50,834 nucleotides of DNA, taken from an uncultured Clostridium sp. Its GTDB lineage: Bacteria; Bacillota_I; Bacilli_A; RF39; UBA660. Where the stretch lies: NCBI GenBank assembly GCA_945788325.1, contig CALZLL010000001.1, positions 1 to 50,834 of the forward strand, given 5' to 3'. The notes below the pieces were generated by a model. The model did not search any database, was not told the DNA's origin, and worked only from the letters and a program-made list of their open reading frames with translations. The number at the start of each line of letters is the position of its first letter. Positions within the stretch are counted from its first letter, which is position 1. Position numbers and translations under genes: made by a program. Below are positions 1-50,834 of the stretch, piece after piece.

Positions 1-89
1 AAATAATGTTTTGTCATTATTTTTTTCTTTTACGTTGTTTTCTTCTATCTTTTTTGTTATAATAATCATTGATAATAGGGGTGGCTTAA

Positions 90-431
90 ATGAAATCTAA
101 TAAAGGTCAAGCGTTAGTAGAATTTATTATAATTTTACCGATTACACTAATTCTTATTTTTTGCGTTGTTGATTTTGGAAGAATAATATCTACCAAAGGA
201 GAATTAGAAGATAAAACCCAAGATATAGTTACTTTTTATGAAAGTGGTAAAACTTTAGAAGAAATAAACTTAATCATGGATAATAAAGATATTAAAATTG
301 ATTTTAAAAATAATGGGGATTATGTTACTCTTACAATAAATAAAAAAATAAAACCAATAACTCCTGGATTATCATATATTTTGGATGAAGCGTTTAACGT
401 TGAAGTAACCAGGGTGATAAAAAATGAATAG
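90..431 (+). CDS. TadE-like pseudopilin / Flp pilus assembly protein
   Basis: N-terminus KGQALVEFIIILPITLILIFCVVDFGR matches the TadE-type motif (G-x-x-x-VEF plus a hydrophobic helix). RBS aggggtgg lies upstream. Sits at the head of the tadZ-tadA-tadB-tadC block. Confidence 0.6.
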   Translation: MKSNKGQALVEFIIILPITLILIFCVVDFGRIISTKGELEDKTQDIVTFYESGKTLEEINLIMDNKDIKIDFKNNGDYVTLTINKKIKPITPGLSYILDEAFNVEVTRVIKNE

Positions 432-819
432 GCTTAACTCTAAAGGGCAAAGTTTGGCAATCTTTGTAATTTTTGTACCAGTTTTTATCATGATTGGGAC
501 TTTGGTTGTAGATGTTTCTTTTGCGCGTTACAACGTAAGAAAATTAGATAATATAAATAAGTTAGTAATAAATTATGGATTAGATCATATAGAAAGTGAT
601 CCTTATGATAACATGGTTGATTTGATTTATAAGAATGATTCTGAAGTAGATAATTACGAGATAAAAATTAACCTTGAAGAAAAGAAAATAAACGTTAATA
701 TTTCAAAATCTACAAAAGGTTTTTTTGGTAGTATTGTTGGAAAAGAAATATATAAAGAAAAAAGTTTTTTTATAGGATACATAAAAGATGATAAAAAAAT
801 AATAGAAAAGGATGATTAG
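424..819 (+). CDS. TadG/Tad_N-like pilus assembly protein
   Basis: N-terminus KGQSLAIFVIFVPVFIMIGTLVVDVSFARY resembles the TadG-like N-terminal domain. Overlaps the preceding gene by 8 nt (translational coupling). Confidence 0.5.
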   Translation: MNRLNSKGQSLAIFVIFVPVFIMIGTLVVDVSFARYNVRKLDNINKLVINYGLDHIESDPYDNMVDLIYKNDSEVDNYEIKINLEEKKINVNISKSTKGFFGSIVGKEIYKEKSFFIGYIKDDKKIIEKDD

Positions 820-820
820 T

Positions 821-1609
821 ATGAAAAAAGAAGCTGCAAAGGTAATAACTGTTTTTTCATGTAAAGGTGGTGTTGGAAAAACAACTACCACACTTAATTT
901 AGCAGGTATATATAGTTTGATGGATAAAAAGGTTTTAATTATGGATCTTGATTTAAATAGTGGTGGTGTAGCGGTTAGTTTAAACGTTGATGTATCAAAA
1001 ACAATTTATAACGTAGTTGATGACATGGGTAACAATCGCTTTGATGATATTGAAAATTACGTTTGTAAATATAATGATAAAATAGATGTTTTATCATCGC
1101 CAAAAGACCCAAGAAACGCTATGAAAATAGATTCTAAGTACATTGGGCTTGTTATTACTTCTGCCATGTATAAATATGATGTTATTTTAATAGATACATC
1201 TCATAATTTAAGTCCAATATCACTTACGGCATTAGATAAAAGTGATAATACGTTATTTATGGTTACTAATGATCCGGTTGATTTAAAGAATGCAAAAAGT
1301 ATGATTTCAATATTTAAAGATACTGAAAATGATAATTATAAAGTTGTTTTTAATTCTTCTAAAGATACTGGTAAAGATTACTTTTCATTATTTGATGTTA
1401 AGAACATTATTAAGCATAACATTGATTATACGATAGATAAAAGTTTTTATATAAAAGACATTGATAAATATGTTATAGATGGTGATATTCTTACTTTAAA
1501 TAAAAAAATAAGAATATCTAAAAAAAGTGATGTTATGAAACTTACCAAGTTAGCTAATGCTTTAATAGAACCAAAGCCAAAAAAAATAGAGGTGAAAAAA
1601 GATGCCTAA
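821..1609 (+). CDS. TadZ/CpaE-like ParA/MinD-family ATPase
   Basis: Deviant Walker A CKGGVGKTTTTLNLAG and position directly upstream of the CpaF-like ATPase. The ORF track starts at 812; the ATG at 821 has better spacing to RBS aaagga. Confidence 0.7.
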   Translation: MKKEAAKVITVFSCKGGVGKTTTTLNLAGIYSLMDKKVLIMDLDLNSGGVAVSLNVDVSKTIYNVVDDMGNNRFDDIENYVCKYNDKIDVLSSPKDPRNAMKIDSKYIGLVITSAMYKYDVILIDTSHNLSPISLTALDKSDNTLFMVTNDPVDLKNAKSMISIFKDTENDNYKVVFNSSKDTGKDYFSLFDVKNIIKHNIDYTIDKSFYIKDIDKYVIDGDILTLNKKIRISKKSDVMKLTKLANALIEPKPKKIEVKKDA

Positions 1610-2936
1610 GAAAAAATTAATGGAAGAATTTGAAATAAAAGAAGAAAAAGTAACTACTAAACCAGTTGCGGATTATGATATATTTAAAGATAAAGAATTA
1701 TTGGATAATTTAAGAAATAGTATTATTTCTAATTTGATTGATGATAAAATTCCTGATAATAAACTGCTTCATGAATACATAAATGATGAAATTGATAAGG
1801 CTCTTTTAGGATATGATTTAACAAATTTAGAACGTAGTCATATATTTAACTTAATTGATAATGAAATAAATGGTTATGGTCCTATTACGGAGCTGTTAGA
1901 AGACCCTAATATTACCGAAATAATGATTAATGGAGAAAATGAAGTTTATGTTGAAATAGATGGTCAAATTAGTAAGGATGAATCTGTTTCATTCATTAAT
2001 GATGAACACATCATAAGAACCATTCAAAAAATAGTTCAACCATTAGGTAGAACGATAGATACCGCAAATCCTATGGTAGATGCAAGATTAGAAGATGGAT
2101 CAAGACTTAATGCGGTAATACCACCATTGTCATTAAAAGGACCAGTTGTTACGATAAGAAAGTTTAGACGAGATATGGAAACGATTGAAGACTTTTTAAG
2201 AACTGGTGCAATGACACCTTACATGGCACGTTTTTTAGATGCTGCGGTAAGATCTAAACTAAACATAATTATATGTGGTGGTACAGGCGCTGGTAAAACA
2301 ACTTTACTTAATGCTTTATCTTCATTCATTGGTGATCATGAACGTATTATTACAATTGAAGATGCAGCTGAGTTAAGACTTAATCAATCACACGTAATTA
2401 GTCTTGAAACAAGGTTAGTAAATTATGAAGGTACCGGAGAAGTTACCATTCGTGATTTAGTTATAAATTCACTTCGTATGAGACCAGATAGAATAATTGT
2501 TGGAGAAGTACGTGGTAAAGAAGCATTTGATATGCTTCAAGCCATGAATACCGGACATGATGGTTCTCTTACAACGATGCATGCTAATAGTCCAGTAGAG
2601 GCTTTAAACAGACTAGAAACCATGGTTTTAATGGCTGGTATGGAAATACCAATTAAAGCTATTAGAGAATATATTGAAAACGCAATAGATTTAGTAGTTA
2701 ACGTATCAAGATTATCAGATGGAAGAAGAAAAGTAACTAGTATTTGTGAAGTAGATGGTTTTAAAGAAGATATGATTGAATTAAAAGAAATATTTAATTT
2801 TAAACAAACTGGTTTAACAAATGCTGGAGAAGTAGATGGATCATTTGATCTTAAAAAACGTATTCCAAAGGTTTATAACAAAATTAAAAGTAGAGGTATA
2901 GATGATTTAGACGACATATTTAAATTTAAAAAATAG
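1602..2936 (+). CDS. tadA: Tad secretion ATPase (CpaF/TadA family, VirB11-like)
   Basis: Walker [15 protein letters not shown], then [21 protein letters not shown] and [13 protein letters not shown], which are typical of CpaF/TadA. Confidence 0.9.
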
Positions 2937-2948
2937 GAGGTAATAAAG

Positions 2949-3941
2949 ATGAATATATTTATCATTCAGACAATTATAATGGTACTTTTAGCTTTTATTA
3001 TTTTCTATTTAATATTATATAATAATAGTCTAAAGTTAGAGAAAAGAATATCAAAGTATAGTATTGAATCTATAAAAAGTGATTCAGTTTCATTATTTGA
3101 TTTAATATATAACGATTATAAAAAATTAATAGCATATCTTACTAAAAAACTTAATAAAAGTGCTATTATAAAAAAATATGCAACTAAATATAATAAGTAT
3201 ATAACTTATGAAAATGATAAAGATATAGTTGCTATGGATTACGTTAGCAACAAAGTATTAATTTGCATACTATTTATTTTAATTATTATATTTGCAAGAA
3301 TAATAGAAGGAATATTTCCTAGTTTTATAGATTTATTAATATCATCATTATTAGGCTTTTTTTCAATTGATATATATTTTAAATTCTATGATTATATTAA
3401 GAAAAAACAGATAGAACAAGACTTATTAAACGCTATTATCATAATGAATAATGCGTTTCGTTCTGGTAGAAGTACGATGCAAGCTATTGAAATAGTAGCT
3501 AAAGAACTAAAAGGACCAATAAGTCAAGAATTTAAAAAGATGCATTTAGAAATAAGTTATGGCTTATCACTTGACGTTGTATTTGAAAGATTTTCAAAAA
3601 GGATAGAATCAGAAGAGGTAAGCTATATTACGTCATCTCTTAGTATTTTAAATAAAACTGGCGGTAACATAATAAAGGTTTTTTCTTCAATAGAAAAAAT
3701 GCTATTTAATAAAAGAAAGTTAAAGCAAGAAATGAAGTCTCTTACGTCATCAGCTAATATGATAAGTAAAGTTTTACTTATTATGCCTTTTGTTTTTGTA
3801 GCGGTTATTTCTCTTTTGAACCCAACTTATTTTACACCTTTATTTAATACTAGCTTAGGTAATATTTTACTTATTATAATAGTAATAATATATGCATTAT
3901 ATGCCTTCATAGTTAACAAAATCATGAAAGTGAGGTTTTAG
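2949..3941 (+). CDS. tadB: TadB-like type II secretion system F-domain membrane protein
   Basis: Polytopic membrane protein with a T2SSF-like cytoplasmic helical region (AFRSGRSTMQAIEIVAKEL). Follows tadA. Confidence 0.7.
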   Translation: MNIFIIQTIIMVLLAFIIFYLILYNNSLKLEKRISKYSIESIKSDSVSLFDLIYNDYKKLIAYLTKKLNKSAIIKKYATKYNKYITYENDKDIVAMDYVSNKVLICILFILIIIFARIIEGIFPSFIDLLISSLLGFFSIDIYFKFYDYIKKKQIEQDLLNAIIIMNNAFRSGRSTMQAIEIVAKELKGPISQEFKKMHLEISYGLSLDVVFERFSKRIESEEVSYITSSLSILNKTGGNIIKVFSSIEKMLFNKRKLKQEMKSLTSSANMISKVLLIMPFVFVAVISLLNPTYFTPLFNTSLGNILLIIIVIIYALYAFIVNKIMKVRF

Positions 3942-3943
3942 TA

Positions 3944-4648
3944 ATGAAACAAAAAAAATCATTTATATACCGCATTTATCGTGAAAAAGATATAAAGAAA
4001 ATTGATGATAAAATAAATTTATTTGGAGTTTCTAAAAAATTTACAACCGAGTATTTTATGAACTTTAGATTATACTCATCAATGATAGTGTTTTTATTAA
4101 TATTTGTATTTGCTAACTTTGGAGCATTACTAGCACCAATTATAACTGTGTTATGGTATGTTTTAGTAGGTTATACCATGATTGATAAGCCTCTTAAGAA
4201 AAGAGAAAGAAAGTTAGATAACGAAGCATATTATTATTTTGAAGTATTAACTTTGGCGTTAGAATCTGGAAGAAATCTAGAAAATGCTATAAAAATGGCA
4301 TGTAAATACATAGATTCTGAAATATCAGATGAGTTTAAAGAAACAATAAAACAAGTTAACTTTGGTAAATCTTTAACGGAAAGTTTATCGCTTATGAGTT
4401 ATCGTATTCCTAGTTTAACAATTAATAATATTATTTTAAACATGGAACAATCAAATCTTTTTGGTAATAGTATAATAGAAACTATGTATAACCAATTAGA
4501 CTTCTTAAAAGATAAACAAGTCATGGACATAAAATCTCAAATTAATAAAATTCCAAATAAGATAAGTATCTTTTCAGTATTATTTTTTATACCTCTTATT
4601 CTACTTATAATATTAGGACCAGTATTAATAGAATTTATTTTAGGATAA
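3944..4648 (+). CDS. tadC: TadC-like type II secretion system F-domain membrane protein
   Basis: Second T2SSF-like membrane protein (LALESGRNLENAIKMA) immediately after tadB. Confidence 0.65.
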   Translation: MKQKKSFIYRIYREKDIKKIDDKINLFGVSKKFTTEYFMNFRLYSSMIVFLLIFVFANFGALLAPIITVLWYVLVGYTMIDKPLKKRERKLDNEAYYYFEVLTLALESGRNLENAIKMACKYIDSEISDEFKETIKQVNFGKSLTESLSLMSYRIPSLTINNIILNMEQSNLFGNSIIETMYNQLDFLKDKQVMDIKSQINKIPNKISIFSVLFFIPLILLIILGPVLIEFILG

Positions 4649-4670
4649 CAAGTTTTAACTTGTTATTTTT
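4648..4670 (+). terminator. Rho-independent terminator after tadC
   Basis: Stem acaag/cttgt followed by tattttt. Confidence 0.5.
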
Positions 4671-4696
4671 ATATAAAGTAATGTTAATTATTAGTT

Positions 4697-4724
4697 TTGA
4701 TAATTGACTATAAAACTATATAAT
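4697..4724 (+). promoter_or_regulatory. Sigma-A-type promoter for surface-protein paralog A
   Basis: TTGATA, 16-nt spacer, TATAAT, about 35 nt upstream of the RBS ggaaaggag. Confidence 0.5.
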
Positions 4725-4757
4725 GATACTATGATAATAGTAGGAAAGGAGTAAAAA

Positions 4758-6059
4758 ATGGAAAAAGAAAGAAGAGCAAAAACATTAAGTATAGTAGCTT
4801 TAATAGTTGCAATATTAGGCTTAACAATAGCGTTTGCAACACTATCACAAACACTAACAATAAATGGAAGCGCATACTTAAACGCAACAAAGTGGGGAAT
4901 AAAGTTTGAAAACTTATCATCACCAATAAAGGTAGGTGATGCAACAGTTACTGGGGAAGCTAAAATAAATGAAAGTACCTACGTAGAAATAGCAAATATG
5001 AACGTTAATTTAAAAACACCAGGAGATAGTGTTACATATAACGTAGATTTAGTAAACGAAGGAACAATAAATGCAAAAATAGATGAAATAGTAAAAACTA
5101 CAACACCTGATTATTTATCATTTAAAGTAATAAAACAAGATAATAAAGAATTAGAAGAAGGATATGTATTAGGTAAAGAAACAAGAATACCCTTAAGAAT
5201 AGAAATAGAATTTAAGAAAGATATAACAAAAGAAGACTTACCAAAAGAAGCAATTACAATAGAACTATCATATGCTTTAACATTTGTACAAACGGATGAA
5301 ACCGCTACAAGCATTGGACAAACTCCATCATCAGCATGTACAATATTTGATAAAAAAGATACATACCAAGTAGGAGATGAAATAGCCCTATGTAATAATG
5401 ATACAAATAAATCAGAAGACTTCTATGTAATAAGTGATAATGGAGATACAGTAACAGCGCTAGCTAAGTATAATTTACTTGTTGGTAATGAAGTTGAAAT
5501 AGATAATTTTGAAGATTATAATATAGTTAGAAATGATCCGATAGATTCATCAACTACTGGATATGGATTGCAAAATAGTAGTGCAAAAGCATTTGTATTA
5601 GATAACACTATCTGGACTGGAACAATAGTATTTGCCGAAGATAAAAATAAGGGTAATGGATATTGGGCACCAACTGGTAGTCTCTTAAGTACGTATGGAA
5701 CAAGTTATCCAGCATACGTATTTGATGAAAATTCATTATTATATGAACCATTAAAGAATTATGAATCATATATAAAAACAACATTAGGAAAAACAAGTGT
5801 AAATACTAGTTTATTAACCTATGAGCAAGCTACTAGCTTAGGTTGTGTTAAAGATAATCGTACATGTGAAGCTGCACCTAGTTGGGTATATGAAACGTCA
5901 TACTGGCTTGGTTCTGCTCTCGGTGGAAGCTCTGTTCCAGGTGTTGAGTCGTATGGCGGTTTCGAATGCTGGTATGACTTCAACTACGACATCTACTTCA
6001 ACAGTGGCTACCCTCTCGGTTTGCGTCCAGTCATAACAATAGCTAAAACTGATTTATAA
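4758..6059 (+). CDS. Surface protein paralog A: N-terminal signal-anchor, beta-rich N-domain (TasA/camelysin-like by motif, tentative), C-terminal lectin-fold-like domain ending in a hypervariable segment
   Basis: N-terminus MEKERRAKTLSIVALIVAILGLTIAFATLSQTLTINGSA, then PGDSVTYNVDLVNEGT. C-terminal pattern LLTYEQATSLGC ... SYWLGSA-(variable)-GLRPVITI resembles DUF1566 / C-type-lectin-fold DGR targets. The gene is certain; the functional call is tentative. Confidence 0.5.
   Translation: MEKERRAKTLSIVALIVAILGLTIAFATLSQTLTINGSAYLNATKWGIKFENLSSPIKVGDATVTGEAKINESTYVEIANMNVNLKTPGDSVTYNVDLVNEGTINAKIDEIVKTTTPDYLSFKVIKQDNKELEEGYVLGKETRIPLRIEIEFKKDITKEDLPKEAITIELSYALTFVQTDETATSIGQTPSSACTIFDKKDTYQVGDEIALCNNDTNKSEDFYVISDNGDTVTALAKYNLLVGNEVEIDNFEDYNIVRNDPIDSSTTGYGLQNSSAKAFVLDNTIWTGTIVFAEDKNKGNGYWAPTGSLLSTYGTSYPAYVFDENSLLYEPLKNYESYIKTTLGKTSVNTSLLTYEQATSLGCVKDNRTCEAAPSWVYETSYWLGSALGGSSVPGVESYGGFECWYDFNYDIYFNSGYPLGLRPVITIAKTDL
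5919..6032 (+). other. Candidate DGR variable region (VR-A) within paralog A
   Basis: Of 38 codons, 18 end in C (ctc agc ggc ttc tgc gac ttc aac tac gac atc tac ttc aac ggc tac ctc gtc), versus 2 of the first 38 codons of the same gene. 20 of 114 nt are A. The segment ends 9 codons before the stop. Confidence 0.55.
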
Positions 6060-6195
6060 TAAATAAAATGAATAACTAATAATTTGTTATTCTCTTTTTG
6101 TAAAGAAACTTTACAGCACGTATATATTTTTATTTACTGGGAATATTTTTAATGATAATATTTAATTATAAGATAGTGATAATAGGAGTGCTGTT

Positions 6196-7260
6196 ATGAA
6201 AAAGGATATAGTTGAATACTTGGGATTTGATGAGGAAGAAGAAAAGAAAAAAGTAGGAAGACCAAAACTTGCTGATAAAGAAACAAAAAGAAAATCTTTA
6301 ATTATAGCTAGTGTATCTTTTTGTGCAGTTATTCTATTACTAATTTTTGGATATGGAACTTTATTTGGATTTAAAAATTTAAATTTAAAAGGTACCGTTA
6401 GTAATAATGAAATAAATCAAGATACGTTAGTTGAAGAAATAAAACCACTTGTTAAAGATATAACTCTTAAAACTGGTACTGCAAGAAAGGTATATTTAAC
6501 TGTTTTACCAGCTAGTGCAAACGATAAATCTATAAGTTATAAAAGTTCTGATGAATCTGTTGCGATAGTTGATAATGAAGGTAAAGTTACTGGAATATCA
6601 GTTGGTAATGCTACTATAACTGCTACTACTAATGATGGTTCTAACTTAAGTACCACATTTAAAGTAAAGGTAATTAAAAACGCAGAAGGAAAATGTGTTT
6701 TTACATCACTTTCAAAGACTTCAAATGGTATAGAATATGAAACTGAATGTAATAATGCAAAGATAAAGGAAATACAATATAAAGTAGGAGACGATAACTT
6801 TGAAAAGTTACTTACTAAAAAGACAACTGATGAAGTTAAGTTTTCTAAAGATCAATTAGATAATAAAATAACTTTTAAAATAGTATATTATCCAAATAAT
6901 AGTAAAATTACTAAATACGAAGTTAAAACATTAAATGGCAAAGAAAAAACTACTAAAGCACCTACTGGAAATTGCTCTCTTATATTAAAAGATGTAAAGG
7001 CATCATCTGCTAAGTATGATATAACGTGTGATAATGCTAGTGTTACTAAAATTGCATATAAGATAGGAAATGGTAGCTATATTGGTCTTGAATCAAGTAG
7101 TTTAGCTGACACAATATTATATGAAGAAAGTGATGTAACAAGGGTTATATACTTTAATATAGAATATGTAATTGATGGAACTAATAATGTTAAAACAATA
7201 ACAAAAAGTAGTATAATAGAAAAGAAAATAATAAATAATGATGTAGAAGGAGAAATGTAA
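6196..7260 (+). CDS. Membrane-anchored protein: N-terminal KVGRPKLA motif, TM helix, Big_2-like Ig domain, two Cys-pair repeat modules
   Basis: EEKKKVGRPKLADKETKRKS followed by hydrophobic LIIASVSFCAVILLLIFGYG. SDESVAIVDNEGKVTGISVGNATITATTNDGS is Big_2-like. Modules GKCVF...ECNNAKIKEIQYKVG and GNCSL...TCDNASVTKIAYKIG. Confidence 0.5.
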   Translation: MKKDIVEYLGFDEEEEKKKVGRPKLADKETKRKSLIIASVSFCAVILLLIFGYGTLFGFKNLNLKGTVSNNEINQDTLVEEIKPLVKDITLKTGTARKVYLTVLPASANDKSISYKSSDESVAIVDNEGKVTGISVGNATITATTNDGSNLSTTFKVKVIKNAEGKCVFTSLSKTSNGIEYETECNNAKIKEIQYKVGDDNFEKLLTKKTTDEVKFSKDQLDNKITFKIVYYPNNSKITKYEVKTLNGKEKTTKAPTGNCSLILKDVKASSAKYDITCDNASVTKIAYKIGNGSYIGLESSSLADTILYEESDVTRVIYFNIEYVIDGTNNVKTITKSSIIEKKIINNDVEGEM

Positions 7261-7261
7261 A

Positions 7262-7645
7262 ATGGCAAAGAAGGAAGAAAAAAATAAAGTAGGAAGACCA
7301 AAACTAGCTGATAGTAAAACAAAAAAGGAATCAATATTTATATGTATTTTTACTATGGTTGTAATAACAATTGTAGCTATTTTGGGATATAATATTTTAA
7401 CGATTGATTTTAATCCCAAATATAATGTTGGTTCAATTTATAATACTCATGTTTCATCTTGTGTAATTGAAGATAAAAAAATTGATTGTGGACCTAACGT
7501 TACTTATATGAAGTATAAATTAGATAATGAAGGTTGGATAGAAGTTAGTAAACAAGATAAAAGCATAGAAGTAGCACTTGATAATAATAAAAAAGTTGAG
7601 TTTTGCTATAAAACTGATAAAACTGATATAAAATGTAATAAATAA
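7262..7645 (+). CDS. Small membrane-anchored protein: N-terminal KVGRPKLA motif plus one Cys-pair module
   Basis: KEEKNKVGRPKLADSKTKKES followed by TM IFICIFTMVVITIVAILGY. C-terminal CVIEDKKIDC...YMKYKLDNEGW. Confidence 0.5.
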   Translation: MAKKEEKNKVGRPKLADSKTKKESIFICIFTMVVITIVAILGYNILTIDFNPKYNVGSIYNTHVSSCVIEDKKIDCGPNVTYMKYKLDNEGWIEVSKQDKSIEVALDNNKKVEFCYKTDKTDIKCNK

Positions 7646-7669
7646 CTTGTAATACACAAGTTATTTTTT
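7643..7669 (+). terminator. Rho-independent terminator
   Basis: taacttgt-aatac-acaagtta followed by tttttt. Confidence 0.7.
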
Positions 7670-7702
7670 GTATATAAAGTATATTTTTGGGAATTTATAT
7701 AT

Positions 7703-8452
7703 ATGGTGATTACTTTGATAAATGATATTTTAAATACAAATTGGTATGAAGTAGGAATAGTTGCTTCAAGGGCATTATTTTCATTAGTTACGCTTTTTTT
7801 TATAACAAGATTAATTGGTAAAAAACAAGTCTCTGAACTTAGTTTATTTGATTATGTTATAAGTATTTCAATAGGAAACTTTGCTGCTGAGATGTCAATG
7901 AATTTAGATGCACAAGTAATAAATGGATTTGTTGCGGTATTAATTTTTGGACTTATTGCTACCATGGTAGCCATTCTTACCATGAAAAGTATATTTCTTA
8001 GAAGATTTTTCATGGGAACTCCCACTATAATAATAGAAAATGGTAAGTTTATATATAAAAATTTAAAAAGGGTGAAAATGGATATAAATGACTTTTTAGA
8101 AACGGCAAGAATAGCTGGTTATTTTGACATAAGTCAGATAAAATATGCTTTAATGGAAGCAAATGGTAAAGTAAGTTTTTTACCAATGGAAGATTATAAT
8201 TATTTAACCCCAAAAGATATGAATATAAAACCAAGTAAAAGTGGGTTATGTGCTAACGTTATTATAGATGGTAAAATAATGAAAAATAATTTGGATGTAA
8301 TAGATAAAGATGGTAATTGGTTACTTAAACAACTAAAAATAAAAGGTATTAACGATATAGATGAAATTTTACTTGCAACTGTTGATATAAATGAAAAGCT
8401 AGTAATTTATAAGAAAGAAAGTAAAGAGTTTATTAAAAATATACTTGAATAA
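7703..8452 (+). CDS. DUF421 (YetF-like) membrane protein
   Basis: N-terminal pattern RLIGKKQVSELSLFDYVISISIGN is typical of the DUF421/YetF family of spore formers. Confidence 0.6.
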   Translation: MVITLINDILNTNWYEVGIVASRALFSLVTLFFITRLIGKKQVSELSLFDYVISISIGNFAAEMSMNLDAQVINGFVAVLIFGLIATMVAILTMKSIFLRRFFMGTPTIIIENGKFIYKNLKRVKMDINDFLETARIAGYFDISQIKYALMEANGKVSFLPMEDYNYLTPKDMNIKPSKSGLCANVIIDGKIMKNNLDVIDKDGNWLLKQLKIKGINDIDEILLATVDINEKLVIYKKESKEFIKNILE

Positions 8453-8514
8453 CATTTAAAATAAATATATTGCTTTCTTTCTTTTTTTTATGTTATTATT
8501 TATTTGGTGATAAT

Positions 8515-11088
8515 ATGAAAGATAAGATTATGAAATATATAAAGGATAATAAATGGATATTATTTACTTTTTTAATTTCAAGTGTTGTTATATCGATAAT
8601 ATATATTTTACAAAAAATAGCTCCATATGGTAATAATTCCATGTTAGATGTTGATTTTTATCATCAGTATGGTCCTTTATTAAATGAGCTATATGATAGA
8701 ATTAAGTCTGGAGAGACACTACTTTATTCTTTTAATACTGGTGGTGGTATTCCATTTTATAGGAATTTTTTAAATTATTTATCTAGTCCTTTTAACATTG
8801 TTTTATTCTTTTTTAGAAAAGAAAACATCGTTATGGCTTTTTCAATTGTAATTGCTTTAAAAACTATTTTTTCAGCTACTTTTATGTCTTATTATCTTAA
8901 GAAGACTTTTAAAAAAGATGGTATATTAACTAGTATATTTGGAATATTATATGCTTTTTCAGGTTATTTTTGTGCATACTATTGGAACATAATGTGGCTT
9001 GATGGAATGGTATTTTTACCAATTATAATGTTAGGTATTAATAAAATAATAGATGAAGAAAATCCTTTTACTTATGTTATTAGTTTAGCTATTATGCTTT
9101 TTGCTAACTACTTTATTGGATACATGATATGTATTTTTAGTGTATTTTATTTTCTTGGCTATTTCTTATATAGAAAAAACTTTAAAATTAAAAACATCTT
9201 AAAAAAGTTTATTATGTTTGGTATATCTTCAATTTTAGCAGCAGGTTTAGTAGCATTTTTATTGTTACCACTTTTTAGTTCGCTTTCATCAATTTCTGCT
9301 ACTAAAGATACCTTTCCAACGTTAACTTCTAATTTTTCAATATCAGATTATATTTTTAATCACGTAACAGGTGTTAATAGAACCGTATTTGCAAGTGATA
9401 TTTTACCACTACCTAACGTGTATTCTGGTATGTTAACTATTTCACTTATATTGTTATTATTCTTTAATAAGAAAATTAACTTAAGATTTAAAATCATATC
9501 AATAACATCTTTATTATTCTTTTTCTTATCATTTAATATTAATCGTATAGATTTTATATGGCATGCTTTTCATGTCCCTAATGATTTACCGTGGCGTTAT
9601 TCTTTTATATATGTTTTTGTATTAATTACGTTAGGATATTATTCAATGTTAAGAATAAAAGACGTAAGTATATATAAACTTTCTTTATCCTTTGGAATTA
9701 TTTTTATCATGGTTTTATTAGCATCTAAAACCGGATTTGAAAACTTGGATGATTCAAAAGTTATTACGAGTCTTATAATTCTTCTTATGTATTATGCATT
9801 AATGATAGTAATTAAAAACAATAAATCAAATAAAATAATTGTATATTTCATTTTTACGTTAATAGTTATGTTTGAATGTGTTTATGGTATAAATGCTAAT
9901 TGGAATATTGATCATGATATCAGTAATTTTATGAGTGATAAAAAAGCTTATCAATCGTTAATTAAAAATATTAAAAAAGATGATAATGGTTTATACCGTA
10001 TGGAAAAAACTGATTATTTAACCCTTAATGATGGAGCATGGTATGATTATAATGGTATTTCTACTTTTACTTCTATGGCATATGAAGATGTAGCTAAATT
10101 TCAAAGAATGATTGGAATGGCAGGTAATGACATTAATAGTTATTATTATAAATATTATCAAACACCTGTTTATAATACTATGTTTAACGTAAAATACATT
10201 TTAGGAAACTACATTAAAAATGATTATTACGTACCTATAGCAAAAGAAGAATCAGTTAATGCGATAGGTTATAATTATTCTTCATCAATTGCGTACGTTG
10301 TTAATAAAGACGTAAAAGACTATAAACTTATAAGTTACATGCCATTTTTAAACCAAAGTAATTTTGTTACCTTATCAACTGGGATAAACGATATTTTTAC
10401 ACCTGTAGAAGTAGATAGTATTCTTAATACAACAATAACTAATACTAATATAAAAAACAATTTAAATGGTGAATTTAATTATAAAATGAATGATGGTATT
10501 AGCGAGATTGTAATAAACTTAAATAACGAGGATAATAAAAACACTTATTTATATATAGGAGGTAATAAAGTAAGTGCTTATTATGTTAATGATAAATATT
10601 ATTCTATAACATCTGATGAATATTATATCGTTGATACTGGTAAGTTAGATACTAGCACGATAGAAGTAAAAATAGACTTAGAAGACAGTGAAGATGGTAT
10701 TTTAAAATTTTATGCTTATAATTTAAATGAAGAAGCATTTGATAAATTTTATAAAGAAATAACTGATGAAATGTTAGAAGTTACGAAATACAGTGATACT
10801 TTAATAGAAGGAAACGTTGATGTAAAAAAGAATAATTTAATGTTTACTTCTATAGCATATGATGAAGGTTGGAAGGTATTAGTTGATGGAAAAGAAGTTA
10901 AAACTAAAAAATTAGCTAATGCATATTTAGGATTTAATATAAAAAAAGGAAATCACCATATAAAAATGGTTTATTATCCAAAATATATGAAACAAGGTCT
11001 TATAATATCTATGATTTCACTATTTATTTTAATGGGTTATATCATATATAAAAACAAAACTATTAAAAAAGATAAATTTATTGTTTAA
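8515..11088 (+). CDS. YfhO-family polytopic membrane protein (putative glycosyl transfer/flipping)
   Basis: About 860 aa. Many TM helices in the N-terminal two thirds, a soluble C-terminal domain and a final TM. DVDFYHQYGPLLNELYDRIKSGE is YfhO-like. Start moved to the ATG after RBS ggtga. Confidence 0.6.
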   Translation: MKDKIMKYIKDNKWILFTFLISSVVISIIYILQKIAPYGNNSMLDVDFYHQYGPLLNELYDRIKSGETLLYSFNTGGGIPFYRNFLNYLSSPFNIVLFFFRKENIVMAFSIVIALKTIFSATFMSYYLKKTFKKDGILTSIFGILYAFSGYFCAYYWNIMWLDGMVFLPIIMLGINKIIDEENPFTYVISLAIMLFANYFIGYMICIFSVFYFLGYFLYRKNFKIKNILKKFIMFGISSILAAGLVAFLLLPLFSSLSSISATKDTFPTLTSNFSISDYIFNHVTGVNRTVFASDILPLPNVYSGMLTISLILLLFFNKKINLRFKIISITSLLFFFLSFNINRIDFIWHAFHVPNDLPWRYSFIYVFVLITLGYYSMLRIKDVSIYKLSLSFGIIFIMVLLASKTGFENLDDSKVITSLIILLMYYALMIVIKNNKSNKIIVYFIFTLIVMFECVYGINANWNIDHDISNFMSDKKAYQSLIKNIKKDDNGLYRMEKTDYLTLNDGAWYDYNGISTFTSMAYEDVAKFQRMIGMAGNDINSYYYKYYQTPVYNTMFNVKYILGNYIKNDYYVPIAKEESVNAIGYNYSSSIAYVVNKDVKDYKLISYMPFLNQSNFVTLSTGINDIFTPVEVDSILNTTITNTNIKNNLNGEFNYKMNDGISEIVINLNNEDNKNTYLYIGGNKVSAYYVNDKYYSITSDEYYIVDTGKLDTSTIEVKIDLEDSEDGILKFYAYNLNEEAFDKFYKEITDEMLEVTKYSDTLIEGNVDVKKNNLMFTSIAYDEGWKVLVDGKEVKTKKLANAYLGFNIKKGNHHIKMVYYPKYMKQGLIISMISLFILMGYIIYKNKTIKKDKFIV

Positions 11089-11102
11089 ATTTATCTTTTT
11101 TT
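11069..11102 (+). terminator. Rho-independent terminator overlapping the yfhO-like stop
   Basis: aagataaattta / taaatttatctt perfect 12-bp stem followed by a T-run. Confidence 0.7.
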
Positions 11103-11190
11103 GTGATAAAATATTACTAGTTATAATATGAAAGGGTAATTTAGTATTACCATTTCGTATTAAAAGGGGTTTAAAGTAAGGAGGATAGTT

Positions 11191-12216
11191 GTGATTGGCG
11201 TAATTGAAAGAATAAAAAATAGTGTTTTACTTAAGTGTAGCACATTAAACGACGAAGTTATTTCTAAAACGTTGGATGACTTAATTAATACTAGAATATA
11301 TCGTTTTTCAGAAGAAATGGTTAGTTTAATTGGAGATTTCGAAAGTTCTATAACCGAGGAAATATTAAGAAATGAAGTTAGTAAAATCATTAAAACTCCA
11401 ATAATAAAGAAAATAAAAAGAAAGTTATTTATTGATTCATTAGCACTTCAAATAACTAACGATACGTTTATTGAAGACTATGTTAACAATAAAATTACAT
11501 TAGAAAAATTAGAAAAAACATATATAAAAGAACTAAATAAAAACAAAAGTTCTAATCAACTAAACATGACTGAGGATTTGAATCTTGAAGAAATAATAAA
11601 TGAACTTAGAATATACGTTGATAAAAACTTTAATTCAAAGTTAAGTGAAAATAATTTTTTAGTTAGTTCAATTAATAATTTAGTATCTAACTTAAAAGAA
11701 AATCTAGAACAAGATTTAAAAGAAATGATAGATGGGACCGATTTGAAATATTATGATATTTTAAAAACAGAATTACTAAGTGAAATAGAAGAGAAAAAAG
11801 AAGATGAAGGGGAAGAAAACATGATGGATAATATAAATGAAACAAGAATATCTGATTTGGTAAAAGAAGAAAATATACCAAATAAATTTGATAAATATGA
11901 TGATATGACTTTATTTAATAAAATAATTTTAAGTCTTAATACGGAAGAAGAAAAATTATCTAGAAAAGAAGAAAAATTAAGACTTAGAAAAGAAGATGTA
12001 GATAAAAGATTATCTGATACTAATAAAAATATTGAAGCTAATATCGAAAGAGAAAATAAACTATCTCAAAGAAAGATGGAATTAAATGCTAGAGAACTTG
12101 AAATTAATTCTAAGTTATCTGAAGCTGAAGTTATCTTCCTTAACATGAAGCCATTAATTAAAGGACTAAGCAAGATTAAGGACTCTAACGAAAATGGAGG
12201 TAGTGAAAATGAGTAA
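11191..12216 (+). CDS. Acidic coiled-coil protein, unknown function
   Basis: GTG start after RBS aaggagg. K/E-rich heptad-like C-terminal half. No recognisable catalytic motif. Confidence 0.4.
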   Translation: MIGVIERIKNSVLLKCSTLNDEVISKTLDDLINTRIYRFSEEMVSLIGDFESSITEEILRNEVSKIIKTPIIKKIKRKLFIDSLALQITNDTFIEDYVNNKITLEKLEKTYIKELNKNKSSNQLNMTEDLNLEEIINELRIYVDKNFNSKLSENNFLVSSINNLVSNLKENLEQDLKEMIDGTDLKYYDILKTELLSEIEEKKEDEGEENMMDNINETRISDLVKEENIPNKFDKYDDMTLFNKIILSLNTEEEKLSRKEEKLRLRKEDVDKRLSDTNKNIEANIERENKLSQRKMELNARELEINSKLSEAEVIFLNMKPLIKGLSKIKDSNENGGSENE

Positions 12217-13612
12217 AATACTAAATAGCGTTTTAGAAAAAGTTAGTGAAAATAATAACGAATATAGAACTTTCTTACGTGATCTAAATGTTAAAATAGA
12301 TGAAAAAACAACTGCTTTTGTAGGCGATGTGGTAACAGTATCAGGATACACGGTAGATTTTTCTAATGCTATTACGTTAGCTAAAGAAAAAATTGTTAAT
12401 CCTGTATCAAGAACAGTTGAGTCATATGTAATAAAAGACTTAAGAAGCGTTGAGACTGTTAATGAACAATTCGTTGAAAAAATAAATGATAAAATAGAAA
12501 ATACTAGTATTAATTCTAAAGAGGAAAAAGAAGCATTTAATAATAATTTAAATCAATTGCTAAATGAAAAATATTTAGAAATAGTAAAAATAAAAAGAGT
12601 TGATTTTCTTAATAAAGATAAAAAAAATGATGATATTGAATCATGTGTTAAAGATTTTTATGATTCAATTAACGTAAATAATACTATTAGTAACTTAGAA
12701 GATACGTTTAATGCTTTTAAAAAAGAATTATATAATGTAATTACAAATACATTAACAAAAATTAGTGATTTATATTTAAATAACTTTGTTAGTGAAGTAT
12801 CTAGTGCACTAAATTCTTCAGTTGATTATAATGATAAATTAGAAGAAAGTGCTGAAGAATTTAAACCATTTATACCTGATATTAATCCTGTTCCAGAAGT
12901 TTTAATACCAAGTATTCCAGAAGTTGAAGCAAATTCACCTATAGAACCTGAATTAAACGATGTAAAAATTGATGATGAACTTATTGTTCCGGTTATTGAA
13001 GAAGAATCTAATGAAATTAATAATGAACCATTAGTAGAAAATGAAATAATTATACCAGTAATTAATGATGAAAAAGAGGAAGATTCTACTTTAATGAACA
13101 TTGAGCCAATTTCTCCAATTGAATTTACTGAAGAACAAGTAAATGAAACTAGCAAGGAAGCATTTAAAAAACCTTATGATGTTGAAGAAATATTAAAAAT
13201 AGCTAAGTCTCCAATAGTTGCAGTACCAGAAGTAAAAGAAACAATAGAAAAAGATGATTATGTAAAAGTAGAACCAATCATTAATGAAAAAGAAACTGAT
13301 ACCATGGAAGCTGAATATAGTGAAAGAGACATAGTAGAAGAAATGATAAGACGTTTAACAAAACGTTTAGAAGAAATAGATGAGCGAAGAGAAAGTTATA
13401 AAGAAGAAAAAACTAAGTTAGAAGAAGATGAAGCATTTGTTAATGATTTAATTGAAAGTTCAAATGCTAAGAGGGAAGATCTTGATAAATTTGAACAAGA
13501 ATTAAACGATAAAGAAGAAGAACTAAATAATAAACAAAAAGAGTTAGAAAAGAAAATTAATGATGTTATGCCTTTTGCAAATGCTGTATTAAATAGTGAA
13601 AAAGAATCTTAA
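12209..13612 (+). CDS. Acidic coiled-coil protein with a central Pro/Glu/Ile-rich low-complexity region, unknown function
   Basis: ATG after RBS ggaggt. Architecture parallels the preceding gene (globular N-terminus, C-terminal coiled coil). Confidence 0.4.
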   Translation: MSKILNSVLEKVSENNNEYRTFLRDLNVKIDEKTTAFVGDVVTVSGYTVDFSNAITLAKEKIVNPVSRTVESYVIKDLRSVETVNEQFVEKINDKIENTSINSKEEKEAFNNNLNQLLNEKYLEIVKIKRVDFLNKDKKNDDIESCVKDFYDSINVNNTISNLEDTFNAFKKELYNVITNTLTKISDLYLNNFVSEVSSALNSSVDYNDKLEESAEEFKPFIPDINPVPEVLIPSIPEVEANSPIEPELNDVKIDDELIVPVIEEESNEINNEPLVENEIIIPVINDEKEEDSTLMNIEPISPIEFTEEQVNETSKEAFKKPYDVEEILKIAKSPIVAVPEVKETIEKDDYVKVEPIINEKETDTMEAEYSERDIVEEMIRRLTKRLEEIDERRESYKEEKTKLEEDEAFVNDLIESSNAKREDLDKFEQELNDKEEELNNKQKELEKKINDVMPFANAVLNSEKES

Positions 13613-13627
13613 TTGATTCTTTTTTTG
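13601..13627 (+). terminator. Rho-independent terminator
   Basis: aaagaatc-ttaatt-gattcttt followed by a T-run. Confidence 0.7.
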
Positions 13628-13680
13628 TCATTAAAATTATTTTTTAACATATAGTTAAGTAGAAAGATTTGGAGGGTATT

Positions 13681-14187
13681 ATGATTAATAAACAAAAGAT
13701 ATGGTTTTTAACATTATTTAGTTTAATTTTAGTATTAAGTGTGTACTATATTACGATGCCTAGTGAACTTTTAACAACTGCAAAGACAACTGATACAACA
13801 AAAAAGGAAACTACTAAAAAAGAAAAATTGAGTATAAGTGAAACTGATGTTTTAACCGCTTTACAAGTTGAAAGAGATGAAGAGCAAGCAGCTTTAGCAG
13901 CAGAATATAATGAAATTTTAACAAATAAAGATGCATCAACGGAAGAAAAAAATAACGCATATGATGGTTTAAAAGAAATTGACTCAATAAAGGCTAAAGA
14001 AGAAGATTTAGAAAACAAACTAAAAAAACAACTTAAGTTAGACTCATTCATAAAGATAGATGGAGTAAATATAAGTGTAACAATAAAAAGGAAAGATCAT
14101 GATTATTCTCTTGCAAATAACGTTATGAGATTAATTCAAAAAGAATTTAAGAATAACGTTTACGTATCTGTTAAATTTCAAAACTAA
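13681..14187 (+). CDS. SpoIIIAH-like sporulation protein
   Basis: N-terminal TM, then LQVERDEEQAALAAEYNEILTNKDASTEEKNNAYDGLKEI and a C-terminal DSFIKIDGVNISVTIK. This resembles the SpoIIIAH layout. Confidence 0.5.
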   Translation: MINKQKIWFLTLFSLILVLSVYYITMPSELLTTAKTTDTTKKETTKKEKLSISETDVLTALQVERDEEQAALAAEYNEILTNKDASTEEKNNAYDGLKEIDSIKAKEEDLENKLKKQLKLDSFIKIDGVNISVTIKRKDHDYSLANNVMRLIQKEFKNNVYVSVKFQN

Positions 14188-14267
14188 GTACCTTTTTATA
14201 TGTTTTCTCATAAAATAATATAGAAAAAATATTAAAATACCTCTTATCATAGGAAAGTGGGGAAATC

Positions 14268-14474
14268 ATGGGAAAACGTGTACTTACTAAAAGAGAAAAA
14301 GAAATATTTGATTACCTTATAACTAATAAAACTACCAAAGAAATTGCTATGAAACTTGGAATAAGTGAAAAAACGGTTAGAAATCACATATCAAATGTAA
14401 TGCAAAAACTCGGAGTAAAGGGAAGAGCATGTGCTGTAATTGAGCTTATAAGATTAAACGAGATTACATTATAA
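14268..14474 (+). CDS. gerE: GerE-type LuxR-family HTH sporulation regulator
   Basis: LTKREKEIFDYLITNKTTKEIAMKLGISEKTVRNHISNVMQKLGVKGRACAVIELIRL closely parallels the B. subtilis GerE sequence as I recall it. Confidence 0.8.
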   Translation: MGKRVLTKREKEIFDYLITNKTTKEIAMKLGISEKTVRNHISNVMQKLGVKGRACAVIELIRLNEITL

Positions 14475-14499
14475 AATCGCATATTTAATGCGATTTTTT
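14474..14499 (+). terminator. Rho-independent terminator after gerE
   Basis: aaatcgcat-attta-atgcgattt followed by ttt. Confidence 0.7.
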
Positions 14500-14523
14500 C
14501 ATAATATTAAATGGAGGATTTAT

Positions 14524-15477
14524 ATGCTAAGAAAATTTGCTTATAATAAAATTTTTAGAACTACAGGAATGCTTTTGCTACTTTTATTGTTACTTGTATT
14601 TCCAGCATCTAAAGAATATTCCTTGGAAGATGAAAAAACGGTTAAAACGAGTAATACGATTAAACAAAAAGAAGTATTTTTAATTGATAAAGATGGCTAT
14701 GTAGCTAGAACACTTATGAAAATTAACGCCAAAACCAATGAAGAATATGCAAAAAAATTGATAGAACTTTTAATTATAGGTGGTAAATACGAAAATGAAT
14801 TACCAAATGGATTTAAAGCTATTATACCTAGTGACACAAAAATTAATGATGTAAAAATAGATAATGATAATATACTTATTGATTTATCATCTGACTTTTT
14901 AGAATTAAATAGCAATAACTTTCAAAGGGCCATTGAGGCACTTACTTATAATATAACTACAATAGATGGTATAAAATATTTATACATAAATATTGATGGT
15001 AATAAACTTTTAAAATCACCTAATGGTACTTACTTAACTCAACCATTTTCAAGAAAAGACGGAATAAATAATTCTTATGATGTTACTAATTATAAAAACG
15101 TTAGTAAGACAACAATTTATTACGTAAATAAAAATAATAAAGGCTATTACTATGTACCAGTTACAAAAGTAAACAATGATGATAGAGATAAAATAAAAAT
15201 AATAATTGATGAATTAACGTCATCACATATATACGAAACAAATTTGATGAGCTTTTTAAACTATAATACAAAATTATTAAACTATGAATTAAAAGAAGAT
15301 GTTCTTACGCTTGATTTTAATAATTTCTTATTTGATGATGAAGCAGGTAAAAATATTTTAGAAGAGGTAATATACTCTATTTCATTATCAATTAGGGATA
15401 ATTATGATGTTAGTGAAGTTGTTTTTACGGTAGATGGTAAAGAAATTACAAAAAGTGTTATAAAAAATATTGAATAA
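14524..15477 (+). CDS. GerM-like (GerMN domain) sporulation/germination protein
   Basis: Signal-anchor followed by two repeated GerMN-like halves (VFLIDKDGYVARTL... / IYYVNKNNKGYYYVPVTK...). Start moved past the gerE terminator to the ATG after ggagg. Confidence 0.5.
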   Translation: MLRKFAYNKIFRTTGMLLLLLLLLVFPASKEYSLEDEKTVKTSNTIKQKEVFLIDKDGYVARTLMKINAKTNEEYAKKLIELLIIGGKYENELPNGFKAIIPSDTKINDVKIDNDNILIDLSSDFLELNSNNFQRAIEALTYNITTIDGIKYLYINIDGNKLLKSPNGTYLTQPFSRKDGINNSYDVTNYKNVSKTTIYYVNKNNKGYYYVPVTKVNNDDRDKIKIIIDELTSSHIYETNLMSFLNYNTKLLNYELKEDVLTLDFNNFLFDDEAGKNILEEVIYSISLSIRDNYDVSEVVFTVDGKEITKSVIKNIE

Positions 15478-15524
15478 TTATTATTTTTGAGTTATAATTG
15501 ATTTGTTGTTTAAAACAAATCAAT

Positions 15525-15601
<77 letters not shown>

Positions 15602-15614
15602 TATTAAAATATAA

Positions 15615-15648
15615 ATGATAGCTAATTTTTTAGCTATCATTTTCTTTT
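15615..15648. terminator. Bidirectional terminator between the tRNA and the convergent lipid kinase gene
   Basis: atgatagcta-attttt-tagctatcat, with T-runs on both strands. Confidence 0.7.
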
Positions 15649-16566
15649 TAATACCTTTATTTGTTTTGCTGGTTCGTAATTTACAGTATCAGTACCATAG
15701 TTAAGTATTTGATTAGATTTTTCACCATCATTATCAAAAGGATACTTTGGATAAGTTTCTTTAAATGTTAGTCTTATTTTACTTGATGAGTCAATTATTA
15801 AGGAGTCTTTATATTTGTTTAAATCAATATCATTTTTTACATAATCAGATACTATACTAGCTATTAATTTAGGATTTGCATCTTTTATAAGTAAAAGTTC
15901 TATTTTTCCATCATCTAATTTTACGTCTTTATATAAATCGATTCCAGCAAAACCTTTTGAATTAGTTATTGCGCCTAACATACAATTTGTTTGTCCTTTT
16001 ATATTATCAGTTTCATATTCTATCAGATATTTTTCTGGTTTTTTTATTATGTAAGGAAATGCACTTAATACATAACCTGCATGCCCTAAATGTTTTTTCA
16101 TATTTGGGTTAGTTACGTAAGGAACTTGTGCAAGGTACCCAAATACGGAAGTATAGCAGACTATTTCATCATTCATTTTATATGAATCAAATAATGTTAT
16201 CTCACCATCTAATATGTCTTTTACTATTTTATCAGCATCTTTATACCTAACGTCAAAATTTTTTGCCATGTCATTTGTTGTACCAGTTGGAACGTGCGCG
16301 TACAATCCTTTTTGATCAATTTCATTATAAGCTTTATATGCTTCACTAACGGTTCCATCACCACCAAGTGTTAAAACTAGCGTATTTTCATCATCTGCTT
16401 CTTTTACTAATTCAATTAAATTTCCTTCATACATACTTTTTTTAAAGTTAGGACTTATTCCTTTTTCATGAATAGTTTTAGCAATTAAATTTAAGTTGCT
16501 TTCCTTAAAGCCCGTAGAAACCGGATTATATATTATTTCACATCTTTTTATGTCGTTTGTTGTCAT
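15637..16566 (-). CDS. DAGK-catalytic-domain lipid kinase (YegS/DagK/BmrU family)
   Basis: IIYNPVSTG ... LTLGGDGTVSEA ... PTGTTNDMA, the typical diacylglycerol/lipid kinase catalytic domain motifs. Confidence 0.75.
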   Translation of the reverse strand: MTTNDIKRCEIIYNPVSTGFKESNLNLIAKTIHEKGISPNFKKSMYEGNLIELVKEADDENTLVLTLGGDGTVSEAYKAYNEIDQKGLYAHVPTGTTNDMAKNFDVRYKDADKIVKDILDGEITLFDSYKMNDEIVCYTSVFGYLAQVPYVTNPNMKKHLGHAGYVLSAFPYIIKKPEKYLIEYETDNIKGQTNCMLGAITNSKGFAGIDLYKDVKLDDGKIELLLIKDANPKLIASIVSDYVKNDIDLNKYKDSLIIDSSSKIRLTFKETYPKYPFDNDGEKSNQILNYGTDTVNYEPAKQIKVLKRK

Positions 16567-16738
16567 AATTGCTCCTTTTTTTTCCTTATAATAACATATT
16601 TTTAGAAAAAGTAAAATTTTTTTAATTTTTTAGGGGGATTTTTAAAGTTATGGATAACTATACATATGAGGAGGTGATAAGACGAATAAAAAATGCTTTG
16701 TAAGTCAAACGTCAGTTAATGATTGTGGTGTTGCATGT

Positions 16739-18688
16739 TTGGCGATGATACTTAATTATTATGATAAAAAAATAAACTATGATAATTTAAAAAGTGAATT
16801 TAAGATGGATGAGGTAGGAACTAGTGCTTATGAAGTAATAAGAGTAGCTAAAAAACATGGATTAAATGCTGAAGGATATAAAAATTTTAAAATTAATAAA
16901 TCACTTCATTTTCCCGTTATTGCACACGTTGTAAATAATAATCTTCAGCATTTTGTTGTAGTATTAAAAGTGTTTAAAGAAAAAATATTAATAGCAGATC
17001 CAGCAAGGGGAGTGATGGAAATATTAAAAAAGGATTTTGCAAAAACATATACTGGTATTGCAATAGTTTTTAGTGATGAAATTTTTTCTATTAAACATAT
17101 TTTATTTAAAAATAAATATATTGTTCCATTATTTATAATAGCACTTATATTATCAATATATAATTTATTAAGTTCATATTTATTATCTATCATATCCGAA
17201 CAAATAAGTAATAATAAAACCATATACTGGGTAATTTTATTTTTCATAACAGGAATAATAAAAGAATTATTCTCTTATTTAAAAGATAATTTGTTTTTAA
17301 AATTTAAAATAAAAACTGACAAGACTATTACAATTCCAACAATAAGTAAAATTATCACTCTTCCTCATAAGTTTTATCAGAAAAGTGGTAGTGGTGAACT
17401 AATTAGTAAAATAAATGATTTATCATACGTTAAAAACTTAATTTTTGAATTCACAGATGTATTTTTAATAAACGTAGTAATAATAATCATATCTTTTATT
17501 TTTATTTCTATCATAAGTTATAAACTATTATTAATAAACATATTAATATCTATTCTTCTTTTTATGGTGAACAAAACCTTTCATAATAAAAACTTTTATA
17601 AAACGTATGATTTACAACTTAAAAGTCAGGGAATAAACGCACTTATTTCTGATGTAATAACTTGTATTTATAGTGTTAAAAATTTATCTAAAGAGCATTA
17701 TTTTACTAATAAAATAACAAATAAGTATAATGATTTTTTAAAAAATTTTAAAAGTTTATCCAAAATATATTATAAAAAGGATTTGTTATTTAAAATAATA
17801 AACGTTATTACGTATACTTTTGTTATGTTGATTTTAATATTTGATTCATCAAACATATCACTAACTATCTTTAGTTTTTATATGCAGATGATAATATTTG
17901 ATTCATTAAACTCTATTTTTTCTTTACAACCTTTATATACTAATTATAAAAGTACCATTAAAAGGTTAGACAGCATTTATAAAGAAAAAAGTATCGCTAG
18001 TAATGGTGAAAAAATTAATATTAATAAAATAGAATTTAAAAATTTAAGCTATAAATATAATGATAAAATGATATTAAAAAACGTTAGCTTTAGTTTTAAA
18101 AAAGGTGATTTAATAATGATAAATGGACCAACAGGAGTAGGTAAATCAACGCTTTTTAAGTTATTAACTAAACAACTTAAACCACCTAAAAATAAAATAT
18201 ATATTAATGATGATGACATATCATCAATAAGTTCTTTAGATATAAGAAAAAGTATTATTTACGTAGATCAAAAAACAAGGTTGTTTAATGATACGATTAA
18301 AGAGAATATAAGTTTTAGTAAAGATATAAAAGTAAGAAATTCCTTTAAACGGTTATTAGATGACATATTAAATAAAAATTTCATTGATTACAATTATCTA
18401 GTAGATAATATTAATTCTAATTTATCTGGAGGACAAATGGAGCTTATTATTTTAGCGCAAGCTTTAAATAATAATTGTGATGTATATATTTTTGATGAAA
18501 CTACAAGTCAACTTGATCAAGAAACAGAAAAAAGAGTTTTAAAAGCGATAAAAAAAGATTATCCTGATAAAATAATTATATTAATTAGTCATCGAAAATC
18601 CAACTTAAATTTATTCAATAAAATAATTGAATTTAATTCTGATAAGAAAGTAATAATAAGGAGGTCAAATGAAGAATTTAAAAAATAA
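16739..18688 (+). CDS. Bacteriocin/peptide ABC exporter with N-terminal C39 peptidase domain. The true 5' end probably lies upstream (16650), across a frameshift
   Basis: C39-like N-terminus, 6-TM ABC domain, Walker A GPTGVGKST, signature LSGGQ, Walker B YIFDE. The catalytic-Cys motif QTSVNDCGVAC is encoded in the same frame immediately upstream of the listed TTG start. Confidence 0.8.
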   Translation: MAMILNYYDKKINYDNLKSEFKMDEVGTSAYEVIRVAKKHGLNAEGYKNFKINKSLHFPVIAHVVNNNLQHFVVVLKVFKEKILIADPARGVMEILKKDFAKTYTGIAIVFSDEIFSIKHILFKNKYIVPLFIIALILSIYNLLSSYLLSIISEQISNNKTIYWVILFFITGIIKELFSYLKDNLFLKFKIKTDKTITIPTISKIITLPHKFYQKSGSGELISKINDLSYVKNLIFEFTDVFLINVVIIIISFIFISIISYKLLLINILISILLFMVNKTFHNKNFYKTYDLQLKSQGINALISDVITCIYSVKNLSKEHYFTNKITNKYNDFLKNFKSLSKIYYKKDLLFKIINVITYTFVMLILIFDSSNISLTIFSFYMQMIIFDSLNSIFSLQPLYTNYKSTIKRLDSIYKEKSIASNGEKININKIEFKNLSYKYNDKMILKNVSFSFKKGDLIMINGPTGVGKSTLFKLLTKQLKPPKNKIYINDDDISSISSLDIRKSIIYVDQKTRLFNDTIKENISFSKDIKVRNSFKRLLDDILNKNFIDYNYLVDNINSNLSGGQMELIILAQALNNNCDVYIFDETTSQLDQETEKRVLKAIKKDYPDKIIILISHRKSNLNLFNKIIEFNSDKKVIIRRSNEEFKK

Positions 18689-18809
18689 CGAATTAAAAAA
18701 AATAAAAGCAGGAGGGGTAAGTGGTTGGGCGATCGCCGGAATAATTGCTGGAATAACTTTTCTAGCAGGAGTTTTTGACGGGATTGCAAGACCATTTAAA
18801 TGCAGATAG
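18669..18809 (+). CDS. Double-glycine-leader peptide (class II bacteriocin-like), 46 aa
   Basis: Not in the ORF track. RBS aaggagg is 5 nt upstream. Sequence MKNLKNNELKKIKAGG|VSGWAIAGIIAGITFLAGVFDGIARPFKCR. Leader is ELxxIxxGG type and the mature part contains GxxxG motifs. Overlaps the exporter 3' end by 20 nt. Confidence 0.75.
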   Translation: MKNLKNNELKKIKAGGVSGWAIAGIIAGITFLAGVFDGIARPFKCR

Positions 18810-18821
18810 AAAGGAGACAAA

Positions 18822-18989
18822 ATGAAATTAACAACTAAAGAAGCTAAAAGTATAAAAGCAGGAGCTGGTATGAGTGCTACCTTAATTAATTCTTTAATAA
18901 GAGGTTTTAATACGTTTTTAGACGTAGGTAGATATTTTGGAAGTAGCATAAGAAGGTTAATAGGTGGTAATGCTTGTCCGCTAAGATAA
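18822..18989 (+). CDS. Second leader-peptide gene (GG/GA type), 55 aa, candidate partner peptide
   Basis: Not in the ORF track. RBS aaaggag upstream. Sequence MKLTTKEAKSIKAGA(G)MSATLINSLIRGFNTFLDVGRYFGSSIRRLIGGNACPLR. The leader aligns with that of the first peptide (E-x-K-x-I-K-A-G). Confidence 0.6.
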   Translation: MKLTTKEAKSIKAGAGMSATLINSLIRGFNTFLDVGRYFGSSIRRLIGGNACPLR

Positions 18990-19137
18990 AATTATATTTA
19001 AAAAGAGTAATTTGTGTTACTTCCTTTATTCTTATGTTACCAGTATTTAGTTACATAATTAAGTTTATTATGCAATTAGGTAGAATATTTGGAACGTTAG
19101 TTAGAATAATTATGGAACTATAAAGCTGGTGTTTAAA

Positions 19138-19168
19138 AGATGGATTTTTAAAAAATCTGTCTTTTTTT
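19138..19168 (+). terminator. Rho-independent terminator closing the exporter/peptide unit
   Basis: agatggattttt / aaaaatctgtct stem (two G-U pairs) followed by ttttttt. Confidence 0.6.
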
Positions 19169-19190
19169 GAAGTAAATACGAAAAAATATG

Positions 19191-19219
19191 TTGTAATAAC
19201 TAATTTTAAGTGTTATAAT
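19191..19219 (+). promoter_or_regulatory. Sigma-A promoter of rpsU
   Basis: TTGTAA, 17-nt spacer, TATAAT with an upstream TG (tgttataat). Confidence 0.55.
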
Positions 19220-19254
19220 TACTATTAGAAAAAAAGGAGAGGGGGGTAAGAAAA

Positions 19255-19455
19255 ATGATAACTGTTCAAGTAAAAAACGGAAACGTTGATGCGGCTTTAA
19301 AGAAGTTTAAGCAAAGAGTAGCTAAAAGCGGTCTCCCTTCTGAAGTAAAAAACAAAAGAGAATTTATTAAACCAGGAGTTAAAAAGAGAAACGCTAAAAA
19401 AGAAGCTATAAAAAACAGTCGTAAAGCAGCTCGTCGTGAAAGAAACGCAGCATAA
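19255..19455 (+). CDS. rpsU: 30S ribosomal protein S21
   Basis: 66 aa, strongly basic. VDAALKKFKQRVAKSG ... RERNAA is typical of S21. Confidence 0.9.
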   Translation: MITVQVKNGNVDAALKKFKQRVAKSGLPSEVKNKREFIKPGVKKRNAKKEAIKNSRKAARRERNAA

Positions 19456-19480
19456 GTTTTTCTTTACTCATTATATAAAT

Positions 19481-19511
19481 GCTTACTATTTTACATAGTA
19501 AGCTTTTTTTT
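19481..19511 (+). terminator. Rho-independent terminator after rpsU
   Basis: gcttactat-tttac-atagtaagc followed by tttttttt. Confidence 0.8.
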
Positions 19512-19535
19512 AGCATAAAATTTATTGGTGATACT

Positions 19536-19784
19536 ATGAAACTAAGTAAACTTGTAAATGATTATGTAGAATGTAATAATTTTGAAATTAAAATTGATTT
19601 TGATAAGGTAAAAATATACTATTATGATAAAATTGAATGTTTTTCTTCATCTAAAGTAGTTGTTTTATGTAAAGACAAAAAAGTCATAATAAATGGTAAA
19701 AAATTAGTTGTTGAAACAATGTTTGAAGAATACATGATAATATCAGGTAACATTAATAGTATAGAGCTAGGTAATGATGATTAA
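19536..19784 (+). CDS. yqfC: Sporulation protein YqfC
   Basis: About 80 aa, sits before yqfD with overlap, and has a YabP/YqfC-like pattern (VVVLCKDKKVIINGKKLVVETMFEEYMIISGNINSIEL). The ORF-track start at 19479 would run through the rpsU terminator. Confidence 0.7.
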   Translation: MKLSKLVNDYVECNNFEIKIDFDKVKIYYYDKIECFSSSKVVVLCKDKKVIINGKKLVVETMFEEYMIISGNINSIELGNDD

Positions 19785-20955
19785 TAATTATGTAAAAATA
19801 AGTATCACTGGAAAGAATCCTAGATTATTTATTAAAAGATGCATATATAATAAAATAAAATATAGTAATTATAAAGAAATAAGTCATAACAAGATAATAA
19901 TTAAAATTACATATGAAGACTATATTAAAATATTAGATAAAAATACCATATATGAAATAAATATTATTAAACTATATGGTCCAATTAAGTACATTACACT
20001 TTTTAAAAATAACATAACTTTTTTTCTAGCTAGTATAATAGCCTTTATATATTTATTTACATTAAGTAATTTAACATTTGATATACAAGTAGTGCATAAT
20101 AATAAAGAAATAAGAAAATTAATAATGGATAATTTAAATGATAATGGTATATCAAAATATCACTTGGTTCCAAACTATGATAAAAGACAAAAAGTAATAA
20201 ATAAAATAATAAAAAACAATAAAGATAAAATAGAATGGTTAGAAATAGAAAGAAAAGGAAGTAAGTTAACTGTTAAAGTTACCGAAAGAAAAATAAATGC
20301 TAAAAAAGAAAGTATTGAGCCAAGACACATAGTAGCTAAAAAAAGCGGTATAATAATTAAGGTAGAAGCAGAGCAAGGAGTTATATTAAAAAAGAAAAAT
20401 GATTATGTATCTCAAGGTGAAACAATTATTTCTGGGGATATTATAAAAGACGAAACCGTAAAAGGACAAGTAAAAGCTAAAGGAATAGTATATGCAGAAA
20501 CATGGTATAAAGTGCATGTATCTTATCCTTTAATATATAAGGAAGTTATATATTTAGATGAAGTTAAAAATAATCTTATAATAACTTTTATGAATAAAGA
20601 ATTATTGCTTAGAAAAAATTATTCTTCGATGAGTTTAGAAAAAAATAAAGTGTTAATAAAAAGTAAAGTATTTCCATTTAATATTAGATTGGAAAAACAA
20701 AGAAAAACTAAGATAAAAAAGCAAAAATATACGATGGATAAAGCAATTAGAAAGGCAGAAGAATTAGCAGTTAAAAAAATAAGCGCAAAACTAAATAAAG
20801 ATGAATATATAATTAGTAAAAAAAAATTGAACTTTACCTCGAATGATAGTAAAATAGAATTAGACGTTTTCTTTAAGGTATGTGAAGATATTACCAGTTA
20901 TAAAGAAGTTGATAAAAGTTTATTAAACAAAGAGGAAAAAGAAAACGGTAATTAA
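19774..20955 (+). CDS. yqfD: Sporulation protein YqfD (stage IV)
   Basis: 393 aa with a central TM helix. Conserved position after yqfC. Confidence 0.7.
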   Translation: MMINNYVKISITGKNPRLFIKRCIYNKIKYSNYKEISHNKIIIKITYEDYIKILDKNTIYEINIIKLYGPIKYITLFKNNITFFLASIIAFIYLFTLSNLTFDIQVVHNNKEIRKLIMDNLNDNGISKYHLVPNYDKRQKVINKIIKNNKDKIEWLEIERKGSKLTVKVTERKINAKKESIEPRHIVAKKSGIIIKVEAEQGVILKKKNDYVSQGETIISGDIIKDETVKGQVKAKGIVYAETWYKVHVSYPLIYKEVIYLDEVKNNLIITFMNKELLLRKNYSSMSLEKNKVLIKSKVFPFNIRLEKQRKTKIKKQKYTMDKAIRKAEELAVKKISAKLNKDEYIISKKKLNFTSNDSKIELDVFFKVCEDITSYKEVDKSLLNKEEKENGN

Positions 20956-20965
20956 GAGGTATATT

Positions 20966-21583
20966 ATGTTTACAGATATTTTTTTACAGCTAGTACATAG
21001 TGTATGGCCAATGATTTTTATATTTACGATCATAATTGTTTCAATTCGTTTAGTATATATATTTAATAACAAAGAAAACTTTGTTTTACATAAAGAACTT
21101 TTAATGTTATGTTTTATTATATATATTTTACTTTTATATTATATCGTAACTTTTCAAGATAATAATTATGGAACAAATAATTTTGTGCCATTTAGAGAAA
21201 TATTTAGATATGATGTAAATTCTAGACTATTTTTAAAAAATGTAATAGGTAACGTTCTTTTGTTTGTACCATTTGGTATTTTTGTTACTTATTATGTAAA
21301 AAATGATAAAGTTTATCAAACGTTATTTTTATCTATTTTAGTTTCATGCTCAATAGAATTTGCACAAAGTGTAATAGGAAGAACGGCGGATATTGATGAT
21401 GTTATTTTAAATACGATAGGTGGTATAATAGGATACATTATATTTAAGTTTGGTGGTAAATTAGTTGATAAGCTTCCAAGGTTTATGAAAAGTCAAGTAT
21501 TCTTAGATGTGTTGTGTTTAGTAATTATTTTGTTTATAATATATTTGGCTTTTAGATTTGATTTTTGGAGGTTTTTAGCATGA
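20966..21583 (+). CDS. VanZ-family membrane protein
   Basis: NVIGNVLLFVPFGIF ... ADIDDVILNTIGGIIGY, VanZ-like motifs. Confidence 0.7.
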   Translation: MFTDIFLQLVHSVWPMIFIFTIIIVSIRLVYIFNNKENFVLHKELLMLCFIIYILLLYYIVTFQDNNYGTNNFVPFREIFRYDVNSRLFLKNVIGNVLLFVPFGIFVTYYVKNDKVYQTLFLSILVSCSIEFAQSVIGRTADIDDVILNTIGGIIGYIIFKFGGKLVDKLPRFMKSQVFLDVLCLVIILFIIYLAFRFDFWRFLA

Positions 21584-22032
21584 ATTATATAGAAGTGTTT
21601 AATGAATATGATAAAGATATAAAAGAATTAAATATTCTTAAAGATTTTATTAATTATGCATCAGAAAAACTTACGTTGAAAAACGTTATGTTTAATGTTA
21701 TAATTATAGACAATGATAGTATACATAAAATAAATAAAGAGTATCGAGGAATTGATAGACCGACTGATGTTATTACTTTTGCATTAGAGGATGATAAGAA
21801 AATAGATACACCGGAAGTAAGAATATTAGGTGATATATATATTTCTTATGATAAAGTTATTTCTCAAGCTCAAGAATATGGACATAGTACAAAAAGAGAA
21901 TTATGCTTTTTAGGGGTACATGGTTTATTACATTTATTGGGTTACGATCATATGAATAAAAAAGATGAAGAGAAAATGTTTAGTTTACAAAAGGAGTTGT
22001 TAGATAGTTATGGCATCAAAAAAGAAAGTTAA
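21580..22032 (+). CDS. ybeY: rRNA maturation endoribonuclease YbeY
   Basis: Zinc-binding motif HGLLHLLGYDH. ATG at 21580 follows RBS ggagg. Confidence 0.9.
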   Translation: MNYIEVFNEYDKDIKELNILKDFINYASEKLTLKNVMFNVIIIDNDSIHKINKEYRGIDRPTDVITFALEDDKKIDTPEVRILGDIYISYDKVISQAQEYGHSTKRELCFLGVHGLLHLLGYDHMNKKDEEKMFSLQKELLDSYGIKKES

Positions 22033-22447
22033 GGTTGAAATATCACGTGGTAAATACGTTGAAGAACAAGGATTTAAAAAAATAGGTTTTAAAAGAATAC
22101 TAAAGAGTTTTAAATATTCGTTTGACGGGTTAAAATACGCTTATTTACATGAACAAAGTTTACTATTGCACGTAATTGTAATGGCAATAATAATAGCTTG
22201 TGGTTTTGGGTTTCACATTACTCCAATTCAGTGGGTAATAACTTTGGTAATGGGTGCTTTAATTTTAGTAACAGAGTTATTTAACACATCAATTGAAGCC
22301 GTTGTTGATATGGTAACAGAAGAATATCATCCACTAGCTAAAGTAGCTAAAGATACTGCATCTGCTGCTTGTTTTGTTGCAGACATGATGGCAGCAGGTA
22401 TGTGGCTTGTTGTGTTTGTACCAAAAATAATGGCATTATTTAGGTAA
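22010..22447 (+). CDS. dgkA: Prokaryotic-type diacylglycerol/undecaprenol kinase (DgkA family)
   Basis: FKYSFDGLKYAY..EQS ... ELFNTSIEAVVD ... AKDTASAA. Conserved position after ybeY. Confidence 0.8.
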   Translation: MASKKKVKVEISRGKYVEEQGFKKIGFKRILKSFKYSFDGLKYAYLHEQSLLLHVIVMAIIIACGFGFHITPIQWVITLVMGALILVTELFNTSIEAVVDMVTEEYHPLAKVAKDTASAACFVADMMAAGMWLVVFVPKIMALFR

Positions 22448-22451
22448 TCGT

Positions 22452-22775
22452 ATGAAAAAGATAAAAAGTTTTTTTGATCGTGAACAAAACCTTTTAGTTC
22501 ATATAATTGCAACCATATGCGTAACAATTATAGGAATTATATTTAGATTAAACTTAGTAGAATGGCTTTTAATTTATTCGATGGTTGCTTTTGTAATAAC
22601 ATCAGAACTTATAAATTCATCAATAGAACTTGCGGTAGATTTATATACAAATAAGTTTAATCCCTTAGCTATGGTAGCTAAAGATGTAGCAGCAGGAGCC
22701 GTTGTAATATCTGCTTTTACAGCTATTTGTGTAGGACTATACGTTTTTGTACCAAAGATATTAGAATTATTATGA
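22452..22775 (+). CDS. Second, shorter DgkA-family paralog
   Basis: ELINSSIELAVDLYTNKFNPLAMVAKDVAAGAVVISAF parallels the upstream DgkA. Its N-terminal region before the first TM helix is much shorter than in the upstream DgkA. Confidence 0.6.
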   Translation: MKKIKSFFDREQNLLVHIIATICVTIIGIIFRLNLVEWLLIYSMVAFVITSELINSSIELAVDLYTNKFNPLAMVAKDVAAGAVVISAFTAICVGLYVFVPKILELL

Positions 22776-22778
22776 TAG

Positions 22779-22803
22779 AAGATTAGTAATGCTAATCTTT
22801 TTT
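22779..22803 (+). terminator. Rho-independent terminator after the dgkA pair
   Basis: aagattag-taatg-ctaatctt followed by a T-run. Confidence 0.7.
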
Positions 22804-22839
22804 ATGTTTACAACTATTTTCCACAAAGCTTTTAAACCC

Positions 22840-22869
22840 TTGACCGGGAAGGGGGTAGTATGATATTAT
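22840..22869 (+). promoter_or_regulatory. Candidate promoter of surface-protein paralog B
   Basis: TTGACC, 18-nt spacer, TATTAT with an upstream TG (tgatattat). Confidence 0.45.
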
Positions 22870-22904
22870 AAACATAGTAAAAATAGATAATAGGAGGAGT
22901 AATC

Positions 22905-24197
22905 GTGGAAAAAGAAAGAAGAGTAAAAGCACTAGCAATAGTAGTACTTGTAATAGCAGTGCTAGGGCTTACAATAGCATTTGCAGCATTATCACAAACA
23001 CTAACAATAAATGGTAGTGCAAAACTAGATGCATCAAAATGGGGACTTAAGTTTGATAATCTAGTATTAGCATCAGGAAATGAATATGTAGAAGGAACTG
23101 CAAATATAAAAACAGATGATAATACTGTAATAGAAAATATGAACGTAAGATTAACAACACCAGGAGATAAAGTAGTATATACGGTAGACTTAGTAAATGA
23201 AGGAAGTATAAATGCTAAGATAGATAATATAGTAAAAACAGTATTAACAACCGAGCAAGAAAAATATTTATCATTTAAAGTATTAAAAGAAAATAATGAA
23301 GAATTAAATGAAGGATATGTATTAGGTAAAGAAACAAGAATACCACTAAAAATAGAAATAGAATTTAAAAAAGATATAACGAAAGAAGACTTACCAAAAG
23401 AAACAAGTACAATAACGTTATCATATGGTGTAACATTTGTACAAACAGATGAAAAGATAGCAACAACAGGACAAGGACCTACAACAGCATGTACAATATT
23501 TGAAAAGAAAAGTGCATATAATGTAGGAGATGAAATAGCCCTATGTAATAATGATACAAATAAATCAGAAGACTTCTATGTAATAAGTGATAATGGAGAT
23601 ACAGTAACAGCTCTTGCTAAGTATAATTTACTTGTTGGAAATGAAATCGAACTTAATAATAAAGAAGAAGTTATTGTATCTAATATTGTTAGAAAGGATC
23701 CAATAGATCCATCAACACCTGGATATGGATTGCAAAGTAGTGAATCAAAAGGATTTATATTAGATAATACTGTATTTATCGGAATAATAAACTTTGCTGA
23801 AAATAATACTATTGGATATTGGGCAGAATCAAGAACTGCACTTTTAAGTAAATATGGAACAAGTTTTCCAGCATATGTATTTGATGAAAATTCATTATTA
23901 TATGAACCATTAAAGAATTATGAATCATATATAAAAACAACATTAGGAAAAACAAGTGTAAGTACTAGTTTATTATCTTATGAGCAAGCTACTAACTTAG
24001 GTTGTGATAAAGCTAATAAAACATGTGAAGTTGCACCAAGTTGGGTATATGAAACATCTTACTGGCTTGGTTCTGCTGCCAATGGTCTCCACGTGATGGG
24101 CGTTGCATCGAATGGTTCCTTAGCGAATCACAGCTTCTACACCGAATTCCGTTTAGGTCTTCGCCCAGTTATAACAATATCAAAAACTGATTTATAA
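22905..24197 (+). CDS. Surface protein paralog B (same architecture as 4758..6059)
   Basis: GTG start after RBS aggagg. The N-terminus and several internal blocks are near-identical to paralog A at nucleotide level. C-terminal SYWLGSA-(variable)-GLRPVITISKTDL. Confidence 0.5.
   Translation: MEKERRVKALAIVVLVIAVLGLTIAFAALSQTLTINGSAKLDASKWGLKFDNLVLASGNEYVEGTANIKTDDNTVIENMNVRLTTPGDKVVYTVDLVNEGSINAKIDNIVKTVLTTEQEKYLSFKVLKENNEELNEGYVLGKETRIPLKIEIEFKKDITKEDLPKETSTITLSYGVTFVQTDEKIATTGQGPTTACTIFEKKSAYNVGDEIALCNNDTNKSEDFYVISDNGDTVTALAKYNLLVGNEIELNNKEEVIVSNIVRKDPIDPSTPGYGLQSSESKGFILDNTVFIGIINFAENNTIGYWAESRTALLSKYGTSFPAYVFDENSLLYEPLKNYESYIKTTLGKTSVSTSLLSYEQATNLGCDKANKTCEVAPSWVYETSYWLGSAANGLHVMGVASNGSLANHSFYTEFRLGLRPVITISKTDL
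24078..24170 (+). other. Candidate DGR variable region (VR-B) within paralog B
   Basis: Of 31 codons, 12 end in C (gcc ctc cac ggc tcc cac agc ttc tac acc ttc cgc). 18 of 93 nt are A. Same position in the domain as VR-A but 21 nt shorter. Confidence 0.5.
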
Positions 24198-24201
24198 TAA
24201 A

Positions 24202-24227
24202 AAATCCAATTTATTTGGATTTTTTTA
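24202..24227 (+). terminator. Rho-independent terminator after paralog B
   Basis: aaatccaa-tttat-ttggattt followed by ttttt. Confidence 0.75.
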
Positions 24228-24307
24228 ATAATTAATAAACTAATATTAAAGTATTTAACTTTATTTTAATTATTATGTTATAATTATCTTAGTTAAGGAG
24301 ATATTTT

Positions 24308-25195
24308 ATGAGATCAGGATTCGTAACTTTGGTAGGAAGACCAAACGTGGGTAAATCAACGCTTATTAATTCTTTAGTTGGTTATAAAATTGCAATAACT
24401 TCAAATAAGGCACAGACAACTAGAAATATGATTCAGGGAATATATAATGATGATGATTCACAAATAGTATTTGTTGATACACCAGGTATACATAAACCTA
24501 AGCATAAATTGGGTCAAAGATTAAATGAAGAGGCTTATTACTCAATAGATGATGTTGATATAATATTATTTTTAGTGGATGTTACCATGCCTTTTGGTAA
24601 GGGAGATAATTTTGTGTTAGATAAAATTAAGGAAGCTAATAAGCCTACGTTTTTGGTTTTAAATAAAGTTGATAAGATTAAAAGAGATGATTTATTTAAT
24701 TTAATTTTAAATTATAAAGATTTATATGATTTTAAAGAAATAGTACCTGTTTCAGCACTTAAGGAAAAAAACGTTAATGAACTTATTAAAACCTTAAAGA
24801 AATATTTACCTGATAGCGTTAAGTATTTTCCTGATGAAGAATTAACAAATACAACAATAGAATTTAGAGCAGCTGAATTAATAAGGGAAAAGGTACTTAG
24901 ATTAACTAATGAAGAAGTACCACACTCGGTAACTTGCGTAGTTGAAAAATATATTGAAAAAAAAGATAAAGCTATTATAAATGCTACTATTATTGTTGAA
25001 AGGGATTCAATAAAAAGTATAATAATTGGTAAACAAGGTTCAATGTTAAAAGAAATTGGTTCGAAAGCTAGAATTGATATTGAAAACATGATTGGTAAAA
25101 AAGTGTATTTAGAAATTTTTGTAAAAACTATTAAAAATTGGAGAGATAAAGAAAAGTATCTAAAAGAATTAGGTTTTTATGATATAGATGAATAA
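24308..25195 (+). CDS. era: GTPase Era
   Basis: G1 GRPNVGKST, G3 DTPG, G4 NKVD, and a C-terminal KH domain (IIGKQGSMLKEIG). Confidence 0.95.
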   Translation: MRSGFVTLVGRPNVGKSTLINSLVGYKIAITSNKAQTTRNMIQGIYNDDDSQIVFVDTPGIHKPKHKLGQRLNEEAYYSIDDVDIILFLVDVTMPFGKGDNFVLDKIKEANKPTFLVLNKVDKIKRDDLFNLILNYKDLYDFKEIVPVSALKEKNVNELIKTLKKYLPDSVKYFPDEELTNTTIEFRAAELIREKVLRLTNEEVPHSVTCVVEKYIEKKDKAIINATIIVERDSIKSIIIGKQGSMLKEIGSKARIDIENMIGKKVYLEIFVKTIKNWRDKEKYLKELGFYDIDE

Positions 25196-25239
25196 AAAAT
25201 AAAAATCATCACCAAGATATAAATAGAAAGGTGATGTTT

Positions 25240-25356
25240 ATGAATAAAAAAGATGTTTGGAATTTATTTGTTCAAACAGGAAAAATAGAATATTATATTA
25301 AATATAAAGAAATGGAAGAAGGGAAGATTGATACCCTTGCAAATGATCGAGGTTGA
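25240..25356 (+). CDS. yqzL: YqzL-like small protein (38 aa)
   Basis: Not in the ORF track. MNKKDVWNLFVQTGKIEYYIKYKEMEEGKIDTLANDRG resembles the YqzL pattern (W..F..TG.I..Y...KE.E). Conserved era-yqzL-recO position. RBS aaaggtga. Confidence 0.6.
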   Translation: MNKKDVWNLFVQTGKIEYYIKYKEMEEGKIDTLANDRG

Positions 25357-26068
25357 AGGAGTTATAATTGATGAAAAACCTTATGGGGAGACAAGTAAAA
25401 TATTAAATATTATAACTAAAGAAAAGGGAGTAATTGGGGTACTTGCTAAGGGTGCTAAAAGACTTAAAAGCCCATTAAGAAGTATTAGTCAAGTTTTTAC
25501 TTATGCATCTTTTTCTATTAGTTATAAAGAAAATAAATTATCAACTCTTATAGGAGGAGATGTTATAAATCCACTTAAAGGAATAAAAAAAGATCTTAAT
25601 AAATTATCTTATTTAAATTATATATCAGAATTAACTTCTGGAGTTATGAAACAAAATAATAGTAAAAATATATATGATATATATATTAGTTCAATCTTAA
25701 AGATAGAAGAAGGATTTGATTACGTTGTTATATCTAATATTTTAGAACTTAAGTTTTTATCATTTTTAGGTGTATCTCCAAAACTTAACGGATGCGTTGT
25801 TTGTGGTAATGAGAAAGTAATTACTATATCAGCGTATAAAGGTGGTTTTGTATGTAAAGATCACGTAGGAAGTGATTATGTTGTTAGTGATAAAACAATA
25901 AAATTAATTAGGTTATTAGAATATGTAGATATTTCTAAGATATCAAAACTAGATATTTCTGATGATGTAAAAAAAGAAATAAATGATTTTATAGATGATT
26001 ATTATGATAGATATACAGGTCTTTACTTAAAAAGTAAAAAATTTCTAAAAAAAATATCAATTTTATGA
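25343..26068 (+). CDS. recO: DNA repair protein RecO
   Basis: N-terminal OB-fold pattern (EGVIIDEKPYGETSKILNIITKEKG) and zinc motif C..C...(CVVCGNE...FVCKDH). Start is ambiguous (TTG 25328 or ATG 25343). Confidence 0.8.
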   Translation: MIEVEGVIIDEKPYGETSKILNIITKEKGVIGVLAKGAKRLKSPLRSISQVFTYASFSISYKENKLSTLIGGDVINPLKGIKKDLNKLSYLNYISELTSGVMKQNNSKNIYDIYISSILKIEEGFDYVVISNILELKFLSFLGVSPKLNGCVVCGNEKVITISAYKGGFVCKDHVGSDYVVSDKTIKLIRLLEYVDISKISKLDISDDVKKEINDFIDDYYDRYTGLYLKSKKFLKKISIL

Positions 26069-26090
26069 TATAATATATCTATATTTTATT

Positions 26091-26208
26091 AGTTGCGATG
26101 ACGGGCTTGGAAACCTATCAGCTATACAAACGAGTGATTTCTCTTAGAAATAAGTAGGGTGGAACCGTGGATTAATATTCACCCCTACGTTAGTTCTAGG
26201 AGTTTTTT
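26091..26208 (+). promoter_or_regulatory. T-box leader (Gly specificity inferred from context)
   Basis: agttgcgatga (Stem I base / GA motif). T-box sequence aagtagggtggaaccgtgg. Antiterminator can be drawn as GTAGGG[TGGAACC]GTGGA-ttaata-TTCAC-CCCTAC (26154..26188), followed by a short stem and tttttt. An extended -10 tgatataat lies at 26066..26074. Confidence 0.6.
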
Positions 26209-26309
26209 ATTATATGTTATGCCATAAAAATATGTAAACATCATGATAAAAAAATTAATATGCGCAACTTTAAATTGTAATCATATATTTAGATAAGGAA
26301 GTGATTATT

Positions 26310-27110
26310 ATGATGACCTTAGAAGATACAAAAGTTACTTTAATGGGTAATTGGTTATCAATAAAGGTTATGGGGAAAAATAATACCATGGTAAAAGCTA
26401 AAAAGTTATACGTTGATGCTGATCAAAAAAAACATGAGCAAATACTAAATTATTATAATGATTTAATAATTAAAGATAATTCTAAAGCTTTTTCTATGTT
26501 AAAGAGTATACTGTGTGAGAAAAATGTAGCTGGTATAATGCTTAATGGTGATATTTTGAAATTATTTCTTGATAAAGAACCAGCATTTTTTAATAAAAAG
26601 CCAGAAGTAGAAGTAGCATTATATTCTCCTGAAATAATTGATAACAAGTATGAATTAATAGATATTTCATATAAAAACTATGATGATTCAAGACGACAAT
26701 TTTTAGATAAAAGTATAAAAAAAGAAAATGTTAATTATATTATAAATACAAAAAGTAATATTAGTAGCTACGAAAATTATGATAATGATTATATATTTAA
26801 TATATCAGATAGTAATATTTATTTATTTTATAACAGGGAAAAAGAGTTTTTGATTGATTTAATTCGTGAAATATTATCTAAACGTAATGAAGTTTGTTAT
26901 TTAAATTATGGAGTGGTTTTACCTACTAAAAATAACGTTACATATTATGTTAAAGACATAGTATTAGAAGTAGAAGATATAATGATAAAAATTGATTTGA
27001 TTGATGATGCTGAATATGAAGAAATAATGAATTTAATTGTTTCTCATAATAAAGAAATAGATAAAAAATATTTAAAATGTAAAAAAAGAAGGAGTGATAA
27101 TAATGAATAA
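26310..27110 (+). CDS. Hypothetical protein (~266 aa), between the T-box leader and glyQS
   Basis: Long ORF with RBS aaggaag. No motif recognised. Overlaps the glyQS start. Confidence 0.4.
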
Positions 27111-28479
27111 TAAATTAAATATGGAGGAATTAGTTAATTTATGTAAACAATATGGAATTATATTTCAAGGAAGTGAAATATATGGTGGGTTAGCAAATAC
27201 ATGGGATTTTGGACCAGTAGGCGCAGAGTTAAAAAGTAATATTAAAAAAGCATGGCTTAAGAAATTTGTACAAGAAGATCCAAATAACGTAGGCCTTGAT
27301 AGTGCTATTTTAATGAATCCAAAAACTTGGGAAGCATCGGGACATATTTCTACGTTTAGTGATCCATTAATTGATTGTAAATCATGTAAAACAAGACATA
27401 GAGCAGATAAATTAGTTGAAGATGATGGTGTTATAGATGCTGGTGGTATGAGTAATGAAGAACTTATAAATTACATTAACGAGCATAATATAGTTTGCCC
27501 AAAATGTGGTAAATTAGACTATACTGATATAAGACAGTTTAACCTAATGTTTAAAACATTCCAAGGGGTAACAGAAGATAGTAAAAGTACAATTTACTTA
27601 AGACCTGAAACCGCACAAGGTATTTTTGCTGACTATTTAAATATTCAAAGATCGATGAGACTTAAATTACCTTTTGGTGTTGGACAAGTGGGAAAATCAT
27701 TTAGAAATGAAATTACACCAGGTAACTTTATTTTTAGGGTAAGAGAATTTGAACAAATGGAACTTGAATTTTTCTGTAAACCTGGAACAGAGTTAGAATG
27801 GTTTAAATATTATAAAGAATATTGTAAAAATTTCTTAATTAGTTTAGGTATAAGTGAAGAAAATTTAAGATTAAGGGATCATTCTAAAGAAGAATTATCA
27901 TTTTATAGTAATGCTACAACTGATATTGAATATAAATTTCCATTTGGATGGGGTGAATTATGGGGTATTGCAAGCCGTACTAATTATGATTTATCACAAC
28001 ATCAAAAATTTTCTGGAGCTAATATGGAATATCAAGATCCAGAAACAAATGAAAAATATATTCCATATGTTATTGAACCTTCTGTAGGTGTTGAAAGACT
28101 TACTCTTATGACTTTATGTGAAGCATATAATAAAGAAACTTTAGAAGATGGTTCAACAAGAGAAGTTATGAAATTTCATCCTTTTTTAGCACCATATAAA
28201 GTAGCAGTATTACCACTTGTTAAAAAGTATCATAAAGAAAAATCAGAAGAATTATATAAAATGTTTGCAAAAGAATTTATGACAACTTATGATGAAACTG
28301 GTTCTATTGGTAAAAGATATAGAAGACAAGACGTAATAGGAACTCCATTTTGTATAACAATAGATGATGAAACAATAAATAATGGTACTGTAACTATAAG
28401 AGATAGAGATACTATGCAACAAATCACTTTAAAGATAGAAGAAGCTATTAATTACGTAAAAGAAAAAATAAAGTTTTAA
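27103..28479 (+). CDS. glyQS: Glycine--tRNA ligase (single-chain alpha2 type)
   Basis: [55 protein letters not shown] (class II motifs), GKRYRRQD. About 460 aa. Confidence 0.95.
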
Positions 28480-28491
28480 AAGGTGAGTAGT

Positions 28492-29880
28492 ATGAATAAA
28501 GGGAAAAATAAAACTTTAAAAACTTTAAAAGAAGAAGTAGAACTCTCGCTTAAGGATGAAGATTATTCTTCGTCCTTGAAGCTCTGCACTAAAATAAAAG
28601 AAAAATATCCAAAAAATTATTATGGATACTTAGGAATTATAAAAAGTAAAACCCATAATTATAAAAAATACATTCAAGAAGATGAGTTAAAAGAAGTAAA
28701 AAAAGATTATGAAAGTTTAATAGATCTTGTAAAAAAAGATGATAAACAATTAATTAAAAGAGAATTTGATGAATATATAAATGATTGCATGGAAGTAGAA
28801 AATTTAAAAAAGATAAGAAAAGATTTAGTTTCAAAGTTCTTTTTAAAATCATTATATAACGATGGAATATTATTTTTAAACCAAAATATTAATGCAAGTA
28901 CATCATATAATCTAAACGGGAAAAGAATAACCAATCTATATGATTTAATAAAAGGAATATTTTGGTTAACTTGTTTAATCTTTAATCTTATTCATCACAA
29001 CCAACTTCTTATTATTACAATACCATTTGGTATATTTGGATTAATTACCATTTATTCATTCTTTAATATGAATTTTATAAAAAAGGGGAATTTAAGATCA
29101 GAAAGAAAACATATTAATAAGATAATAAAAGAAGCTAAAAATAAAATTTTAAATATAAAACAAGAAATAGTTAAATTAGATGAAAACATTAATTTTTTAA
29201 ACGAACAAAAATCAAATACTATTTTAAAAATTCCTGAAACTTTCATTAATGATAATAAATTTCTTATTGAAAATAATGAAAAAGAAATAGCTAATAATAT
29301 TCAAAATGAATTATCTTCTAATAATGTATCTTCTTTTACTTATTTAATTAGTGAAGAAACTAGCTTAAATGTTGATGATGTGTTTTCAGAAATAATACCA
29401 CAGATAAATGATGAAAATGATGAATTATCTAAGTATTTATCGGGAAAATTAAATGAAAAGAAAAACATTCAAAATAAATTGATTTTTATGAAAAAAATAA
29501 AACCTTATAATTATGTTATTTTAGTAATTTTACTTATAATTAGTATATTTAGTTTCATTGTAATAGCTAATAACTTGCATGAACTACATATAAAATCATT
29601 TGTTTTTGGATGCGCTACAGGTGTTTTAAGCATTCTTATTCATAATGTTAGCTCTGGGAAGCATAATTCATTAATTGATACTTTTAATGATAATTTATTA
29701 TCAACCATATTTAATAGTACTTTAGTATATGATTTAGTATATATGTCTATTACTAACGAATTAAATTTTACTTATGGTTTTGTTGAAATACCAATTATAT
29801 TTATGTTAATATTTGTAGGTTTTGTGATGCTTATTTCACTTTTTAAATATAAATATTTGTTAAAAAAATCGAGGGGATAG
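28492..29880 (+). CDS. Membrane protein with helical (TPR-like?) N-terminal region, unknown function
   Basis: Soluble K/E-rich N-terminus, then two clusters of TM helices. No recognised motif. Confidence 0.35.
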   Translation: MNKGKNKTLKTLKEEVELSLKDEDYSSSLKLCTKIKEKYPKNYYGYLGIIKSKTHNYKKYIQEDELKEVKKDYESLIDLVKKDDKQLIKREFDEYINDCMEVENLKKIRKDLVSKFFLKSLYNDGILFLNQNINASTSYNLNGKRITNLYDLIKGIFWLTCLIFNLIHHNQLLIITIPFGIFGLITIYSFFNMNFIKKGNLRSERKHINKIIKEAKNKILNIKQEIVKLDENINFLNEQKSNTILKIPETFINDNKFLIENNEKEIANNIQNELSSNNVSSFTYLISEETSLNVDDVFSEIIPQINDENDELSKYLSGKLNEKKNIQNKLIFMKKIKPYNYVILVILLIISIFSFIVIANNLHELHIKSFVFGCATGVLSILIHNVSSGKHNSLIDTFNDNLLSTIFNSTLVYDLVYMSITNELNFTYGFVEIPIIFMLIFVGFVMLISLFKYKYLLKKSRG

Positions 29881-29921
29881 TCCTCTTTTTTTTATCGTAC
29901 AAAAAAATAAGGCTTTAAGCC

Positions 29922-30527
29922 TTATTTATTGTAGAATTCAACGATCATTGATTCTTTTATGTCTGCTGGAAGTTCACTTCTTTCAGGCATACGTACATAT
30001 GTACCAGATAACTTCTTTTTATCAAATTCAACATATTCTACAGTCTTATTTACTTTTTCTAAAGATTCTAAGATTGCTTTATGGTCTTTTGAAGCTTCTT
30101 TAACTGCAATTACATCACCAGCTTTAACTTGGTATGATGGAATATCAACTTTTTTACCATTTACAGTAATATGTCCATGGTTAACAACTTGTCTTGCAGC
30201 TCTTCTAGTAGTAGCTAATCCCATACGATAAACTACGTTATCTAATCTACTTTCTAAAAGTTTAAGGAAGTTTTCACCTTGGATACCTTTCATTTTAGCT
30301 GCTTTTTCAAATGTTAATCTAAATTGTTTTTCGTTAACACCATACATTAATCTTACTTTTTGTTTTTCCATTAATTGAAGCTTGTATTCTGAAGCTTTAC
30401 CACGTCTTTTATCATTTCCATGTTGACCTGGTCCATATGGTTTTTTTACTAATTCTTTACCTGATTCTAGTAAAGAAAAACCTAAATGACGGCTTTTCTT
30501 ATACATAGGTCCTGTATATCTTGCCAT
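29922..30527 (-). CDS. rpsD: 30S ribosomal protein S4
   Basis: [16 protein letters not shown] ... S4 domain [45 protein letters not shown]. Confidence 0.95.
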
Positions 30528-30725
30528 TTAATCTCCTCCTTTGTTTTATTGTAAACTAAAGGACTTTTGCCATTTAATAGGGAGTTTGTTTTAATGTTTT
30601 CATCTTCGCAGCTTATAAAGATTACTTACATAACGTAATTGCAACAAACACGTTATTAAATTCAAAAAGTGCTGCTTTAAAGTTTACACGCTTTAAATTA
30701 TAACTAATTATATTCAAATAGTCAA
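30528..30725 (-). promoter_or_regulatory. rpsD promoter plus long 5' leader (candidate S4 autoregulatory leader)
   Basis: On the minus strand, TTGACT (30720..30725), 17-nt spacer, TATAAT (30697..30702). This gives a 5' UTR of roughly 160 nt. S4 autoregulation via the rpsD leader is established in Bacillus. The structure was not verified here. Confidence 0.4.
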
Positions 30726-30783
30726 GTTTTATTGATAAAATAAAGAAAATATGGTAGTATATGTATCACGTTGGGGGACAAAT

Positions 30784-31638
30784 ATGAATAAATATGAAAG
30801 CTTATTATTAAATATTTTTTCAAAAGAAAGCTCAATAACTCCGTTTGGTAACCTTGATCCATCTTATTTATGGACAAATGAAGATATGTCCTTATATCCA
30901 AAAGAAAACTTAAAAGATAAAAAGATTCTTACTATTACTTCAAGCGGAGATCATGCTTTAAATTGTGTATTAAATGGTGCAACAAATATTTCATCTTTTG
31001 ATGTTAACATATTTAGTAAATATGTATCCGCTTTAAAAATAGCGATGATAAAAAAATACAATTATTATGATTTTTTCAAAAGAATGAGATTTATTGAAGA
31101 AATGGAAACCTTTAATTATAATTTTAAAGACAATATAATTTTTGAAGTAAAAGAATATTTAACAATGGATGAATATAAGTTTTGGGATACTTTTGAATAT
31201 TTAAGGATAAATAATAAAATATCTTATGGTGATGTTATAAATCCATATGGAAATATAAAATATAATAATTATATTGATTTATTACAATATCAAAAATTAA
31301 AGAAAAATTTAAAGAACGTAAATTTTAAGTATTATGATACAGATATTATTAATATAAAAAATTGTATTAATGAAGAGTTTGATAGAGTTTTTTTAAGCAA
31401 TGTTTTAGAATACGTTTTATGTTCAAATACACCAAATTTTACTAAAAATTATCATGAGGTGTTAAATGGTTTAGATAAGATATTAAAAGTAAATGCTATA
31501 ATATATGGTTATGATTTTAATTTTATATCAAAGTATGAAGATGAAATGCCATCTAATTTATCATATAATTACAATGAAATAATTAAAAAGAAAAACAATG
31601 CGTGTAAACAAAAAGTTTTTAGTTTAAGTAAAGTTTAA
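30784..31638 (+). CDS. DUF3419-like SAM-dependent methyltransferase-fold protein
   Basis: KKILTITSSGDHALNCVLNGATNISSFDVNIFSKYVSALKIAMIKKYNYYDFF matches my recollection of the DUF3419 (BtaA-like) N-terminal pattern. Confidence 0.45.
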   Translation: MNKYESLLLNIFSKESSITPFGNLDPSYLWTNEDMSLYPKENLKDKKILTITSSGDHALNCVLNGATNISSFDVNIFSKYVSALKIAMIKKYNYYDFFKRMRFIEEMETFNYNFKDNIIFEVKEYLTMDEYKFWDTFEYLRINNKISYGDVINPYGNIKYNNYIDLLQYQKLKKNLKNVNFKYYDTDIINIKNCINEEFDRVFLSNVLEYVLCSNTPNFTKNYHEVLNGLDKILKVNAIIYGYDFNFISKYEDEMPSNLSYNYNEIIKKKNNACKQKVFSLSKV

Positions 31639-31717
31639 TACTTTACTTTTTTTAAATATAAGTAGCAAAAAGTCGATTTTTATGATAAGATATTTTATAT
31701 AGTAGGAGGAATGTAAA

Positions 31718-33427
31718 ATGGGTAAAGGATTATATGTTGGTACCATAGTTGTTCTATCGCTAATTATTATAATAATTTTAATAATAGTATTAAAATCAAA
31801 GAAGAAAAAAAGAATGTTAACGGCGGTGAATAATTTAGAAAAAGAAAAAAACATGCTTATTAACGTTCCTGTTTTAAGTGAGCTATCGAAAGTTAAGGCA
31901 CTTGTTAAAAATAATAGTAAGTTAGAAGAAAAATATAACGCATGGGACATTAAGTTTCAAATGATTGAAAACGAAACCATTCCACTTGTTAATGATATGT
32001 TAATAGAAGTAGATTTTTTAATAGATAAAAGTAATTCAAAAGAAGTTTATCAAAAGATTACTGAAATAGAAATTAAATTATATGAAGTTAAAACAAAGAT
32101 AAAAAATATCTTATCAGAAATAAAAGAAATAACGCTAAGTGAAGAGAGAAATAGAGCTACCGTAATTAAGTTAAAAACACAATATAGAAATTTAAAAAAG
32201 AAATTTGAAGAAACAAAGACAGATTATGAAGAGACGGTTAAAACAATTGAATTACAATTTGAAACAATAGAAAGACGTTTTGAAGAATTTGAAGAAGTAA
32301 TGGAGAAAAAAGACTATGAAGAAGTGATATACGTAGTTAAAGGATTAACAGAGATGTTAGATCATATGACCATAATAATTGATGAAATACCTGAAATAAT
32401 GTTAATGGGTAAAAATTTAATACCAAAAAGAACCGAAGATGTATCTAGTGAATACATAAAGTTAACTAGAGAAGGATACCAATTAGATTATTTAAACGTT
32501 GAATATAACATTGTAGAAACAGAAAAAAAAGTAAATGCTATTTTTGATCGTGTAAGAGTTCTTAACTTAGAAGATGTTACTTTTGAATTAAAGACTATAT
32601 TAGAATATTTTGATTCATTATTTAATGATTTTGAAACAGAGAAAATAACTAGAAAATATTATGAAGAAGGACTTGTTTCATTTAATAAGAAAAAAAATCA
32701 CGTTAATAAAGTACTAACCGCGGTAGAAAATCAATTGCCTGAAATGAAAAATAGATATAACTTAACTGAGGATACCCTTGATTCTATAAAACTTTTAAGA
32801 AGTGAGTTTGAAGGCGTTTTAAAAGATTATGATAAATTAGAGACATTAAATAAAAATCATTCTTTTCCTTTTTCTAAACTAAATCAAGATTTAGAAATAA
32901 TAGTACTTAAATTAAGTAAATTACATGAAAAATTAAATGGTTTATTACAAAAAGTTGGTAATTTAAAAGATGATGAAGAAAGAGCTAAAGGACAATTAGA
33001 AGATATTAAATTGCTTTTAAAACAATCTAAGTATCAAATAAGAAAAAATAGACTTCCAATAATTCCTGATAATTATTATGTTGAGTTAAGAGAAGCATCA
33101 GATGCAATTAAGGAAATACAAGTTGAATTAACTAAAAAACCACTTGACGTTGATACGTTAAACGTTAGGGTTGATACAGCTAGGGATTTGGTGTTTAAAT
33201 TACATAATACAACTGCTGAGATGATAAAAATGGCATTATTATCAGAATATGCTATAGTATATGGAAACCGTTATAGATCTTCTAAACCGGTTATAAATGA
33301 TGGACTTGTTAAAGCAGAAAAATTATTCTTTAACGGAGAATATAAAAAATCTTTAGAACTAAGTATTAATACATTAGATGTGGTAGAACCTGGTATTCAT
33401 AAAAAGATATTAGATTACAAAAAATAA
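31718..33427 (+). CDS. ezrA: Septation ring formation regulator EzrA
   Basis: 569 aa with a single N-terminal TM, then long coiled-coil repeats. The size and layout are characteristic of EzrA. Confidence 0.8.
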   Translation: MGKGLYVGTIVVLSLIIIIILIIVLKSKKKKRMLTAVNNLEKEKNMLINVPVLSELSKVKALVKNNSKLEEKYNAWDIKFQMIENETIPLVNDMLIEVDFLIDKSNSKEVYQKITEIEIKLYEVKTKIKNILSEIKEITLSEERNRATVIKLKTQYRNLKKKFEETKTDYEETVKTIELQFETIERRFEEFEEVMEKKDYEEVIYVVKGLTEMLDHMTIIIDEIPEIMLMGKNLIPKRTEDVSSEYIKLTREGYQLDYLNVEYNIVETEKKVNAIFDRVRVLNLEDVTFELKTILEYFDSLFNDFETEKITRKYYEEGLVSFNKKKNHVNKVLTAVENQLPEMKNRYNLTEDTLDSIKLLRSEFEGVLKDYDKLETLNKNHSFPFSKLNQDLEIIVLKLSKLHEKLNGLLQKVGNLKDDEERAKGQLEDIKLLLKQSKYQIRKNRLPIIPDNYYVELREASDAIKEIQVELTKKPLDVDTLNVRVDTARDLVFKLHNTTAEMIKMALLSEYAIVYGNRYRSSKPVINDGLVKAEKLFFNGEYKKSLELSINTLDVVEPGIHKKILDYKK

Positions 33428-33442
33428 AAGGAGGTGTTTTAA

Positions 33443-34363
33443 ATGAAAGAATGGCTTTTAAAGGATGAAAAGAATAAAGTTGGAAGACCAAGATTAGCTA
33501 GTGACGAAGTTTTAAAAAAAGCTAAAATATCAATTGCGGTAGGTTTTATAATTAGTTTTGTTCTTATGTTTTCCTTTTTTAGCATCTTAAAAGGCACAAC
33601 TCCTACAAAATACGCATATTCTCTTACTTTAGAAAAACTATTTGGAGAGTTAACAAATAAAAATGGTTTTATAGTAAGTGATTATTATGATAAAAATGAT
33701 GATTATGTTATGGAATTTAAAGTTCCAGACGTAATATATAATTATTCAGGATCTTATAAATATACATTATATGAACTTAATAATAACGAATGGAAAGAAA
33801 AAGATAGTAAAACAATTGATAAAGAAGAAAGAAGTTTTAAGATAAAAGTTAAATCTTTAAAAAACCAAAATAAAACTTGGAAGATAAAGTTACAAATTAT
33901 AAATGCTACCAATATAAAAGAAGCTTATAACCCATCTTCTTGGCAATTTAATGATTCTAAAAATACTAAAGATATGTATGCGTATAAAGTATTTACTGTA
34001 AAAGGATATTATAGCCCGGTATTAAATGAAGAATTAAAAGAATCTAAAAAGAGTAATGATAAAATAACGATAGATACTAAAAAAGAAGATCCTAGAAGTT
34101 TTATTGTAAATTTAAATGATGGGGTATATAACGTGGTTGTTAAATATACTGATACAGCTTCTAAGGAAGTTTTACTAGCAAATGATAAAGAAGTAAGTGG
34201 AATAAAAGAGTATGTAATACCTGGATTAGATCGCTCTACTAAGGTGGTATTTAAAATTTATGGTGAAGATGTTAAAAGTAAGAGATTATCTAATTGGCAA
34301 TATCAAGAAAGTAAAGGATATATTACTAATAGTTATGTTTTAAAACCAGAAAAAGCATATTAA
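33443..34363 (+). CDS. Membrane-anchored protein with N-terminal KVGRPRLA motif (third family member)
   Basis: DEKNKVGRPRLASDEVLKKAK followed by TM ISIAVGFIISFVLMFSFFSIL, then a beta-rich ectodomain containing YTLYELNNNEWKEKD, which resembles YKLDNEGWIEV of 7262..7645. Confidence 0.5.
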   Translation: MKEWLLKDEKNKVGRPRLASDEVLKKAKISIAVGFIISFVLMFSFFSILKGTTPTKYAYSLTLEKLFGELTNKNGFIVSDYYDKNDDYVMEFKVPDVIYNYSGSYKYTLYELNNNEWKEKDSKTIDKEERSFKIKVKSLKNQNKTWKIKLQIINATNIKEAYNPSSWQFNDSKNTKDMYAYKVFTVKGYYSPVLNEELKESKKSNDKITIDTKKEDPRSFIVNLNDGVYNVVVKYTDTASKEVLLANDKEVSGIKEYVIPGLDRSTKVVFKIYGEDVKSKRLSNWQYQESKGYITNSYVLKPEKAY

Positions 34364-34410
34364 AAGGACTTCAAAGTCTTTTTTTTAATATAATTCATAT
34401 TATTAATTAG

Positions 34411-35262
34411 GTGATGAAATTGCTTAAAAATACTAGCAAACTAATAAGTTTATTTTTATTATTGTTATTAAGCTTTATTTATACTGATAAAGTTTTTTCT
34501 GAAGCTAGAAATAAAGACCCTATAATGCAAGAAGTAATAAGTTATAAAAATAATAATGATATATTACCAATAGAACCTACAATTAATGATAATGAAATGA
34601 TTTTGGGTATATCAGGTATGGTAGTAAATGAAAAAGAATCTTATAAAAACATGAAAGATGATGATAGTTTTGATAAAAATAAAATAGTATATGATAAAAA
34701 ACCACCTAAAACATCTATATTAAATAATTATAATTATTACATTAAAAAGGGTAATGATAAAAATAATGTGGCATCTATTATTTTTAAGGTTACAAGTGAT
34801 GATAACATTGATGAGATATTATCTTTAGTAGCTAAAACTGGTGTTAAAGTTAATTTCTTTATAGATGGTGCATACTTAGAAAAAAACGTAGAAACAGCTT
34901 TTTCAATGGTTAATTTAAATTGTGAAATATATAATTTGGGATATGATGGTAAATATTCTAAAAGTATGATAGGTGTTACAAATAACTTAATTGAAAGTAT
35001 AACGTTAAAAGATTCTAAATATTGTTTGAACGAAGAAAAAATAGATGATTATAAAAAGTTATGTAAAAGTAAAAAAATGTATTCTATTTTACCTACTTTA
35101 ATTGATCCAACCATTTTAGATTTAAAAGAAAATTTAGAAAAAGGAATAATAATATCTTATAATTTATCTAACTATAATTATAATGAATTTAAACTTATGA
35201 TAAATACAATTACAAGTAGGGGATATAAAATTGAAACTTTATCTAAAATGCTAACAGAATAA
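34411..35262 (+). CDS. Secreted polysaccharide-deacetylase-like (NodB-homology) protein, possibly degenerate
   Basis: Signal peptide. ASIIFKVTSDDNIDEILSLVAKTGVKVNFFIDGAYLEKN resembles the NodB-domain core. Catalytic residues not verified. Start ambiguous. Confidence 0.35.
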   Translation: MMKLLKNTSKLISLFLLLLLSFIYTDKVFSEARNKDPIMQEVISYKNNNDILPIEPTINDNEMILGISGMVVNEKESYKNMKDDDSFDKNKIVYDKKPPKTSILNNYNYYIKKGNDKNNVASIIFKVTSDDNIDEILSLVAKTGVKVNFFIDGAYLEKNVETAFSMVNLNCEIYNLGYDGKYSKSMIGVTNNLIESITLKDSKYCLNEEKIDDYKKLCKSKKMYSILPTLIDPTILDLKENLEKGIIISYNLSNYNYNEFKLMINTITSRGYKIETLSKMLTE

Positions 35263-35411
35263 ATTTTAAGCAATTCAATAATTATTTTGAGTTGCTTTTT
35301 ATTAATTAATTTAAGGTTAGAAAATAAAAAAAGTTGTTTTTTTAATATTTTCTATTTATCTAAAAAATTTTAAATGTTATAATATTTATTAGCGTGAAGT
35401 AAGGTGATATT

Positions 35412-38400
35412 ATGCATGATAAATTAAAATTATTTTTAACTAAAATTAACCTACCAGAAGAGTATTATGATTATTTTAAAGACGGTAAAATATTAAAGTT
35501 AAAATTAGATCATACTAGAAAAAATGGTGTTTTTGTAATTGAAGTTGAAAAAGTGCTTAATGATGATGTTCTTTCGTTTATTAATAAGAATATATCTAAT
35601 GGTTTTCCTGATATGGAATCTATTAGAGCTGAATTTGTTTTAAGAAACGTAGATTATAGTAATGCTACATCTTATTATAAAAAAGCTATTTTAGAAAGTA
35701 CCTTAACAAAACCGATGAAAGAACTATTTTCTGAAAAACAAGTTAAGATGGATGATAAAACTCTTATGGTAGATGTTGATAATATTGCTGAAGAAAACAT
35801 ATTAAAAAATAATGTAGAAAGTGTTATTAGATATTTTAATCAAGTTGGTTATAAAGATATTAAAATTAAAACTAATATTAATGAAGAAAATGCATTAAAA
35901 GTAAAAAAAGAATTAGAAGAAGAATTAAAAAAAGAAGTAATAGCTAAACCAAAAGAAGAAAATCCTATTTTACTTGGTGATGAACCTAAGGGAACTATTA
36001 CCGAGATTAAAGACATTATAGCTGAAGAAGGAAACGTTACGGTTGAAGCTTATGTTTTTGGAGTAGAGGAATTTGAATCGAATAAAAGTGCTTTTAAAAT
36101 TCTTACTTTTAAAATAAGTGATAATACTGATAGTATATATGCTAAAGTTTTTACTAAAGATGCTGATTTGTTTAAAAAGTTATCTAAGTCCATGAAATCA
36201 GGTTGGTTTAGAATTAACGGATATGTAAAGCAAGATGTTTATGCTAAAGATTTGGTTTTAAACATGAGAAACGTTATGAAAATACCTTCTAAAGATGTTG
36301 TAATAGTTGATGATGCTGAAGAAAAAAGAGTAGAGCTTCATGCTCATACGATGATGAGTCAAATGGATGGATTAACCAAACTTGATTTAGGAAAACATAC
36401 TTGTGACTTGGTTACCAACGCGATTAACATGGGTTATAGGGGCGTTGCAATAACGGATCACAATGGATGTCAAGCTTTTCCAATAGCATATGGTATTATT
36501 AAATCTCATAATAAGAAAATTGAAGATAAAACCAAGCATTTTAAAGGTTTATATGGAACTGAACTTACCTTGGTTGATGATACTGTCAATATCGTAGTAA
36601 GACCAACTAATGAACCTTTAATGGATAATACATACGTTGTTTTTGATACTGAAACTACTGGTTTTAATGCAGCTGGTGGAGATCAAATGATAGAAATTGG
36701 AGCGGTTAAGATATCTCATGGGGACATAATTGATAGGTTTGATAAATTAATTGATCCTAAAAGACATATTCCAGATAAGATAACGGAACTTACTTGTATA
36801 ACTGATGCAATGGTAGCGGGCTGTGATGATGAAGAAACTGTTACTAAAGAATTTTTATCTTGGGCTGGTAATTTACCAATGGTTGCACATAACGCTAAGT
36901 TTGATATTTCTTTTATTGAAATGGCAATGAAAAAATATAACTTAGGTGAGTTTAAAAATACCGTTATAGACACGTTAGAATTATCAAGAACGTTAGATCA
37001 AGGTTATGCAAGACATGGACTTTCTGCTTTAGTTAAAAGATATAATGTTCCATGGGAGGAAGATGCTCATCATAGAGCTGATTATGATGCTGAAGGAACT
37101 GCCCATGTATTTCATAAGTTCTTGCAAAAATTAGATTCTCAAAATTATGAAAAAATAAGTGATTTAGATAGATTAGTATCAAAAGATGAAATTCATAAAT
37201 TTGGTAGAACGTATCATTTTAATGCAATAGCAGTTAATAAAACTGGATTAAAAAACATTTTTAAAATGATATCGCTTGCTAATACGGTTTATTTATATAA
37301 AACTCCAAGAATACTTAGAAGTGAGGTAGAACGCTTAAGAGATGGCGTTTTAATTGGTAGTGGTTGCTATGAATCAGAAGTATTTATAGAAGCTAGAAGT
37401 AAAGATGGTGAAGAACTAACTAACATAATTAACTTTTATGATTATGTTGAAGTTCAACCACCTGAAGTTTATAATCACTTGATACAATTAGGAGATTTTA
37501 AAAACGAAGAAGAACTTAAAAATCACATAAAAAAAGTTGTTAGTGCAACTAAAGAAGCTGGAAAGATAATCGTTGCAACGGGAGATGTTCATCACTTCAA
37601 AAGAGAAGATAAAATATATCGTGAAATAATCGTTAATCAAAAAGTACCTGGTGGTGGAAGACATCCGTTAGCTAAAAAAGACATTAAAGAAATTCCATCT
37701 CAACATTTTAGAACGACTAACGAAATGCTTAATGATTTTGCATTTTTAGGTAATGATCTATCAAAAGAGATAGTTATTACTAATACAAATAAAGTTTTAG
37801 ACTTAGTTGACGAAATAGAAGTAATAATTGATACTCATGGAATTCCATTTTCTCCAAGAGTAAAATCTGATGATGGTAAATCTTACCTTGATTGCCCAAG
37901 GGTAGTTACCGATTTAGTTTACGATAAAGCTAAAGATTGGTATGGTGATCCTTTACCATATAACATTGAAGAGCGTATTGCAATGGAACTTTATGGAAAC
38001 ATTGTATATAAAGTATGTAATGATAATATTAAAAAAGAAAATCCTGATATAAACGATGATGATTTAAGTAAGGAAGCATTTAAAAAATTACATAGTGTGA
38101 TATTAGATGGGTTTGATGCTGTTAAGGAATTATTAGGTGTTTATTTTAAAGAAAATTGGAGTGAAGAAGACGGTGAATTTAGTGAAGATTCGTTATCGAA
38201 AAAAATAGATAAAGAACTTGGTGGTATCATAGGTGGAGGTTTTGATCCAATATATTTAATAGCGCAAAGACTAGTTAAACACTCAAACGATGATGGTTAT
38301 TTAGTTGGTTCCCGTGGTTCGGTTGGATCATCTTTTGTAGCTACCATGATGGGTATAACGGAAGTTAATCCACTTCCAGCTCATTATCGTTGTTTAAATT

Positions 38401-40007
38401 GTAAACATAGTATTTTTGAATTTGAAGATGGAAGGCCTCTTGGTGCTGAGTATTCAACTGGATTTGATTTACCAGATAAAAAGTGTCCTTGTTGTGGGTC
38501 TGATTTATATAAAGATGGTCAAGATATGCCTTTTGCTACGTTCCTTGGTTTTAACGCGGATAAAGTACCAGATATAGATCTTAATTTTAGTGATTTAAAC
38601 CAAGCATCAGCGCATGCGTATACCAAGGTATTGTTTGGTGCAGATAATGTGTATAGAGCAGGAACCATTGGTACGGTAGCTGAAAAAACCGCATATGGTT
38701 TTGTAAAAGGTTACCTAGAGGATAAAGAAATTAATAAGCGAGCTGCTGAAATAGAAAGACTTTCTATTGGGTGTACTGGTGTTAAAAGAACTACTGGACA
38801 ACATCCAGGTGGTATAGTAGTTATTCCAGATTACATGGAAGTATTTGATTTTACACCATTTCAGTTTCCAGCAGAAGATGTAACTAGTCCGTGGCGTACT
38901 ACTCACTTTGATTATCACGCAATTGATGAGTGTGTTTTAAAACTAGATATATTAGGACATTCAGATCCAACGCAGCTTAGGATGATTCAAGATTTAACCG
39001 GAACTGATATTACTAAAGTTCCTTTAGATGATAAAGATACGATGAGTATATTTACATCTACTAAGGCACTTGGTGTGACTAATGAACAAATTATGTGTAA
39101 AACAGGTACCCTTGGAATTCCGGAATTTGGTACACCATTTACAATAGGAATGGTTGCTGAAACAAAGCCAACTACTTTTGCTGAATTAATTAAAATATCT
39201 GGTTTATCTCATGGTACTGACGTATGGTTAGGTAACGCTCAAGATTTAATAAAAAATGATATAGTTCCTTTTAAAGATGTTATTGGGTGTCGTGATGATA
39301 TAATGGTATACCTTATGTATCATGGTGTTAAACCAATAAAGGCATTTAAAATAATGGAGTTTGTACGTAAGGGTAGAGCTTCAAAAGATCCTGAAACATG
39401 GAAGGAACACAAAAAAACCATGGAGGAAGCAAACATACCAGATTGGTTTATAGATTCTTGCGGTAAGATTAAATACATGTTCCCAAAAGCTCATGCTGCA
39501 GCTTACGTAATATCAGCATTTAGAATTGCTTGGTACAAAGTGCACATGCCGGTATATTTTTACGCATCTTGGCTTACTTCAAAAGCAACTGACGTTGATG
39601 TTGAAGTAATGATGAAAGGTTACGATGCAATAAAATCAAAAATAATAGAAATTCAAAATAAAGGTTATGATGCTACTAACAAAGAATTAGGACAATTAGA
39701 AAGTCTTAAGGTATGTTTAGAAGCAACAGCAAGAGGAATTACTTTTGCACCTATTGATCTTTATAAAAGTAATGCTACCGTTTGGGGTGTTAAAGACGAA
39801 ACAACGATATATCCACCATTTTCATCAATCGATGGCCTTGGTGATACAGTTGCTAAAAAAATAGTAGAAGAAAGAGAAAAAAGTAAATTTATAAGTGTTG
39901 AAGACATTCAAGCAAGAGGCAAGGTATCCCAAACGTTAACTGATAAAATGAGAATGATGGGAATATTAGAAGCTCTTCCTGAATCTAGCCAATTAAGTTT
40001 ATTTTAA
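35412..40007 (+). CDS. polC: DNA polymerase III PolC-type alpha subunit (with 3'-5' exonuclease)
   Basis: 1531 aa. PHP region (VELHAHTMMSQMDG), DnaQ-like exonuclease (YVVFDTETTGF ... HNAKFDISF ... HRADYDA), zinc-finger CLNC...CPCC, and polymerase core. Confidence 0.97.
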   Translation: MHDKLKLFLTKINLPEEYYDYFKDGKILKLKLDHTRKNGVFVIEVEKVLNDDVLSFINKNISNGFPDMESIRAEFVLRNVDYSNATSYYKKAILESTLTKPMKELFSEKQVKMDDKTLMVDVDNIAEENILKNNVESVIRYFNQVGYKDIKIKTNINEENALKVKKELEEELKKEVIAKPKEENPILLGDEPKGTITEIKDIIAEEGNVTVEAYVFGVEEFESNKSAFKILTFKISDNTDSIYAKVFTKDADLFKKLSKSMKSGWFRINGYVKQDVYAKDLVLNMRNVMKIPSKDVVIVDDAEEKRVELHAHTMMSQMDGLTKLDLGKHTCDLVTNAINMGYRGVAITDHNGCQAFPIAYGIIKSHNKKIEDKTKHFKGLYGTELTLVDDTVNIVVRPTNEPLMDNTYVVFDTETTGFNAAGGDQMIEIGAVKISHGDIIDRFDKLIDPKRHIPDKITELTCITDAMVAGCDDEETVTKEFLSWAGNLPMVAHNAKFDISFIEMAMKKYNLGEFKNTVIDTLELSRTLDQGYARHGLSALVKRYNVPWEEDAHHRADYDAEGTAHVFHKFLQKLDSQNYEKISDLDRLVSKDEIHKFGRTYHFNAIAVNKTGLKNIFKMISLANTVYLYKTPRILRSEVERLRDGVLIGSGCYESEVFIEARSKDGEELTNIINFYDYVEVQPPEVYNHLIQLGDFKNEEELKNHIKKVVSATKEAGKIIVATGDVHHFKREDKIYREIIVNQKVPGGGRHPLAKKDIKEIPSQHFRTTNEMLNDFAFLGNDLSKEIVITNTNKVLDLVDEIEVIIDTHGIPFSPRVKSDDGKSYLDCPRVVTDLVYDKAKDWYGDPLPYNIEERIAMELYGNIVYKVCNDNIKKENPDINDDDLSKEAFKKLHSVILDGFDAVKELLGVYFKENWSEEDGEFSEDSLSKKIDKELGGIIGGGFDPIYLIAQRLVKHSNDDGYLVGSRGSVGSSFVATMMGITEVNPLPAHYRCLNCKHSIFEFEDGRPLGAEYSTGFDLPDKKCPCCGSDLYKDGQDMPFATFLGFNADKVPDIDLNFSDLNQASAHAYTKVLFGADNVYRAGTIGTVAEKTAYGFVKGYLEDKEINKRAAEIERLSIGCTGVKRTTGQHPGGIVVIPDYMEVFDFTPFQFPAEDVTSPWRTTHFDYHAIDECVLKLDILGHSDPTQLRMIQDLTGTDITKVPLDDKDTMSIFTSTKALGVTNEQIMCKTGTLGIPEFGTPFTIGMVAETKPTTFAELIKISGLSHGTDVWLGNAQDLIKNDIVPFKDVIGCRDDIMVYLMYHGVKPIKAFKIMEFVRKGRASKDPETWKEHKKTMEEANIPDWFIDSCGKIKYMFPKAHAAAYVISAFRIAWYKVHMPVYFYASWLTSKATDVDVEVMMKGYDAIKSKIIEIQNKGYDATNKELGQLESLKVCLEATARGITFAPIDLYKSNATVWGVKDETTIYPPFSSIDGLGDTVAKKIVEEREKSKFISVEDIQARGKVSQTLTDKMRMMGILEALPESSQLSLF

Positions 40008-40014
40008 AAATAAA

Positions 40015-40045
40015 AATAGCTGGAATTTTATTCAGCTATTTTTTA
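40015..40045. terminator. Bidirectional terminator between polC and the convergent gene
   Basis: aatagctg-gaattttatt-cagctatt followed by tttt. Confidence 0.6.
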
Positions 40046-40423
40046 AAGAAAAAAAGTTGGATTTGGGACTTCTTGTGTGATTTCATTAACGTTTTCTTCT
40101 TTGGTGATAGAGTTTTTTGCAACGTTATTAATCACGTTTTCATTACTATTTATCTTAGTAAATTCTTTTCCTATTTTTCTTAACGCCCGTATGTTTTTAA
40201 ATACTGGTTTTACCTGATAGTAAAGAGGAATTGCTTGGTTTACAACGCTAAGTGTTTTTTGTGCGTTAGAAAGTAACGATGACCATTTTATTTTGCCAAG
40301 TAAAGATGATATACCACCGCTACTTGCTACGCCACTTAAATTTCCTGCGTTAGCTATACCTGATGTGTAAGGCATGGCAATATTAGGAATTGCATATGGA
40401 ATATTACCGTACAATTTAATCAC
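40043..40423 (-). CDS. YqfQ/VrrA-like small protein
   Basis: GGISSLLGKIKWSSLLSNAQKTLSVVNQAIPLYYQVKPVFKNIRAL resembles the YqfQ-family core as I recall it. Confidence 0.35.
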   Translation of the reverse strand: MIKLYGNIPYAIPNIAMPYTSGIANAGNLSGVASSGGISSLLGKIKWSSLLSNAQKTLSVVNQAIPLYYQVKPVFKNIRALRKIGKEFTKINSNENVINNVAKNSITKEENVNEITQEVPNPTFFL

Positions 40424-40532
40424 CTCTATAATAATATATGTAAATGTATGATTATGTTTAAATAATATGTAAAAAAGAGTTTAAAAAATAAAAAAATATG
40501 TTATAATTATTTTATAGAATAGGAAGGTGTTT

Positions 40533-42344
40533 ATGAACGCGCTAGAGATTATATTATTGCCATTTGTTTTTATATATAGAGGATTCATAAGTGTATTATT
40601 AATACCATATTACATAGTTATTGGTATAGGTAAATTATTTAGTGGTGGAAAGTCAACTAAAAAGACTATCCCTGAAATAAAACCTGGAGAACAAGTAAAA
40701 GTTATCAAAGAAAAAAAGTCTGCTTATAATAAACCAAAAGCCCCGGTAAAAGAAATAGATAAGGTTAAATTAGCTCAAGAAAAAGACCAAAACAAATTAA
40801 AAAGACAAAAGGAATTTGAAAAATTAGTAGCTAAAGCAAGAGCTGAAGAAGAAAGAAGAATTAAAGAACAAGAAAGATTAAGAATTGAGAATGAAAGAAA
40901 AGAAAAAGAAAGAAAGGCTCGTGAGTTAGAACGACAAAAAAAAGAAGAAGAACTTGAGGCGTTAAGAGAAAAAAAAGAAGAAGAATTAAAAGAAATGGGA
41001 GAGCCAGTTACTTTTTCTGATAAGTTAAAAGCTTTTTATAAAAAACTTACATATAATAAAAAAGAAGAATTAGAATTAGAAGCTAAAAAAGCTGTTTTAG
41101 ATGAACAATTTAAAGATAAAGATGCTAAAAATTCTAGATTTGCTAAAGCTTTAACCTTTGATTATACCGCTCGTAATGCTAATGGAGTTTTAGAAAAAGG
41201 CACCATTGAAGCTTTATCTAGGGTTGATGTTCACTCGTTCTTAACCGCTGAAGGTTATGAGGTATATGAAATAATTCCTGCGAAAGCTAACATAAAATTT
41301 ATAACTTATAGAATGAAAAGAAATCGTTTGATTTTCTATCTATCACAATTGTCTGCTTATTTAAAATCTGGAATAGCACTAGCAGACGCTGTCAAAATAT
41401 TAGATGACCAAGCAAAGAATGTTAATGAAAAGAAAACATGGCGTGCTGTATATTATGATTTATCAATGGGTGATGTGTTATCACTAGCTATGGATAAAAG
41501 AAAAGAAACATTCCCAAGACTTTTAATTAACATGATTAAAACCGCTGAAATGACTGGTAATTTAACTGAAACTTTAGATGATATGGTTGATTATTACACA
41601 GAATCAGAAAGTACAAAAAAACAAATGAAATCTGCAATGATGTATCCTATTATGGTAACTATTTTTGCATCTGTAGTTGTTACGTTTATACTTATGTGGG
41701 TTGTTCCTCAATTCGTTGATATCTATTCTGATTTAGGTAGTGATTTACCTGTTATTACTAAAGTGGTAATAGGAATAAGTGATTTTTTAAAAAATTATTT
41801 AATATTTATTTTATTAGCAATAATTATTTTAATATTAATTTATACGTATTTATTTAAAAACGTTAAATCATTTAGAAGAAGTATGCAAGAATTTGCAATG
41901 CATTTACCTGTTTTTGGTAACATCATTATATATAACGAAGTAACTATTTTTTCTAAAACATTTGCTAACTTAATAAATCATAATGTTTTTATAACCGATT
42001 CAATGGATGTATTAAGTAAAATAACAAATAATGAGGTTTATAAAAAATTAATTTTTGACACTGCAAGAAACCTTACTAAAGGTGAACCAATTTCAACTGC
42101 TTTCAAAGATCATTGGGCATTTCCAAACATTGCTTATCAGATGCTTATTACTGGTGAAAAAACAGGTCGTTTAGGACCAATGATGGAAAGAGTTTCTAAA
42201 TATTATCAAGAACAACATAGAAGTATAATTAATCAAATGAAATCACTTATTGAACCAATAATGATAATTACTCTTGCATTATTAGTAGGTTTCATATTAT
42301 TATCTGTAATACTTCCAATGTTTAGCATGTATGATGCTTTATAG
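40533..42344 (+). CDS. pilC: Type IV pilus / T2SS platform protein (PilC/GspF family) with a ~175-aa N-terminal extension
   Basis: Two T2SSF repeats in the C-terminal ~400 aa (LSAYLKSGIALADAVKIL ... ; FANLINHNVFITDSMDVL ...). N-terminal hydrophobic hairpin followed by a K/E/R-rich helix. Confidence 0.8.
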   Translation: MNALEIILLPFVFIYRGFISVLLIPYYIVIGIGKLFSGGKSTKKTIPEIKPGEQVKVIKEKKSAYNKPKAPVKEIDKVKLAQEKDQNKLKRQKEFEKLVAKARAEEERRIKEQERLRIENERKEKERKARELERQKKEEELEALREKKEEELKEMGEPVTFSDKLKAFYKKLTYNKKEELELEAKKAVLDEQFKDKDAKNSRFAKALTFDYTARNANGVLEKGTIEALSRVDVHSFLTAEGYEVYEIIPAKANIKFITYRMKRNRLIFYLSQLSAYLKSGIALADAVKILDDQAKNVNEKKTWRAVYYDLSMGDVLSLAMDKRKETFPRLLINMIKTAEMTGNLTETLDDMVDYYTESESTKKQMKSAMMYPIMVTIFASVVVTFILMWVVPQFVDIYSDLGSDLPVITKVVIGISDFLKNYLIFILLAIIILILIYTYLFKNVKSFRRSMQEFAMHLPVFGNIIIYNEVTIFSKTFANLINHNVFITDSMDVLSKITNNEVYKKLIFDTARNLTKGEPISTAFKDHWAFPNIAYQMLITGEKTGRLGPMMERVSKYYQEQHRSIINQMKSLIEPIMIITLALLVGFILLSVILPMFSMYDAL

Positions 42345-42359
42345 AAAGGAAAAATACTT

Positions 42360-43148
42360 ATGAGTTTAGAAGTTTTAAATGGTATCATGATATTTATAAT
42401 TGGACTTATATTTGGATCTTTTTATAATGTTGTAGGATACCGATTACCAAATAATATGTCGATTGCATTTCCTGCATCTCATTGCATAAATTGTAATCAT
42501 AAACTAAAATTTTATGAACTCATTCCGGTTATATCCTATGTTTTTCTAGGTGGTAAATGTAAAGCTTGCAAAAAAAGGATATCAATCGTTTATCCTTTTT
42601 TTGAGCTTCTTACTGGTACATTATTTTTACTTTCATATTTATTTTTTGGATTAAATTTAAAATTTTTAATTGCAATAACCTTTATTTCAATACTTATAAT
42701 AATAAGTATAAGCGATATTAGATATTACATTATTTCAGATGAAGTTTTAATTATTGGTAGCATTTTAATTATTATAGAAATGATAATTTATGCACTTATA
42801 AATGACTTAAGTTTAGTTAAGGAAGTTTTAATACCTATATTAAATGGTGCTGGTAGTTTTGCGATACTTTATTTGTTTAAAGTATTAGGAGATTTTATAT
42901 TTAAAAAAGAAAGTCTTGGTGGTGGAGATATAAAATTAATGTTTTTTATAGGGTTAACGCTAGGATTTGATATGTCTATTGTAACTATATTTATAGCTTC
43001 TTTTATAGCACTTCCTTTATCAATAATAAGTTTAATTAAAAATGATAATAATGTTTTACCTTTTGGTCCATATTTATCAATAGCAGCTGTAATAATATTA
43101 TTGACTAATTTAGACTTGGATATGATATTAAATTTTTTTGTAAAGTAA
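42360..43148 (+). CDS. pilD: Prepilin peptidase (A24 family, PilD/ComC-like)
   Basis: N-terminal CxxC...CxxC (CINCNHKL ... CKACKKRIS). Catalytic Asp motifs ISDIRY and GGGDIKLM. Confidence 0.9.
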   Translation: MSLEVLNGIMIFIIGLIFGSFYNVVGYRLPNNMSIAFPASHCINCNHKLKFYELIPVISYVFLGGKCKACKKRISIVYPFFELLTGTLFLLSYLFFGLNLKFLIAITFISILIIISISDIRYYIISDEVLIIGSILIIIEMIIYALINDLSLVKEVLIPILNGAGSFAILYLFKVLGDFIFKKESLGGGDIKLMFFIGLTLGFDMSIVTIFIASFIALPLSIISLIKNDNNVLPFGPYLSIAAVIILLTNLDLDMILNFFVK

Positions 43149-43156
43149 TATAAAAT

Positions 43157-43216
43157 AAAAAAGCATTGCTTTTTGAACTACCTTATATAGGGTAGACATC
43201 AAAAGCAATGCTTTTT
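43157..43216. terminator. Nested inverted repeat / bidirectional terminator between convergent pilD and pilB
   Basis: Outer arms aaaagcattgctttt and aaaagcaatgctttt are perfect reverse complements. They enclose an inner hairpin ctacc-ttatata-gggtag. Confidence 0.65.
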
Positions 43217-44525
43217 ATAAATCTAACATTTCCATACCATCATCTTCAACATTGTTATTAGAATTTTGATTAACGGAAGGTTGAGATGCTTGTTCTTGGT
43301 TTGATGAAGAAACATCTTTACCAGAAACGATTCTTACTGATTCATCATCAAGTTCTACTAAACGAAGAATTTCTTCAATTGTTGTTGTATTTTGTAATAC
43401 TTTTTGAAGACCATCTTGTAAAAGGGTAGTAGTATCTCCTTTATATACTAGCTTTCTTAATTCTTCTTTTGGCATACCATTTGATATTGCGTCTCTTATT
43501 TCTTGAGATATTACTAATACTTCATGAATAGCAATTCTTCCTTTATAACCACCAACGCACTCAGAACATCCTTCTGCATATGCAAGTTCGGTTATATCAA
43601 CACCTAGATTTGCTTTTATAAGCTTTTTTTCATAATCAATAGCAGGTCTTTTTTTCATACAATGAGGGCATATTCTTCTAGCTAATTTTTGTGATACAAT
43701 ACCATTTAATGAACTAGCAAGTAGGTATGTTTCAACATCCATATCTTTTAAACGTTCAATAGTATTTAATGCGTTATTTGTATGCAAGGTAGATAATACT
43801 AAGTGACCAGTAATAGAAGCTCTAACTGCTATTTTTGCCGTTTCATCATCACGAATTTCACCAATCATTATTATATCTGGGTCTTGACGTAATATAGAAC
43901 GTAAAACTTCAGCAAAGGTAAGTCCAATTTCACTATTAACCTGAATCTGGTTCATACCCGCAATATTCATTTCTACTGGATCTTCAACCGTAACTAAGTT
44001 AACTTCAGATGTGTTAAGAGTTTGAAGCATTGCGTAAACCGTAGTTGATTTACCTGATCCGGTAGCGCCAGTTACCAGTATGATACCATTAGGTTCTTTT
44101 ATTAATTCTTCAATCTTTTTTAAATTATTAGGTGTAAGACCTAATGCATTAAGACCTTTCATAGAAGTAGAATAATCTAAGATACGAATAACTATTTTTT
44201 CACCTTCATTTGTAGGAAGAGAAGAAACACGCATGTCTAAATTAATATCTTTTATGGTTGTTTTAATAGCACCATCCTGTGGAAGCCTTGATTCAGTAAT
44301 ATCCATACCAGATATAATCTTAAGTCTAGCAATTAAATTTTTTCTAATAGCCTCAGGAATCAAAACGTAATCTATTAGTACACCATCTATTCTAAACCTT
44401 ACTTTAATTGTTGTTTCGGTAGGATCGAAGTGGATGTCACTAGTACCAGCTTGCGCTGCAATATATATTATTTCATTTACTATTTCAGTAATAGGTAATT
44501 TAGTAAAATCTATTTGTTTTAACAT
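43215..44525 (-). CDS. pilB: Type IV pilus assembly ATPase (PilB/GspE family), short form
   Basis: Walker A GATGSGKSTT, Asp box, Walker B IIMIGEIRD, His box LSTLHTN, tetracysteine CPHC...CSEC. No long N-terminal GSPII domain. Q/N/S/acidic C-terminal tail. Confidence 0.85.
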   Translation of the reverse strand: MLKQIDFTKLPITEIVNEIIYIAAQAGTSDIHFDPTETTIKVRFRIDGVLIDYVLIPEAIRKNLIARLKIISGMDITESRLPQDGAIKTTIKDINLDMRVSSLPTNEGEKIVIRILDYSTSMKGLNALGLTPNNLKKIEELIKEPNGIILVTGATGSGKSTTVYAMLQTLNTSEVNLVTVEDPVEMNIAGMNQIQVNSEIGLTFAEVLRSILRQDPDIIMIGEIRDDETAKIAVRASITGHLVLSTLHTNNALNTIERLKDMDVETYLLASSLNGIVSQKLARRICPHCMKKRPAIDYEKKLIKANLGVDITELAYAEGCSECVGGYKGRIAIHEVLVISQEIRDAISNGMPKEELRKLVYKGDTTTLLQDGLQKVLQNTTTIEEILRLVELDDESVRIVSGKDVSSSNQEQASQPSVNQNSNNNVEDDGMEMLDL

Positions 44526-44646
44526 TCATATCGCTCCCTTATTATTCTTTATTCTTTTTTTATTCTTATCTTTTCTACTAGATTTTATTATAATAATATT
44601 ATATAATATATTTTAGAAGATAGCAATAAAGAAAAGGTGATATTTT

Positions 44647-45207
44647 ATGAAAAAGAATAACAAGGGATTCTTTTTAGCAGAAACTATAGTTGTAATAGCA
44701 CTTGTTACAACTGTTATGGCATTTGTTTATCCTAATGTTACTAAGTTGTATGAAAATTATAAAAACAGGGCTAATTATTATGATCAAACAGAGGATTTGT
44801 ATATATTAAAAGCGGTTTATGAAGCTAATAAAGAAATAATTGATGAATATACCGAAGGAGCAGATAATTGTATAATAGAAGATATTTATGCCGAAAAAGG
44901 TGGTGGAAATATATCATATCTTCAGGATACTAATGATCCTAATAAAGCACCTATTAATAAACCACCTATTTTAGTCGAATTATATATAAGTAGCTATATG
45001 TCAACCCTTTCATCAGATAATTATAATTTTAATAAATATTTAAAAAGATTAAAAAAAACAACTTATGATGGTGGTGCATATAGACTTATAGGTATTTTTG
45101 AAAAAAAAGATGGTTCGGGGAAAATAATAGAAACAAGGTATGCATCTATTAAAATCGATAATCCAAACCCAGATAGATATTGTAATTTAGGAGGAAAACA
45201 AGACTAA
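44647..45207 (+). CDS. Type IV prepilin-like protein
   Basis: Class III signal MKKNNKG|FFLAETIVVIALVTTVMAFV, with Glu at +5 after the predicted G|F cleavage. Confidence 0.75.
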   Translation: MKKNNKGFFLAETIVVIALVTTVMAFVYPNVTKLYENYKNRANYYDQTEDLYILKAVYEANKEIIDEYTEGADNCIIEDIYAEKGGGNISYLQDTNDPNKAPINKPPILVELYISSYMSTLSSDNYNFNKYLKRLKKTTYDGGAYRLIGIFEKKDGSGKIIETRYASIKIDNPNPDRYCNLGGKQD

Positions 45208-45557
45208 TGAAAAAAGTTAATAATAAAGGTATAACATTAATTGAACTAATTGTAAGTTTTGCATTAATAGGTGTTTCGATAATATACTTTTCTCAAACTT
45301 TATATACGGTAAAAAAAGTTTATGCTACCGCAAGAGATGAAACTAATGAGTTTATAGCTAAAGATTATGCGTTAAGATTACTTGATAAATATATTGATGA
45401 AAATGGTACAACTAATTTAACATCTAATTTTTGCGTTAAAATTGTGGATTGTAATGATATAGTGGTAAGCACTGATAATGGTCTTAATACTTATCAAATT
45501 AATGGTATTATATTTGGAAATGGTAAAACAACATCGGCAACATTATATAAAAATTAA
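45207..45557 (+). CDS. Type IV prepilin-like (minor pilin/pseudopilin) protein
   Basis: MKKVNNKG|ITLIELIVSFALIGVSIIYF, an N-terminal cleavage/methylation motif with Glu +5. Confidence 0.75.
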   Translation: MKKVNNKGITLIELIVSFALIGVSIIYFSQTLYTVKKVYATARDETNEFIAKDYALRLLDKYIDENGTTNLTSNFCVKIVDCNDIVVSTDNGLNTYQINGIIFGNGKTTSATLYKN

Positions 45558-46426
45558 AACATTCTAAAAATAAGGTATTTTAAATATCTTATTTTTTTAT
45601 TTTGTAACATACTCATGGTTTGCATTTGAATGCATAGACCACCAAAGTTTAAAAAGTAATATGCTAATAATAGTTTTAAATAATAATTTATGTTTAGTGT
45701 TCCTAATGATATAACTCCGCCAGTCATTTCAAGTAATCCATTTAATATAACACTTGTTATGTTATTTAATAAAAATATATTAGTTATTAATGATATGAGT
45801 AAATTAAATATTATTATTATTCCAAAGATCATTAATAATGCGTTTAATGAATTTTTTATAACAATAGTAAAATCTTTTATAATATTAGTATTATTTTCAT
45901 TAATTGTTTTGTTTTCATTAGTATTTTTTTCTCTTAAAATAAAGGCTTTTATGAAATTACTTAAATATAACAAAAGAAGTATTATAAAGCCTATTTTTTC
46001 ATCATTAAAAACACCTTTTCCAACGCCGCCAATAACAAATAAGGGATTTATAAAATGTGTTGTACAAAGAAGCGTTTCCGCTTCTTTTTCATTTATTATC
46101 TTTTTTTCTAAATATTCGTTTATATACATTCCGTTACTTGGGCTTCCAGTAAACATTGATATTATAAATATACCTATCATAGCATCATTATAACCAAATA
46201 ATTTTTTAAATATATTTTTTATAAATGTTGGTATTATTTTCCATACGTTATTTTTAACTAATAAGTTGCCAATTATCATGGTAGGAAATAAAGATGGAAA
46301 TACTTTTGTTATAAACATGTATGAAGCATTTATTACGCTTTTTATTACAATGTTTGATTTAGATAGTATAATAAATTCTATCATTATTAAAAAATAAAGT
46401 AGCAATAAGTTTTTTTTATTTGTCAT
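45554..46426 (-). CDS. YlbJ-like sporulation integral membrane protein (nucleoside-recognition/Gate domain)
   Basis: Polytopic. VFPSLFPTMIIGNLL resembles the YlbJ family motif. Shorter than B. subtilis YlbJ. Confidence 0.45.
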   Translation of the reverse strand: MTNKKNLLLLYFLIMIEFIILSKSNIVIKSVINASYMFITKVFPSLFPTMIIGNLLVKNNVWKIIPTFIKNIFKKLFGYNDAMIGIFIISMFTGSPSNGMYINEYLEKKIINEKEAETLLCTTHFINPLFVIGGVGKGVFNDEKIGFIILLLLYLSNFIKAFILREKNTNENKTINENNTNIIKDFTIVIKNSLNALLMIFGIIIIFNLLISLITNIFLLNNITSVILNGLLEMTGGVISLGTLNINYYLKLLLAYYFLNFGGLCIQMQTMSMLQNKKIRYLKYLIFRMF

Positions 46427-46473
46427 TATTTTATATCCTTTTTAGTAAAATTTATTATAAAGGGGTAAATATT

Positions 46474-47028
46474 ATGAATAAAGAAAATAAAAAGTTAATT
46501 ATATTTGACGATGGTAATGAAAATTATGGTGAGTTAAGATTTGTTAAATTTCTTGATGAAGAAAAAAAGATTGCTATATTTTATAATCCATTAATTGCAC
46601 CAAAATACTTTGAAAATTATTTAAAGGAAAATAAAATAGTAAAAGCATATGAGGTAACAAGTGAAGAAGTTCTTAATAATAACTATAACAAAATATATAC
46701 TTTTACCGATAACCATGGAGTTTATGGCGTTAATAAAGGTATAGAAGTAGAAAATAAACTTGTTTTATTAGTAGACCCTGGTATAAACATAGAAATTGAA
46801 TTACCATATTATTTATATGAAATAAAAGATGGTGCTATATATCTTAAAAAAACAAAGAAAAAACCAAGAAACAAAGGCTATTGTTATGTTGTAAACGAAG
46901 AGTATGTTAATCCCGAACTAAGAAAGATAATGATACCTGTTGTGGAGGCAATACCGGGTGTTTTAAGTATTAATGGATATGATTTTAAATGTGATATTAA
47001 AACTAAGACGTATAAGCTAGAAAAGTAA
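46474..47028 (+). CDS. Hypothetical protein (184 aa)
   Basis: ATG after RBS aaagggg. No recognised motif. Confidence 0.35.
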   Translation: MNKENKKLIIFDDGNENYGELRFVKFLDEEKKIAIFYNPLIAPKYFENYLKENKIVKAYEVTSEEVLNNNYNKIYTFTDNHGVYGVNKGIEVENKLVLLVDPGINIEIELPYYLYEIKDGAIYLKKTKKKPRNKGYCYVVNEEYVNPELRKIMIPVVEAIPGVLSINGYDFKCDIKTKTYKLEK

Positions 47029-47081
47029 TATTTTCTAGCTTTTTATTTGGTTTTATTATATAATAAAATAGGTGATTTAAG

Positions 47082-49637
47082 TTGAACAGAAACGAAGTAG
47101 ATAGGCAAAAAGTAAGCCCTATGATGAGACAATATTTAGAAACTAAAGATAATTATGAAGATGTTATTCTTTTTTATAGAATTGGTGATTTTTATGAGAT
47201 GTTTTTTGATGATGCAATTAATGTATCTCGTGATCTAGAGCTTACTTTAACTGGTAAAAACGCAGGGTTAGATGAAAGAATACCGATGTGTGGTGTTCCA
47301 CATCATGCTGCTAACATATACATTGATAAATTAATTGAAAAGGGCTATAAAGTGGCGATATGTGAACAAGTAGAAGATCCTTTGCAAGCTAAAGGAATAG
47401 TTAAAAGAGAAGTAATTAGGGTTGTATCTAAAGGTACCGTTATGGCAGATGAAATGCTTGATGCTAAAACTAATAATTTCATTGGTGCTTTAAAAGATCT
47501 TGGACATTGTTTTTCACTTTCTTACGCTGATTTATCTACTGGCGAATTTTATTCTGTTTTAGTTGAATACGAACTTGATAAGATCATTACCGAAATAGTT
47601 AATGATAACATAAACGAATTAGTAATTAATGGAAATATTGATCCTAGAATAACTAACACTTTAAAAAGTAAGTATAACGTTACTATCTCTTATGAAAAAG
47701 AAGATAGTGAGATAAAAGAATATAGACATTTATATGAAAATATAAGTGACGTAAGATTAATTTCATCTATATGTGTATTATTAAATTATTTAACTAATAG
47801 TCAAAAACGAAGTTTAGATCATTTTCAAAACGTAATACAAAAAGATTATAAAACATATTTAAAAATGGATATTCATACCAAAAGAAACCTTGAATTAACA
47901 GAAAGTTTAAGACTAAAAGAAAGAACATATTCATTATTATGGCTTCTTGATAAAACAAAAACAGCCATGGGATCTCGCATGCTTAAAAGTATGATTGAAA
48001 ATCCTTTAGTAGATAAAGAAGAAATTGAAAATAGATATGATATGGTTTCTAAATTATTAGAACAATTCTTAATTAAAGACGAGCTTAAAGATTTATTAAA
48101 TGAAGTATATGATTTAGAAAGACTATGTGGTAGAATTTCTTTTGGTAATGCTAACGCTAGAGATTTATTACAGCTTAAGTCTTCTTTAAAAGTACTTCCT
48201 AGGATCAAAGAAATTGTTAAAGAGTTAGATTTTGACTTAATAATTGATGATCTTAATGATTTATATGAATTTATCGATAAAAGTATTTATGAAAATCCAC
48301 CTGTTGGATTAAAAGAAGGATATTTAATAAAAGAAGGTTATAATGCTGAACTTGATGAATTAAAAATTGCAAGAAAAGGTGGTAAAGACTTTATTGCAAA
48401 ACTTGAAGAAGTGGAAAAACAAAGAACTGGAATTAAGAATTTAAGGGTAGGTTATAACCGTGTATTTGGTTATTATATAGAAGTGTCAAAAGGAAACAGT
48501 AAGCAGGTAAAAGAAGAATTTGGATGGGAAAGAAAACAAACACTTGCCAACAACGAAAGATTTATAACGCCTGAATTAAAAGAAAAAGAGCAACTTATAT
48601 TGGGTGCCGAAGAAAAGATAATAAATCTTGAATATGAACTTTTTACAAGTGTTAGAAACAAGGTAAAGGAAACCATACCAACTATTCAACTTACTGCTAA
48701 AGTGATAGCTAAATTAGATGTTATGCAATCTTTTGCAACCGTTACGGAAAATAATAATTACGTAAGACCAACTTTAAATTATGATAAAGTTGTTAGGATT
48801 ATTGAAGGAAGACATCCAGTTGTTGAAAAAGTATTAGATGGGGAATTTGTATCAAACGATATAATATTTGATAATGATATTTATTTACAACTTATTACTG
48901 GCCCTAACATGGCTGGTAAATCGACTTATATGAGACAAATGGCCATGATTGTAATAATGGCTCAAATAGGATGTTTTGTACCTGCTAAAGAGGCTAATTT
49001 ACCTATTTTTGATAAAATATTTACTCGTATTGGTGCATCTGATGATTTAGTTTCTGGTGAATCTACATTTATGGTAGAAATGAAGGAAGCTAATCGTGCT
49101 ATAGAAGGCGCAACAGAGCATAGTTTAATATTATTTGATGAATTAGGACGTGGTACAGCAACATATGATGGTATGAGTCTTGCTCAAGCAATTATAGAAT
49201 ACATACATGATAACATAAAGGCAATTACTTTATTTTCTACTCATTATCATGAACTTACCTGTCTTGAAGAACATAAAAAACACATTAAAAACGTACATGT
49301 TTCAGCTCATGAAGAAGATGGGAACATAACGTTTTTACATAAAATAAAAGAAGGAAGTATTGATAAAAGTTATGGTATTCATGTTGCAAAACTAGCTAAT
49401 TTACCTTTATCTTTAATAAATAGGGCAGATGAAATATTAAAATCATACGAAAGTAATAAACAAAATCATGAAATTATAAGTCAAATGAGTATGAATTTAG
49501 AAGAAACTATTGTACCTAATAATAAATATGATATAATTAAGAAGAAAATTGATGATGTAAATCCATTAGAAGTATCTCCAATGGAAGCGTTAAATATATT
49601 ATATGAATTAAAAAAAGAAATGGATAAAAAGGAATAG
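47082..49637 (+). CDS. mutS: DNA mismatch repair protein MutS
   Basis: N-terminal SPMMRQYLETKDNYEDVILFYRIGDFYEMFFDDA, Walker A GPNMAGKSTYMRQ, STFMVEM, DELGRGT. TTG start after aggtga. Confidence 0.97.
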   Translation: MNRNEVDRQKVSPMMRQYLETKDNYEDVILFYRIGDFYEMFFDDAINVSRDLELTLTGKNAGLDERIPMCGVPHHAANIYIDKLIEKGYKVAICEQVEDPLQAKGIVKREVIRVVSKGTVMADEMLDAKTNNFIGALKDLGHCFSLSYADLSTGEFYSVLVEYELDKIITEIVNDNINELVINGNIDPRITNTLKSKYNVTISYEKEDSEIKEYRHLYENISDVRLISSICVLLNYLTNSQKRSLDHFQNVIQKDYKTYLKMDIHTKRNLELTESLRLKERTYSLLWLLDKTKTAMGSRMLKSMIENPLVDKEEIENRYDMVSKLLEQFLIKDELKDLLNEVYDLERLCGRISFGNANARDLLQLKSSLKVLPRIKEIVKELDFDLIIDDLNDLYEFIDKSIYENPPVGLKEGYLIKEGYNAELDELKIARKGGKDFIAKLEEVEKQRTGIKNLRVGYNRVFGYYIEVSKGNSKQVKEEFGWERKQTLANNERFITPELKEKEQLILGAEEKIINLEYELFTSVRNKVKETIPTIQLTAKVIAKLDVMQSFATVTENNNYVRPTLNYDKVVRIIEGRHPVVEKVLDGEFVSNDIIFDNDIYLQLITGPNMAGKSTYMRQMAMIVIMAQIGCFVPAKEANLPIFDKIFTRIGASDDLVSGESTFMVEMKEANRAIEGATEHSLILFDELGRGTATYDGMSLAQAIIEYIHDNIKAITLFSTHYHELTCLEEHKKHIKNVHVSAHEEDGNITFLHKIKEGSIDKSYGIHVAKLANLPLSLINRADEILKSYESNKQNHEIISQMSMNLEETIVPNNKYDIIKKKIDDVNPLEVSPMEALNILYELKKEMDKKE

Positions 49638-49646
49638 GTGATTTAA

Positions 49647-50510
49647 ATGAACGAAGAAAATGAATCAAAGGATATTAAAATACCAATTAAAGCAATCGTT
49701 GAACATGCAATGAATACTAATGGCGCTAGATATGAAGAAGATGAATTTAACCTTCTTAGAAAATACTTTATTGCATGCTTAAACCTTGGATACATGGAAC
49801 CTAAAGATTTAGTGCCAATGGTTAATAAGTTTGCTGAAAAAATTAAGTTGATCGTACTTAATTATAATAACGTTAATAAGATGGATTATTATGTTATTAA
49901 TAATGGTGTATTATACATAAGTGGTGCTTTAAAAGAAAGTAATCCAATGTTTTATGAAATAAATTTTTATAAAGCTGTAACCGAAACAGTTTTTAATGCA
50001 AATGATAATCATATTGGTATTTCAAATGCACTATGTAACATGGCTGCTGAAAAAATATATAACATGGATACTAATGGTTCAAGGATAGTAATGCCAAGAA
50101 CTGATGAAGAAATAATTGGCAGTGATAAAATTCAGGTAAGAGCAGGTTATAATAATTATAATTTGATTATTTCATTACTAAAACAACTATTTATATGTAA
50201 AAGTATAAATGAAAACAAAGTATTACATGATATGTATTTCAAAGGATATGACATGGTTTTAAAAAATACTATAACTGATGATAATTTAAAATTATTAATT
50301 GATGTTTTAGATAAGTTATGTATTATGTACATCCAAAGAAAAGTAATGAATCAAACTAACGCTAGTGAAAAAGCATTACTTGATAAATATCAAATAATAG
50401 TTAACGATATGTTTACTAAAATGGATCAAAATTATTTTGCTTTTTGTGCGCTTATTACAACTGATGAATTAAGACAAAAATGTATGAAAAAGTTTGATAG
50501 TAAACTATGA
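49647..50510 (+). CDS. Hypothetical protein (287 aa) in the position usually held by mutL
   Basis: Long ORF tightly following mutS. No GHKL ATPase motifs seen. Confidence 0.35.
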   Translation: MNEENESKDIKIPIKAIVEHAMNTNGARYEEDEFNLLRKYFIACLNLGYMEPKDLVPMVNKFAEKIKLIVLNYNNVNKMDYYVINNGVLYISGALKESNPMFYEINFYKAVTETVFNANDNHIGISNALCNMAAEKIYNMDTNGSRIVMPRTDEEIIGSDKIQVRAGYNNYNLIISLLKQLFICKSINENKVLHDMYFKGYDMVLKNTITDDNLKLLIDVLDKLCIMYIQRKVMNQTNASEKALLDKYQIIVNDMFTKMDQNYFAFCALITTDELRQKCMKKFDSKL

Positions 50511-50523
50511 TGGTGGTGAATTT

Positions 50524-50834
50524 ATGAATAGAAATGAATCAAGAAAAGTAATAATGACTATTTTATATCAAATATTCTTATATCAAAGAGATAAAATAGA
50601 TTATAAAACGGATGAAGTAATTAATGAAAATTTAGAGATTGATAATGAATTTGTTAAAGAAATGGTAAACGGAGTATTAGATAAAAAAGAAGAATTATAT
50701 GAGATTGCTAATAAAAATTTAAATGATTGGAAAATGTCAAGATTAGGATTAACTGATCAAGCAATTTTATGTTTAGGTTTATATGAACTTTTATATACTG
50801 ATACACCTGATGTAGTAGCGATAAATGAAGCGGT
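50524..50834 (+). CDS. nusB: Transcription antitermination factor NusB (partial, runs off the window end)
   Basis: MNRNESRKVIMTILYQIFLYQ ... W.MSRLGLTDQAILCLGLYELLYTDTPDVVAINEA is typical NusB. Confidence 0.8.
   Translation, partial: MNRNESRKVIMTILYQIFLYQRDKIDYKTDEVINENLEIDNEFVKEMVNGVLDKKEELYEIANKNLNDWKMSRLGLTDQAILCLGLYELLYTDTPDVVAINEA

Follow-up and report, generated by a model that had tools for sequence, protein, structure and literature searches.

A hypervariable, probably DGR-written 3' end in a secreted-protein gene beside a Tad pilus cluster of a human-gut Firmicute

The window analysed here, a 50,834-nucleotide stretch of DNA, opens with a Tad-type pilus gene cluster that is followed directly by gene A, a member of a large unannotated family (Table 1). 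A sequence-only reading of the window had placed gene A next to Tad genes and had proposed that its C-terminus is a ligand-binding tip diversified by a DGR, and the setting was read correctly, with Pfam finding Tad genes immediately upstream. A family member likewise lies 3' of Tad genes at two sister-clade loci (L056 and L030). Other paralogues of gene A occur in unrelated, non-Tad contexts, and the association seen between gene A and the Tad genes is positional. The family comes from human-gut metagenomes, and 844 homologues of gene A were found at E<=0.001 among 8000 candidates scored, while sequence searches of Pfam, NCBIfam and PDB with gene A returned no match. Single contigs can carry at least five copies of this multi-copy family, and the window itself holds a second member, gene B. 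Gene A ends in a conserved tail followed by a hairpin, at which a terminator scan using GC-stem criteria reported nothing.

Table 1. Features of the window discussed in the text, with the evidence for each
Feature	Position	Strand	Evidence or remark
Tad-type pilus gene cluster, directly 5' of gene A	90..4648	+	Pfam TadE, AAA_31/ParA, T2SSE, 2x T2SSF
TadE-like gene	90-431		Tad cluster
CpaE-like ATPase	812-1609		Tad cluster
T2SSE ATPase	1602-2936		Tad cluster
Two T2SSF genes	2949-3941, 3944-4648		Tad cluster
Gene A, 433 aa, secreted, two domains; belongs to a large paralogous family without annotation	4758..6059	+	ORF; homologues; AF2 model
N-terminal hydrophobic helix (model residues 5-29) and beta-sandwich (strands residue 33 to 179)	4758..5333	+	AF2 secondary structure
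Globular DUF6273-like domain of the C-terminal part (residues 193-433), ending in the VR	5334..6056	+	AF2 pLDDT 87.5, pTM 0.88
Adenine-free 5' anchor TGGCTTGGTTCTGCT (W-L-G-S-A)	5904..5918	+	Two exact copies in window; start of L006 orphan cassette
VR-A, variable region proper	5919..6032	+	Composition; identity collapse between paralogues and strains; top family column entropy; no invariant A
VR-A-specific in-frame 21-nt expansion	5964..5984	+	Alignments; exact placement ambiguous
Conserved tail ATAACAATAGCTAAAACTGATTTATAA (ITIAKTDL*)	6033..6059	+	Alignments; tail form without GTAA hairpin (ITIxKTDL in the window's clade)
Terminator-like hairpin GAATAAC-TAATAATTT-GTTATTC, then T-run	6070..6099	+	Sequence; RNA fold
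Gene B, 430-aa paralogue, between dgkA and era	22905..24197	+	72% identity to gene A
VR-B, second variable region, 31 codons, 12 NNC, 18 A/93 nt	24078..24170	+	Composition; identity collapse vs gene A

Near its 3' end, gene A changes composition abruptly. The motifs SYWLGSA and ITIAKTDL*, which the sequence-only reading had named as the borders of the change, are both present, and between them lies a patch, VR-A, of 38 codons that runs CTC GGT GGA AGC ... CGT CCA GTC. Eighteen of these codons are NNC, and the base counts are A20 C29 G30 T35 (52% GC, 17.5% A). NNC codons number only 2 among the first 38 of the gene and 26 among the 387 outside the patch. The earlier counts (18/38 NNC and 20 A in 114 nt within the patch, 2 NNC at the gene start) are reproduced in full, and the alternate-frame ORF noted over the patch (5845..6036) is present in the ORF list. 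Taking 7910 codons from 14 further ORFs of the window as background (NNC 6.1%, A 39.9%), the probability of at least 18 NNC codons in 38 is 1.4e-12, and that of at most 20 A in 114 nt is 2.4e-7. A content of 59 G+C is reached by 0.016% of all 114-nt windows in the 50.8 kb, and the sole other place with at least this content, 24055-24168, is the equivalent site in gene B, which ties with VR-A as the window's most GC-rich stretch. In 200-nt windows, GC rises from about 0.30 to 0.43 at the patch.

The same patch is where relatives part company. Over the 237 nt 5' of the VR, identity between genes A and B is 92%; it collapses within the VR and recovers in the tail. Gene B and its ortholog L005 share 65-73% identity in the VR vs 95-100% in the flanks, and gene A shares 48-53% with L007 in the VR vs 92-98% downstream. 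Across 87 homologues, column entropy exceeds 2.4 bits in a single block, between YWxGSA and GLRPV. This block is rich in G, Y, F, D and N, with Lys dropping from 8.0% to 0.9% and Glu from 6.2% to 2.8%, in agreement with the residue bias that mutagenesis of AAC and AAT codons predicts. Every one of many aligned homologues has a GC-rich block at this site, with a different sequence in most, and the paralogues hold in common a set of rare GC-ending scaffold codons (TCG, GTG, GGC, TTC and CTC) in a genome of 26% GC. A variable stretch of ~100-150 nt at the 3' end of an ORF, with sharp borders and conserved flanks, is what is expected of a DGR variable region.

A second region, about aa 241-300 in mid-gene, also varies between strains, and the family is mosaic, with P0125-P0127 joining a P0006-like N-terminal part to a P0007-like C-terminal part. 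In two relatives, VRs are identical among 90%-cluster mates on different contigs (P0006/P0122/P0123 and P0007/P0125-127), giving no sign of present-day turnover. VR-A has peculiarities of its own. Units of TTC plus five codons number three in VR-A and two in its relatives, and the 21-nt expansion may have arisen by slippage on an internally repetitive template. VR-A also leaves the scaffold of its clade, reading GTT CCA where the clade has GTG TGG, and it includes codons for E and W, neither of which AAC can yield.

In a DGR, an A-rich template repeat (TR) is transcribed and copied by a reverse transcriptase (RT) with misincorporation at template adenines, and the cDNA replaces the VR. We found an A-rich TR at 11 sister-clade loci, about 200 nt downstream of several paralogues, reading GCGTCCGCG AAT AAC AAT AAC AAC GTT TGG AAT GTG AAC TCG AAT GGT AAC TTT ... 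Genomes of this clade have several TR copies, each 3' of a target and none with an RT within 10 kb. The copies are non-coding: some have stop codons, and their frames lack an upstream start codon and run 22-47 codons from the first in-frame start. When 20 distinct VRs were aligned base by base to the TR, 380 of 671 template adenines differed vs 96 of 1385 other bases (odds ratio 17.5, p = 4e-134), with 180 A>G, 143 A>T and 57 A>C substitutions. The spacer of the TR module has no sigma-70 consensus promoter, and an Rfam search of the spacer and TR region returned no family. L055, the sister-clade counterpart of gene A and the source of one of the 20 VRs, adjoins the same Big_2, DUF421 and YfhO genes and the same downstream terminator as gene A, and has no TR module. 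Its VR differs from the sister-clade TR at 20 of 34 adenines and at 2 of 70 other positions, and, as judged by this alignment, L055 is a demonstrable target. Close relatives of gene A are thus found as demonstrable TR-VR pairs.

No TR was recovered for the window's own clade, and the sister-clade TR fits neither VR-A (35/68 non-A mismatches) nor VR-B (28/70). A test that needs no TR is nonetheless available. Among six VR DNAs of the window's clade, invariant VR columns with A number 0 of 30, vs 35 of 100 in the flanks (Fisher p = 3e-5), and the lack of A at invariant positions is joined by the adenine-specific differences of the sister clade. The anchor TGGCTTGGTTCTGCT occurs in the window in exactly two copies, the second at 24063-24077 in gene B, and is probably the 5' end of the stretch homologous to the TR. 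One locus of the window's clade, L006, was recovered with a module, and P0015 is the only other gene of this clade with a module-type tail. The second cassette of L006, at the TR position, begins exactly at TGGCTTGGTTCTGCT, with a recombination junction at the VR border. We rejected this cassette as the TR of the window's clade: it is A-poor, has many non-A differences from the adjacent VR, and keeps CGG (Arg) at the Arg-Pro-Val site, like coding VRs. Several TR cassettes read CAC or CAA at that position. The L006 template itself looks overwritten, with A-poor sequence standing in its place.

The sequence-only reading had found no template repeat or RT in the 50 kb, and this outcome was repeated. 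Neither an A-tolerant scan nor anchor plus scaffold patterns revealed a TR in the window, which also has no YxDD ORF above 150 aa and no RVT_1 in the 40 ORFs scanned with Pfam. In about 1.04 Mb of related loci, about 75 family genes were examined out to 6-10 kb and showed no credible RT nearby, nor was one seen in five further related loci. The sole RT seen in related loci is a phage-type enzyme on contig L011 (Pfam RVT_1, IGSGLSQ, YMDD), and we rejected it as the RT of the family because its adjacency to a family gene is absent in other samples; elsewhere, secDF and relA follow this gene. The RT lies in sequence of about 41% GC, the L019 / L035 locus is homologous only up to 48 nt after the stop codon, the nearest relatives of the enzyme are gut-phage RTs at <=37% identity, and contig L011 has no TR for its own VR. 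Either chimerism of the contig or an insertion of unrelated phage DNA probably accounts for the adjacency. On genome contigs, a TAC-TGG-restricted TR pattern matched only a Micrarchaeia MAG (L008), a chance match in unrelated sequence. Viral contigs gave no match in five DNA-pattern scans, which covered the anchor of the window's clade, a TR made degenerate with AAY, the stretch 3' of the parE-adjacent TR, and the hairpin together with the spacer, and none in one protein-pattern scan.

An accessory feature, not strictly defining for a DGR VR, is the hairpin described for Bordetella phage BPP-1, an inverted repeat that starts 4-34 bp past the VR and folds into a stem of 7-10 bp closed by a GRNA loop of 4 nt (PMC3240598). 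Most demonstrable targets of the sister clade resemble BPP-1 in having an 8-bp stem and a 4-nt loop just after the VR, but their loop is GTAA, not the GRNA consensus, and their stem is AT-rich. Module-bearing relatives read AATCATTC-GTAA-GAATGATT, and L006 reads TCACC-GTAA-GGTGA. Neither VR-A nor VR-B has such a hairpin. Downstream of VR-A, RNA folding gives an AT-rich stem of 7 bp that closes a 9-nt loop and is followed by a T-run, and downstream of VR-B there is an 8-bp stem with a TTTA loop. Four sister-clade targets without the hairpin (L055, L018, L041 and L047) are still adenine-specific.

We also assessed the domain architecture of gene A from AF2 models (whole-protein pLDDT 82.8). The N-terminal domain has weak Foldseek matches to the archaeal bundling pilins 7ueg and 7pnb (prob about 0.8, TM 0.16-0.35) and sub-threshold matches to Pfam Peptidase_M73 (PF12389, the camelysin/TasA family; E 0.18 and 0.035), which give only a hint of kinship to TasA/camelysin-like or pilin subunits. 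A type IV pilin N-terminal motif is present in 9 of 49 remote homologues. For the C-terminal model, the top PDB match is 9qa6, with marginal statistics (Foldseek prob 0.95, E 1.2e-3, TM 0.37), a protein whose N-terminal domain (residues 31-322) is DUF6273 (PMC12402451), and the top BFVD matches include DUF6273 phage proteins (prob 0.85-0.87). Gene A and 24 aligned family members gave no Pfam match even at E<=10. The relationship to DUF6273 is therefore transitive: the window family is below the Pfam threshold, and 11 of the 49 remote homologues match DUF6273 (PF19789; best E 2.4e-15), each of them matching the family profile at E<=1e-33. On these models and marginal scores, the C-terminal domain of gene A resembles DUF6273 in predicted fold. 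DUF6273 has been described as a C-lectin-like DGR target domain (PMC10743442, PMC11792537) with the VR at the C-terminus (PMC11792537), which is where the VR of gene A lies. The earlier suggestion of a C-type-lectin or DUF1566-like fold thus survives in altered form. Mtd, TvpA, FGE and DUF1566 are absent among the Foldseek PDB matches listed and have no Pfam match, so we rejected membership in the classical C-type-lectin, DUF1566 or FGE groups; the model is instead like a domain published as C-lectin-like. Lcl_C was matched by 1 of the 49 remote homologues.

Taken with its sister-clade relatives, VR-A is in our view likely to be a variable region written by a DGR, and VR-B of gene B is likely to be a second. 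The proposal of a DGR-diversified tip is borne up by the one hypervariable block, its lack of invariant A, and the sister-clade TR-VR pairs, L055 included. Set against it are the want of a fitting TR, of an RT in the lineage, of any sign of turnover, and of a GTAA hairpin at VR-A. The two options offered by the sequence-only reading, a cassette acting in trans or a relic, both remain live. That VR-A is a recent relic comes close to an even call; that it is an active remote target is a possible but less favoured reading; what remains falls to origins other than a DGR. We infer from the analysis that VR-A would have been written from a clade-specific TR outside the window and that this genome has, or once had, an RT. 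An A-rich TR would be transcribed, and a DGR reverse transcriptase would copy it, misincorporating opposite template adenines. The cDNA would then replace the stretch from the adenine-free anchor TGGCTTGGTTCTGCT to GGTxTxCGxCCxGT, turning template AAC and AAT codons into NNC and NNT codons, while the non-A scaffold codons (GTG TGG, GTT, TCG, GGC, TTC and CTC GGT TTG) would be retained. The product would be secreted as an N-terminal beta-sandwich joined to a C-terminal DUF6273-like lectin-type domain, with the last ~35-40 residues of the latter as the predicted exposed, ligand-binding tip.

A more far-reaching arrangement, which we hold to be on the unlikely side, is a dispersed DGR network in place of a cassette. 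Genomes would hold several TRs, each ~200 nt 3' of a target and preceded by a ~330-nt module (VR, tail, GTAA hairpin and spacer) that spread by recombination and so turned gene tails into templates. One distant or mobile RT would serve them all, and lineages of the window's type would have lost or overwritten the template and kept frozen VRs.

The alternative that fares best dispenses with a retroelement altogether: diversifying selection together with recombination or gene conversion among paralogues would make the block hypervariable, and its composition would be a by-product of favoured G, Y, F, D, N and S residues or of GC-biased conversion. The multi-copy nature of the family, the mosaic P0125-P0127, the variation in mid-gene, the recombination junction in L006 and the failure to find an RT in the window and related loci all suit this account. 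We nevertheless regard it as improbable, as it leaves three observations unexplained: the lack of invariant A columns in the VR, the rare GC-ending scaffold codons found paralogue-wide in a 26% GC genome, and the non-coding A-rich copies that differ from 20 VRs almost only at adenines. Far less probable still is a foreign or mosaic 3' end that came from a higher-GC donor by horizontal transfer or recombination and is not specially variable in the lineage. The abrupt GC step and the stability of VRs among cluster mates could be read this way, but the GC-rich block recurs at the same site in all of many aligned homologues with mostly different sequences, its borders coincide with conserved in-frame motifs, and its flanks, including the 27-nt tail, are native AT-rich sequence. 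A chance fluctuation in composition or an assembly artefact, for which one could cite only the origin of the window as a metagenome-assembled contig, can be set aside given a P of about 1e-12 and the fact that the patch recurs both in the paralogue and in many samples that were assembled independently.

Several known systems resemble the DGR-written VR that we favour. The DUF6273 targets of the Faecalibacterium prophages Lelie, CP11, Roos and Pioen ('tentaclins' nd4/nd12) share with gene A the Foldseek-nearest domain, and DUF6273 phage targets also share the C-terminal VR (PMC11792537) and the human-gut habitat. Unlike them, gene A is chromosomal, lies among housekeeping genes, belongs to a multi-copy family, adds an N-terminal secretion signal and beta-sandwich, falls below every Pfam threshold, and has no RT or TR alongside. 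DGR targets more than 100 kb from an RT are documented (PMC5758913, Wu et al. 2018). In Treponema denticola TvpA and other chromosomal DGRs with remote targets (PMC5758913), one template could serve scattered paralogous surface-protein genes, as may be the case here, and the VR sits at the C-terminus of a lectin-type domain as in gene A. TvpA-type systems differ in holding RT, TR and at least one target in one cassette, whereas sister-clade TRs lie 3' of their targets with no RT within 10 kb. The same survey lists the FGE-sulfatase domain among DGR target domains (PMC5758913), whereas the domain of gene A is DUF6273-like. With BPP-1 (mtd VR, TR, Brt, Avd; IMH plus hairpin), the family has in common an ORF whose 3' end holds a VR of about 110-130 nt, an AAC-rich template and changes from A to N only, but we found no Mtd-like fold match, avd or brt. 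The DGRs of Bacteroides type V pilus adhesins (bioRxiv 10.1101/2024.11.15.621889) likewise vary, in gut commensals, the tip of a secreted protein, possibly fibre- or pilus-associated, as that of gene A, 3' of a Tad cluster, may be; phylum, pilus system and target fold all differ.

If the DGR reading is right, retroelement hypermutation varies a lectin-like tip in a large, wholly unannotated family of proteins secreted by low-GC Firmicutes of the human gut. Genomes carry several of these genes, one of them immediately 3' of the Tad pilus genes, and DUF6273-like DGR targets would then reach from gut phages to chromosomal host genes. Surveys that take the RT as their starting point may overlook such targets, as the copies examined here all lack an RT within 10 kb. 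Strains with and without a TR at the same locus form a natural system for studying the origin, spread and decay of templates, and adenine-specific and frozen VRs provide a second natural pairing for the same questions. For annotation of the window, the 3' ends of genes A and B are to be treated as hypervariable, which is useful and not surprising.

The C-terminus of the gene A protein reads ...SYWLGSA, then LGGSSVPGVESYGGFECWYDFNYDIYFNSGYPLGLRPV, then ITIAKTDL and the stop codon, and the composition of the underlying DNA (VR-A) goes far beyond chance. Of its 38 codons, 18 are NNC, against 2 among the first 38 codons of the gene, and its base counts are A20 C29 G30 T35; the NNC excess and scarcity of A that the sequence-only reading had reported are thus confirmed, and the alternate-frame ORF is present as well. 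Against a background of 7910 codons from 14 other ORFs in the window (NNC 6.1%, A 39.9%), the probability of at least 18 NNC codons in 38 is 1.4e-12 and that of at most 20 A in 114 nt is 2.4e-7. The G+C content of the window is 26.0%, and a count of 59 G+C is reached in 0.016% of all 114-nt windows, the sole other site besides VR-A being 24055-24168. This second site falls at VR-B, which ties with VR-A for the most GC-rich 114-nt stretch and occupies the same position in gene B, with 12 NNC codons of 31 and 18 A in 93 nt. The two genes are 92% identical in DNA across the 237 nt upstream of the patch and have in common TGGCTTGGTTCTGCT, found nowhere else in the window. Identity collapses after TGGCTTGGTTCTGCT, with a 21-nt length difference, and is regained at GGTxTxCGxCCAGTxATAACAATA.

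Coordinates of features in the window and in related metagenome loci (L numbers)
Feature	Position	Strand	Description
Tad cluster	90-4648		
Gene A	4758..6059	+	433-aa ORF
Mid-gene variable region of gene A	~5478-5660		residues ~241-300
Alternate-frame ORF	5845..6036		
VR-A	5919-6032		candidate variable region
Expansion in VR-A	5964-5984		21 nt, in frame
First EEKKKVGRPKLADKETK-motif protein	6196..7260		Big_2 domain; motif and helix 6238-6302
Second EEKKKVGRPKLADKETK-motif protein	7262..7645		motif and helix 7274-7338
Gene B	22905..24197	+	430-aa paralogue of gene A, between dgkA and era
VR-B	24078-24170		
Third EEKKKVGRPKLADKETK-motif protein	33443..34363		motif and helix 33464-33528
Type IV pilus set	40527-46426		PilC-like T2SSF, A24 prepilin peptidase, T2SSE ATPase (minus strand), N_methyl pilin-like ORF
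L052 template repeat	11365-11476		
L046 template repeat	11315-11420		
L006 module-bearing locus	11282-11635		cassette at template position 11501-11635
L011 reverse transcriptase	1745-3022	-	425 aa
L008 pattern match	2342-2393		Micrarchaeia MAG

Sequence searches of Pfam, NCBIfam and PDB gave no match for either protein. Among 8000 public proteins scored as candidates, 844 are homologues at E<=0.001, nearly all unnamed and from metagenome assemblies. Alignments of 31 and of 87 members show the family conserved along the protein apart from two regions, a loop at about residues 241-300 and, foremost, the YWxGSA-GLRPV block, with peak column entropies of 2.4-2.9 bits versus 0.2-1.0 over most of the protein. 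Compared with the rest of the protein, the block is rich in G (13.0% vs 6.6%), Y (9.1% vs 4.9%), F (7.4% vs 2.7%) and D (9.8% vs 6.2%) and poor in K (0.9% vs 8.0%) and E (2.8% vs 6.2%). Mutagenesis of AAC/AAT codons in diversity-generating retroelements (DGRs) cannot yield K, E, Q, M or W, and the residue usage of the block is the spectrum expected from such mutagenesis. The mid-gene loop, in gene A and in the same part of gene B, is AT-rich and carries indels, with 65-80% identity between strains that match at 95-100% in the flanks. Three homologues (P0125-P0127) are N/C-terminal mosaics of two paralogues, and paralogue recombination is therefore active in the gene A family. Another paralogue, of the P0036 type (L001-L004, L009, L010; near radC/mreC), has an AT-richer variable region (VR), VDASYSAEMVGHDMVDPAFGYGGLEENMAGL, that does not differ between contigs of many samples; this paralogue seems to be a frozen member of the family rather than a DGR target.

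Identity to gene A reaches 62% or more in only some 15 protein clusters, which make up the window's own clade, and DNA was fetched for three loci: L007, the gene A ortholog with the same Big_2, DUF421 and YfhO genes downstream; L005, the gene B ortholog, likewise between dgkA and era; and L006, in a third genomic context. Gene B and L005 are 95-100% identical in their flanks and 65-73% in the VR, while gene A and L007 are 92-98% identical in the downstream flank and 48-53% in the VR. Between strains the VR varies more than the DNA downstream, and within the gene residues 241-300 vary too. The codons common to all clade VRs (GTG TGG, GTT, TCG, GGC, TTC, TTC, CTC GGT TTG CG) are without adenine throughout, and most are rare GC-ending codons in the window's genome. 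In a MAFFT alignment of six VR DNAs from this clade, the 30 invariant VR columns comprise 9 C, 9 G, 12 T and no A, compared with A in 35 of 100 invariant flank columns (Fisher p = 2.9e-5). This absence of A from invariant columns is the DGR rule, seen in a test that needs no template. VR-A itself differs from the clade scaffold in that GTT CCA replaces GTG TGG, E and W codons are present, and it alone carries the 21-nt expansion, giving three 'TTC + 5 codon' units versus two. The expansion possibly reflects slippage on an internally repetitive template, and the three departures together suggest slippage with later drift, or a template that was not quite the same. In the sister clade, L038 has a similar expansion about 12 nt long.

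A protein-pattern scan of metagenome contigs recovered 80 loci, human-gut by their record names, with at least 5 copies on a single contig, and 75 VRs were located. When the VRs were compared by blastn with all loci, a second, A-rich VR-like cassette was found about 200-300 nt downstream of many genes. This template repeat (TR) reads GCG TCC GCG AAT AAC AAT AAC AAC GTT TGG AAT GTG AAC TCG AAT GGT AAC TTT GAC AGC AAC AAC TTT GAT AAT TCT GGT AAC TAT GGT CTT C.., and its exact starting 26-mer is present in 11 loci (TR-bearing loci: L050-L053, L040, L043, L046, L054, L061, L062 and L028). Some copies contain in-frame TAG/TAA and are therefore non-coding. Across 20 distinct VRs aligned to the TR, template A is changed at 380/671 positions and template C, G or T at 96/1385 (odds ratio 17.5, p = 4e-134), with 180 A>G, 143 A>T and 57 A>C substitutions; in base-by-base alignments for L059, L055, L053 and L061, almost all differences fall under template A. 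The VRs split into those with up to 13% non-A mismatch and those with 21% and above, and the sister-clade TR writes some paralogues only. At the parE-adjacent locus, VRs are 58-74% identical between strains with downstream DNA 97.5-99.8% identical, and writing is therefore recent relative to strain divergence; one strain pair there (L046 and L043) has an identical VR. L055 has the terminator and the Big_2, DUF421 and YfhO genes downstream, as in gene A, and like gene A it adjoins neither a TR nor the module described below. Its VR differs from the TR at 20/34 A and 2/70 non-A positions, so in the sister clade remote DGR targeting can be demonstrated for the gene with gene A's downstream neighbours. 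In L056 and L030, too, the Tad cluster is followed by a family member.

Most demonstrable targets are arranged as VR, the tail ITISKSDI with its stop codon, hairpin, a conserved spacer of about 150 nt, and TR; tail, hairpin and spacer form a conserved module ahead of each TR. The hairpin, AATCATTC-GTAA-GAATGATT, begins one base past the tail. In phage BPP-1 a hairpin just after the VR is required, and phage DGR targets have 7-10 bp stems and 4-nt GRNA loops located 4-34 bp after the VR (Guo et al., PMC3240598; PMC5758913). The sister-clade hairpin differs in its GTAA loop and AT-rich stem. From the window's clade a single locus with the module was recovered, L006; its loop is again GTAA and its stem, TCACC/GGTGA, is a compensatory change. 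The TR occurs in at least three contexts (Big_2-adjacent, parE/parC-adjacent, and that of L060/L061), and next to Big_2 it comes with an old gene tail and a terminator. Most simply, the module would have spread among paralogues by recombination between homologous TR and VR stretches. At the TR position, L092, whose downstream genes match those of L006, has a divergent A-rich cassette, and L006 and L036 have A-poor ones, either displaced VRs or overwritten templates. The L006 cassette has a 3' flank typical of gene B, as if a VR had overwritten a TR or recombined with it. VR-A and VR-B are without the module and its GTAA hairpin and are followed by terminator hairpins only.

The earlier finding of no TR or reverse transcriptase (RT) in the 50 kb was confirmed. 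An ungapped scan of the window tolerating mismatches at template A returned A-rich noise only, anchor and scaffold patterns occurred at the two VRs or were absent, a YxDD motif is absent from all window ORFs longer than 150 aa, and Pfam searches of 40 window ORFs found no RT among matches to Tad and type IV pilus genes, PolC, MutS, Era and others. Beyond the window, a YxDD ORF scan and tblastn with the L011 RT gave no further RT in 88 loci (about 1.04 Mb) or the window; in thirteen loci for which Pfam hits had been precomputed, RVT_1 is absent from the called genes, and no RT lies within 10 kb of any sister-clade TR. The L011 contig, 3.2 kb long, encodes a phage-type DGR RT (RVT_1 E 6e-10; IGSGLSQ and YMDD motifs) that is convergent to a family gene. 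We reject it as the family's RT and treat it as unrelated: its region has about 41% GC, homology to L019 and L035 stops 48 nt past the stop codon, its closest relatives are gut-phage RTs, and elsewhere the same family gene has secDF downstream. L019, L035 and L089 show no such adjacency, so the L011 contig is probably chimeric or carries an unrelated phage insertion. Pattern scans of viral contigs gave no match, and the sole genome-collection match, in L008, is unrelated sequence matched by chance. Several TR copies per genome embedded behind their targets, with no RT nearby, form an unusual arrangement worth follow-up.

The full-length AF2 model of the gene A protein (pLDDT 82.8) has no significant match among PDB structures; its N-terminal beta-sandwich weakly resembles archaeal bundling pilins, with sub-threshold Peptidase_M73 matches. 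Residues 193-433 modelled separately (pLDDT 87.5, pTM 0.88) have one notable PDB match, 9qa6 (prob 0.95, E 1.2e-3), an IgA peptidase of Thomasclavelia ramosa whose N-terminal domain is DUF6273 (PMC12402451), and the best viral matches include gut-phage DUF6273 proteins. An exhaustive profile search gave 1806 representatives (50% identity) at E<=0.001; among 49 sampled, 11 match PF19789 (best E 2.4e-15), 9 have a type IV pilin N-terminal motif and 1 matches Lcl_C/DUF1566. Members of this C-terminal domain superfamily have up to 8 matched stretches per protein (P0129-P0277), and some are fused to type IV pilin N-termini, Listeria-Bacteroides repeats, Big_2, fn3 or LRR domains. The gene A protein itself matched none of Mtd, TvpA, FGE and DUF1566. 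The proposed C-type-lectin/DUF1566-like fold is therefore replaced in its DUF1566 part by a DUF6273-like one.

Evidence for DGR writing is strong at the level of the family, in the adenine rule, the TR-VR pairs, the sister-clade counterpart target and the DUF6273-like fold. On this basis the proposal of a DGR-diversified tip stands for the family but is weaker for VR-A, which has no GTAA hairpin and no TR or RT in the window. By sequence comparison, the patch probably marks a DGR-type variable region, written by a DGR. That VR-A is a recent relic of such writing is a plausible reading, falling a little short of an even call; that it is still a remote target is a tentative one. Identical VRs occur in cluster mates from different contigs with the rest of the protein differing (P0006/P0122/P0123; P0007/P0125/P0126/P0127), the VR of several sister-clade genes is also the same from sample to sample, and together with the departures of VR-A from its clade scaffold these observations are evidence against ongoing turnover.

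Two further features of the window were observed. A motif, ...EEKKKVGRPKLADKETK..., followed by a membrane helix begins three otherwise different proteins, two of which directly follow gene A. Besides the Tad cluster, the window also contains a set of type IV pilus genes.

Follow-up and report, generated by a model that had tools for sequence, protein, structure and literature searches.

The 50,834-nucleotide window analysed here, the whole stretch of DNA under study, carries an open reading frame directly after a tadC gene, which raises the question of whether its product is a polymerising, Tad-displayed adhesin or a surface protein of another kind. Our preferred reading, to which we give a probability of roughly 0.65, is that this gene (copy A) and its paralog in the same window (copy B) encode DUF6273-like surface proteins in which a variable region at the tip is rewritten by DGR-type mutagenic retrohoming.

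Two paralogous genes and their flanking signals

The copy A reading frame is a real gene and belongs to a multi-copy family, of which at least 844 full-length homologues were found, with conservation far above chance. The hosts are uncultured, low-GC, spore-forming gut Bacilli, with about 5 to 10 or more family genes per genome; a single MAG or contig carries several copies, which often lie where a contig ends. Copy B is 69% identical to copy A, the N-terminal halves being near-identical and the last ~40 variable residues strongly diverged. The three-part architecture that the first-pass annotation had described for the ~430-aa paralogs is found in both reading frames (Table 1), and the strings it cited, KERRAKTLSIVALIVAILGLTIAFA and TLSQTLTINGSA...TPGDSVTYNVDLVNEG, are present in copy A, whose full-length AF2 model has a mean pLDDT of 81. 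Judged from its sequence, the N-terminal segment of copy A (amino acids 1–27) is probably a Sec-type signal peptide that bears a type I cleavage motif, or else an uncleaved signal anchor. Cleavage presumably follows the AFA that ends at amino acid 27, according to the AXA rule; A25, F26 and A27 are invariant throughout the family, and a helix is predicted at amino acids 3–28 with low pLDDT.

The gap between tadC and copy A is 109 nt. The inverted repeat and T-run at the tadC stop codon are a possible terminator that would divide the two genes; this repeat was not reported by our terminator scan, which needs at least three G-C pairs. Copy A had also been credited with a promoter of its own. A promoter-like match does exist in the gap, but such matches are no commoner in the region than in shuffled sequence (12 found versus 11.5 expected, in DNA of 25% GC), so that a dedicated promoter is only plausible.

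Table 1. Coordinates of the features discussed in the text (positions in the window)
Feature	Position	Strand	Description or basis
Tad-type secretion/pilus gene set upstream of copy A	90–4648	+	Pfam matches
TadE-like gene	90–431	+	Pfam
Tad/TadG-like gene	424–819	+	Pfam
CpaE/TadZ-like ATPase gene	812–1609	+	Pfam
T2SSE ATPase gene	1602–2936	+	Pfam
Two T2SSF platform protein genes	2949–3941, 3944–4648	+	Pfam
AT-rich inverted repeat	4647–4670	+	AACAAGTT-TT-AACTTGTT, then ATTTTT; overlaps tadC stop codon; read from sequence
Promoter-like sequence	4697–4724	+	TTGATA-16 nt-TATAAT (11/12); 34 nt before copy A ATG
Shine-Dalgarno-like sequence	4743–4751	+	GGAAAGGAG; 7 nt 5' of copy A ATG
Copy A	4758–6059	+	ATG start, 433 aa; predicted exported surface protein with hypervariable lectin-like C-terminal domain
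Copy A, aa 1–27	4758–4838	+	Basic n-region MEKERRAK, 19-residue hydrophobic segment, AFA at -3 to -1
Copy A, aa 28–188	4839–5321	+	Predicted N-terminal beta-sandwich with TPGDxVxYxVDLVNEG hairpin motif; strands 33–179 in AF2 model
Copy A, aa 189–433	5322–6056	+	Globular C-terminal domain in the model; weakly DUF6273-like (C-type-lectin-like), divergent
Copy A variable region, aa 387–422	5916–6023	+	ALGGSSVPGVESYGGFECWYDFNYDIYFNSGYPLGL; GC-rich, adenine-depleted, many NNC codons
GC-rich end of copy A variable region	6018–6032	+	GGTTTGCGTCCAGTC, codons GLRPV; IMH-like
Terminator-like hairpin 3' of copy A	6070–6099	+	GAATAAC...GTTATTC, then T-run
Copy B	22905–24197	+	Paralog, 430 aa; between diacylglycerol-kinase-like genes and era
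Copy B variable region, about aa 391–420	24074–24163	+	AANGLHVMGVASNGSLANHSFYTEFRLG; canonical length

The C-terminal domain

The model of the copy A C-terminal domain (pLDDT 87, pTM 0.87) has only one meaningful match among PDB structures, 9qa6 (E 4.7e-3, probability 0.89, query-normalised TM 0.38), with 12% identity and an rmsd of 12 Å over 304 alignment columns. This sole matching solved structure is that of the IgA peptidase of Thomasclavelia ramosa, a gut Bacillota species; the enzyme is a secreted surface protein with an N-terminal DUF6273 domain (PMC12402451), and DUF6273 is known as a C-lectin-like DGR target scaffold (PMC10743442). The other solved C-lectin-fold variable proteins were not matched by the domain in Foldseek. 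In BFVD the model matches DUF6273 phage proteins (TM 0.36–0.53, probability 0.8), and the Pfam family itself (PF19789) matches 3 of 24 family C-domains, with a best E of 0.0035; neither window protein gives a PF19789 match at E up to 1, and Pfam, NCBIfam and PDB sequence searches, including those with profiles on copies A and B, returned nothing above threshold.

The weak Pfam and fold matches bear out the lectin-like variable C-terminal domain seen in the first-pass annotation. They weakly suggest that amino acids 189–433 form a divergent DUF6273-like (C-type-lectin-like) domain that lies below every curated threshold, and ligand binding is a candidate function. The DUF6273 domain of the T. 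ramosa enzyme precedes an M64 peptidase and has no known hypervariability, whereas the copy A domain is C-terminal and hypervariable.

The N-terminal module and the fibre question

Amino acids 1–188, the signal peptide and beta-sandwich, are a generic export or display module, which is found in at least 4,575 protein clusters, in every case at the front of the protein and ahead of varied C-termini of adhesin type (LRR_5, ALK_LTK_GRD and others). It exists as a named model in neither Pfam nor NCBIfam, and it may represent a new module that serves gut Bacilli generally for surface display or fibre formation.

The middle segment of the protein had been likened to the N-terminus of the TasA/camelysin fibre subunits. 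What stands of this resemblance is one alignable 27-residue hairpin motif: hhalign against B. subtilis TasA (with an approximate TasA sequence) gave 27 columns at a probability of 18.8%, around NLxPGDxxxxxxxxxNxG, where NMNVNLKTPGDSVTYNVDLVNEGTINA of the N-domain is aligned with TasA SVNLSNLKPGDKLTKDFQFENNGSLAI. The resemblance lies below every threshold, the suggested profile check with Peptidase_M73 giving E 0.12 and 12.6 bits for the copy A N-domain against a cut-off of 22.5 bits. TasA/camelysin and the TasA-like archaeal bundling pilin AbpA (7ueg) have in common with the N-module a secreted beta-sandwich behind a signal peptide, the N-L-x-P-G-D...N-x-G hairpin motif and weak fold matches; the N-module differs from them in the shortness of the alignable stretch, in lacking a SipW-type match and in the large unrelated C-terminal domains attached to it.

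Copy A might nevertheless be a polymerising fibre subunit or tip adhesin that donates an N-terminal strand in the manner of TasA once its signal peptide is cleaved, and that is either displayed by the neighbouring Tad machine or assembled together with it. In addition to the TasA alignment, sub-threshold Peptidase_M73 matches occur in 5 of 15 family N-domains (best E 0.0015), the segment LSxTLxIxGxA just past the predicted cleavage site is invariant, stand-alone N-domain proteins of 212–215 aa exist that could serve as 'major subunits', and Foldseek with full-length copy A finds the donor-strand filaments 7ueg_A (probability 0.85) and 7pnb_A (0.80). These fold matches are, however, weak (TM about 0.31), as are the motif and profile scores given above, and DUF11, a non-filament surface repeat, matches the N-domain as well as Peptidase_M73 does, both below threshold. 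The SipW-like site proposed for checking did not materialise either, as the window proteins have no NCBIfam match at E up to 1, which covers the SipW-class signal-peptide model; nor does any signal peptidase appear among the gene products and Pfam matches of the window.

The position next to the Tad genes bears on the same reading. Pfam confirms that copy A lies directly 3' of the Tad platform genes, and Tad-type gene order followed by a family gene recurs in loci L034, L055, L058, L077 and L106. A family gene follows tadC in 3 of the 65 copies with visible upstream sequence and in three further loci (six loci), and in L034 the gene at this position joins the family C-domain to the N-terminus of a canonical type IV pilin. 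This pilin-headed gene keeps a pilus link alive, and hints that one N-module paralog is wired to a Tad or type IV pilus system. Against a Tad-displayed adhesin, the place after tadC is taken by a single paralog in each genome, the majority of paralogs lie amid housekeeping genes, and the thousands of surface proteins headed by the N-module, with LRR and other C-termini, are unrelated to Tad and encoded at loci free of Tad genes. The hairpin with T-run and the promoter-like site between tadC and copy A also argue against joint assembly, and the window gives no sign of coupling between copy A and the Tad machine; the upstream gene set is context, and a functional coupling putative. A TasA-like fibre role is thus not supported for copy A, and we consider the fibre reading as a whole quite improbable.

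Copy A shares its position right after tadC with Flp/Tad pilins, pseudopilins and type IV pilins, but is itself neither a Flp nor a type IV pilin, identities that are ruled out by the missing class III signal peptide and N_methyl match. The Flp (G/XXXXEY), TadE-type GQALVEF and type IV (G/FTLxE) motifs are absent from its N-terminus, MEKERRAKTLSIVALIVAILGLTIAFA/TLSQ, and neither copy A nor copy B has a Pfam match to N_methyl, Flp, TadE or Class_IIIsignal, unlike the TadE-like ORF of the same window; both carry a type I cleavage motif of the AXA form in its place. The first-pass statement that these are not ordinary Tad or T4P pilins is therefore correct for both paralogs. We note that an N-terminal methylation motif is present in the window ORF at 45207–45557 and in the L034 relative of the C-domain.

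Composition of the variable regions

In the copy A variable region 21 of 36 codons have G or C at the third position (GC3 0.58), compared with 50 of 397 (0.13) in the rest of the gene (p 1.7e-9), and the adenine fraction is 0.18 versus 0.43. The corresponding values for copy B are 16/31 (0.52) versus 33/399 (0.08; p 6e-9) and 0.18 versus 0.45, and a 90-nt interval over the copy A variable region has a GC content of 0.52 and an AT skew of -0.30. Both copies thus show the footprint of adenine mutagenesis, in which loss of adenines and NNC/NNT codons are limited to the variable region. A GC-rich GGTYTNCGYCC boundary is present at the 3' end of both variable regions, and that of copy A (6018–6032) matches the place where variable-region/template homology stops in relatives. 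In an alignment with copy B and L005, the variable region of copy A exceeds the canonical one by 7 codons.

An ordinary, N-terminally anchored lectin or adhesin pair without programmed variation might show such an anomaly if it arose from a Gly/Ser/Tyr/Asp-rich binding loop; the residues of the variable regions are mostly G, S, Y, F, D and N, as is typical of binding loops, and many family members have normal codon usage in the same region. This explanation is disfavoured by the use of C-ending codons among two-fold Y-ending codons, a test that takes out the amino-acid effect: 12 of 15 in the copy A variable region versus 6 of 62 in the rest, and 6 of 9 versus 4 of 59 for copy B. Together with the template repeats and adenine-specific mismatches of relatives described below, this makes a pair of ordinary lectins very improbable.

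Among 113 copies variable-region GC3 is bimodal, with 48 'hot' copies at 0.44–0.68 and the remainder, the 'cold' ones, at 0.06–0.35; copies A and B both fall in the hot class. Some features of the family speak against the retrohoming reading. Variable regions vary in length, differ from each other at synonymous sites and contain codons for K, E, Q, M and W, which AAY mutagenesis alone could not yield. Orthologue groups P0017, P0036 and P0051 retain identical variable regions although their proteins diverge elsewhere, so that diversification does not proceed continuously in every group.

Template repeats in relatives

Sixteen metagenomic loci carry a template repeat, ASANNNNNVWNVNSNGNFDSNNFDNSGNYGLRP, about 175 nt 3' of a family gene. 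It is invariant, non-coding and rich in Asn codons (AAY), some alleles having an in-frame TAG or TAA; template and variable region have GGTCTTCGCCC in common and diverge past that point. The same template allele adjoins different variable regions in L084 and L104, and at least two alleles are present on one contig (L093, L094). Variable regions differ from the template at 17 of 34 adenines and 2 of 65 other bases in L086 and at 16/31 and 2/68 in L094, and the non-adjacent targets of L107 and L046 do so at 18/31 versus 2/68 and 24/34 versus 3/65, respectively. Applied to the phage DGRs of L115 and L117 as a positive control, the same approach returned clean A-only mismatches. Such adenine-restricted mismatches are the signature of a DGR, and the DGR link suspected earlier is real at the level of the family. 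Of the hot genes 20 of 40, and of the cold ones 2 of 42, have a GNAA-tetraloop hairpin immediately 3' of the stop codon (p 2.9e-6); it is absent after both window copies. Rfam matched nothing in the conserved post-gene element of L014.

In the 50.8-kb window no template repeat was found by blastn with both variable regions or by an AAY-run pattern, and no reverse transcriptase by motif regular expression, HMM or Pfam searches of unannotated ORFs. The first set of 34 loci also had no template repeat; those of the later metagenome set belong to a sub-clade other than that of the window. The variable regions of the window fit none of the available template alleles: copy B has mismatches at 20 of 31 adenines and 28 of 68 other positions, and copy A, 7 codons longer, is out of register. 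Among window-clade relatives L119–L122, no Asn-rich template repeat is present in L120–L122, and L119 has a gene-hairpin-spacer-fragment layout in which the fragment is diversified. A scan for the window-type scaffold GGTTCTGCT...TCG..TGG... gave 0 matches in the metagenome collection, from which the window species is therefore absent, and viral contigs, scanned both for relatives of the family and for template repeats, likewise gave 0 matches.

Motif and HMM searches found no reverse transcriptase within 10 kb of the 16 template repeats nor in about 120 family loci, L038 apart. The L038 enzyme was rejected as the cognate one: its contig equals L006 until 50 nt past the stop codon and then continues as 42% GC DNA, so that it is probably chimeric, and the enzyme is of the phage DGR type, with relatives in myovirus tail modules that have unrelated template and variable regions.

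Recombination and proposed retrohoming

Relatives with syntenic flanks make the divergence visible. In L005 and L120 the flanks are 96–100% identical to the window and the family genes only 46–94%, with the minimum in the variable region. L005 holds the syntenic orthologue of copy B (flanks 97–100% identical, variable region 55–60%), and the two differ in a mosaic manner, with indels, over the whole C-domain. At the tadC locus of L120 lies a gene with 80.6% identity to copy B and only 70.8% to copy A, although its flanks are 96–99% identical to the window; L055, L058 and L077 combine one N-domain with different C-domains, and in L081 and L119 newer copies are followed by leftover 3' gene fragments.

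All of this could reflect paralog recombination or gene conversion and diversifying selection only, the DGR signature being inherited from donors or from an extinct DGR, and the missing template repeat, reverse transcriptase and post-stop hairpin of the window and its variable regions of unequal length would fit. We think it unlikely as the whole explanation, since third-position C/G at 0.5–0.6, in genomes with a GC3 of about 0.1, should decay quickly unless recently templated, the hot and cold classes are cleanly apart, relatives have template/variable-region pairs of the active type, and recombination alone cannot account for adenine depletion limited to about 100 nt. We infer that the DGR mechanism of their relatives writes the window copies, or did so until recently. 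Counting against this are the lack of a template repeat and reverse transcriptase in the window, the poor fit of its variable regions to the available alleles, the missing post-stop hairpin and the DUF6273 scores below threshold.

Under retrohoming, the protein would be exported through the Sec-type signal peptide or signal anchor, and its N-terminal beta-sandwich would hold out the DUF6273-like ligand-binding domain, with a variable region of about 30–35 codons at the tip. A template repeat would be transcribed and then reverse-transcribed with errors at adenines, and the cDNA would replace the variable region, so that the binding specificity of each paralog would be diversified. Recombination would in addition swap whole C-domains and whole genes among paralogs and strains.

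A possible but more speculative extension is that the template repeats are dispersed 'orphans', several per genome, each lying ~175 nt 3' of one target behind the tetraloop hairpin and a promoter-like spacer, and dependent in trans on a reverse transcriptase encoded over 10 kb from them, perhaps of an unconventional clade. The same machinery may at times copy gene, spacer and template cassettes to other paralog loci, which would give mutagenised 3' fragments such as those of L081 and L119. We hold this, or the N-module as a new display or fibre module, to be tentative.

Comparison with known DGR systems

DGR variable proteins with a C-type-lectin-type fold include Mtd of Bordetella phage BPP-1 and TvpA of Treponema denticola. 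The family resembles such proteins in that its variable region occupies the final ~100 nt of the gene and is part of a globular lectin-like domain, and the loci of relatives resemble known DGRs in the AAY-codon-rich template, the mismatches on template adenines, the homology that stops in a GC-rich stretch and the tetraloop hairpin 3' of the variable region. Several non-adjacent targets per genome are known from the Treponema and 'lineage 4' DGRs (PMC5758913), a feature that the family shares, and tentaclins and other DUF6273 targets are known from gut phages (PMC10743442). Unlike in known DGRs, the template of relatives has no adjoining reverse transcriptase or Avd and lies ~175 nt 3' of the target's own stop codon; unlike the tail genes targeted in phages, the family consists of chromosomal genes among housekeeping genes; and known targets differ from the window proteins, which have an unannotated N-module, lie under the DUF6273 threshold and have no template or reverse transcriptase in the window.

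The adhesive components of Bacteroides type V pili are DGR-diversified (bioRxiv 10.1101/2024.11.15.621889), and there, as proposed here, surface adhesive proteins of a gut commensal are varied. Those DGRs are reverse-transcriptase-containing cassettes on ICEs, in another phylum, pilus system and fold context. We found no mention of this family or lineage as DGR targets in the literature.

Significance

Neither the N-module nor the C-domain clade has a name in Pfam or NCBIfam, in spite of thousands of clusters. The family also breaks MAG assemblies, many contigs ending inside family genes, and this affects estimates of gene content. DGR surveys begin at the reverse transcriptase and seek a template nearby, so that target-adjacent templates far from the enzyme would be systematically missed; the prevalence of DGRs and the number of their targets in such genomes may therefore be underestimated. 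If our reading is true, gut Bacilli with small genomes, seen only in metagenomes, use 5 to 10 or more of their genes for surface binders that are programmable in an antibody-like way, which would bear on their attachment to hosts, food particles and other microbes and on evasion of phages and immunity.

Gene content of the window and spread of the family

Copy A, the ORF that follows tadC, and its ~430-aa paralog, copy B, both exist as the first-pass annotation described them, and neither has a Pfam, NCBIfam or PDB sequence match at useful thresholds. The genes 5' of copy A form a Tad-type set (Pfam), from which it is separated by a 109-nt gap. The promoter of its own that had been assigned to copy A corresponds to a TTGATA-16-TATAAT match in this gap, but with 12 promoter-like sites, compared with an expectation of 11.5 from shuffles, there is no excess, so that a separate transcription unit is plausible and unproven. 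The sporulation genes of the window, YqfD and a GerM-type "Germane" gene, indicate that the host is a walled spore-former. Three other ORFs share an unusual motif at a cytoplasmic N-terminus, K(N/K)KVGRP(K/R)LA, with a single transmembrane helix after it; they have orthologues 3' of the copy A locus in four loci from relatives (L007, L008, L024 and L120), and no family assignment was found for them.

Features of the window
Feature	Position	Strand	Remarks
TadE-like	90-431		Pfam
Tad/TadG-like	424-819		Pfam
AAA_31/CpaE-like ATPase	812-1609		Pfam
T2SSE ATPase	1602-2936		Pfam
T2SSF proteins (two)	2949-3941, 3944-4648		Pfam
AT-rich hairpin, then T-run	4647-4670		tadC-copy A gap
TTGATA-16-TATAAT match	4697-4724		tadC-copy A gap
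Shine-Dalgarno sequence			109-nt gap before copy A
Copy A	4758-6059	+	433 aa
K(N/K)KVGRP(K/R)LA ORF	6196-7260		also Big_2 domain
K(N/K)KVGRP(K/R)LA ORFs	7262-7645, 33443-34363		
Copy B	22905-24197		430 aa; 69% identity to copy A
Second filament system	40527-45557		
T2SSF/PilC-like	40527-42344		
Prepilin peptidase-like	42360-43148		
PilB-like ATPase	43215-44525	-	
Pilin-like ORF	44647-45207		
Pilin-like ORF	45207-45557		N_methyl motif

Full-length homologues of copies A and B number at least 844, and no name among them is informative. They come from gut assemblies, human and animal, that bear the labels Clostridium sp. CAG:594, "uncultured Bacilli" or "uncultured Tenericutes". A single MAG can contain 5 to 8 or more copies. 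Most copies have housekeeping genes as neighbours, and many contigs break off inside a family gene.

The variable C-terminal domain

The DNA of copies A and B is about 90% identical up to TACTGGCTTGGTTCTGCT and again from GGTYTNCGYCCAGT on, and the ~100 nt between these points are poorly alignable. GC3 in the variable region is 21/36 in copy A and 16/31 in copy B, compared with 50/397 and 33/399 in the rest of the genes, and the adenine fraction is 0.18 in both, compared with 0.43 and 0.45. The local GC peak is 0.52 (90-nt window), in a window of 22-34% GC. Two-fold pyrimidine-ending codons of copy A end in C in 12/15 cases in the variable region versus 6/62 elsewhere, and since the excess holds within this codon class amino-acid composition does not account for it. 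In a strain comparison (loci L005 and L120) the flanks are 96-100% identical and the variable regions 46-60%. Variable-region GC3 is bimodal among 113 family copies, with 48 "hot" copies at 0.44-0.68, copies A and B among them, and the remaining "cold" copies at 0.06-0.35.

The C-domain (aa 189-433), modelled separately (pLDDT 87, pTM 0.87), has as its sole meaningful PDB match 9qa6, the Thomasclavelia ramosa IgA peptidase, whose N-terminal domain is DUF6273 (PMC12402451). Among its top BFVD matches are several gut-phage proteins named "DUF6273 domain-containing", and 3/24 family C-domains match Pfam DUF6273 (best E 0.0035), described elsewhere as C-type-lectin-like and as a scaffold of diversity-generating retroelement (DGR) targets (PMC10743442). 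Together with the hypervariable 3' stretch, these weak matches support the lectin-like variable tip proposed earlier.

Template repeats and the question of DGR writing

In 16 metagenomic loci a template-repeat fragment, with the translation ASANNNNNVWNVNSNGNFDSNNFDNSGNYGLRP, lies ~175 nt past the family-gene stop codon. It is nearly invariant between loci and is non-coding, as one allele has in-frame TAG and TAA codons; one allele occurs beside differing variable regions, and two are found on a single 68-kb contig. Scored against the best-fitting allele, mismatches fall at 17/34 template adenines and 2/65 other bases in L086 and at 16/31 and 2/68 in L094, both with an adjacent template repeat, and at 18/31 and 2/68 in L107 and 24/34 and 3/65 in L046, where it is not adjacent. 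The homology stops at GC-rich GGTCTTCGCCC. The same procedure gave clean A-only mismatches for two canonical phage DGRs (L115, L117). Template repeats at 16 loci and adenine-directed mismatches in relatives support the link to DGRs at the level of the family. A GNAA-tetraloop hairpin, matching the hairpin/cruciform target-recognition element of DGRs, directly follows the stop codon in 20/40 hot versus 2/42 cold genes (p 2.9e-6).

We note several further arrangements 3' of family genes. On the 68-kb contig (OLOX01000151.1; L093 and L094) two family genes ~18 kb apart have identical variable regions (…ASADNSINVWAVDTYGYFGSFSFGNSGNFGLRP…) and a different template-repeat allele after each. L119, from a relative in the window's clade, has the same layout as the template-bearing loci, with gene, CACC-GTAA-GGTG hairpin, ~200-nt spacer and 3' fragment; its fragment is diversified and not Asn-rich. 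L119 (11497-11640) and L081 (10733-10866) carry such a fragment, with its own stop and terminator, at the place occupied elsewhere by the Asn-rich template repeat; either it is a template repeat that has been overwritten, or it is what remained when another gene copy, together with a spacer, took the place of the resident gene as far as the boundary of the variable region. A ~175-nt GC-richer, hairpin-rich element, CACCGAAAGGTGCTTATAGTCCCGATTTTGGGAC...GTGTTTCAGGTYTGCGATTAAGCAAAGCTGAAAC, is conserved past the stop of four hot genes (L012 2690-2870, L014 11360-11540, L019 1008-1190, L027 928-1100); it has no Rfam match and no template repeat 3' of it, and is absent from the window.

Searches for a reverse transcriptase (RT) were negative for the window and for every family locus, also over the 10 kb to either side of each of the 16 template repeats. 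The window also lacks a template repeat, neither copy is followed by the hairpin, and their variable regions do not fit template alleles from the other sub-clade (copy B mismatches: 20/31 adenine, 28/68 non-adenine). That the window copies are written by a DGR is for these reasons inferred from the family they belong to and from their composition, and not demonstrated. The sole RT-bearing contig, L038 (3.2 kb, metagenomic; region 1300-3232), was rejected as a source of the family's own RT. Its family gene is identical to that of L006 as far as 50 nt beyond the stop, where 42% GC DNA with a phage-type DGR RT begins; this RT has relatives in myovirus tail modules that contain a template/variable-region pair of their own (L115, L117), and L038 is probably an assembly chimera with 42% GC phage DNA.

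The N-terminal module and filament systems

In the AlphaFold2 model of copy A (mean pLDDT 81) a helix (3-28) is followed by a beta-sandwich (33-180), a linker and the globular C-domain. At the N-terminus, a basic n-region precedes a hydrophobic core of 19 residues and an AFA that is invariant; by the AXA rule such a motif is a type I signal-peptidase site, and cleavage is predicted here, although the segment may instead be an uncleaved anchor. With a profile of both window N-domains (aa 1-188), 4,575 representative clusters were matched at E up to 1e-3; in every case the match occupies residues 1-190, and the proteins are 170-1,154 aa long. Sampled long members end in BspA-type LRR_5 arrays, ALK_LTK glycine-rich domains or Peptidase_M26_N-like regions, and the module also stands alone in proteins of 212-215 aa. 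Because it occurs in thousands of clusters with varied C-termini and by itself, it is a general-purpose module for export or display and has no specific tie to Tad. Stand-alone proteins at L001 6037-6684 and L002 3350-3988 and 5961-6608 have an insertion, flanked by Cys, in which a D-x-D-x-(N/D)-G-x-I loop resembles those of dockerins and EF-hands, and one stand-alone member matches Pfam Dockerin_1 (E 0.0013).

The suggested kinship with TasA fibres comes down to one hairpin motif (hhalign, 27 columns, 18.8% probability). Peptidase_M73 matches are sub-threshold in 5/15 N-domains, as are those of DUF11, and the TasA-like archaeal pilins 7ueg and 7pnb match in fold at probability 0.8-0.85 with a TM of only about 0.31. 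The TasA-fibre reading is not supported.

Five other loci resemble the window in having a family gene directly 3' of tadC: L055, L058, L077 (where a template repeat is present too), L106 and L034. Only 3/65 copies whose upstream sequence is visible have this position, which amounts to one paralog per genome. Display by the Tad system is not supported. The only hint of pilus display is L034 7310-8491, where the family's lectin-like C-domain is fused to an N-terminus of canonical type IV pilin type (MSNKKGFTLVELLAVIVVLAII; KKGFTLVELLAVIVVLAII); this frame has one in-frame stop codon (either a pseudogene or an assembly error), and the hint does not extend to the window protein, with its predicted type I signal peptide. 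The window's Tad-type locus starts with the TadE-like and TadG-like genes (90-819), and in the relative L106 (2500-4700) the sequence upstream of tadE shows no small gene for a Flp-type pilin.

Recombination and nature of the family

Orthologous loci show mosaic divergence, indels included, across the whole C-domain. L055, L058 and L077 have differing C-domains on identical N-domains, the tadC-adjacent gene of L120 is closer to copy B than to copy A, and L119, when compared with L122, shows a resident gene whose place, as far as the boundary of the variable region, has been taken by another copy together with its hairpin and spacer. Variable-region hypermutation is therefore accompanied by gene conversion or replacement. 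One terminator (AAAAAATCCAATTTATTTGGATTTTTTT) is found after family genes or fragments whose loci are not syntenic (window 24203-24227, L119 11640-11668, L122 3803-3830), indicating that the gene 3' end travels with it.

The family of copies A and B is probably a variant within a kind already known, the DGR variable proteins whose fold is of the C-lectin type; what is unusual about it is the placement of template repeats next to their targets with no RT nearby, the unannotated N-module and the high number of paralogs.

Follow-up and report, generated by a model that had tools for sequence, protein, structure and literature searches.

Three ORFs of the window, that is, of the whole stretch of 50,834 nucleotides analyzed here, encode proteins that start with a common N-terminal module (Table 1). 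The start codon of ORF B lies 2 nt past the end of ORF A, and B is missing in some genomes of the genus. In all three proteins KVGRP(K/R)LA is found within residues 9-27 and the membrane helix begins approximately 15 residues past the motif valine, the N-terminal tails being ...EEEEKKKVGRPKLADKETKRKS-TM in A, ...KEEKNKVGRPKLADSKTKKES-TM in B, and ...KDEKNKVGRPRLASDEVLKKAK-TM in C. Reading of the three ORFs thus confirmed both the shared motif and its placement before a single transmembrane helix, as claimed in an earlier note on this DNA. A Shine-Dalgarno sequence is located 7-9 nt upstream of each ATG. A downstream start that would skip the motif is rejected, given the good Shine-Dalgarno sequences at the annotated ATGs, the absence of in-frame starts before the helix, and the conservation of the residues ahead of the motif.

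Table 1. Features of the three ORFs that carry the N-terminal module (positions in the window)
Feature	Position	Strand	Description
ORF A	6196..7260	+	354 aa; N-terminal module, Big_2, and two Cys-containing beta modules; after tadC
Motif of A, K-V-G-R-P-K-L-A-D	6250..6276	+	residues 19-27
TM helix of A	6298..6372	+	residues 35-59; conserved face S34/S41/L48/G52/L56
L-K-G of A	6385..6393	+	residues 64-66; conserved post-TM site, possible signal-peptidase (-3, -1) site
ORF B	7262..7645	+	127 aa; N-terminal module and small Cys-containing ectodomain
Motif of B, K-V-G-R-P-K-L-A-D	7286..7312	+	residues 9-17
TM helix of B	7334..7402	+	residues 25-47
ORF C	33443..34363	+	306 aa; N-terminal module and two beta-sandwich (FN3/Ig-like) domains
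Motif of C, K-V-G-R-P-R-L-A-S	33476..33502	+	residues 12-20; coil before long helix 21-49 in the AlphaFold2 model
TM helix of C	33527..33589	+	residues 29-49; followed by K-G-T-T-P

The Big_2 domain of A is recognized by Pfam with E = 1.3e-14, and the ectodomain of C is modelled by AlphaFold2 as two beta-sandwiches (pLDDT 87.5), for which the Foldseek matches are FN3 tandems; the motif region of C forms an extended, non-helical segment in the same model. No similarity was found between the ectodomain of B and the Cys modules of A. A, B, C, and the proteins of another family, E, have no second anchor besides the N-terminal helix. As in Sec-type signal peptides and anchors, an N-terminal hydrophobic h-region (Kyte-Doolittle window means 2.3-3.4) follows a positively charged n-region: the 15 residues ahead of the helix contain 5.0 lysines and arginines, compared to 2.4 in the 15 residues past it, and the respective net charges are +3.4 and +1.4. 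Since this bias satisfies the positive-inside rule, the motif is predicted to face the cytoplasm, which bears out the orientation proposed earlier.

The motif occurs far more often than expected by chance. The 755-kb genome contains five GRP[KR] sites, compared to 1.3 expected from its amino-acid composition, and the same calculation gives 0.08 sites for VGRP[KR]. All five are located in N-terminal tails with a transmembrane helix next, which is the genome-wide N-terminal enrichment that the earlier note had proposed as a check, and a sixth variant, KVGRPSKID, also accompanied by a helix, is found on contig C2. Within the genus, the DNA pattern of the motif has 1-16 matches per genome, and the reversed pattern, used as a control, about 0.2. 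Approximately 120 other ORFs of this genome start with a predicted hydrophobic helix, having at most two such helices each; ordinary leaders of the AXA, lipoprotein, pilin, and TasA/SipW types are among them. The motif thus marks only a subset of the exported proteins.

A profile of the 48-residue module, searched against 1.84 billion (1.84e9) representatives, matched 217 protein clusters at E <= 1e-3, and among the best 150 of these 217 matches the alignment always starts within the first 33 residues. A search with the N-terminal 60 residues of A retrieved A orthologues only. Taxonomic profiling of the matches points to one genus and one genome of another: the module is present in 2-15 copies in 38 of the 39 genomes of the genus, the second genus contributes a single genome (G216) with at least six copies, and some 100 further genera of the family remain at background, with sporadic matches that are unrelated. 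The one genome of the genus devoid of the module on all its 78 contigs is G159, which is 95% complete, and hence the module is dispensable. A GTDB-wide scan for KVGRP[KR]LAD yielded 73 stretches, about 68 of them in low-GC MAGs named "uncultured Bacilli/Mollicutes/Clostridium sp. CAG:594". A phage or plasmid origin is rejected: when the module was compared by tblastn with 50,697 phage and 72,556 plasmid records, the only matches were at chance level (E >= 2). The genomes of the genus are reduced, at about 1.1 Mb, and the labels of the MAGs name rabbit, Hadza human, chicken, and mouse gut; all 13 genomes of the genus that were searched for Spo0A encode it.

The module heads at least 10 ectodomain families. 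Pfam analysis of 79 members identified LRR, Big_2, HL_N-beta, choline-binding, M23, C39_2, fn3, dockerin, GDSL, SASA, Amidase_2, and H_lectin domains; all this identified cargo is extracellular and includes adhesins, lectins, and esterases. Further, 30 of the 55 large members also have a C-terminal transmembrane anchor, and five members contain wall-binding choline repeats. The leader itself is not a described signal, in agreement with the earlier note: no N-terminal model of Pfam or NCBIfam, including the curated YSIRK, KxYKxGKxW, and SipW-cognate models, matches A, B, or C at E <= 1, and a literature search found no description of the motif.

In the order of its elements (Val = 0), the module consists of a short family-specific start, E-E-K-x-K, V-G-R-P-(K/R)-L-A-(D), x-x-L-K-K-x-(S/A), and a membrane helix about 23 residues long, one face of which is conserved (S/A14, S/C/A21, L28, G32, and L36). 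The helix is followed by an [L/I]-x-G site, either KLKG at +44..+47 or KG/TG-x-(S/T)-P at approximately +38; in the form [LIVMF]-x-G at fixed spacing it is found in 105 of 136 proteins and is compatible with the -3/-1 rule, being atypical in its Leu/Gly residues and long spacing. Gly, Arg, and Pro are invariant in 150 of 150 profile matches and in 44 of 44 C-family sequences, and valine precedes the glycine in 147 of these 150 matches. The core occurs once per protein and is flanked by conserved acidic residues, Glu-Glu at -5/-4 and Asp at +7, while positions -2, +8, +9, and most positions of the helix vary freely.

The conservation is partly circular for the profile-retrieved set, since these sequences were found through the motif itself. 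An unbiased check came from the homologues of C, which were retrieved by the ectodomain only (residues 70-306). [VI]GRP[KR]LA is present in all 45 full-length C-family homologues, with invariant Gly, Arg, Pro, Leu, and Ala, at ectodomain identities of 43-97%. The Val, Gly, Arg, Pro, Leu, and Ala codons of the motif vary synonymously, including AGA<->CGN and CTT<->TTA changes, and the residues stay fixed, so that the motif appears to be under selection at the protein level. A nucleotide-level element, such as an internal Shine-Dalgarno-like GGAAGA or a recombination site, is rejected because whole Arg and Leu codon families are swapped and third positions vary while the residues do not.

In almost all genomes of the genus, ORFs A and B are located 3' of tadC. 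In the sister genera tadC is followed by yebC, with no A gene, and in G216 by mraZ; only in this genus is C found inserted between ezrA and a deacetylase-like gene. Judging from these gene orders, both A and C were inserted recently, each between conserved genes. The module also heads proteins at many unrelated loci. Of the link to the Tad locus considered earlier, the position after tadC stands and a functional tie does not, and a role as a Tad component is rejected since A follows tadC in this genus alone. When the ORFs of 70 module loci were clustered, no dedicated partner gene was found; the genes that recur beside the module are of the housekeeping kind, namely tad, ezrA, polC, a Clp-type AAA+ ATPase (ClpC/ClpB-like), tyrS, and RNase J. 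In the comparison with the module-free G159, 192 of this genome's 764 ORFs lacked a counterpart. A thioredoxin-like multi-TM membrane protein encoded beside family E was rejected as a partner because it is present in most module-free genera and missing from six module-bearing genomes.

One more family, D, comprises tail-anchored proteins of 63-78 aa with NPVGRP[KR]KKYG, the core being 35 residues from the C-terminal helix; hence the core is not confined strictly to signal peptides. The D gene is located between ylxM and ffh, directly after ftsY, in the SRP operon. This link of the motif to the SRP operon is only suggestive and inconsistent across genomes, since the D-like tail-anchored proteins encoded after ylxM in several other genera and in G216 lack the VGRPK core, and G002 has module proteins and no D at the ylxM site.

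Most likely, the motif is a hitherto undescribed signal for the export or sorting of surface proteins rather than an AT-hook. By analogy with the YSIRK and KxYKxGKxW signal peptides, it could function as the recognition tag of a lineage-specific N-terminal leader or anchor, a reading to which we assign a probability of about one half; among the ideas of the earlier note, the sorting or recognition tag is the better supported one. Through duplication and domain shuffling, the module of about 60 residues would have become attached to many extracellular proteins that are otherwise unrelated. Its basic tail is kept in the cytoplasm and its hydrophobic segment carries the cargo across the membrane via Sec. 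The invariant extended V-G-R-P-K-L-A could then be a short docking motif for a protein, and such a putative reader would target, place, retain, or process the marked subset of surface proteins, much as the YSIRK/GXXS, KxYKxGKxW, and twin-arginine motifs mark subsets of signal peptides. The conserved helix face and the [LI]-x-G at fixed spacing suggest a partner or processing.

We lean slightly towards cleavage of the module at [L/I]-x-G by a signal peptidase, as opposed to its retention as a type II anchor. Given the C-terminal anchors and wall-binding repeats of many members, their N-terminal leaders are expected to be shed, and the genome encodes one LepB-type and one SipW-like peptidase. 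The hydrophobic segment of about 23 residues and the KLKG about nine residues beyond it are both long, which counts against a classical cleaved signal peptide.

A permanent type II anchor, in which the module is never cleaved and the motif serves as a docking site for a cytosolic adaptor or a cytoskeletal protein, through which the ectodomains are positioned or clustered, seems rather unlikely to us, even though several observations fit it: the length of the hydrophobic stretch, whose conserved face is typical of helix-helix packing; A, B, C, and E, which have no other anchor; the core in the tail-anchored family D, which cannot be a signal peptide; and the position of C directly after ezrA. 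Cytoplasmic tails are known to be bound in this way, as FtsA binds the tail of FtsN. GpsB, which binds cytoplasmic mini-domains of PBPs (PMC6335420), is a further precedent; these mini-domains also carry a short conserved Arg peptide at a fixed distance from the membrane in bitopic N-in proteins. However, their consensus, S-R-x-x-R-(R/K), differs from the present motif, and the GpsB cargo consists of cell-wall synthases only. Moreover, many members with the module have anchors or wall-binding repeats of their own, and uncleaved lectin-type cargo, whose domain begins about 5-8 residues past KLKG, would have a tether too short to reach through the wall.

The restriction of the module to one genus and one genome of another, its absence from the species represented by G159, and the recent insertion of A and C would also be compatible with a motif devoid of specific function, that is, a frozen ancestral remnant of a young paralogous 5' cassette with the basic tail kept for topology. 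We find this improbable: G, R, P, L, and A have stayed invariant even though the flanks vary and the ectodomains are no longer recognizably similar; synonymous sites have changed within the motif, some of them through two-step changes of Arg codons; and topology requires positive charge only, not V-G-R-P-x-L-A.

An equally doubtful candidate is an AT-hook-like nucleic-acid hook, with the G-R-P core lodged in a minor groove, either of AT-rich DNA or of a structured RNA such as SRP RNA, so that the nucleoid or a targeting particle would be tethered to membrane proteins or nascent chains. Minor-groove entry by single GRP arms, such as GRPR in the Hin recombinase, is known, as is RNA binding by extended AT-hooks. 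The invariant G-R-P-(K/R) core in a lysine-rich cytoplasmic tail of an organism with 27% GC, the extended conformation of the motif in the AlphaFold2 model, and the more hook-like NPVGRPKKKYG of family D in the SRP operon are in favor of such a hook, and the AT-hook (Pfam PF02178; HMGA-type R-G-R-P) likewise has G-R-P with Lys/Arg in a lysine-rich unstructured segment. On the other hand, valine takes the place of the first arginine in 147 of 150 proteins, acidic residues stand on both sides of the core, groove binding does not explain the invariant Leu and Ala, the motif is single and membrane-tethered, the cargo consists of ordinary secreted enzymes and adhesins, and the SRP-operon link is inconsistent. 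Pfam AT_hook had no match at E <= 10 on full tails and 22-25-residue peptides, with the reservation that HMMER filters may hide very weak ones. Thus the AT-hook reading raised in the earlier note is not supported. Least probable of all is a tag acting as a hook for protein targeting, which would hold on to SRP RNA in the minor groove beside the signal-binding groove of Ffh, or to the AT-rich nucleoid; selected leaders of surface proteins would be captured co-translationally with added affinity, and D would be the membrane-side counterpart.

If the motif is indeed a recognition tag, its value can be seen from earlier cases: YSIRK, KxYKxGKxW, twin-arginine, LPXTG, and PEP-CTERM each led to a targeting route or a sorting enzyme. 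The present signature is equally sharp and new to Pfam, NCBIfam, and the searched literature. It provides a handle for listing the surface proteome and adhesins of these uncultured gut bacteria, including LRR giants and lectins, and with G159 as a natural null the recognizing factor is open to search by phylogenetic profiling. The narrow taxonomic range limits the general importance.

Several known N-terminal signals do not fit. The Tat signal (S/T-R-R-x-F-L-K at the h-region) is rejected since the motif has a single Arg followed by Pro and ends about eight residues before the hydrophobic segment. The type IV prepilin/Flp leader is rejected because the motif Gly is 14 residues from the helix and there is no Glu at +5; the genuine TadE-like and pilin-like leaders encoded in this genome have KG|QALVEF and KG|FTLIE. 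Nor does the motif fit the C39 double-glycine leader.

YSIRK/GXXS-type signal peptides are found in staphylococcal and streptococcal surface proteins (Pfam PF04650; PMC5962339). Like the present motif, YSIRK/GXXS is short, conserved, and lineage-restricted, sits towards the N-terminal end of the leader, and singles out some of the large surface proteins, whose cargo is otherwise unrelated (LRR and Ig-like domains, among others); it acts before or at translocation, as is proposed here. To our knowledge, neither has a dedicated gene neighbour. The sequences are unrelated, and YSIRK abuts the hydrophobic segment, whereas the present motif lies about 10 residues upstream of a longer segment with a conserved face, with no LPXTG or sortase context seen. 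Septal secretion has been demonstrated for YSIRK, while the role suggested here is a proposal from sequence. The KxYKxGKxW signal (NCBIfam TIGR03715, accessory-Sec substrates) and ESPR (PF13018, autotransporters) are similar in being long leaders of big adhesins, with a conserved charged N-terminal extension ahead of a Sec-like signal; they differ in having no sequence match to the present module, which is confined to a single genus and one neighbouring genome.

Finally, the C-terminal tripartite signals, LPXTG/sortase, PEP-CTERM/exosortase, and GlyGly-CTERM/rhombosortase, also combine a signature motif, a transmembrane helix, and a basic cluster, and occur in paralogous families with varied cargo and strict lineage restriction. 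The present module is their mirror image, being N-terminal with its strongest motif in the cytoplasm, and we know of no cognate enzyme for it. Strict lineage restriction is the very pattern from which the sorting enzymes of the tripartite signals were later predicted.

Three ORFs of the window, here called A, B and C, carry the tag KVGRP(K/R)LA ahead of a transmembrane (TM) helix, as the earlier note had read them, and each has a Shine-Dalgarno sequence 7-9 nt 5' of its ATG. From the composition of the own assembly (755 kb in 69 contigs, 26.8% GC, 67% complete), 0.08 VGRP[KR] and 1.3 GRP[KR] sites are expected; a pattern search found five GRP[KR] sites, all of them between residues 1 and 30 of their ORFs and ahead of a TM helix, so that the motif is enriched at N-termini genome-wide. 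The carriers are A, B, C and members of two further families, D (63-78 aa, NPVGRP[KR]KKYG, C-terminal TM helix) and E. A degenerate sixth copy, in which Ser replaces the Lys/Arg after Pro, adjoins miaA.

Features of the window and of other contigs of the same genome
Feature	Location	Strand	Length	Remarks
A	window 6196..7260		354 aa	MKKDIVEYLGFDEEEEKKKVGRPKLADKETKRKS + TM; Big_2 domain
B	window 7262..7645		127 aa	MAKKEEKNKVGRPKLADSKTKKES + TM
C	window 33443..34363		306 aa	MKEWLLKDEKNKVGRPRLASDEVLKKAK + TM
Family E	C9		114 aa	GRP[KR] carrier
Family D	C55 about 1790-2000	-	70 aa	GRP[KR] carrier, tail-anchored
Sixth copy	C2 32518-32736	-	60-72 aa	MAKGKVGRPSKIDKDTMKAANIS + TM (MAKGKVGRPSKID + TM)
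MEKERR-type leader	window 4758-6059, 22905-24197; C4 10236-11531; C8 13183-14583; C34 115-1356; C24 4576-7476; C12 1845-4849
WXG100-like cluster	C3 12306-17787	-	~95 aa each	5-6 proteins beside a 917-aa protein
Spo0A C-terminal domain gene	C4 29016-29327

The motif is part of an N-terminal module, the profile of which, run against 1.84 billion representative proteins, matched 217 clusters at E <= 1e-3, of which 124 reach E <= 1e-10, in proteins of 36 to 1452 aa; the match begins within the first 33 residues in 150 of the 150 matches listed. With the motif Val as position 0, the logo reads E(-5) E(-4) K(-3) x K(-1), then V G R P K/R L A D(+7), x x L/T K K x S/A(+14), a hydrophobic stretch reaching approximately +38, and KLKG near +44..+47, replaced in C, E and the paralogues of a second genus by KG/TG-x-(S/T)-P near +38. 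The conserved helix positions, S/A14, S/C/A21, (V25), L28, G32 and L36, span an arc of ~80 degrees on the helical wheel, that is, one face, with adjacent positions free to vary. In a model of C (AlphaFold2, pLDDT 87.5), the motif is coil, a long helix (21-49) comprises the juxtamembrane segment plus the TM segment, and two beta-sandwich domains follow, matching FN3 tandems in Foldseek.

The input to the logo, the helix-face analysis and the count of [LIVMF]-x-G at fixed spacing after the helix (105 of 136 proteins) had itself been retrieved via the motif, and therefore homologues of C were collected with ectodomain residues 70-306 only. All 45 full-length homologues contain [VI]GRP[KR]LA, with G, R, P, L and A invariant and residue +7 variable, at ectodomain identities down to 43%. 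Orthologues placed by synteny alone in three genomes (G002, G020, G006) also keep the core, which in G006 reads VGRPLLAR. The codons vary synonymously for Val, Gly and Pro (GTA/GTT/GTG/GTC, GGA/GGT, CCA/CCT/CCC), Arg (AGA/AGG/CGA/CGT/CGC), Leu (CTT/TTA/CTA/CTC/TTG) and Ala (GCT/GCA/GCG/GCC); thus the constraint acts on the peptide rather than on DNA or RNA, and an extended 8-residue segment together with one helix face is under strong purifying selection. The 15 residues ahead of the helix contain 5.0 Lys plus Arg versus 2.4 after it, which places the motif in the cytoplasm, as the earlier note had proposed.

Behind the module stand at least ten families with unrelated ectodomains, all extracellular, the hydrophobic segment being an export or anchor segment. 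Among 79 members, Pfam recognizes LRR (15), HL_N-beta (9), choline-binding repeats (5), M23 peptidase (4) and C39-like (4) domains, as well as Big_2, fn3, dockerin, GDSL and SASA esterases, Amidase_2 and H-lectin; one family has the same lectin domain as window gene 4758..6059, the product of which is headed by another leader, of the TasA/SipW-like kind. A C-terminal TM helix with a short basic tail is found in 30 of the 55 members of at least 400 aa. Since approximately 120 other ORFs of the genome start with a predicted hydrophobic helix, including ordinary AXA-type signals, lipoboxes, and pilin-type and TasA-type leaders, the module labels a small subset only. Another paralogue-specific leader, MEKERR.KALAIVVL...(V/G)(A/Y)A.(L/F)S.TL.I.G.A, tops lectin-type proteins and several small proteins; it resembles the 'SipW-cognate' signal peptides of TasA/camelysin. 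Contig C12, one of those with this leader, also carries a gene for a SipW-like (ER/archaeal-type) signal peptidase.

The module is restricted to one lineage. The VGRP[KR] DNA pattern gives 1-16 matches per 1.1-Mb genome in the own genus (reversed control, ~0.2), and the 48-residue profile finds 2-15 copies in 38 of 39 genomes; the loci L167, L168, L180 and L181 of G020 and G002 escaped the first DNA pattern because both motif Arg codons are CGT/CGC/CGA, which are rare in genomes of 27% GC. In 150 sampled genomes from ~100 genera of the same family, the pattern occurs only at background, the sporadic matches fetched being transposase HTH arms, Rep proteins or non-coding frames; in other families of the class, matches are at chance level and in unrelated proteins, for instance Lon. 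At least six paralogues, reading KNKVGRPKLAKKEL...TM...LTGKSPLELL, occur in genome G216 of a second genus; TadC and EzrA identity make G216 the closest outgroup among the genomes sampled. When 185,579 species genomes were scanned for K-V-G-R-P-[KR]-L-A-D, 73 stretches came up: ~68 from low-GC MAGs labelled, in some cases wrongly, as uncultured Bacilli, Mollicutes or Mycoplasmatota, or as Clostridium sp. CAG:594, and five high-GC chance matches. The module was not found in phage and plasmid records. In GTDB, CAG-594 corresponds to 'Ca. Aphodocola' of order RF39 (PMC8035907); the genus of the window is probably identical to it or a very close neighbour. In the own genome and 12 others of the genus, only ~1.1 Mb in size, a gene for the Spo0A C-terminal domain occurs in every case (13 of 13).

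The orders tadZ-tadA-tadB-tadC-A-(B)-DUF421-YfhO and ezrA-C-(deacetylase-like)-polC are kept across the genus. In other genera tadC is followed by yebC, and ezrA by the deacetylase or other genes; G216 likewise lacks A and C at these sites. A and C are therefore genus-specific insertions into housekeeping operons rather than long-standing components of the Tad system or divisome; the Tad adjacency pointed out earlier holds within the genus and no further. Family E follows a Clp-type (ClpC/ClpB-like) AAA+ ATPase gene, genes of giant LRR module proteins adjoin tyrS or RNase J, and family D lies between ylxM and ffh, downstream of ftsY. Small tail-anchored proteins after ylxM in other genera and G216 lack the GRP core; orthologous ones in other genera share an ADALIL-TM end with D and have a Clp-type (ClpC/ClpB-like) AAA+ ATPase gene next. 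In G002 and G159, ffh directly follows ylxM, leaving no D there.

G159 (same genus, 95% complete) has zero module proteins by the profile and is a natural null for profiling of a module partner. Comparison of its whole contig set with the own genome left 192 of 764 own ORFs without counterpart, including A, B, C, E and the sixth copy. There, the deacetylase-like gene directly follows ezrA, and nothing of the block X(493 aa)-E-thioredoxin-like membrane protein stands between rsmI and the Clp-type ATPase gene. As a partner, the thioredoxin-like protein was rejected, as its occurrence across 60 genomes does not follow that of the module. The WXG100-like cluster, which resembles a locus for type VII secretion substrates and a toxin, also has no counterpart in G159.

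We suggest that a protein may dock on the VGRPKLA segment and that the module may be a specialised leader. Removal by a signal peptidase at [L/I]-x-G is slightly favoured, because many cargoes come with a C-terminal anchor or wall-binding repeats of their own, the lectin-type domain starts 5-8 residues past KLKG, and Leu at -3 and Gly at -1 suit the peptidase rule. A permanent, uncleaved type II anchor whose tail binds an adaptor is a serious alternative, given that the hydrophobic stretch is long and conserved on one face and that A, B, C and E possess no further anchor. The AT-hook considered in the earlier note accounts for G-R-P-K but leaves the invariant Val, Leu and Ala and the conserved acidic neighbours unexplained, and it suits poorly a role common to esterases, peptidases and adhesins; the Pfam AT_hook model gives no match to the motif.

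Pfam, NCBIfam and the literature searched hold no fitting record, in line with the earlier impression that this is no described signal. The module is probably a genus-restricted leader or sorting signature, of relevance to protein export specialists and to the biology of uncultured gut Bacillota. Nearest to it in function are the motif-bearing signal peptides YSIRK/GXXS, KxYKxGKxW and ESPR, and nearest in design, though mirrored, the tripartite C-terminal sorting signals; the module is a member of neither group.

Follow-up and report, generated by a model that had tools for sequence, protein, structure and literature searches.

VR-B, a block of 30 codons at the 3' end of one of two paralogous genes in the window (the whole stretch of DNA analysed here, 50,834 nucleotides), is probably an orphan and inactive variable region (VR) of a diversity-generating retroelement (DGR), a fossil of past diversification that is not being rewritten now. 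The gene belongs to a proven DGR target family and its substitutions follow an adenine-specific pattern, while the window holds no template repeat (TR) and no reverse transcriptase (RT), and the VRs of sister strains are static. Under this reading mutagenic retrohoming would have written VR-B, as the variable region of a DGR target, in the past. A template of 93 nt, rich in Asn codons, would be transcribed from a chromosomal cassette (target, TR, MutS-like gene, bAvd, RT), the RT would copy it with errors at adenines, and the mutated cDNA would replace the homologous 3' end of the target gene. In this way ~18 codons would be randomised in that face of a C-type-lectin-like (DUF6273-like) domain which binds the ligand; the domain would sit at the tip of a TasA-like surface protein. 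The copy in the window (24078-24167) would be a dispersed paralog with neither template nor enzyme nearby, which may have gained several ordinary non-adenine substitutions since it was written and most likely persists as a frozen allele. The cassette of the window's own genome would by now be lost or inactive.

The window, a contig with 26% GC, comes from the chromosome of a sporulating Firmicute and contains yqfD, ybeY, two copies of dgkA, era, recO, glyS, polC and mutS-type genes. The two paralogous genes, A at 4758-6059 and B at 22905-24197, encode products of ~430 aa each, both with a signal-anchor at the N-terminus, and neither paralog has a Pfam or NCBIfam match. Paralog B is inserted between dgkA and era, and a related strain (locus L002) has a syntenic ortholog of it in the same dgkA-era slot. 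The features referred to below are the following.

4758..6059, + strand: paralog A gene (protein P0009), 433 aa, directly 3' of a Tad-like secretion operon
5919..6029, + strand: VR-A, 37 codons, made up of the canonical 30 and a 7-codon extra 'F-x5' unit, with CCA in place of the scaffold Trp codon
22905..24197, + strand: paralog B gene, 430 aa, GTG start, from the ORF list
24063..24077, + strand: invariant 5' homology block TGGCTTGGTTCTGCT (W-L-G-S-A), which abuts the variable codons upstream and is identical in paralog A
24078..24167, + strand: VR-B proper, with 30 codons that correspond to the variable part of the 93-nt TRs in this family and end in CGC CCA
24096..24098, + strand: ATG (Met) codon in VR-B; all recovered TRs and all intact VRs read TGG (Trp) here
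24168..24197, + strand: VR-specific 3' flank GTTATAACAATATCAAAAACTGATTTATAA (V-I-T-I-S-K-T-D-L-stop), at the position of an IMH-like element, from the VR/TR alignments in L076, L077, L098 and L100
24199..24225, + strand: hairpin, 11-bp stem with a T-run, 2 nt past the stop of paralog B (RNAfold -9.8 kcal/mol)

The signal in VR-B is real, local and far beyond chance. A sequence-only reading had singled out 24078-24170 by its composition, and its counts are reproduced here: 18 of the 93 nt are A, and 12 of the 31 codons are NNC. NNC codons make up 5.9% of the 14,320 codons in the window's genes, which gives a binomial P of ~9e-8 for VR-B, and among these genes 31-codon stretches with at least 12 NNC codons are found only at the 3' ends of paralogs A and B. 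The same block has a GC content of 51.6%. Only 20 of the 50,742 sliding 93-nt windows have a GC fraction of at least 0.516, and all of them lie at 5866-5988 or 24058-24170. The flanks had been described as nearly identical in the two paralogs, which is correct both upstream, where the 18 nt TACTGGCTTGGTTCTGCT are the same in A and B, and downstream, where ATAACAATA...AAAACTGATTTATAA is conserved between them. A by-eye alignment of the first 18 codons of VR-A and VR-B also holds up, with 23/54 positions identical and 22 of those 23 being G, C or T.

The boundaries of the region are given by comparison with real TRs from relatives. Homology to the template begins with TGG at 24063 and extends to CCA at 24167, the codons of VR-B that vary occupy 24078-24164, and GTT at 24168-24170 is already part of the VR-specific 3' flank. 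The homology between TR and VR ends at CCA; from there VRs go on with GTTATAAC... (at 24168 in the window) and TRs with ACTTT.. or GATTT.. The 5' block TGGCTTGGTTCTGCT also precedes the TR in L076, and it marks the junction of an orphan VR copy in L001, a locus from the window's own lineage. VR-B is 7 codons (21 nt) shorter than VR-A, as had been noted, and two templates, one relic VR or an indel after diversification had been put forward as the cause. Of these options the indel is favoured, and it is placed in VR-A because VR-B has the canonical 30 codons of every recovered TR. Both VRs look like relics. Neither VR-A nor VR-B is a clean product of any recovered TR.

More than 865 proteins are homologous to paralog B. 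They align well over the N-terminal 390 residues, and between Y-W-x-x-S-A and G-L-R-P-V-I-T-I they are hypervariable, with many N/Y/S/D/G/F residues. Small-genome gut Bacilli of pigs, humans, chickens and mice carry several copies of the family, and among the GTDB genomes several copies are found in gut 'uncultured Bacilli', Clostridium sp. CAG:594, Candidatus Aphodocola and a 'Tenericutes' MAG. The best GTDB-genome match to paralog B has ~53% identity, and since none exceeds 53% the window's species has no representative there. Family members fall into two classes, those with GC-rich, NNC-rich tips like VR-B versus those with AT-rich tips and 4-16% NNC. The AT-rich, NNC-poor tips of decayed paralogs are the product of ordinary drift in these genomes.

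Real TRs of the family were recovered from public metagenomes, together with their cassettes. A TR peptide was predicted from aligned VR DNA (…SANNNNNVWNVNSNGNFNNNNF…), and a profile of such synthetic peptides, run against a protein collection, returned real short ORFs overlapping TRs (P0124, P0125 and P0127-P0130), the contigs of which hold complete cassettes. As an example, L077 (NCBI GCA_963600415.1) contains the 3' end of a family target followed by a TR, a MutS_I-domain ORF, bAvd and an RT with a match to RVT_1 (E=2e-20) and the motifs IGNMTSQ and YMDD. The VR of this locus mismatches its own TR at 10 A sites and at 0/64 non-A sites. L078, which comes from another sample, has the same TR and a different VR, with mismatches at 12 A and 0 non-A sites, and in L076 the VR differs from the TR at 22 A sites and 1 non-A site. 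Four further loci (L098-L101) were reached via RT homologues and have the chromosomal order UPF0154, target, TR, MSL, bAvd, RT, parE, parC. Here, L099 and L100 have one common TR and different VRs; all VR/TR mismatches in L100 are at template adenines, and the VR of L099 has one extra codon. A VR that changes between strains or samples in an otherwise constant gene is seen in other lineages, namely in L077 vs L078 and in L099 vs L100. The targets with a cognate TR align to the C-terminal half of paralog B at 46-53% identity. Because the TR/VR pairs of the homologues differ at adenines and lie beside an RT, the protein family of paralog B is a proven DGR target family. The original claim, that VR-B is a variable region of the DGR type and matches VR-A in its place within the domain, is also borne out, since homologues lie directly 5' of a TR, a MutS-like gene, bAvd and RT. 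An earlier description of this target family could not be found.

Paralog B starts with a signal-anchor, continues with a TasA/archaeal-pilin-like beta-sandwich and ends in a probable lectin domain that is DUF6273-like. An AlphaFold model of the whole protein has a pLDDT of 82, and its N-terminal half matches 7pnb, 7ueg and 8aur in Foldseek; on this model the N-terminal half resembles TasA and archaeal pilins. The whole-protein Foldseek search is dominated by this sandwich, and the C-terminal 238 aa were hence modelled alone. The resulting model (pLDDT 91.7) finds DUF6273 phage proteins in BFVD at a probability of 0.98-0.99, with TM scores of only 0.3-0.5. In the PDB the same model gives no significant match to Mtd or TvpA, with the IgA protease of T. 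ramosa (9qa6) as the best match, and no PDB entry was found with a sequence profile. The TR ORFs of the family match the C-terminal end of Pfam DUF6273, and paralog B itself is below every Pfam threshold. DUF6273 has been described as a C-lectin-like DGR target domain (PMC10743442). The C-terminal domain of paralog B thus models as a DUF6273 or C-type-lectin-like fold, an assignment that is indirect because the PDB gives no significant match to the solved DGR variable proteins.

VR-B itself was compared with five of the recovered TRs (TR76, TR77, TR79, TR95 and TR97), each of which consists of GCT and 30 codons ending in CGN CCA, 93 nt in total, and it is identical to them in length (93 nt), reading frame and position and has their scaffold, apart from the breaks given below. 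Where all five TRs have A, VR-B retains it at 9/23 sites and is substituted at 14/23 (61%). At the sites with one invariant non-A base in the five TRs, it matches at 21/26 and is substituted at 5/26 (19%), a contrast with a Fisher P of 0.004. The sequence-only reading had predicted that positions shared between VRs should be other than A, and the prediction holds even more strongly for three VRs of the window's lineage (L001a, L001b and L002), which share 48 positions with not one A among them. From these three VRs, VR-B differs at 9/48 shared positions versus 27/42 variable positions (P=1e-5). The non-A scaffold positions are not all kept in VR-B. TGG->ATG, GGC->GGT, TTC->TTA and CTC->TTA are found, with 3-9 breaks in all, and adenine mutagenesis of the lineage scaffold cannot yield them. 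The adenine-free 3' block reads CTT CGC CCA in VR-B versus TTG CGG CCG in its ortholog, a difference that adenine mutagenesis cannot yield either. It is worth noting that no TR cognate to the window's lineage was recovered; some of the apparent non-A mismatches could therefore correspond to an A of the true template or be synonymous with it.

That VR-B has nothing to do with DGRs, and is instead an ordinary surface loop that evolves fast under diversifying selection and owes its codon bias to chance, is hardly credible: the lack of a TR or RT in the window and of a Pfam match for the protein would fit it, but the NNC enrichment (P ~9e-8) is unique in the window, no A is found at conserved positions, ordinary drift in decayed paralogs gives AT-rich codons with 8-16% NNC, and the cognate TRs recovered from homologues, with 0 non-A mismatches and beside an RT, have refuted it already.

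A demonstrable DGR locus was not found in the window. A 30-mer scan for a TR at ≥70% identity gave only self-matches and the other paralog, and no TR was found in the window by an A-tolerant ungapped scan, by a degenerate TR pattern allowing 3 mismatches or by the TR-upstream motif. No ORF of the window has YxDD or IGxxxSQ and there is no RVT_1 among the Pfam-scanned ORFs, the rest of the genome being unseen, and Avd is likewise absent from the window. None of the 8 TRs recovered elsewhere is cognate to VR-B (20-27 non-A mismatches each), and those found by following RT homologues towards the window's lineage (four loci) are non-cognate. A motif scan of 73 loci (71 of them related, ±10 kb) found no RT. 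The IMG/VR viral contigs gave 0 matches to the VR scaffold pattern and 0 to the degenerate TR pattern, each scanned once, and the GTDB genomes gave 0 matches to a long scaffold pattern that was too strict. No second sample with the window's own VR-B allele is on record in the contig index. RT homologues of the clade are mostly found on 2-4 kb contigs. The genome of the window is known from one 50.8-kb contig, and cassettes on contigs as short as these are easily missed, which is a point counter to the fossil reading.

This matters for the alternative that VR-B is an active remote target, with an MSL-bAvd-RT cassette and TR elsewhere in the genome (e.g. by parE) diversifying A and B in trans. 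Such a cassette would be chromosomal and would assemble on short contigs, as those of the clade do, and VR-B is exactly as long as a TR. The high GC content of VR-B also argues for recent writing: because it still has 52% GC in a 26% GC genome, its writing lies only a little way back. A common scaffold is found in four dispersed paralogs of another genome, CAKPGT01, which suggests that remote paralogs are diversified in trans in this family. At paralog B both the VR-specific 3' flank and a post-stop hairpin are present. The conserved flank GTTATAAC... is followed by a hairpin 2 nt past the stop, but the stem is of the terminator type, and the model of 24199..24225 indeed looks like an intrinsic terminator. 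This hairpin occupies the site where cassette-adjacent targets have a short conserved hairpin (ATCATTC-GTAA-GAATGAT, CACC-GTTA-GGTG or TCACC-GTAA-GGTGA) and then TTATAGGNGC. The short hairpin with TTATAGGNGC is absent 3' of paralog B, which speaks against a currently active target. The invariant Trp codon TGG is ATG in VR-B and CCA in VR-A, and both require non-adenine changes. In addition, VR-A is 21 nt longer than any recovered TR, and therefore one TR could home at most one of the two VRs. Taken with the sister-strain evidence that follows, an active VR-B is rather unlikely.

The VRs of sister strains are static in three clusters of the window's lineage. In the cluster of B-locus orthologs (P0003 and P0262-P0264, n=4) there is one identical VR, and 14-15 residue differences are found elsewhere, in the N-terminal half. 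The VR is likewise constant in the P0002 and P0007 clusters. It had been stated beforehand that orthologs with the same VR sequence and ordinary drift spread over the whole gene would speak against a DGR variable region; this pattern is found in part, as the sister alleles have a constant VR and differ elsewhere in the gene, a result that applies to these sister alleles.

Only one locus of the cassette type, L001, was recovered from the window's lineage, and it has lost TR and RT. It keeps the target, a short post-stop hairpin and the TR-upstream spacer, and an independent assembly (L102) agrees with it. In both L001 and L102 the TR slot is filled by a VR-like copy that is mutated throughout and is joined to a 3' flank of the B type, which in L001 is 97% identical to window positions 24162-24228, and Avd and RT are absent behind this copy. 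An assembly chimera was considered as the origin of the orphan VR in L001 and rejected, as L102, from another sample, has an identical 774-bp region; the stretch common to TR and VR at the junction, only ~18 nt, weakens this possibility further. In other lineages TR x VR chimeras are found in L084 and L081/L083/L086, and L095 has a clean deletion of MSL-Avd-RT.

Recombination among paralogs may also have contributed to the allelic differences at the B locus. Between VR-B and its syntenic ortholog the VR is 58% identical (42% differ) and the flanks are ~98% identical, which shows rewriting or replacement in the recent history of the species and counts against the fossil reading. Outside the VR paralog B is 87% identical to the ortholog, with the divergence concentrated at 23600-24170, and this mosaic gene body points to gene conversion between paralogs as a probable second source of allelic difference. 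It could even be proposed that the allele differences come mainly from homologous recombination or gene conversion among the many paralogs, with existing VRs shuffled between them in place of retrohoming at the B locus, and that VR-B arrived within a larger converted segment. The gap between the gene body (87%) and its flanks (~98%) fits with this, as does P0001/L075, a protein at the paralog-A position of a related strain that is 81% identical to B of the window versus 69-72% for A of the window. Chimeras of the TR x VR and VR x VR type in L001, L084 and L081/L083/L086 point in the same direction. However, gene conversion accounts for the movement of a VR and not for its making, and the adenine pattern and NNC bias still require a DGR origin. 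As the main account it is very unlikely; it is compatible with the orphan, frozen VR-B preferred here and does not replace it.

A combination of these processes can also be imagined, in which a single parE-side DGR of the MSL type, elsewhere in the chromosome of this reduced-genome gut Bacillus, still rewrites the dispersed TasA-like, lectin-tipped paralogs in trans, B included, while recombination between TR and VR removes the cassette time and again and the frozen VR alleles are then spread by gene conversion between paralogs. This seems improbable. If true, a host-encoded system of adhesin diversification with several targets would still be at work, and VR-B would be one of its live members.

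VR-B shows that DNA written by a DGR can be recognised from raw sequence by its composition, even with neither template nor enzyme nearby. The DGR repertoire gains an uncharacterised cellular target family, in which a TasA-like fibre domain is joined to a DUF6273-like lectin tip. A life cycle can be traced across the relatives, from active cassettes through cassette deletion or TR x VR fusion to orphan VRs that persist as fixed alleles, which differ widely from one another. Fossil VRs of this kind will escape surveys restricted to VR/TR/RT triplets, and the number of active systems will be overestimated in surveys based on GC-rich or NNC-rich tips. The mechanism of DGRs itself is already well known.

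In the DGR of the Bordetella phage BPP-1 (Mtd, TR, Avd, bRT) the target gene has its VR at the very 3' end. The TR contains Asn codons (AAC/AAT), changes are found at adenines only, and a VR-specific element follows the homology, with a hairpin downstream. The family described here follows the same logic, with a 3'-end VR, an Asn-codon TR, adenine-only changes, a VR-specific element and a downstream hairpin. Unlike BPP-1, it has no recognisable GC-rich IMH/IMH* pair, as the homology simply ends at CGN CCA, and it has an additional accessory gene, MSL. VR-B differs further from BPP-1 in being remote from any cassette and in having non-adenine changes.

The family cassettes are of the 'Architecture D' type of DGR, which consists of a MutS-like MSL, avd and RT (Wu et al. 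2018, NAR 46:11, PMC5758913). The family cassettes have the same order of target, TR, MutS_I-domain ORF, bAvd and RT on one strand, the same adenine-specific substitutions and the RT motif IGxxxSQ. The window differs in that the cassette parts are absent from it. The family cassettes also differ from Architecture D in being chromosomal, at a fixed site upstream of parE/parC and in small-genome gut Bacilli, and their target differs in being a TasA-like/lectin fusion with many dispersed paralogs. In gut phages, DGR targets with a DUF6273 or C-type-lectin fold include the Tentaclins and those of Faecalibacterium prophages (PMC10743442, PMC11792537). These have their VR in a lectin-like domain, as paralog B probably does, and the modelled domain of paralog B matches DUF6273 proteins structurally, but paralog B is a cellular surface protein and not a phage tail protein. 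In Bacteroides, DGRs diversify the tip adhesins of Type V pili (bioRxiv 10.1101/2024.11.15.621889). Phylum, fibre type and target domain family are different there, and in both cases chromosomal DGRs of gut commensals vary the ligand-binding tip of a protein associated with a fibre or pilus. A link of the window's paralogs to a fibre is suggested solely by fold and neighbourhood: their N-terminal half resembles TasA and pilins, and paralog A lies beside a Tad-like secretion operon.

Several genomes carry chimeras of template repeat (TR) and variable region (VR) in the TR slot 3' of a target gene of the paralog B family, and at one further locus the cassette is partly deleted:

L001 11282-11666 (7282-7666 in L102, an independent assembly from another sample), TR x VR chimera: TR-upstream spacer, fully mutated VR and B-type 3' flank
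L084, TR x VR chimera: one half TR, the other half VR
L081, L083 and L086, TR x VR chimeras: body from the TR, flank from the VR
L095 3565-3926, cassette deletion: order target, TR, parE, with the MutS-like gene, Avd and RT absent

No Avd or RT lies 3' of the chimeras in L001, L084, L081, L083 or L086. Together with the deletion in L095, this suggests that the diversity-generating retroelement (DGR) has been lost repeatedly through recombination between TR and VR. In the protein collection, RT homologues from this DGR clade lie mostly on 2-4 kb contigs, indicating that these cassettes are poorly assembled and binned; a MAG of these Bacilli that shows no DGR is thus weak evidence that the genome truly lacks one.

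Targets next to a cassette (L077, L098, L099/L100, L001, L095, L097 and L083) have a short hairpin directly 3' of the stop codon, for example at L077 658-720 and L001 11282-11330. It occurs as ATCATTC-GTAA-GAATGAT, CACC-GTTA-GGTG or TCACC-GTAA-GGTGA, with compensatory stem changes from lineage to lineage, and is followed by TTATAGGNGC and a second hairpin. The short hairpin is probably the DGR target-site structure. It is absent from both window paralogs, A and B.

VR length also changes in frame. An identical TR was recovered from two samples (L099 7734-7830 and L100 1315-1410), and the L099 VR is one codon longer than it. The VR of L002, the locus of the syntenic ortholog of paralog B, lacks one codon. 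Small in-frame indels thus arise in family VRs, as with the 7 extra codons of window VR-A. The paralogs themselves seem to have been swapped or converted from locus to locus, since P0001, a family protein in the paralog-A position (L075 190-1482), is 81% identical to window B, and window A (4758-6059) only 69-72%. In the strain carrying P0001, the B-locus flanks (L002) are ~98% identical to the window.

Just 5' of paralog B is a tandem dgkA duplication, which L002 keeps. A 65-nt repeat family has three window copies, each near the start of an ORF; one of these ORFs is that of the Big_2 protein, which lies 3' of paralog A.

22010-22447 and 22452-22775, neighbouring dgkA ORFs, both matching prokaryotic diacylglycerol kinase (DAGK_prokar)
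6238-6302, 7274-7338 and 33464-33528, 65-nt repeat, encoding an E-E-K-K-K-V-G-R-P-K-L-A-D-K-E-T-K-like motif

Directly 5' of paralog A lies a Tad-like secretion operon (812-4648), and a second T2SSE gene is found elsewhere:

812-1609, CpaE/MinD-type ATPase
1602-2936, T2SSE ATPase
2949-3941, T2SSF protein
3944-4648, 234-aa ORF
43215-44525, minus strand, second T2SSE gene

These Tad-like and T2SSE genes, and the TasA/archaeal-pilin-like fold predicted for the N-terminal half of the family, hint that its members may be fibre-associated.
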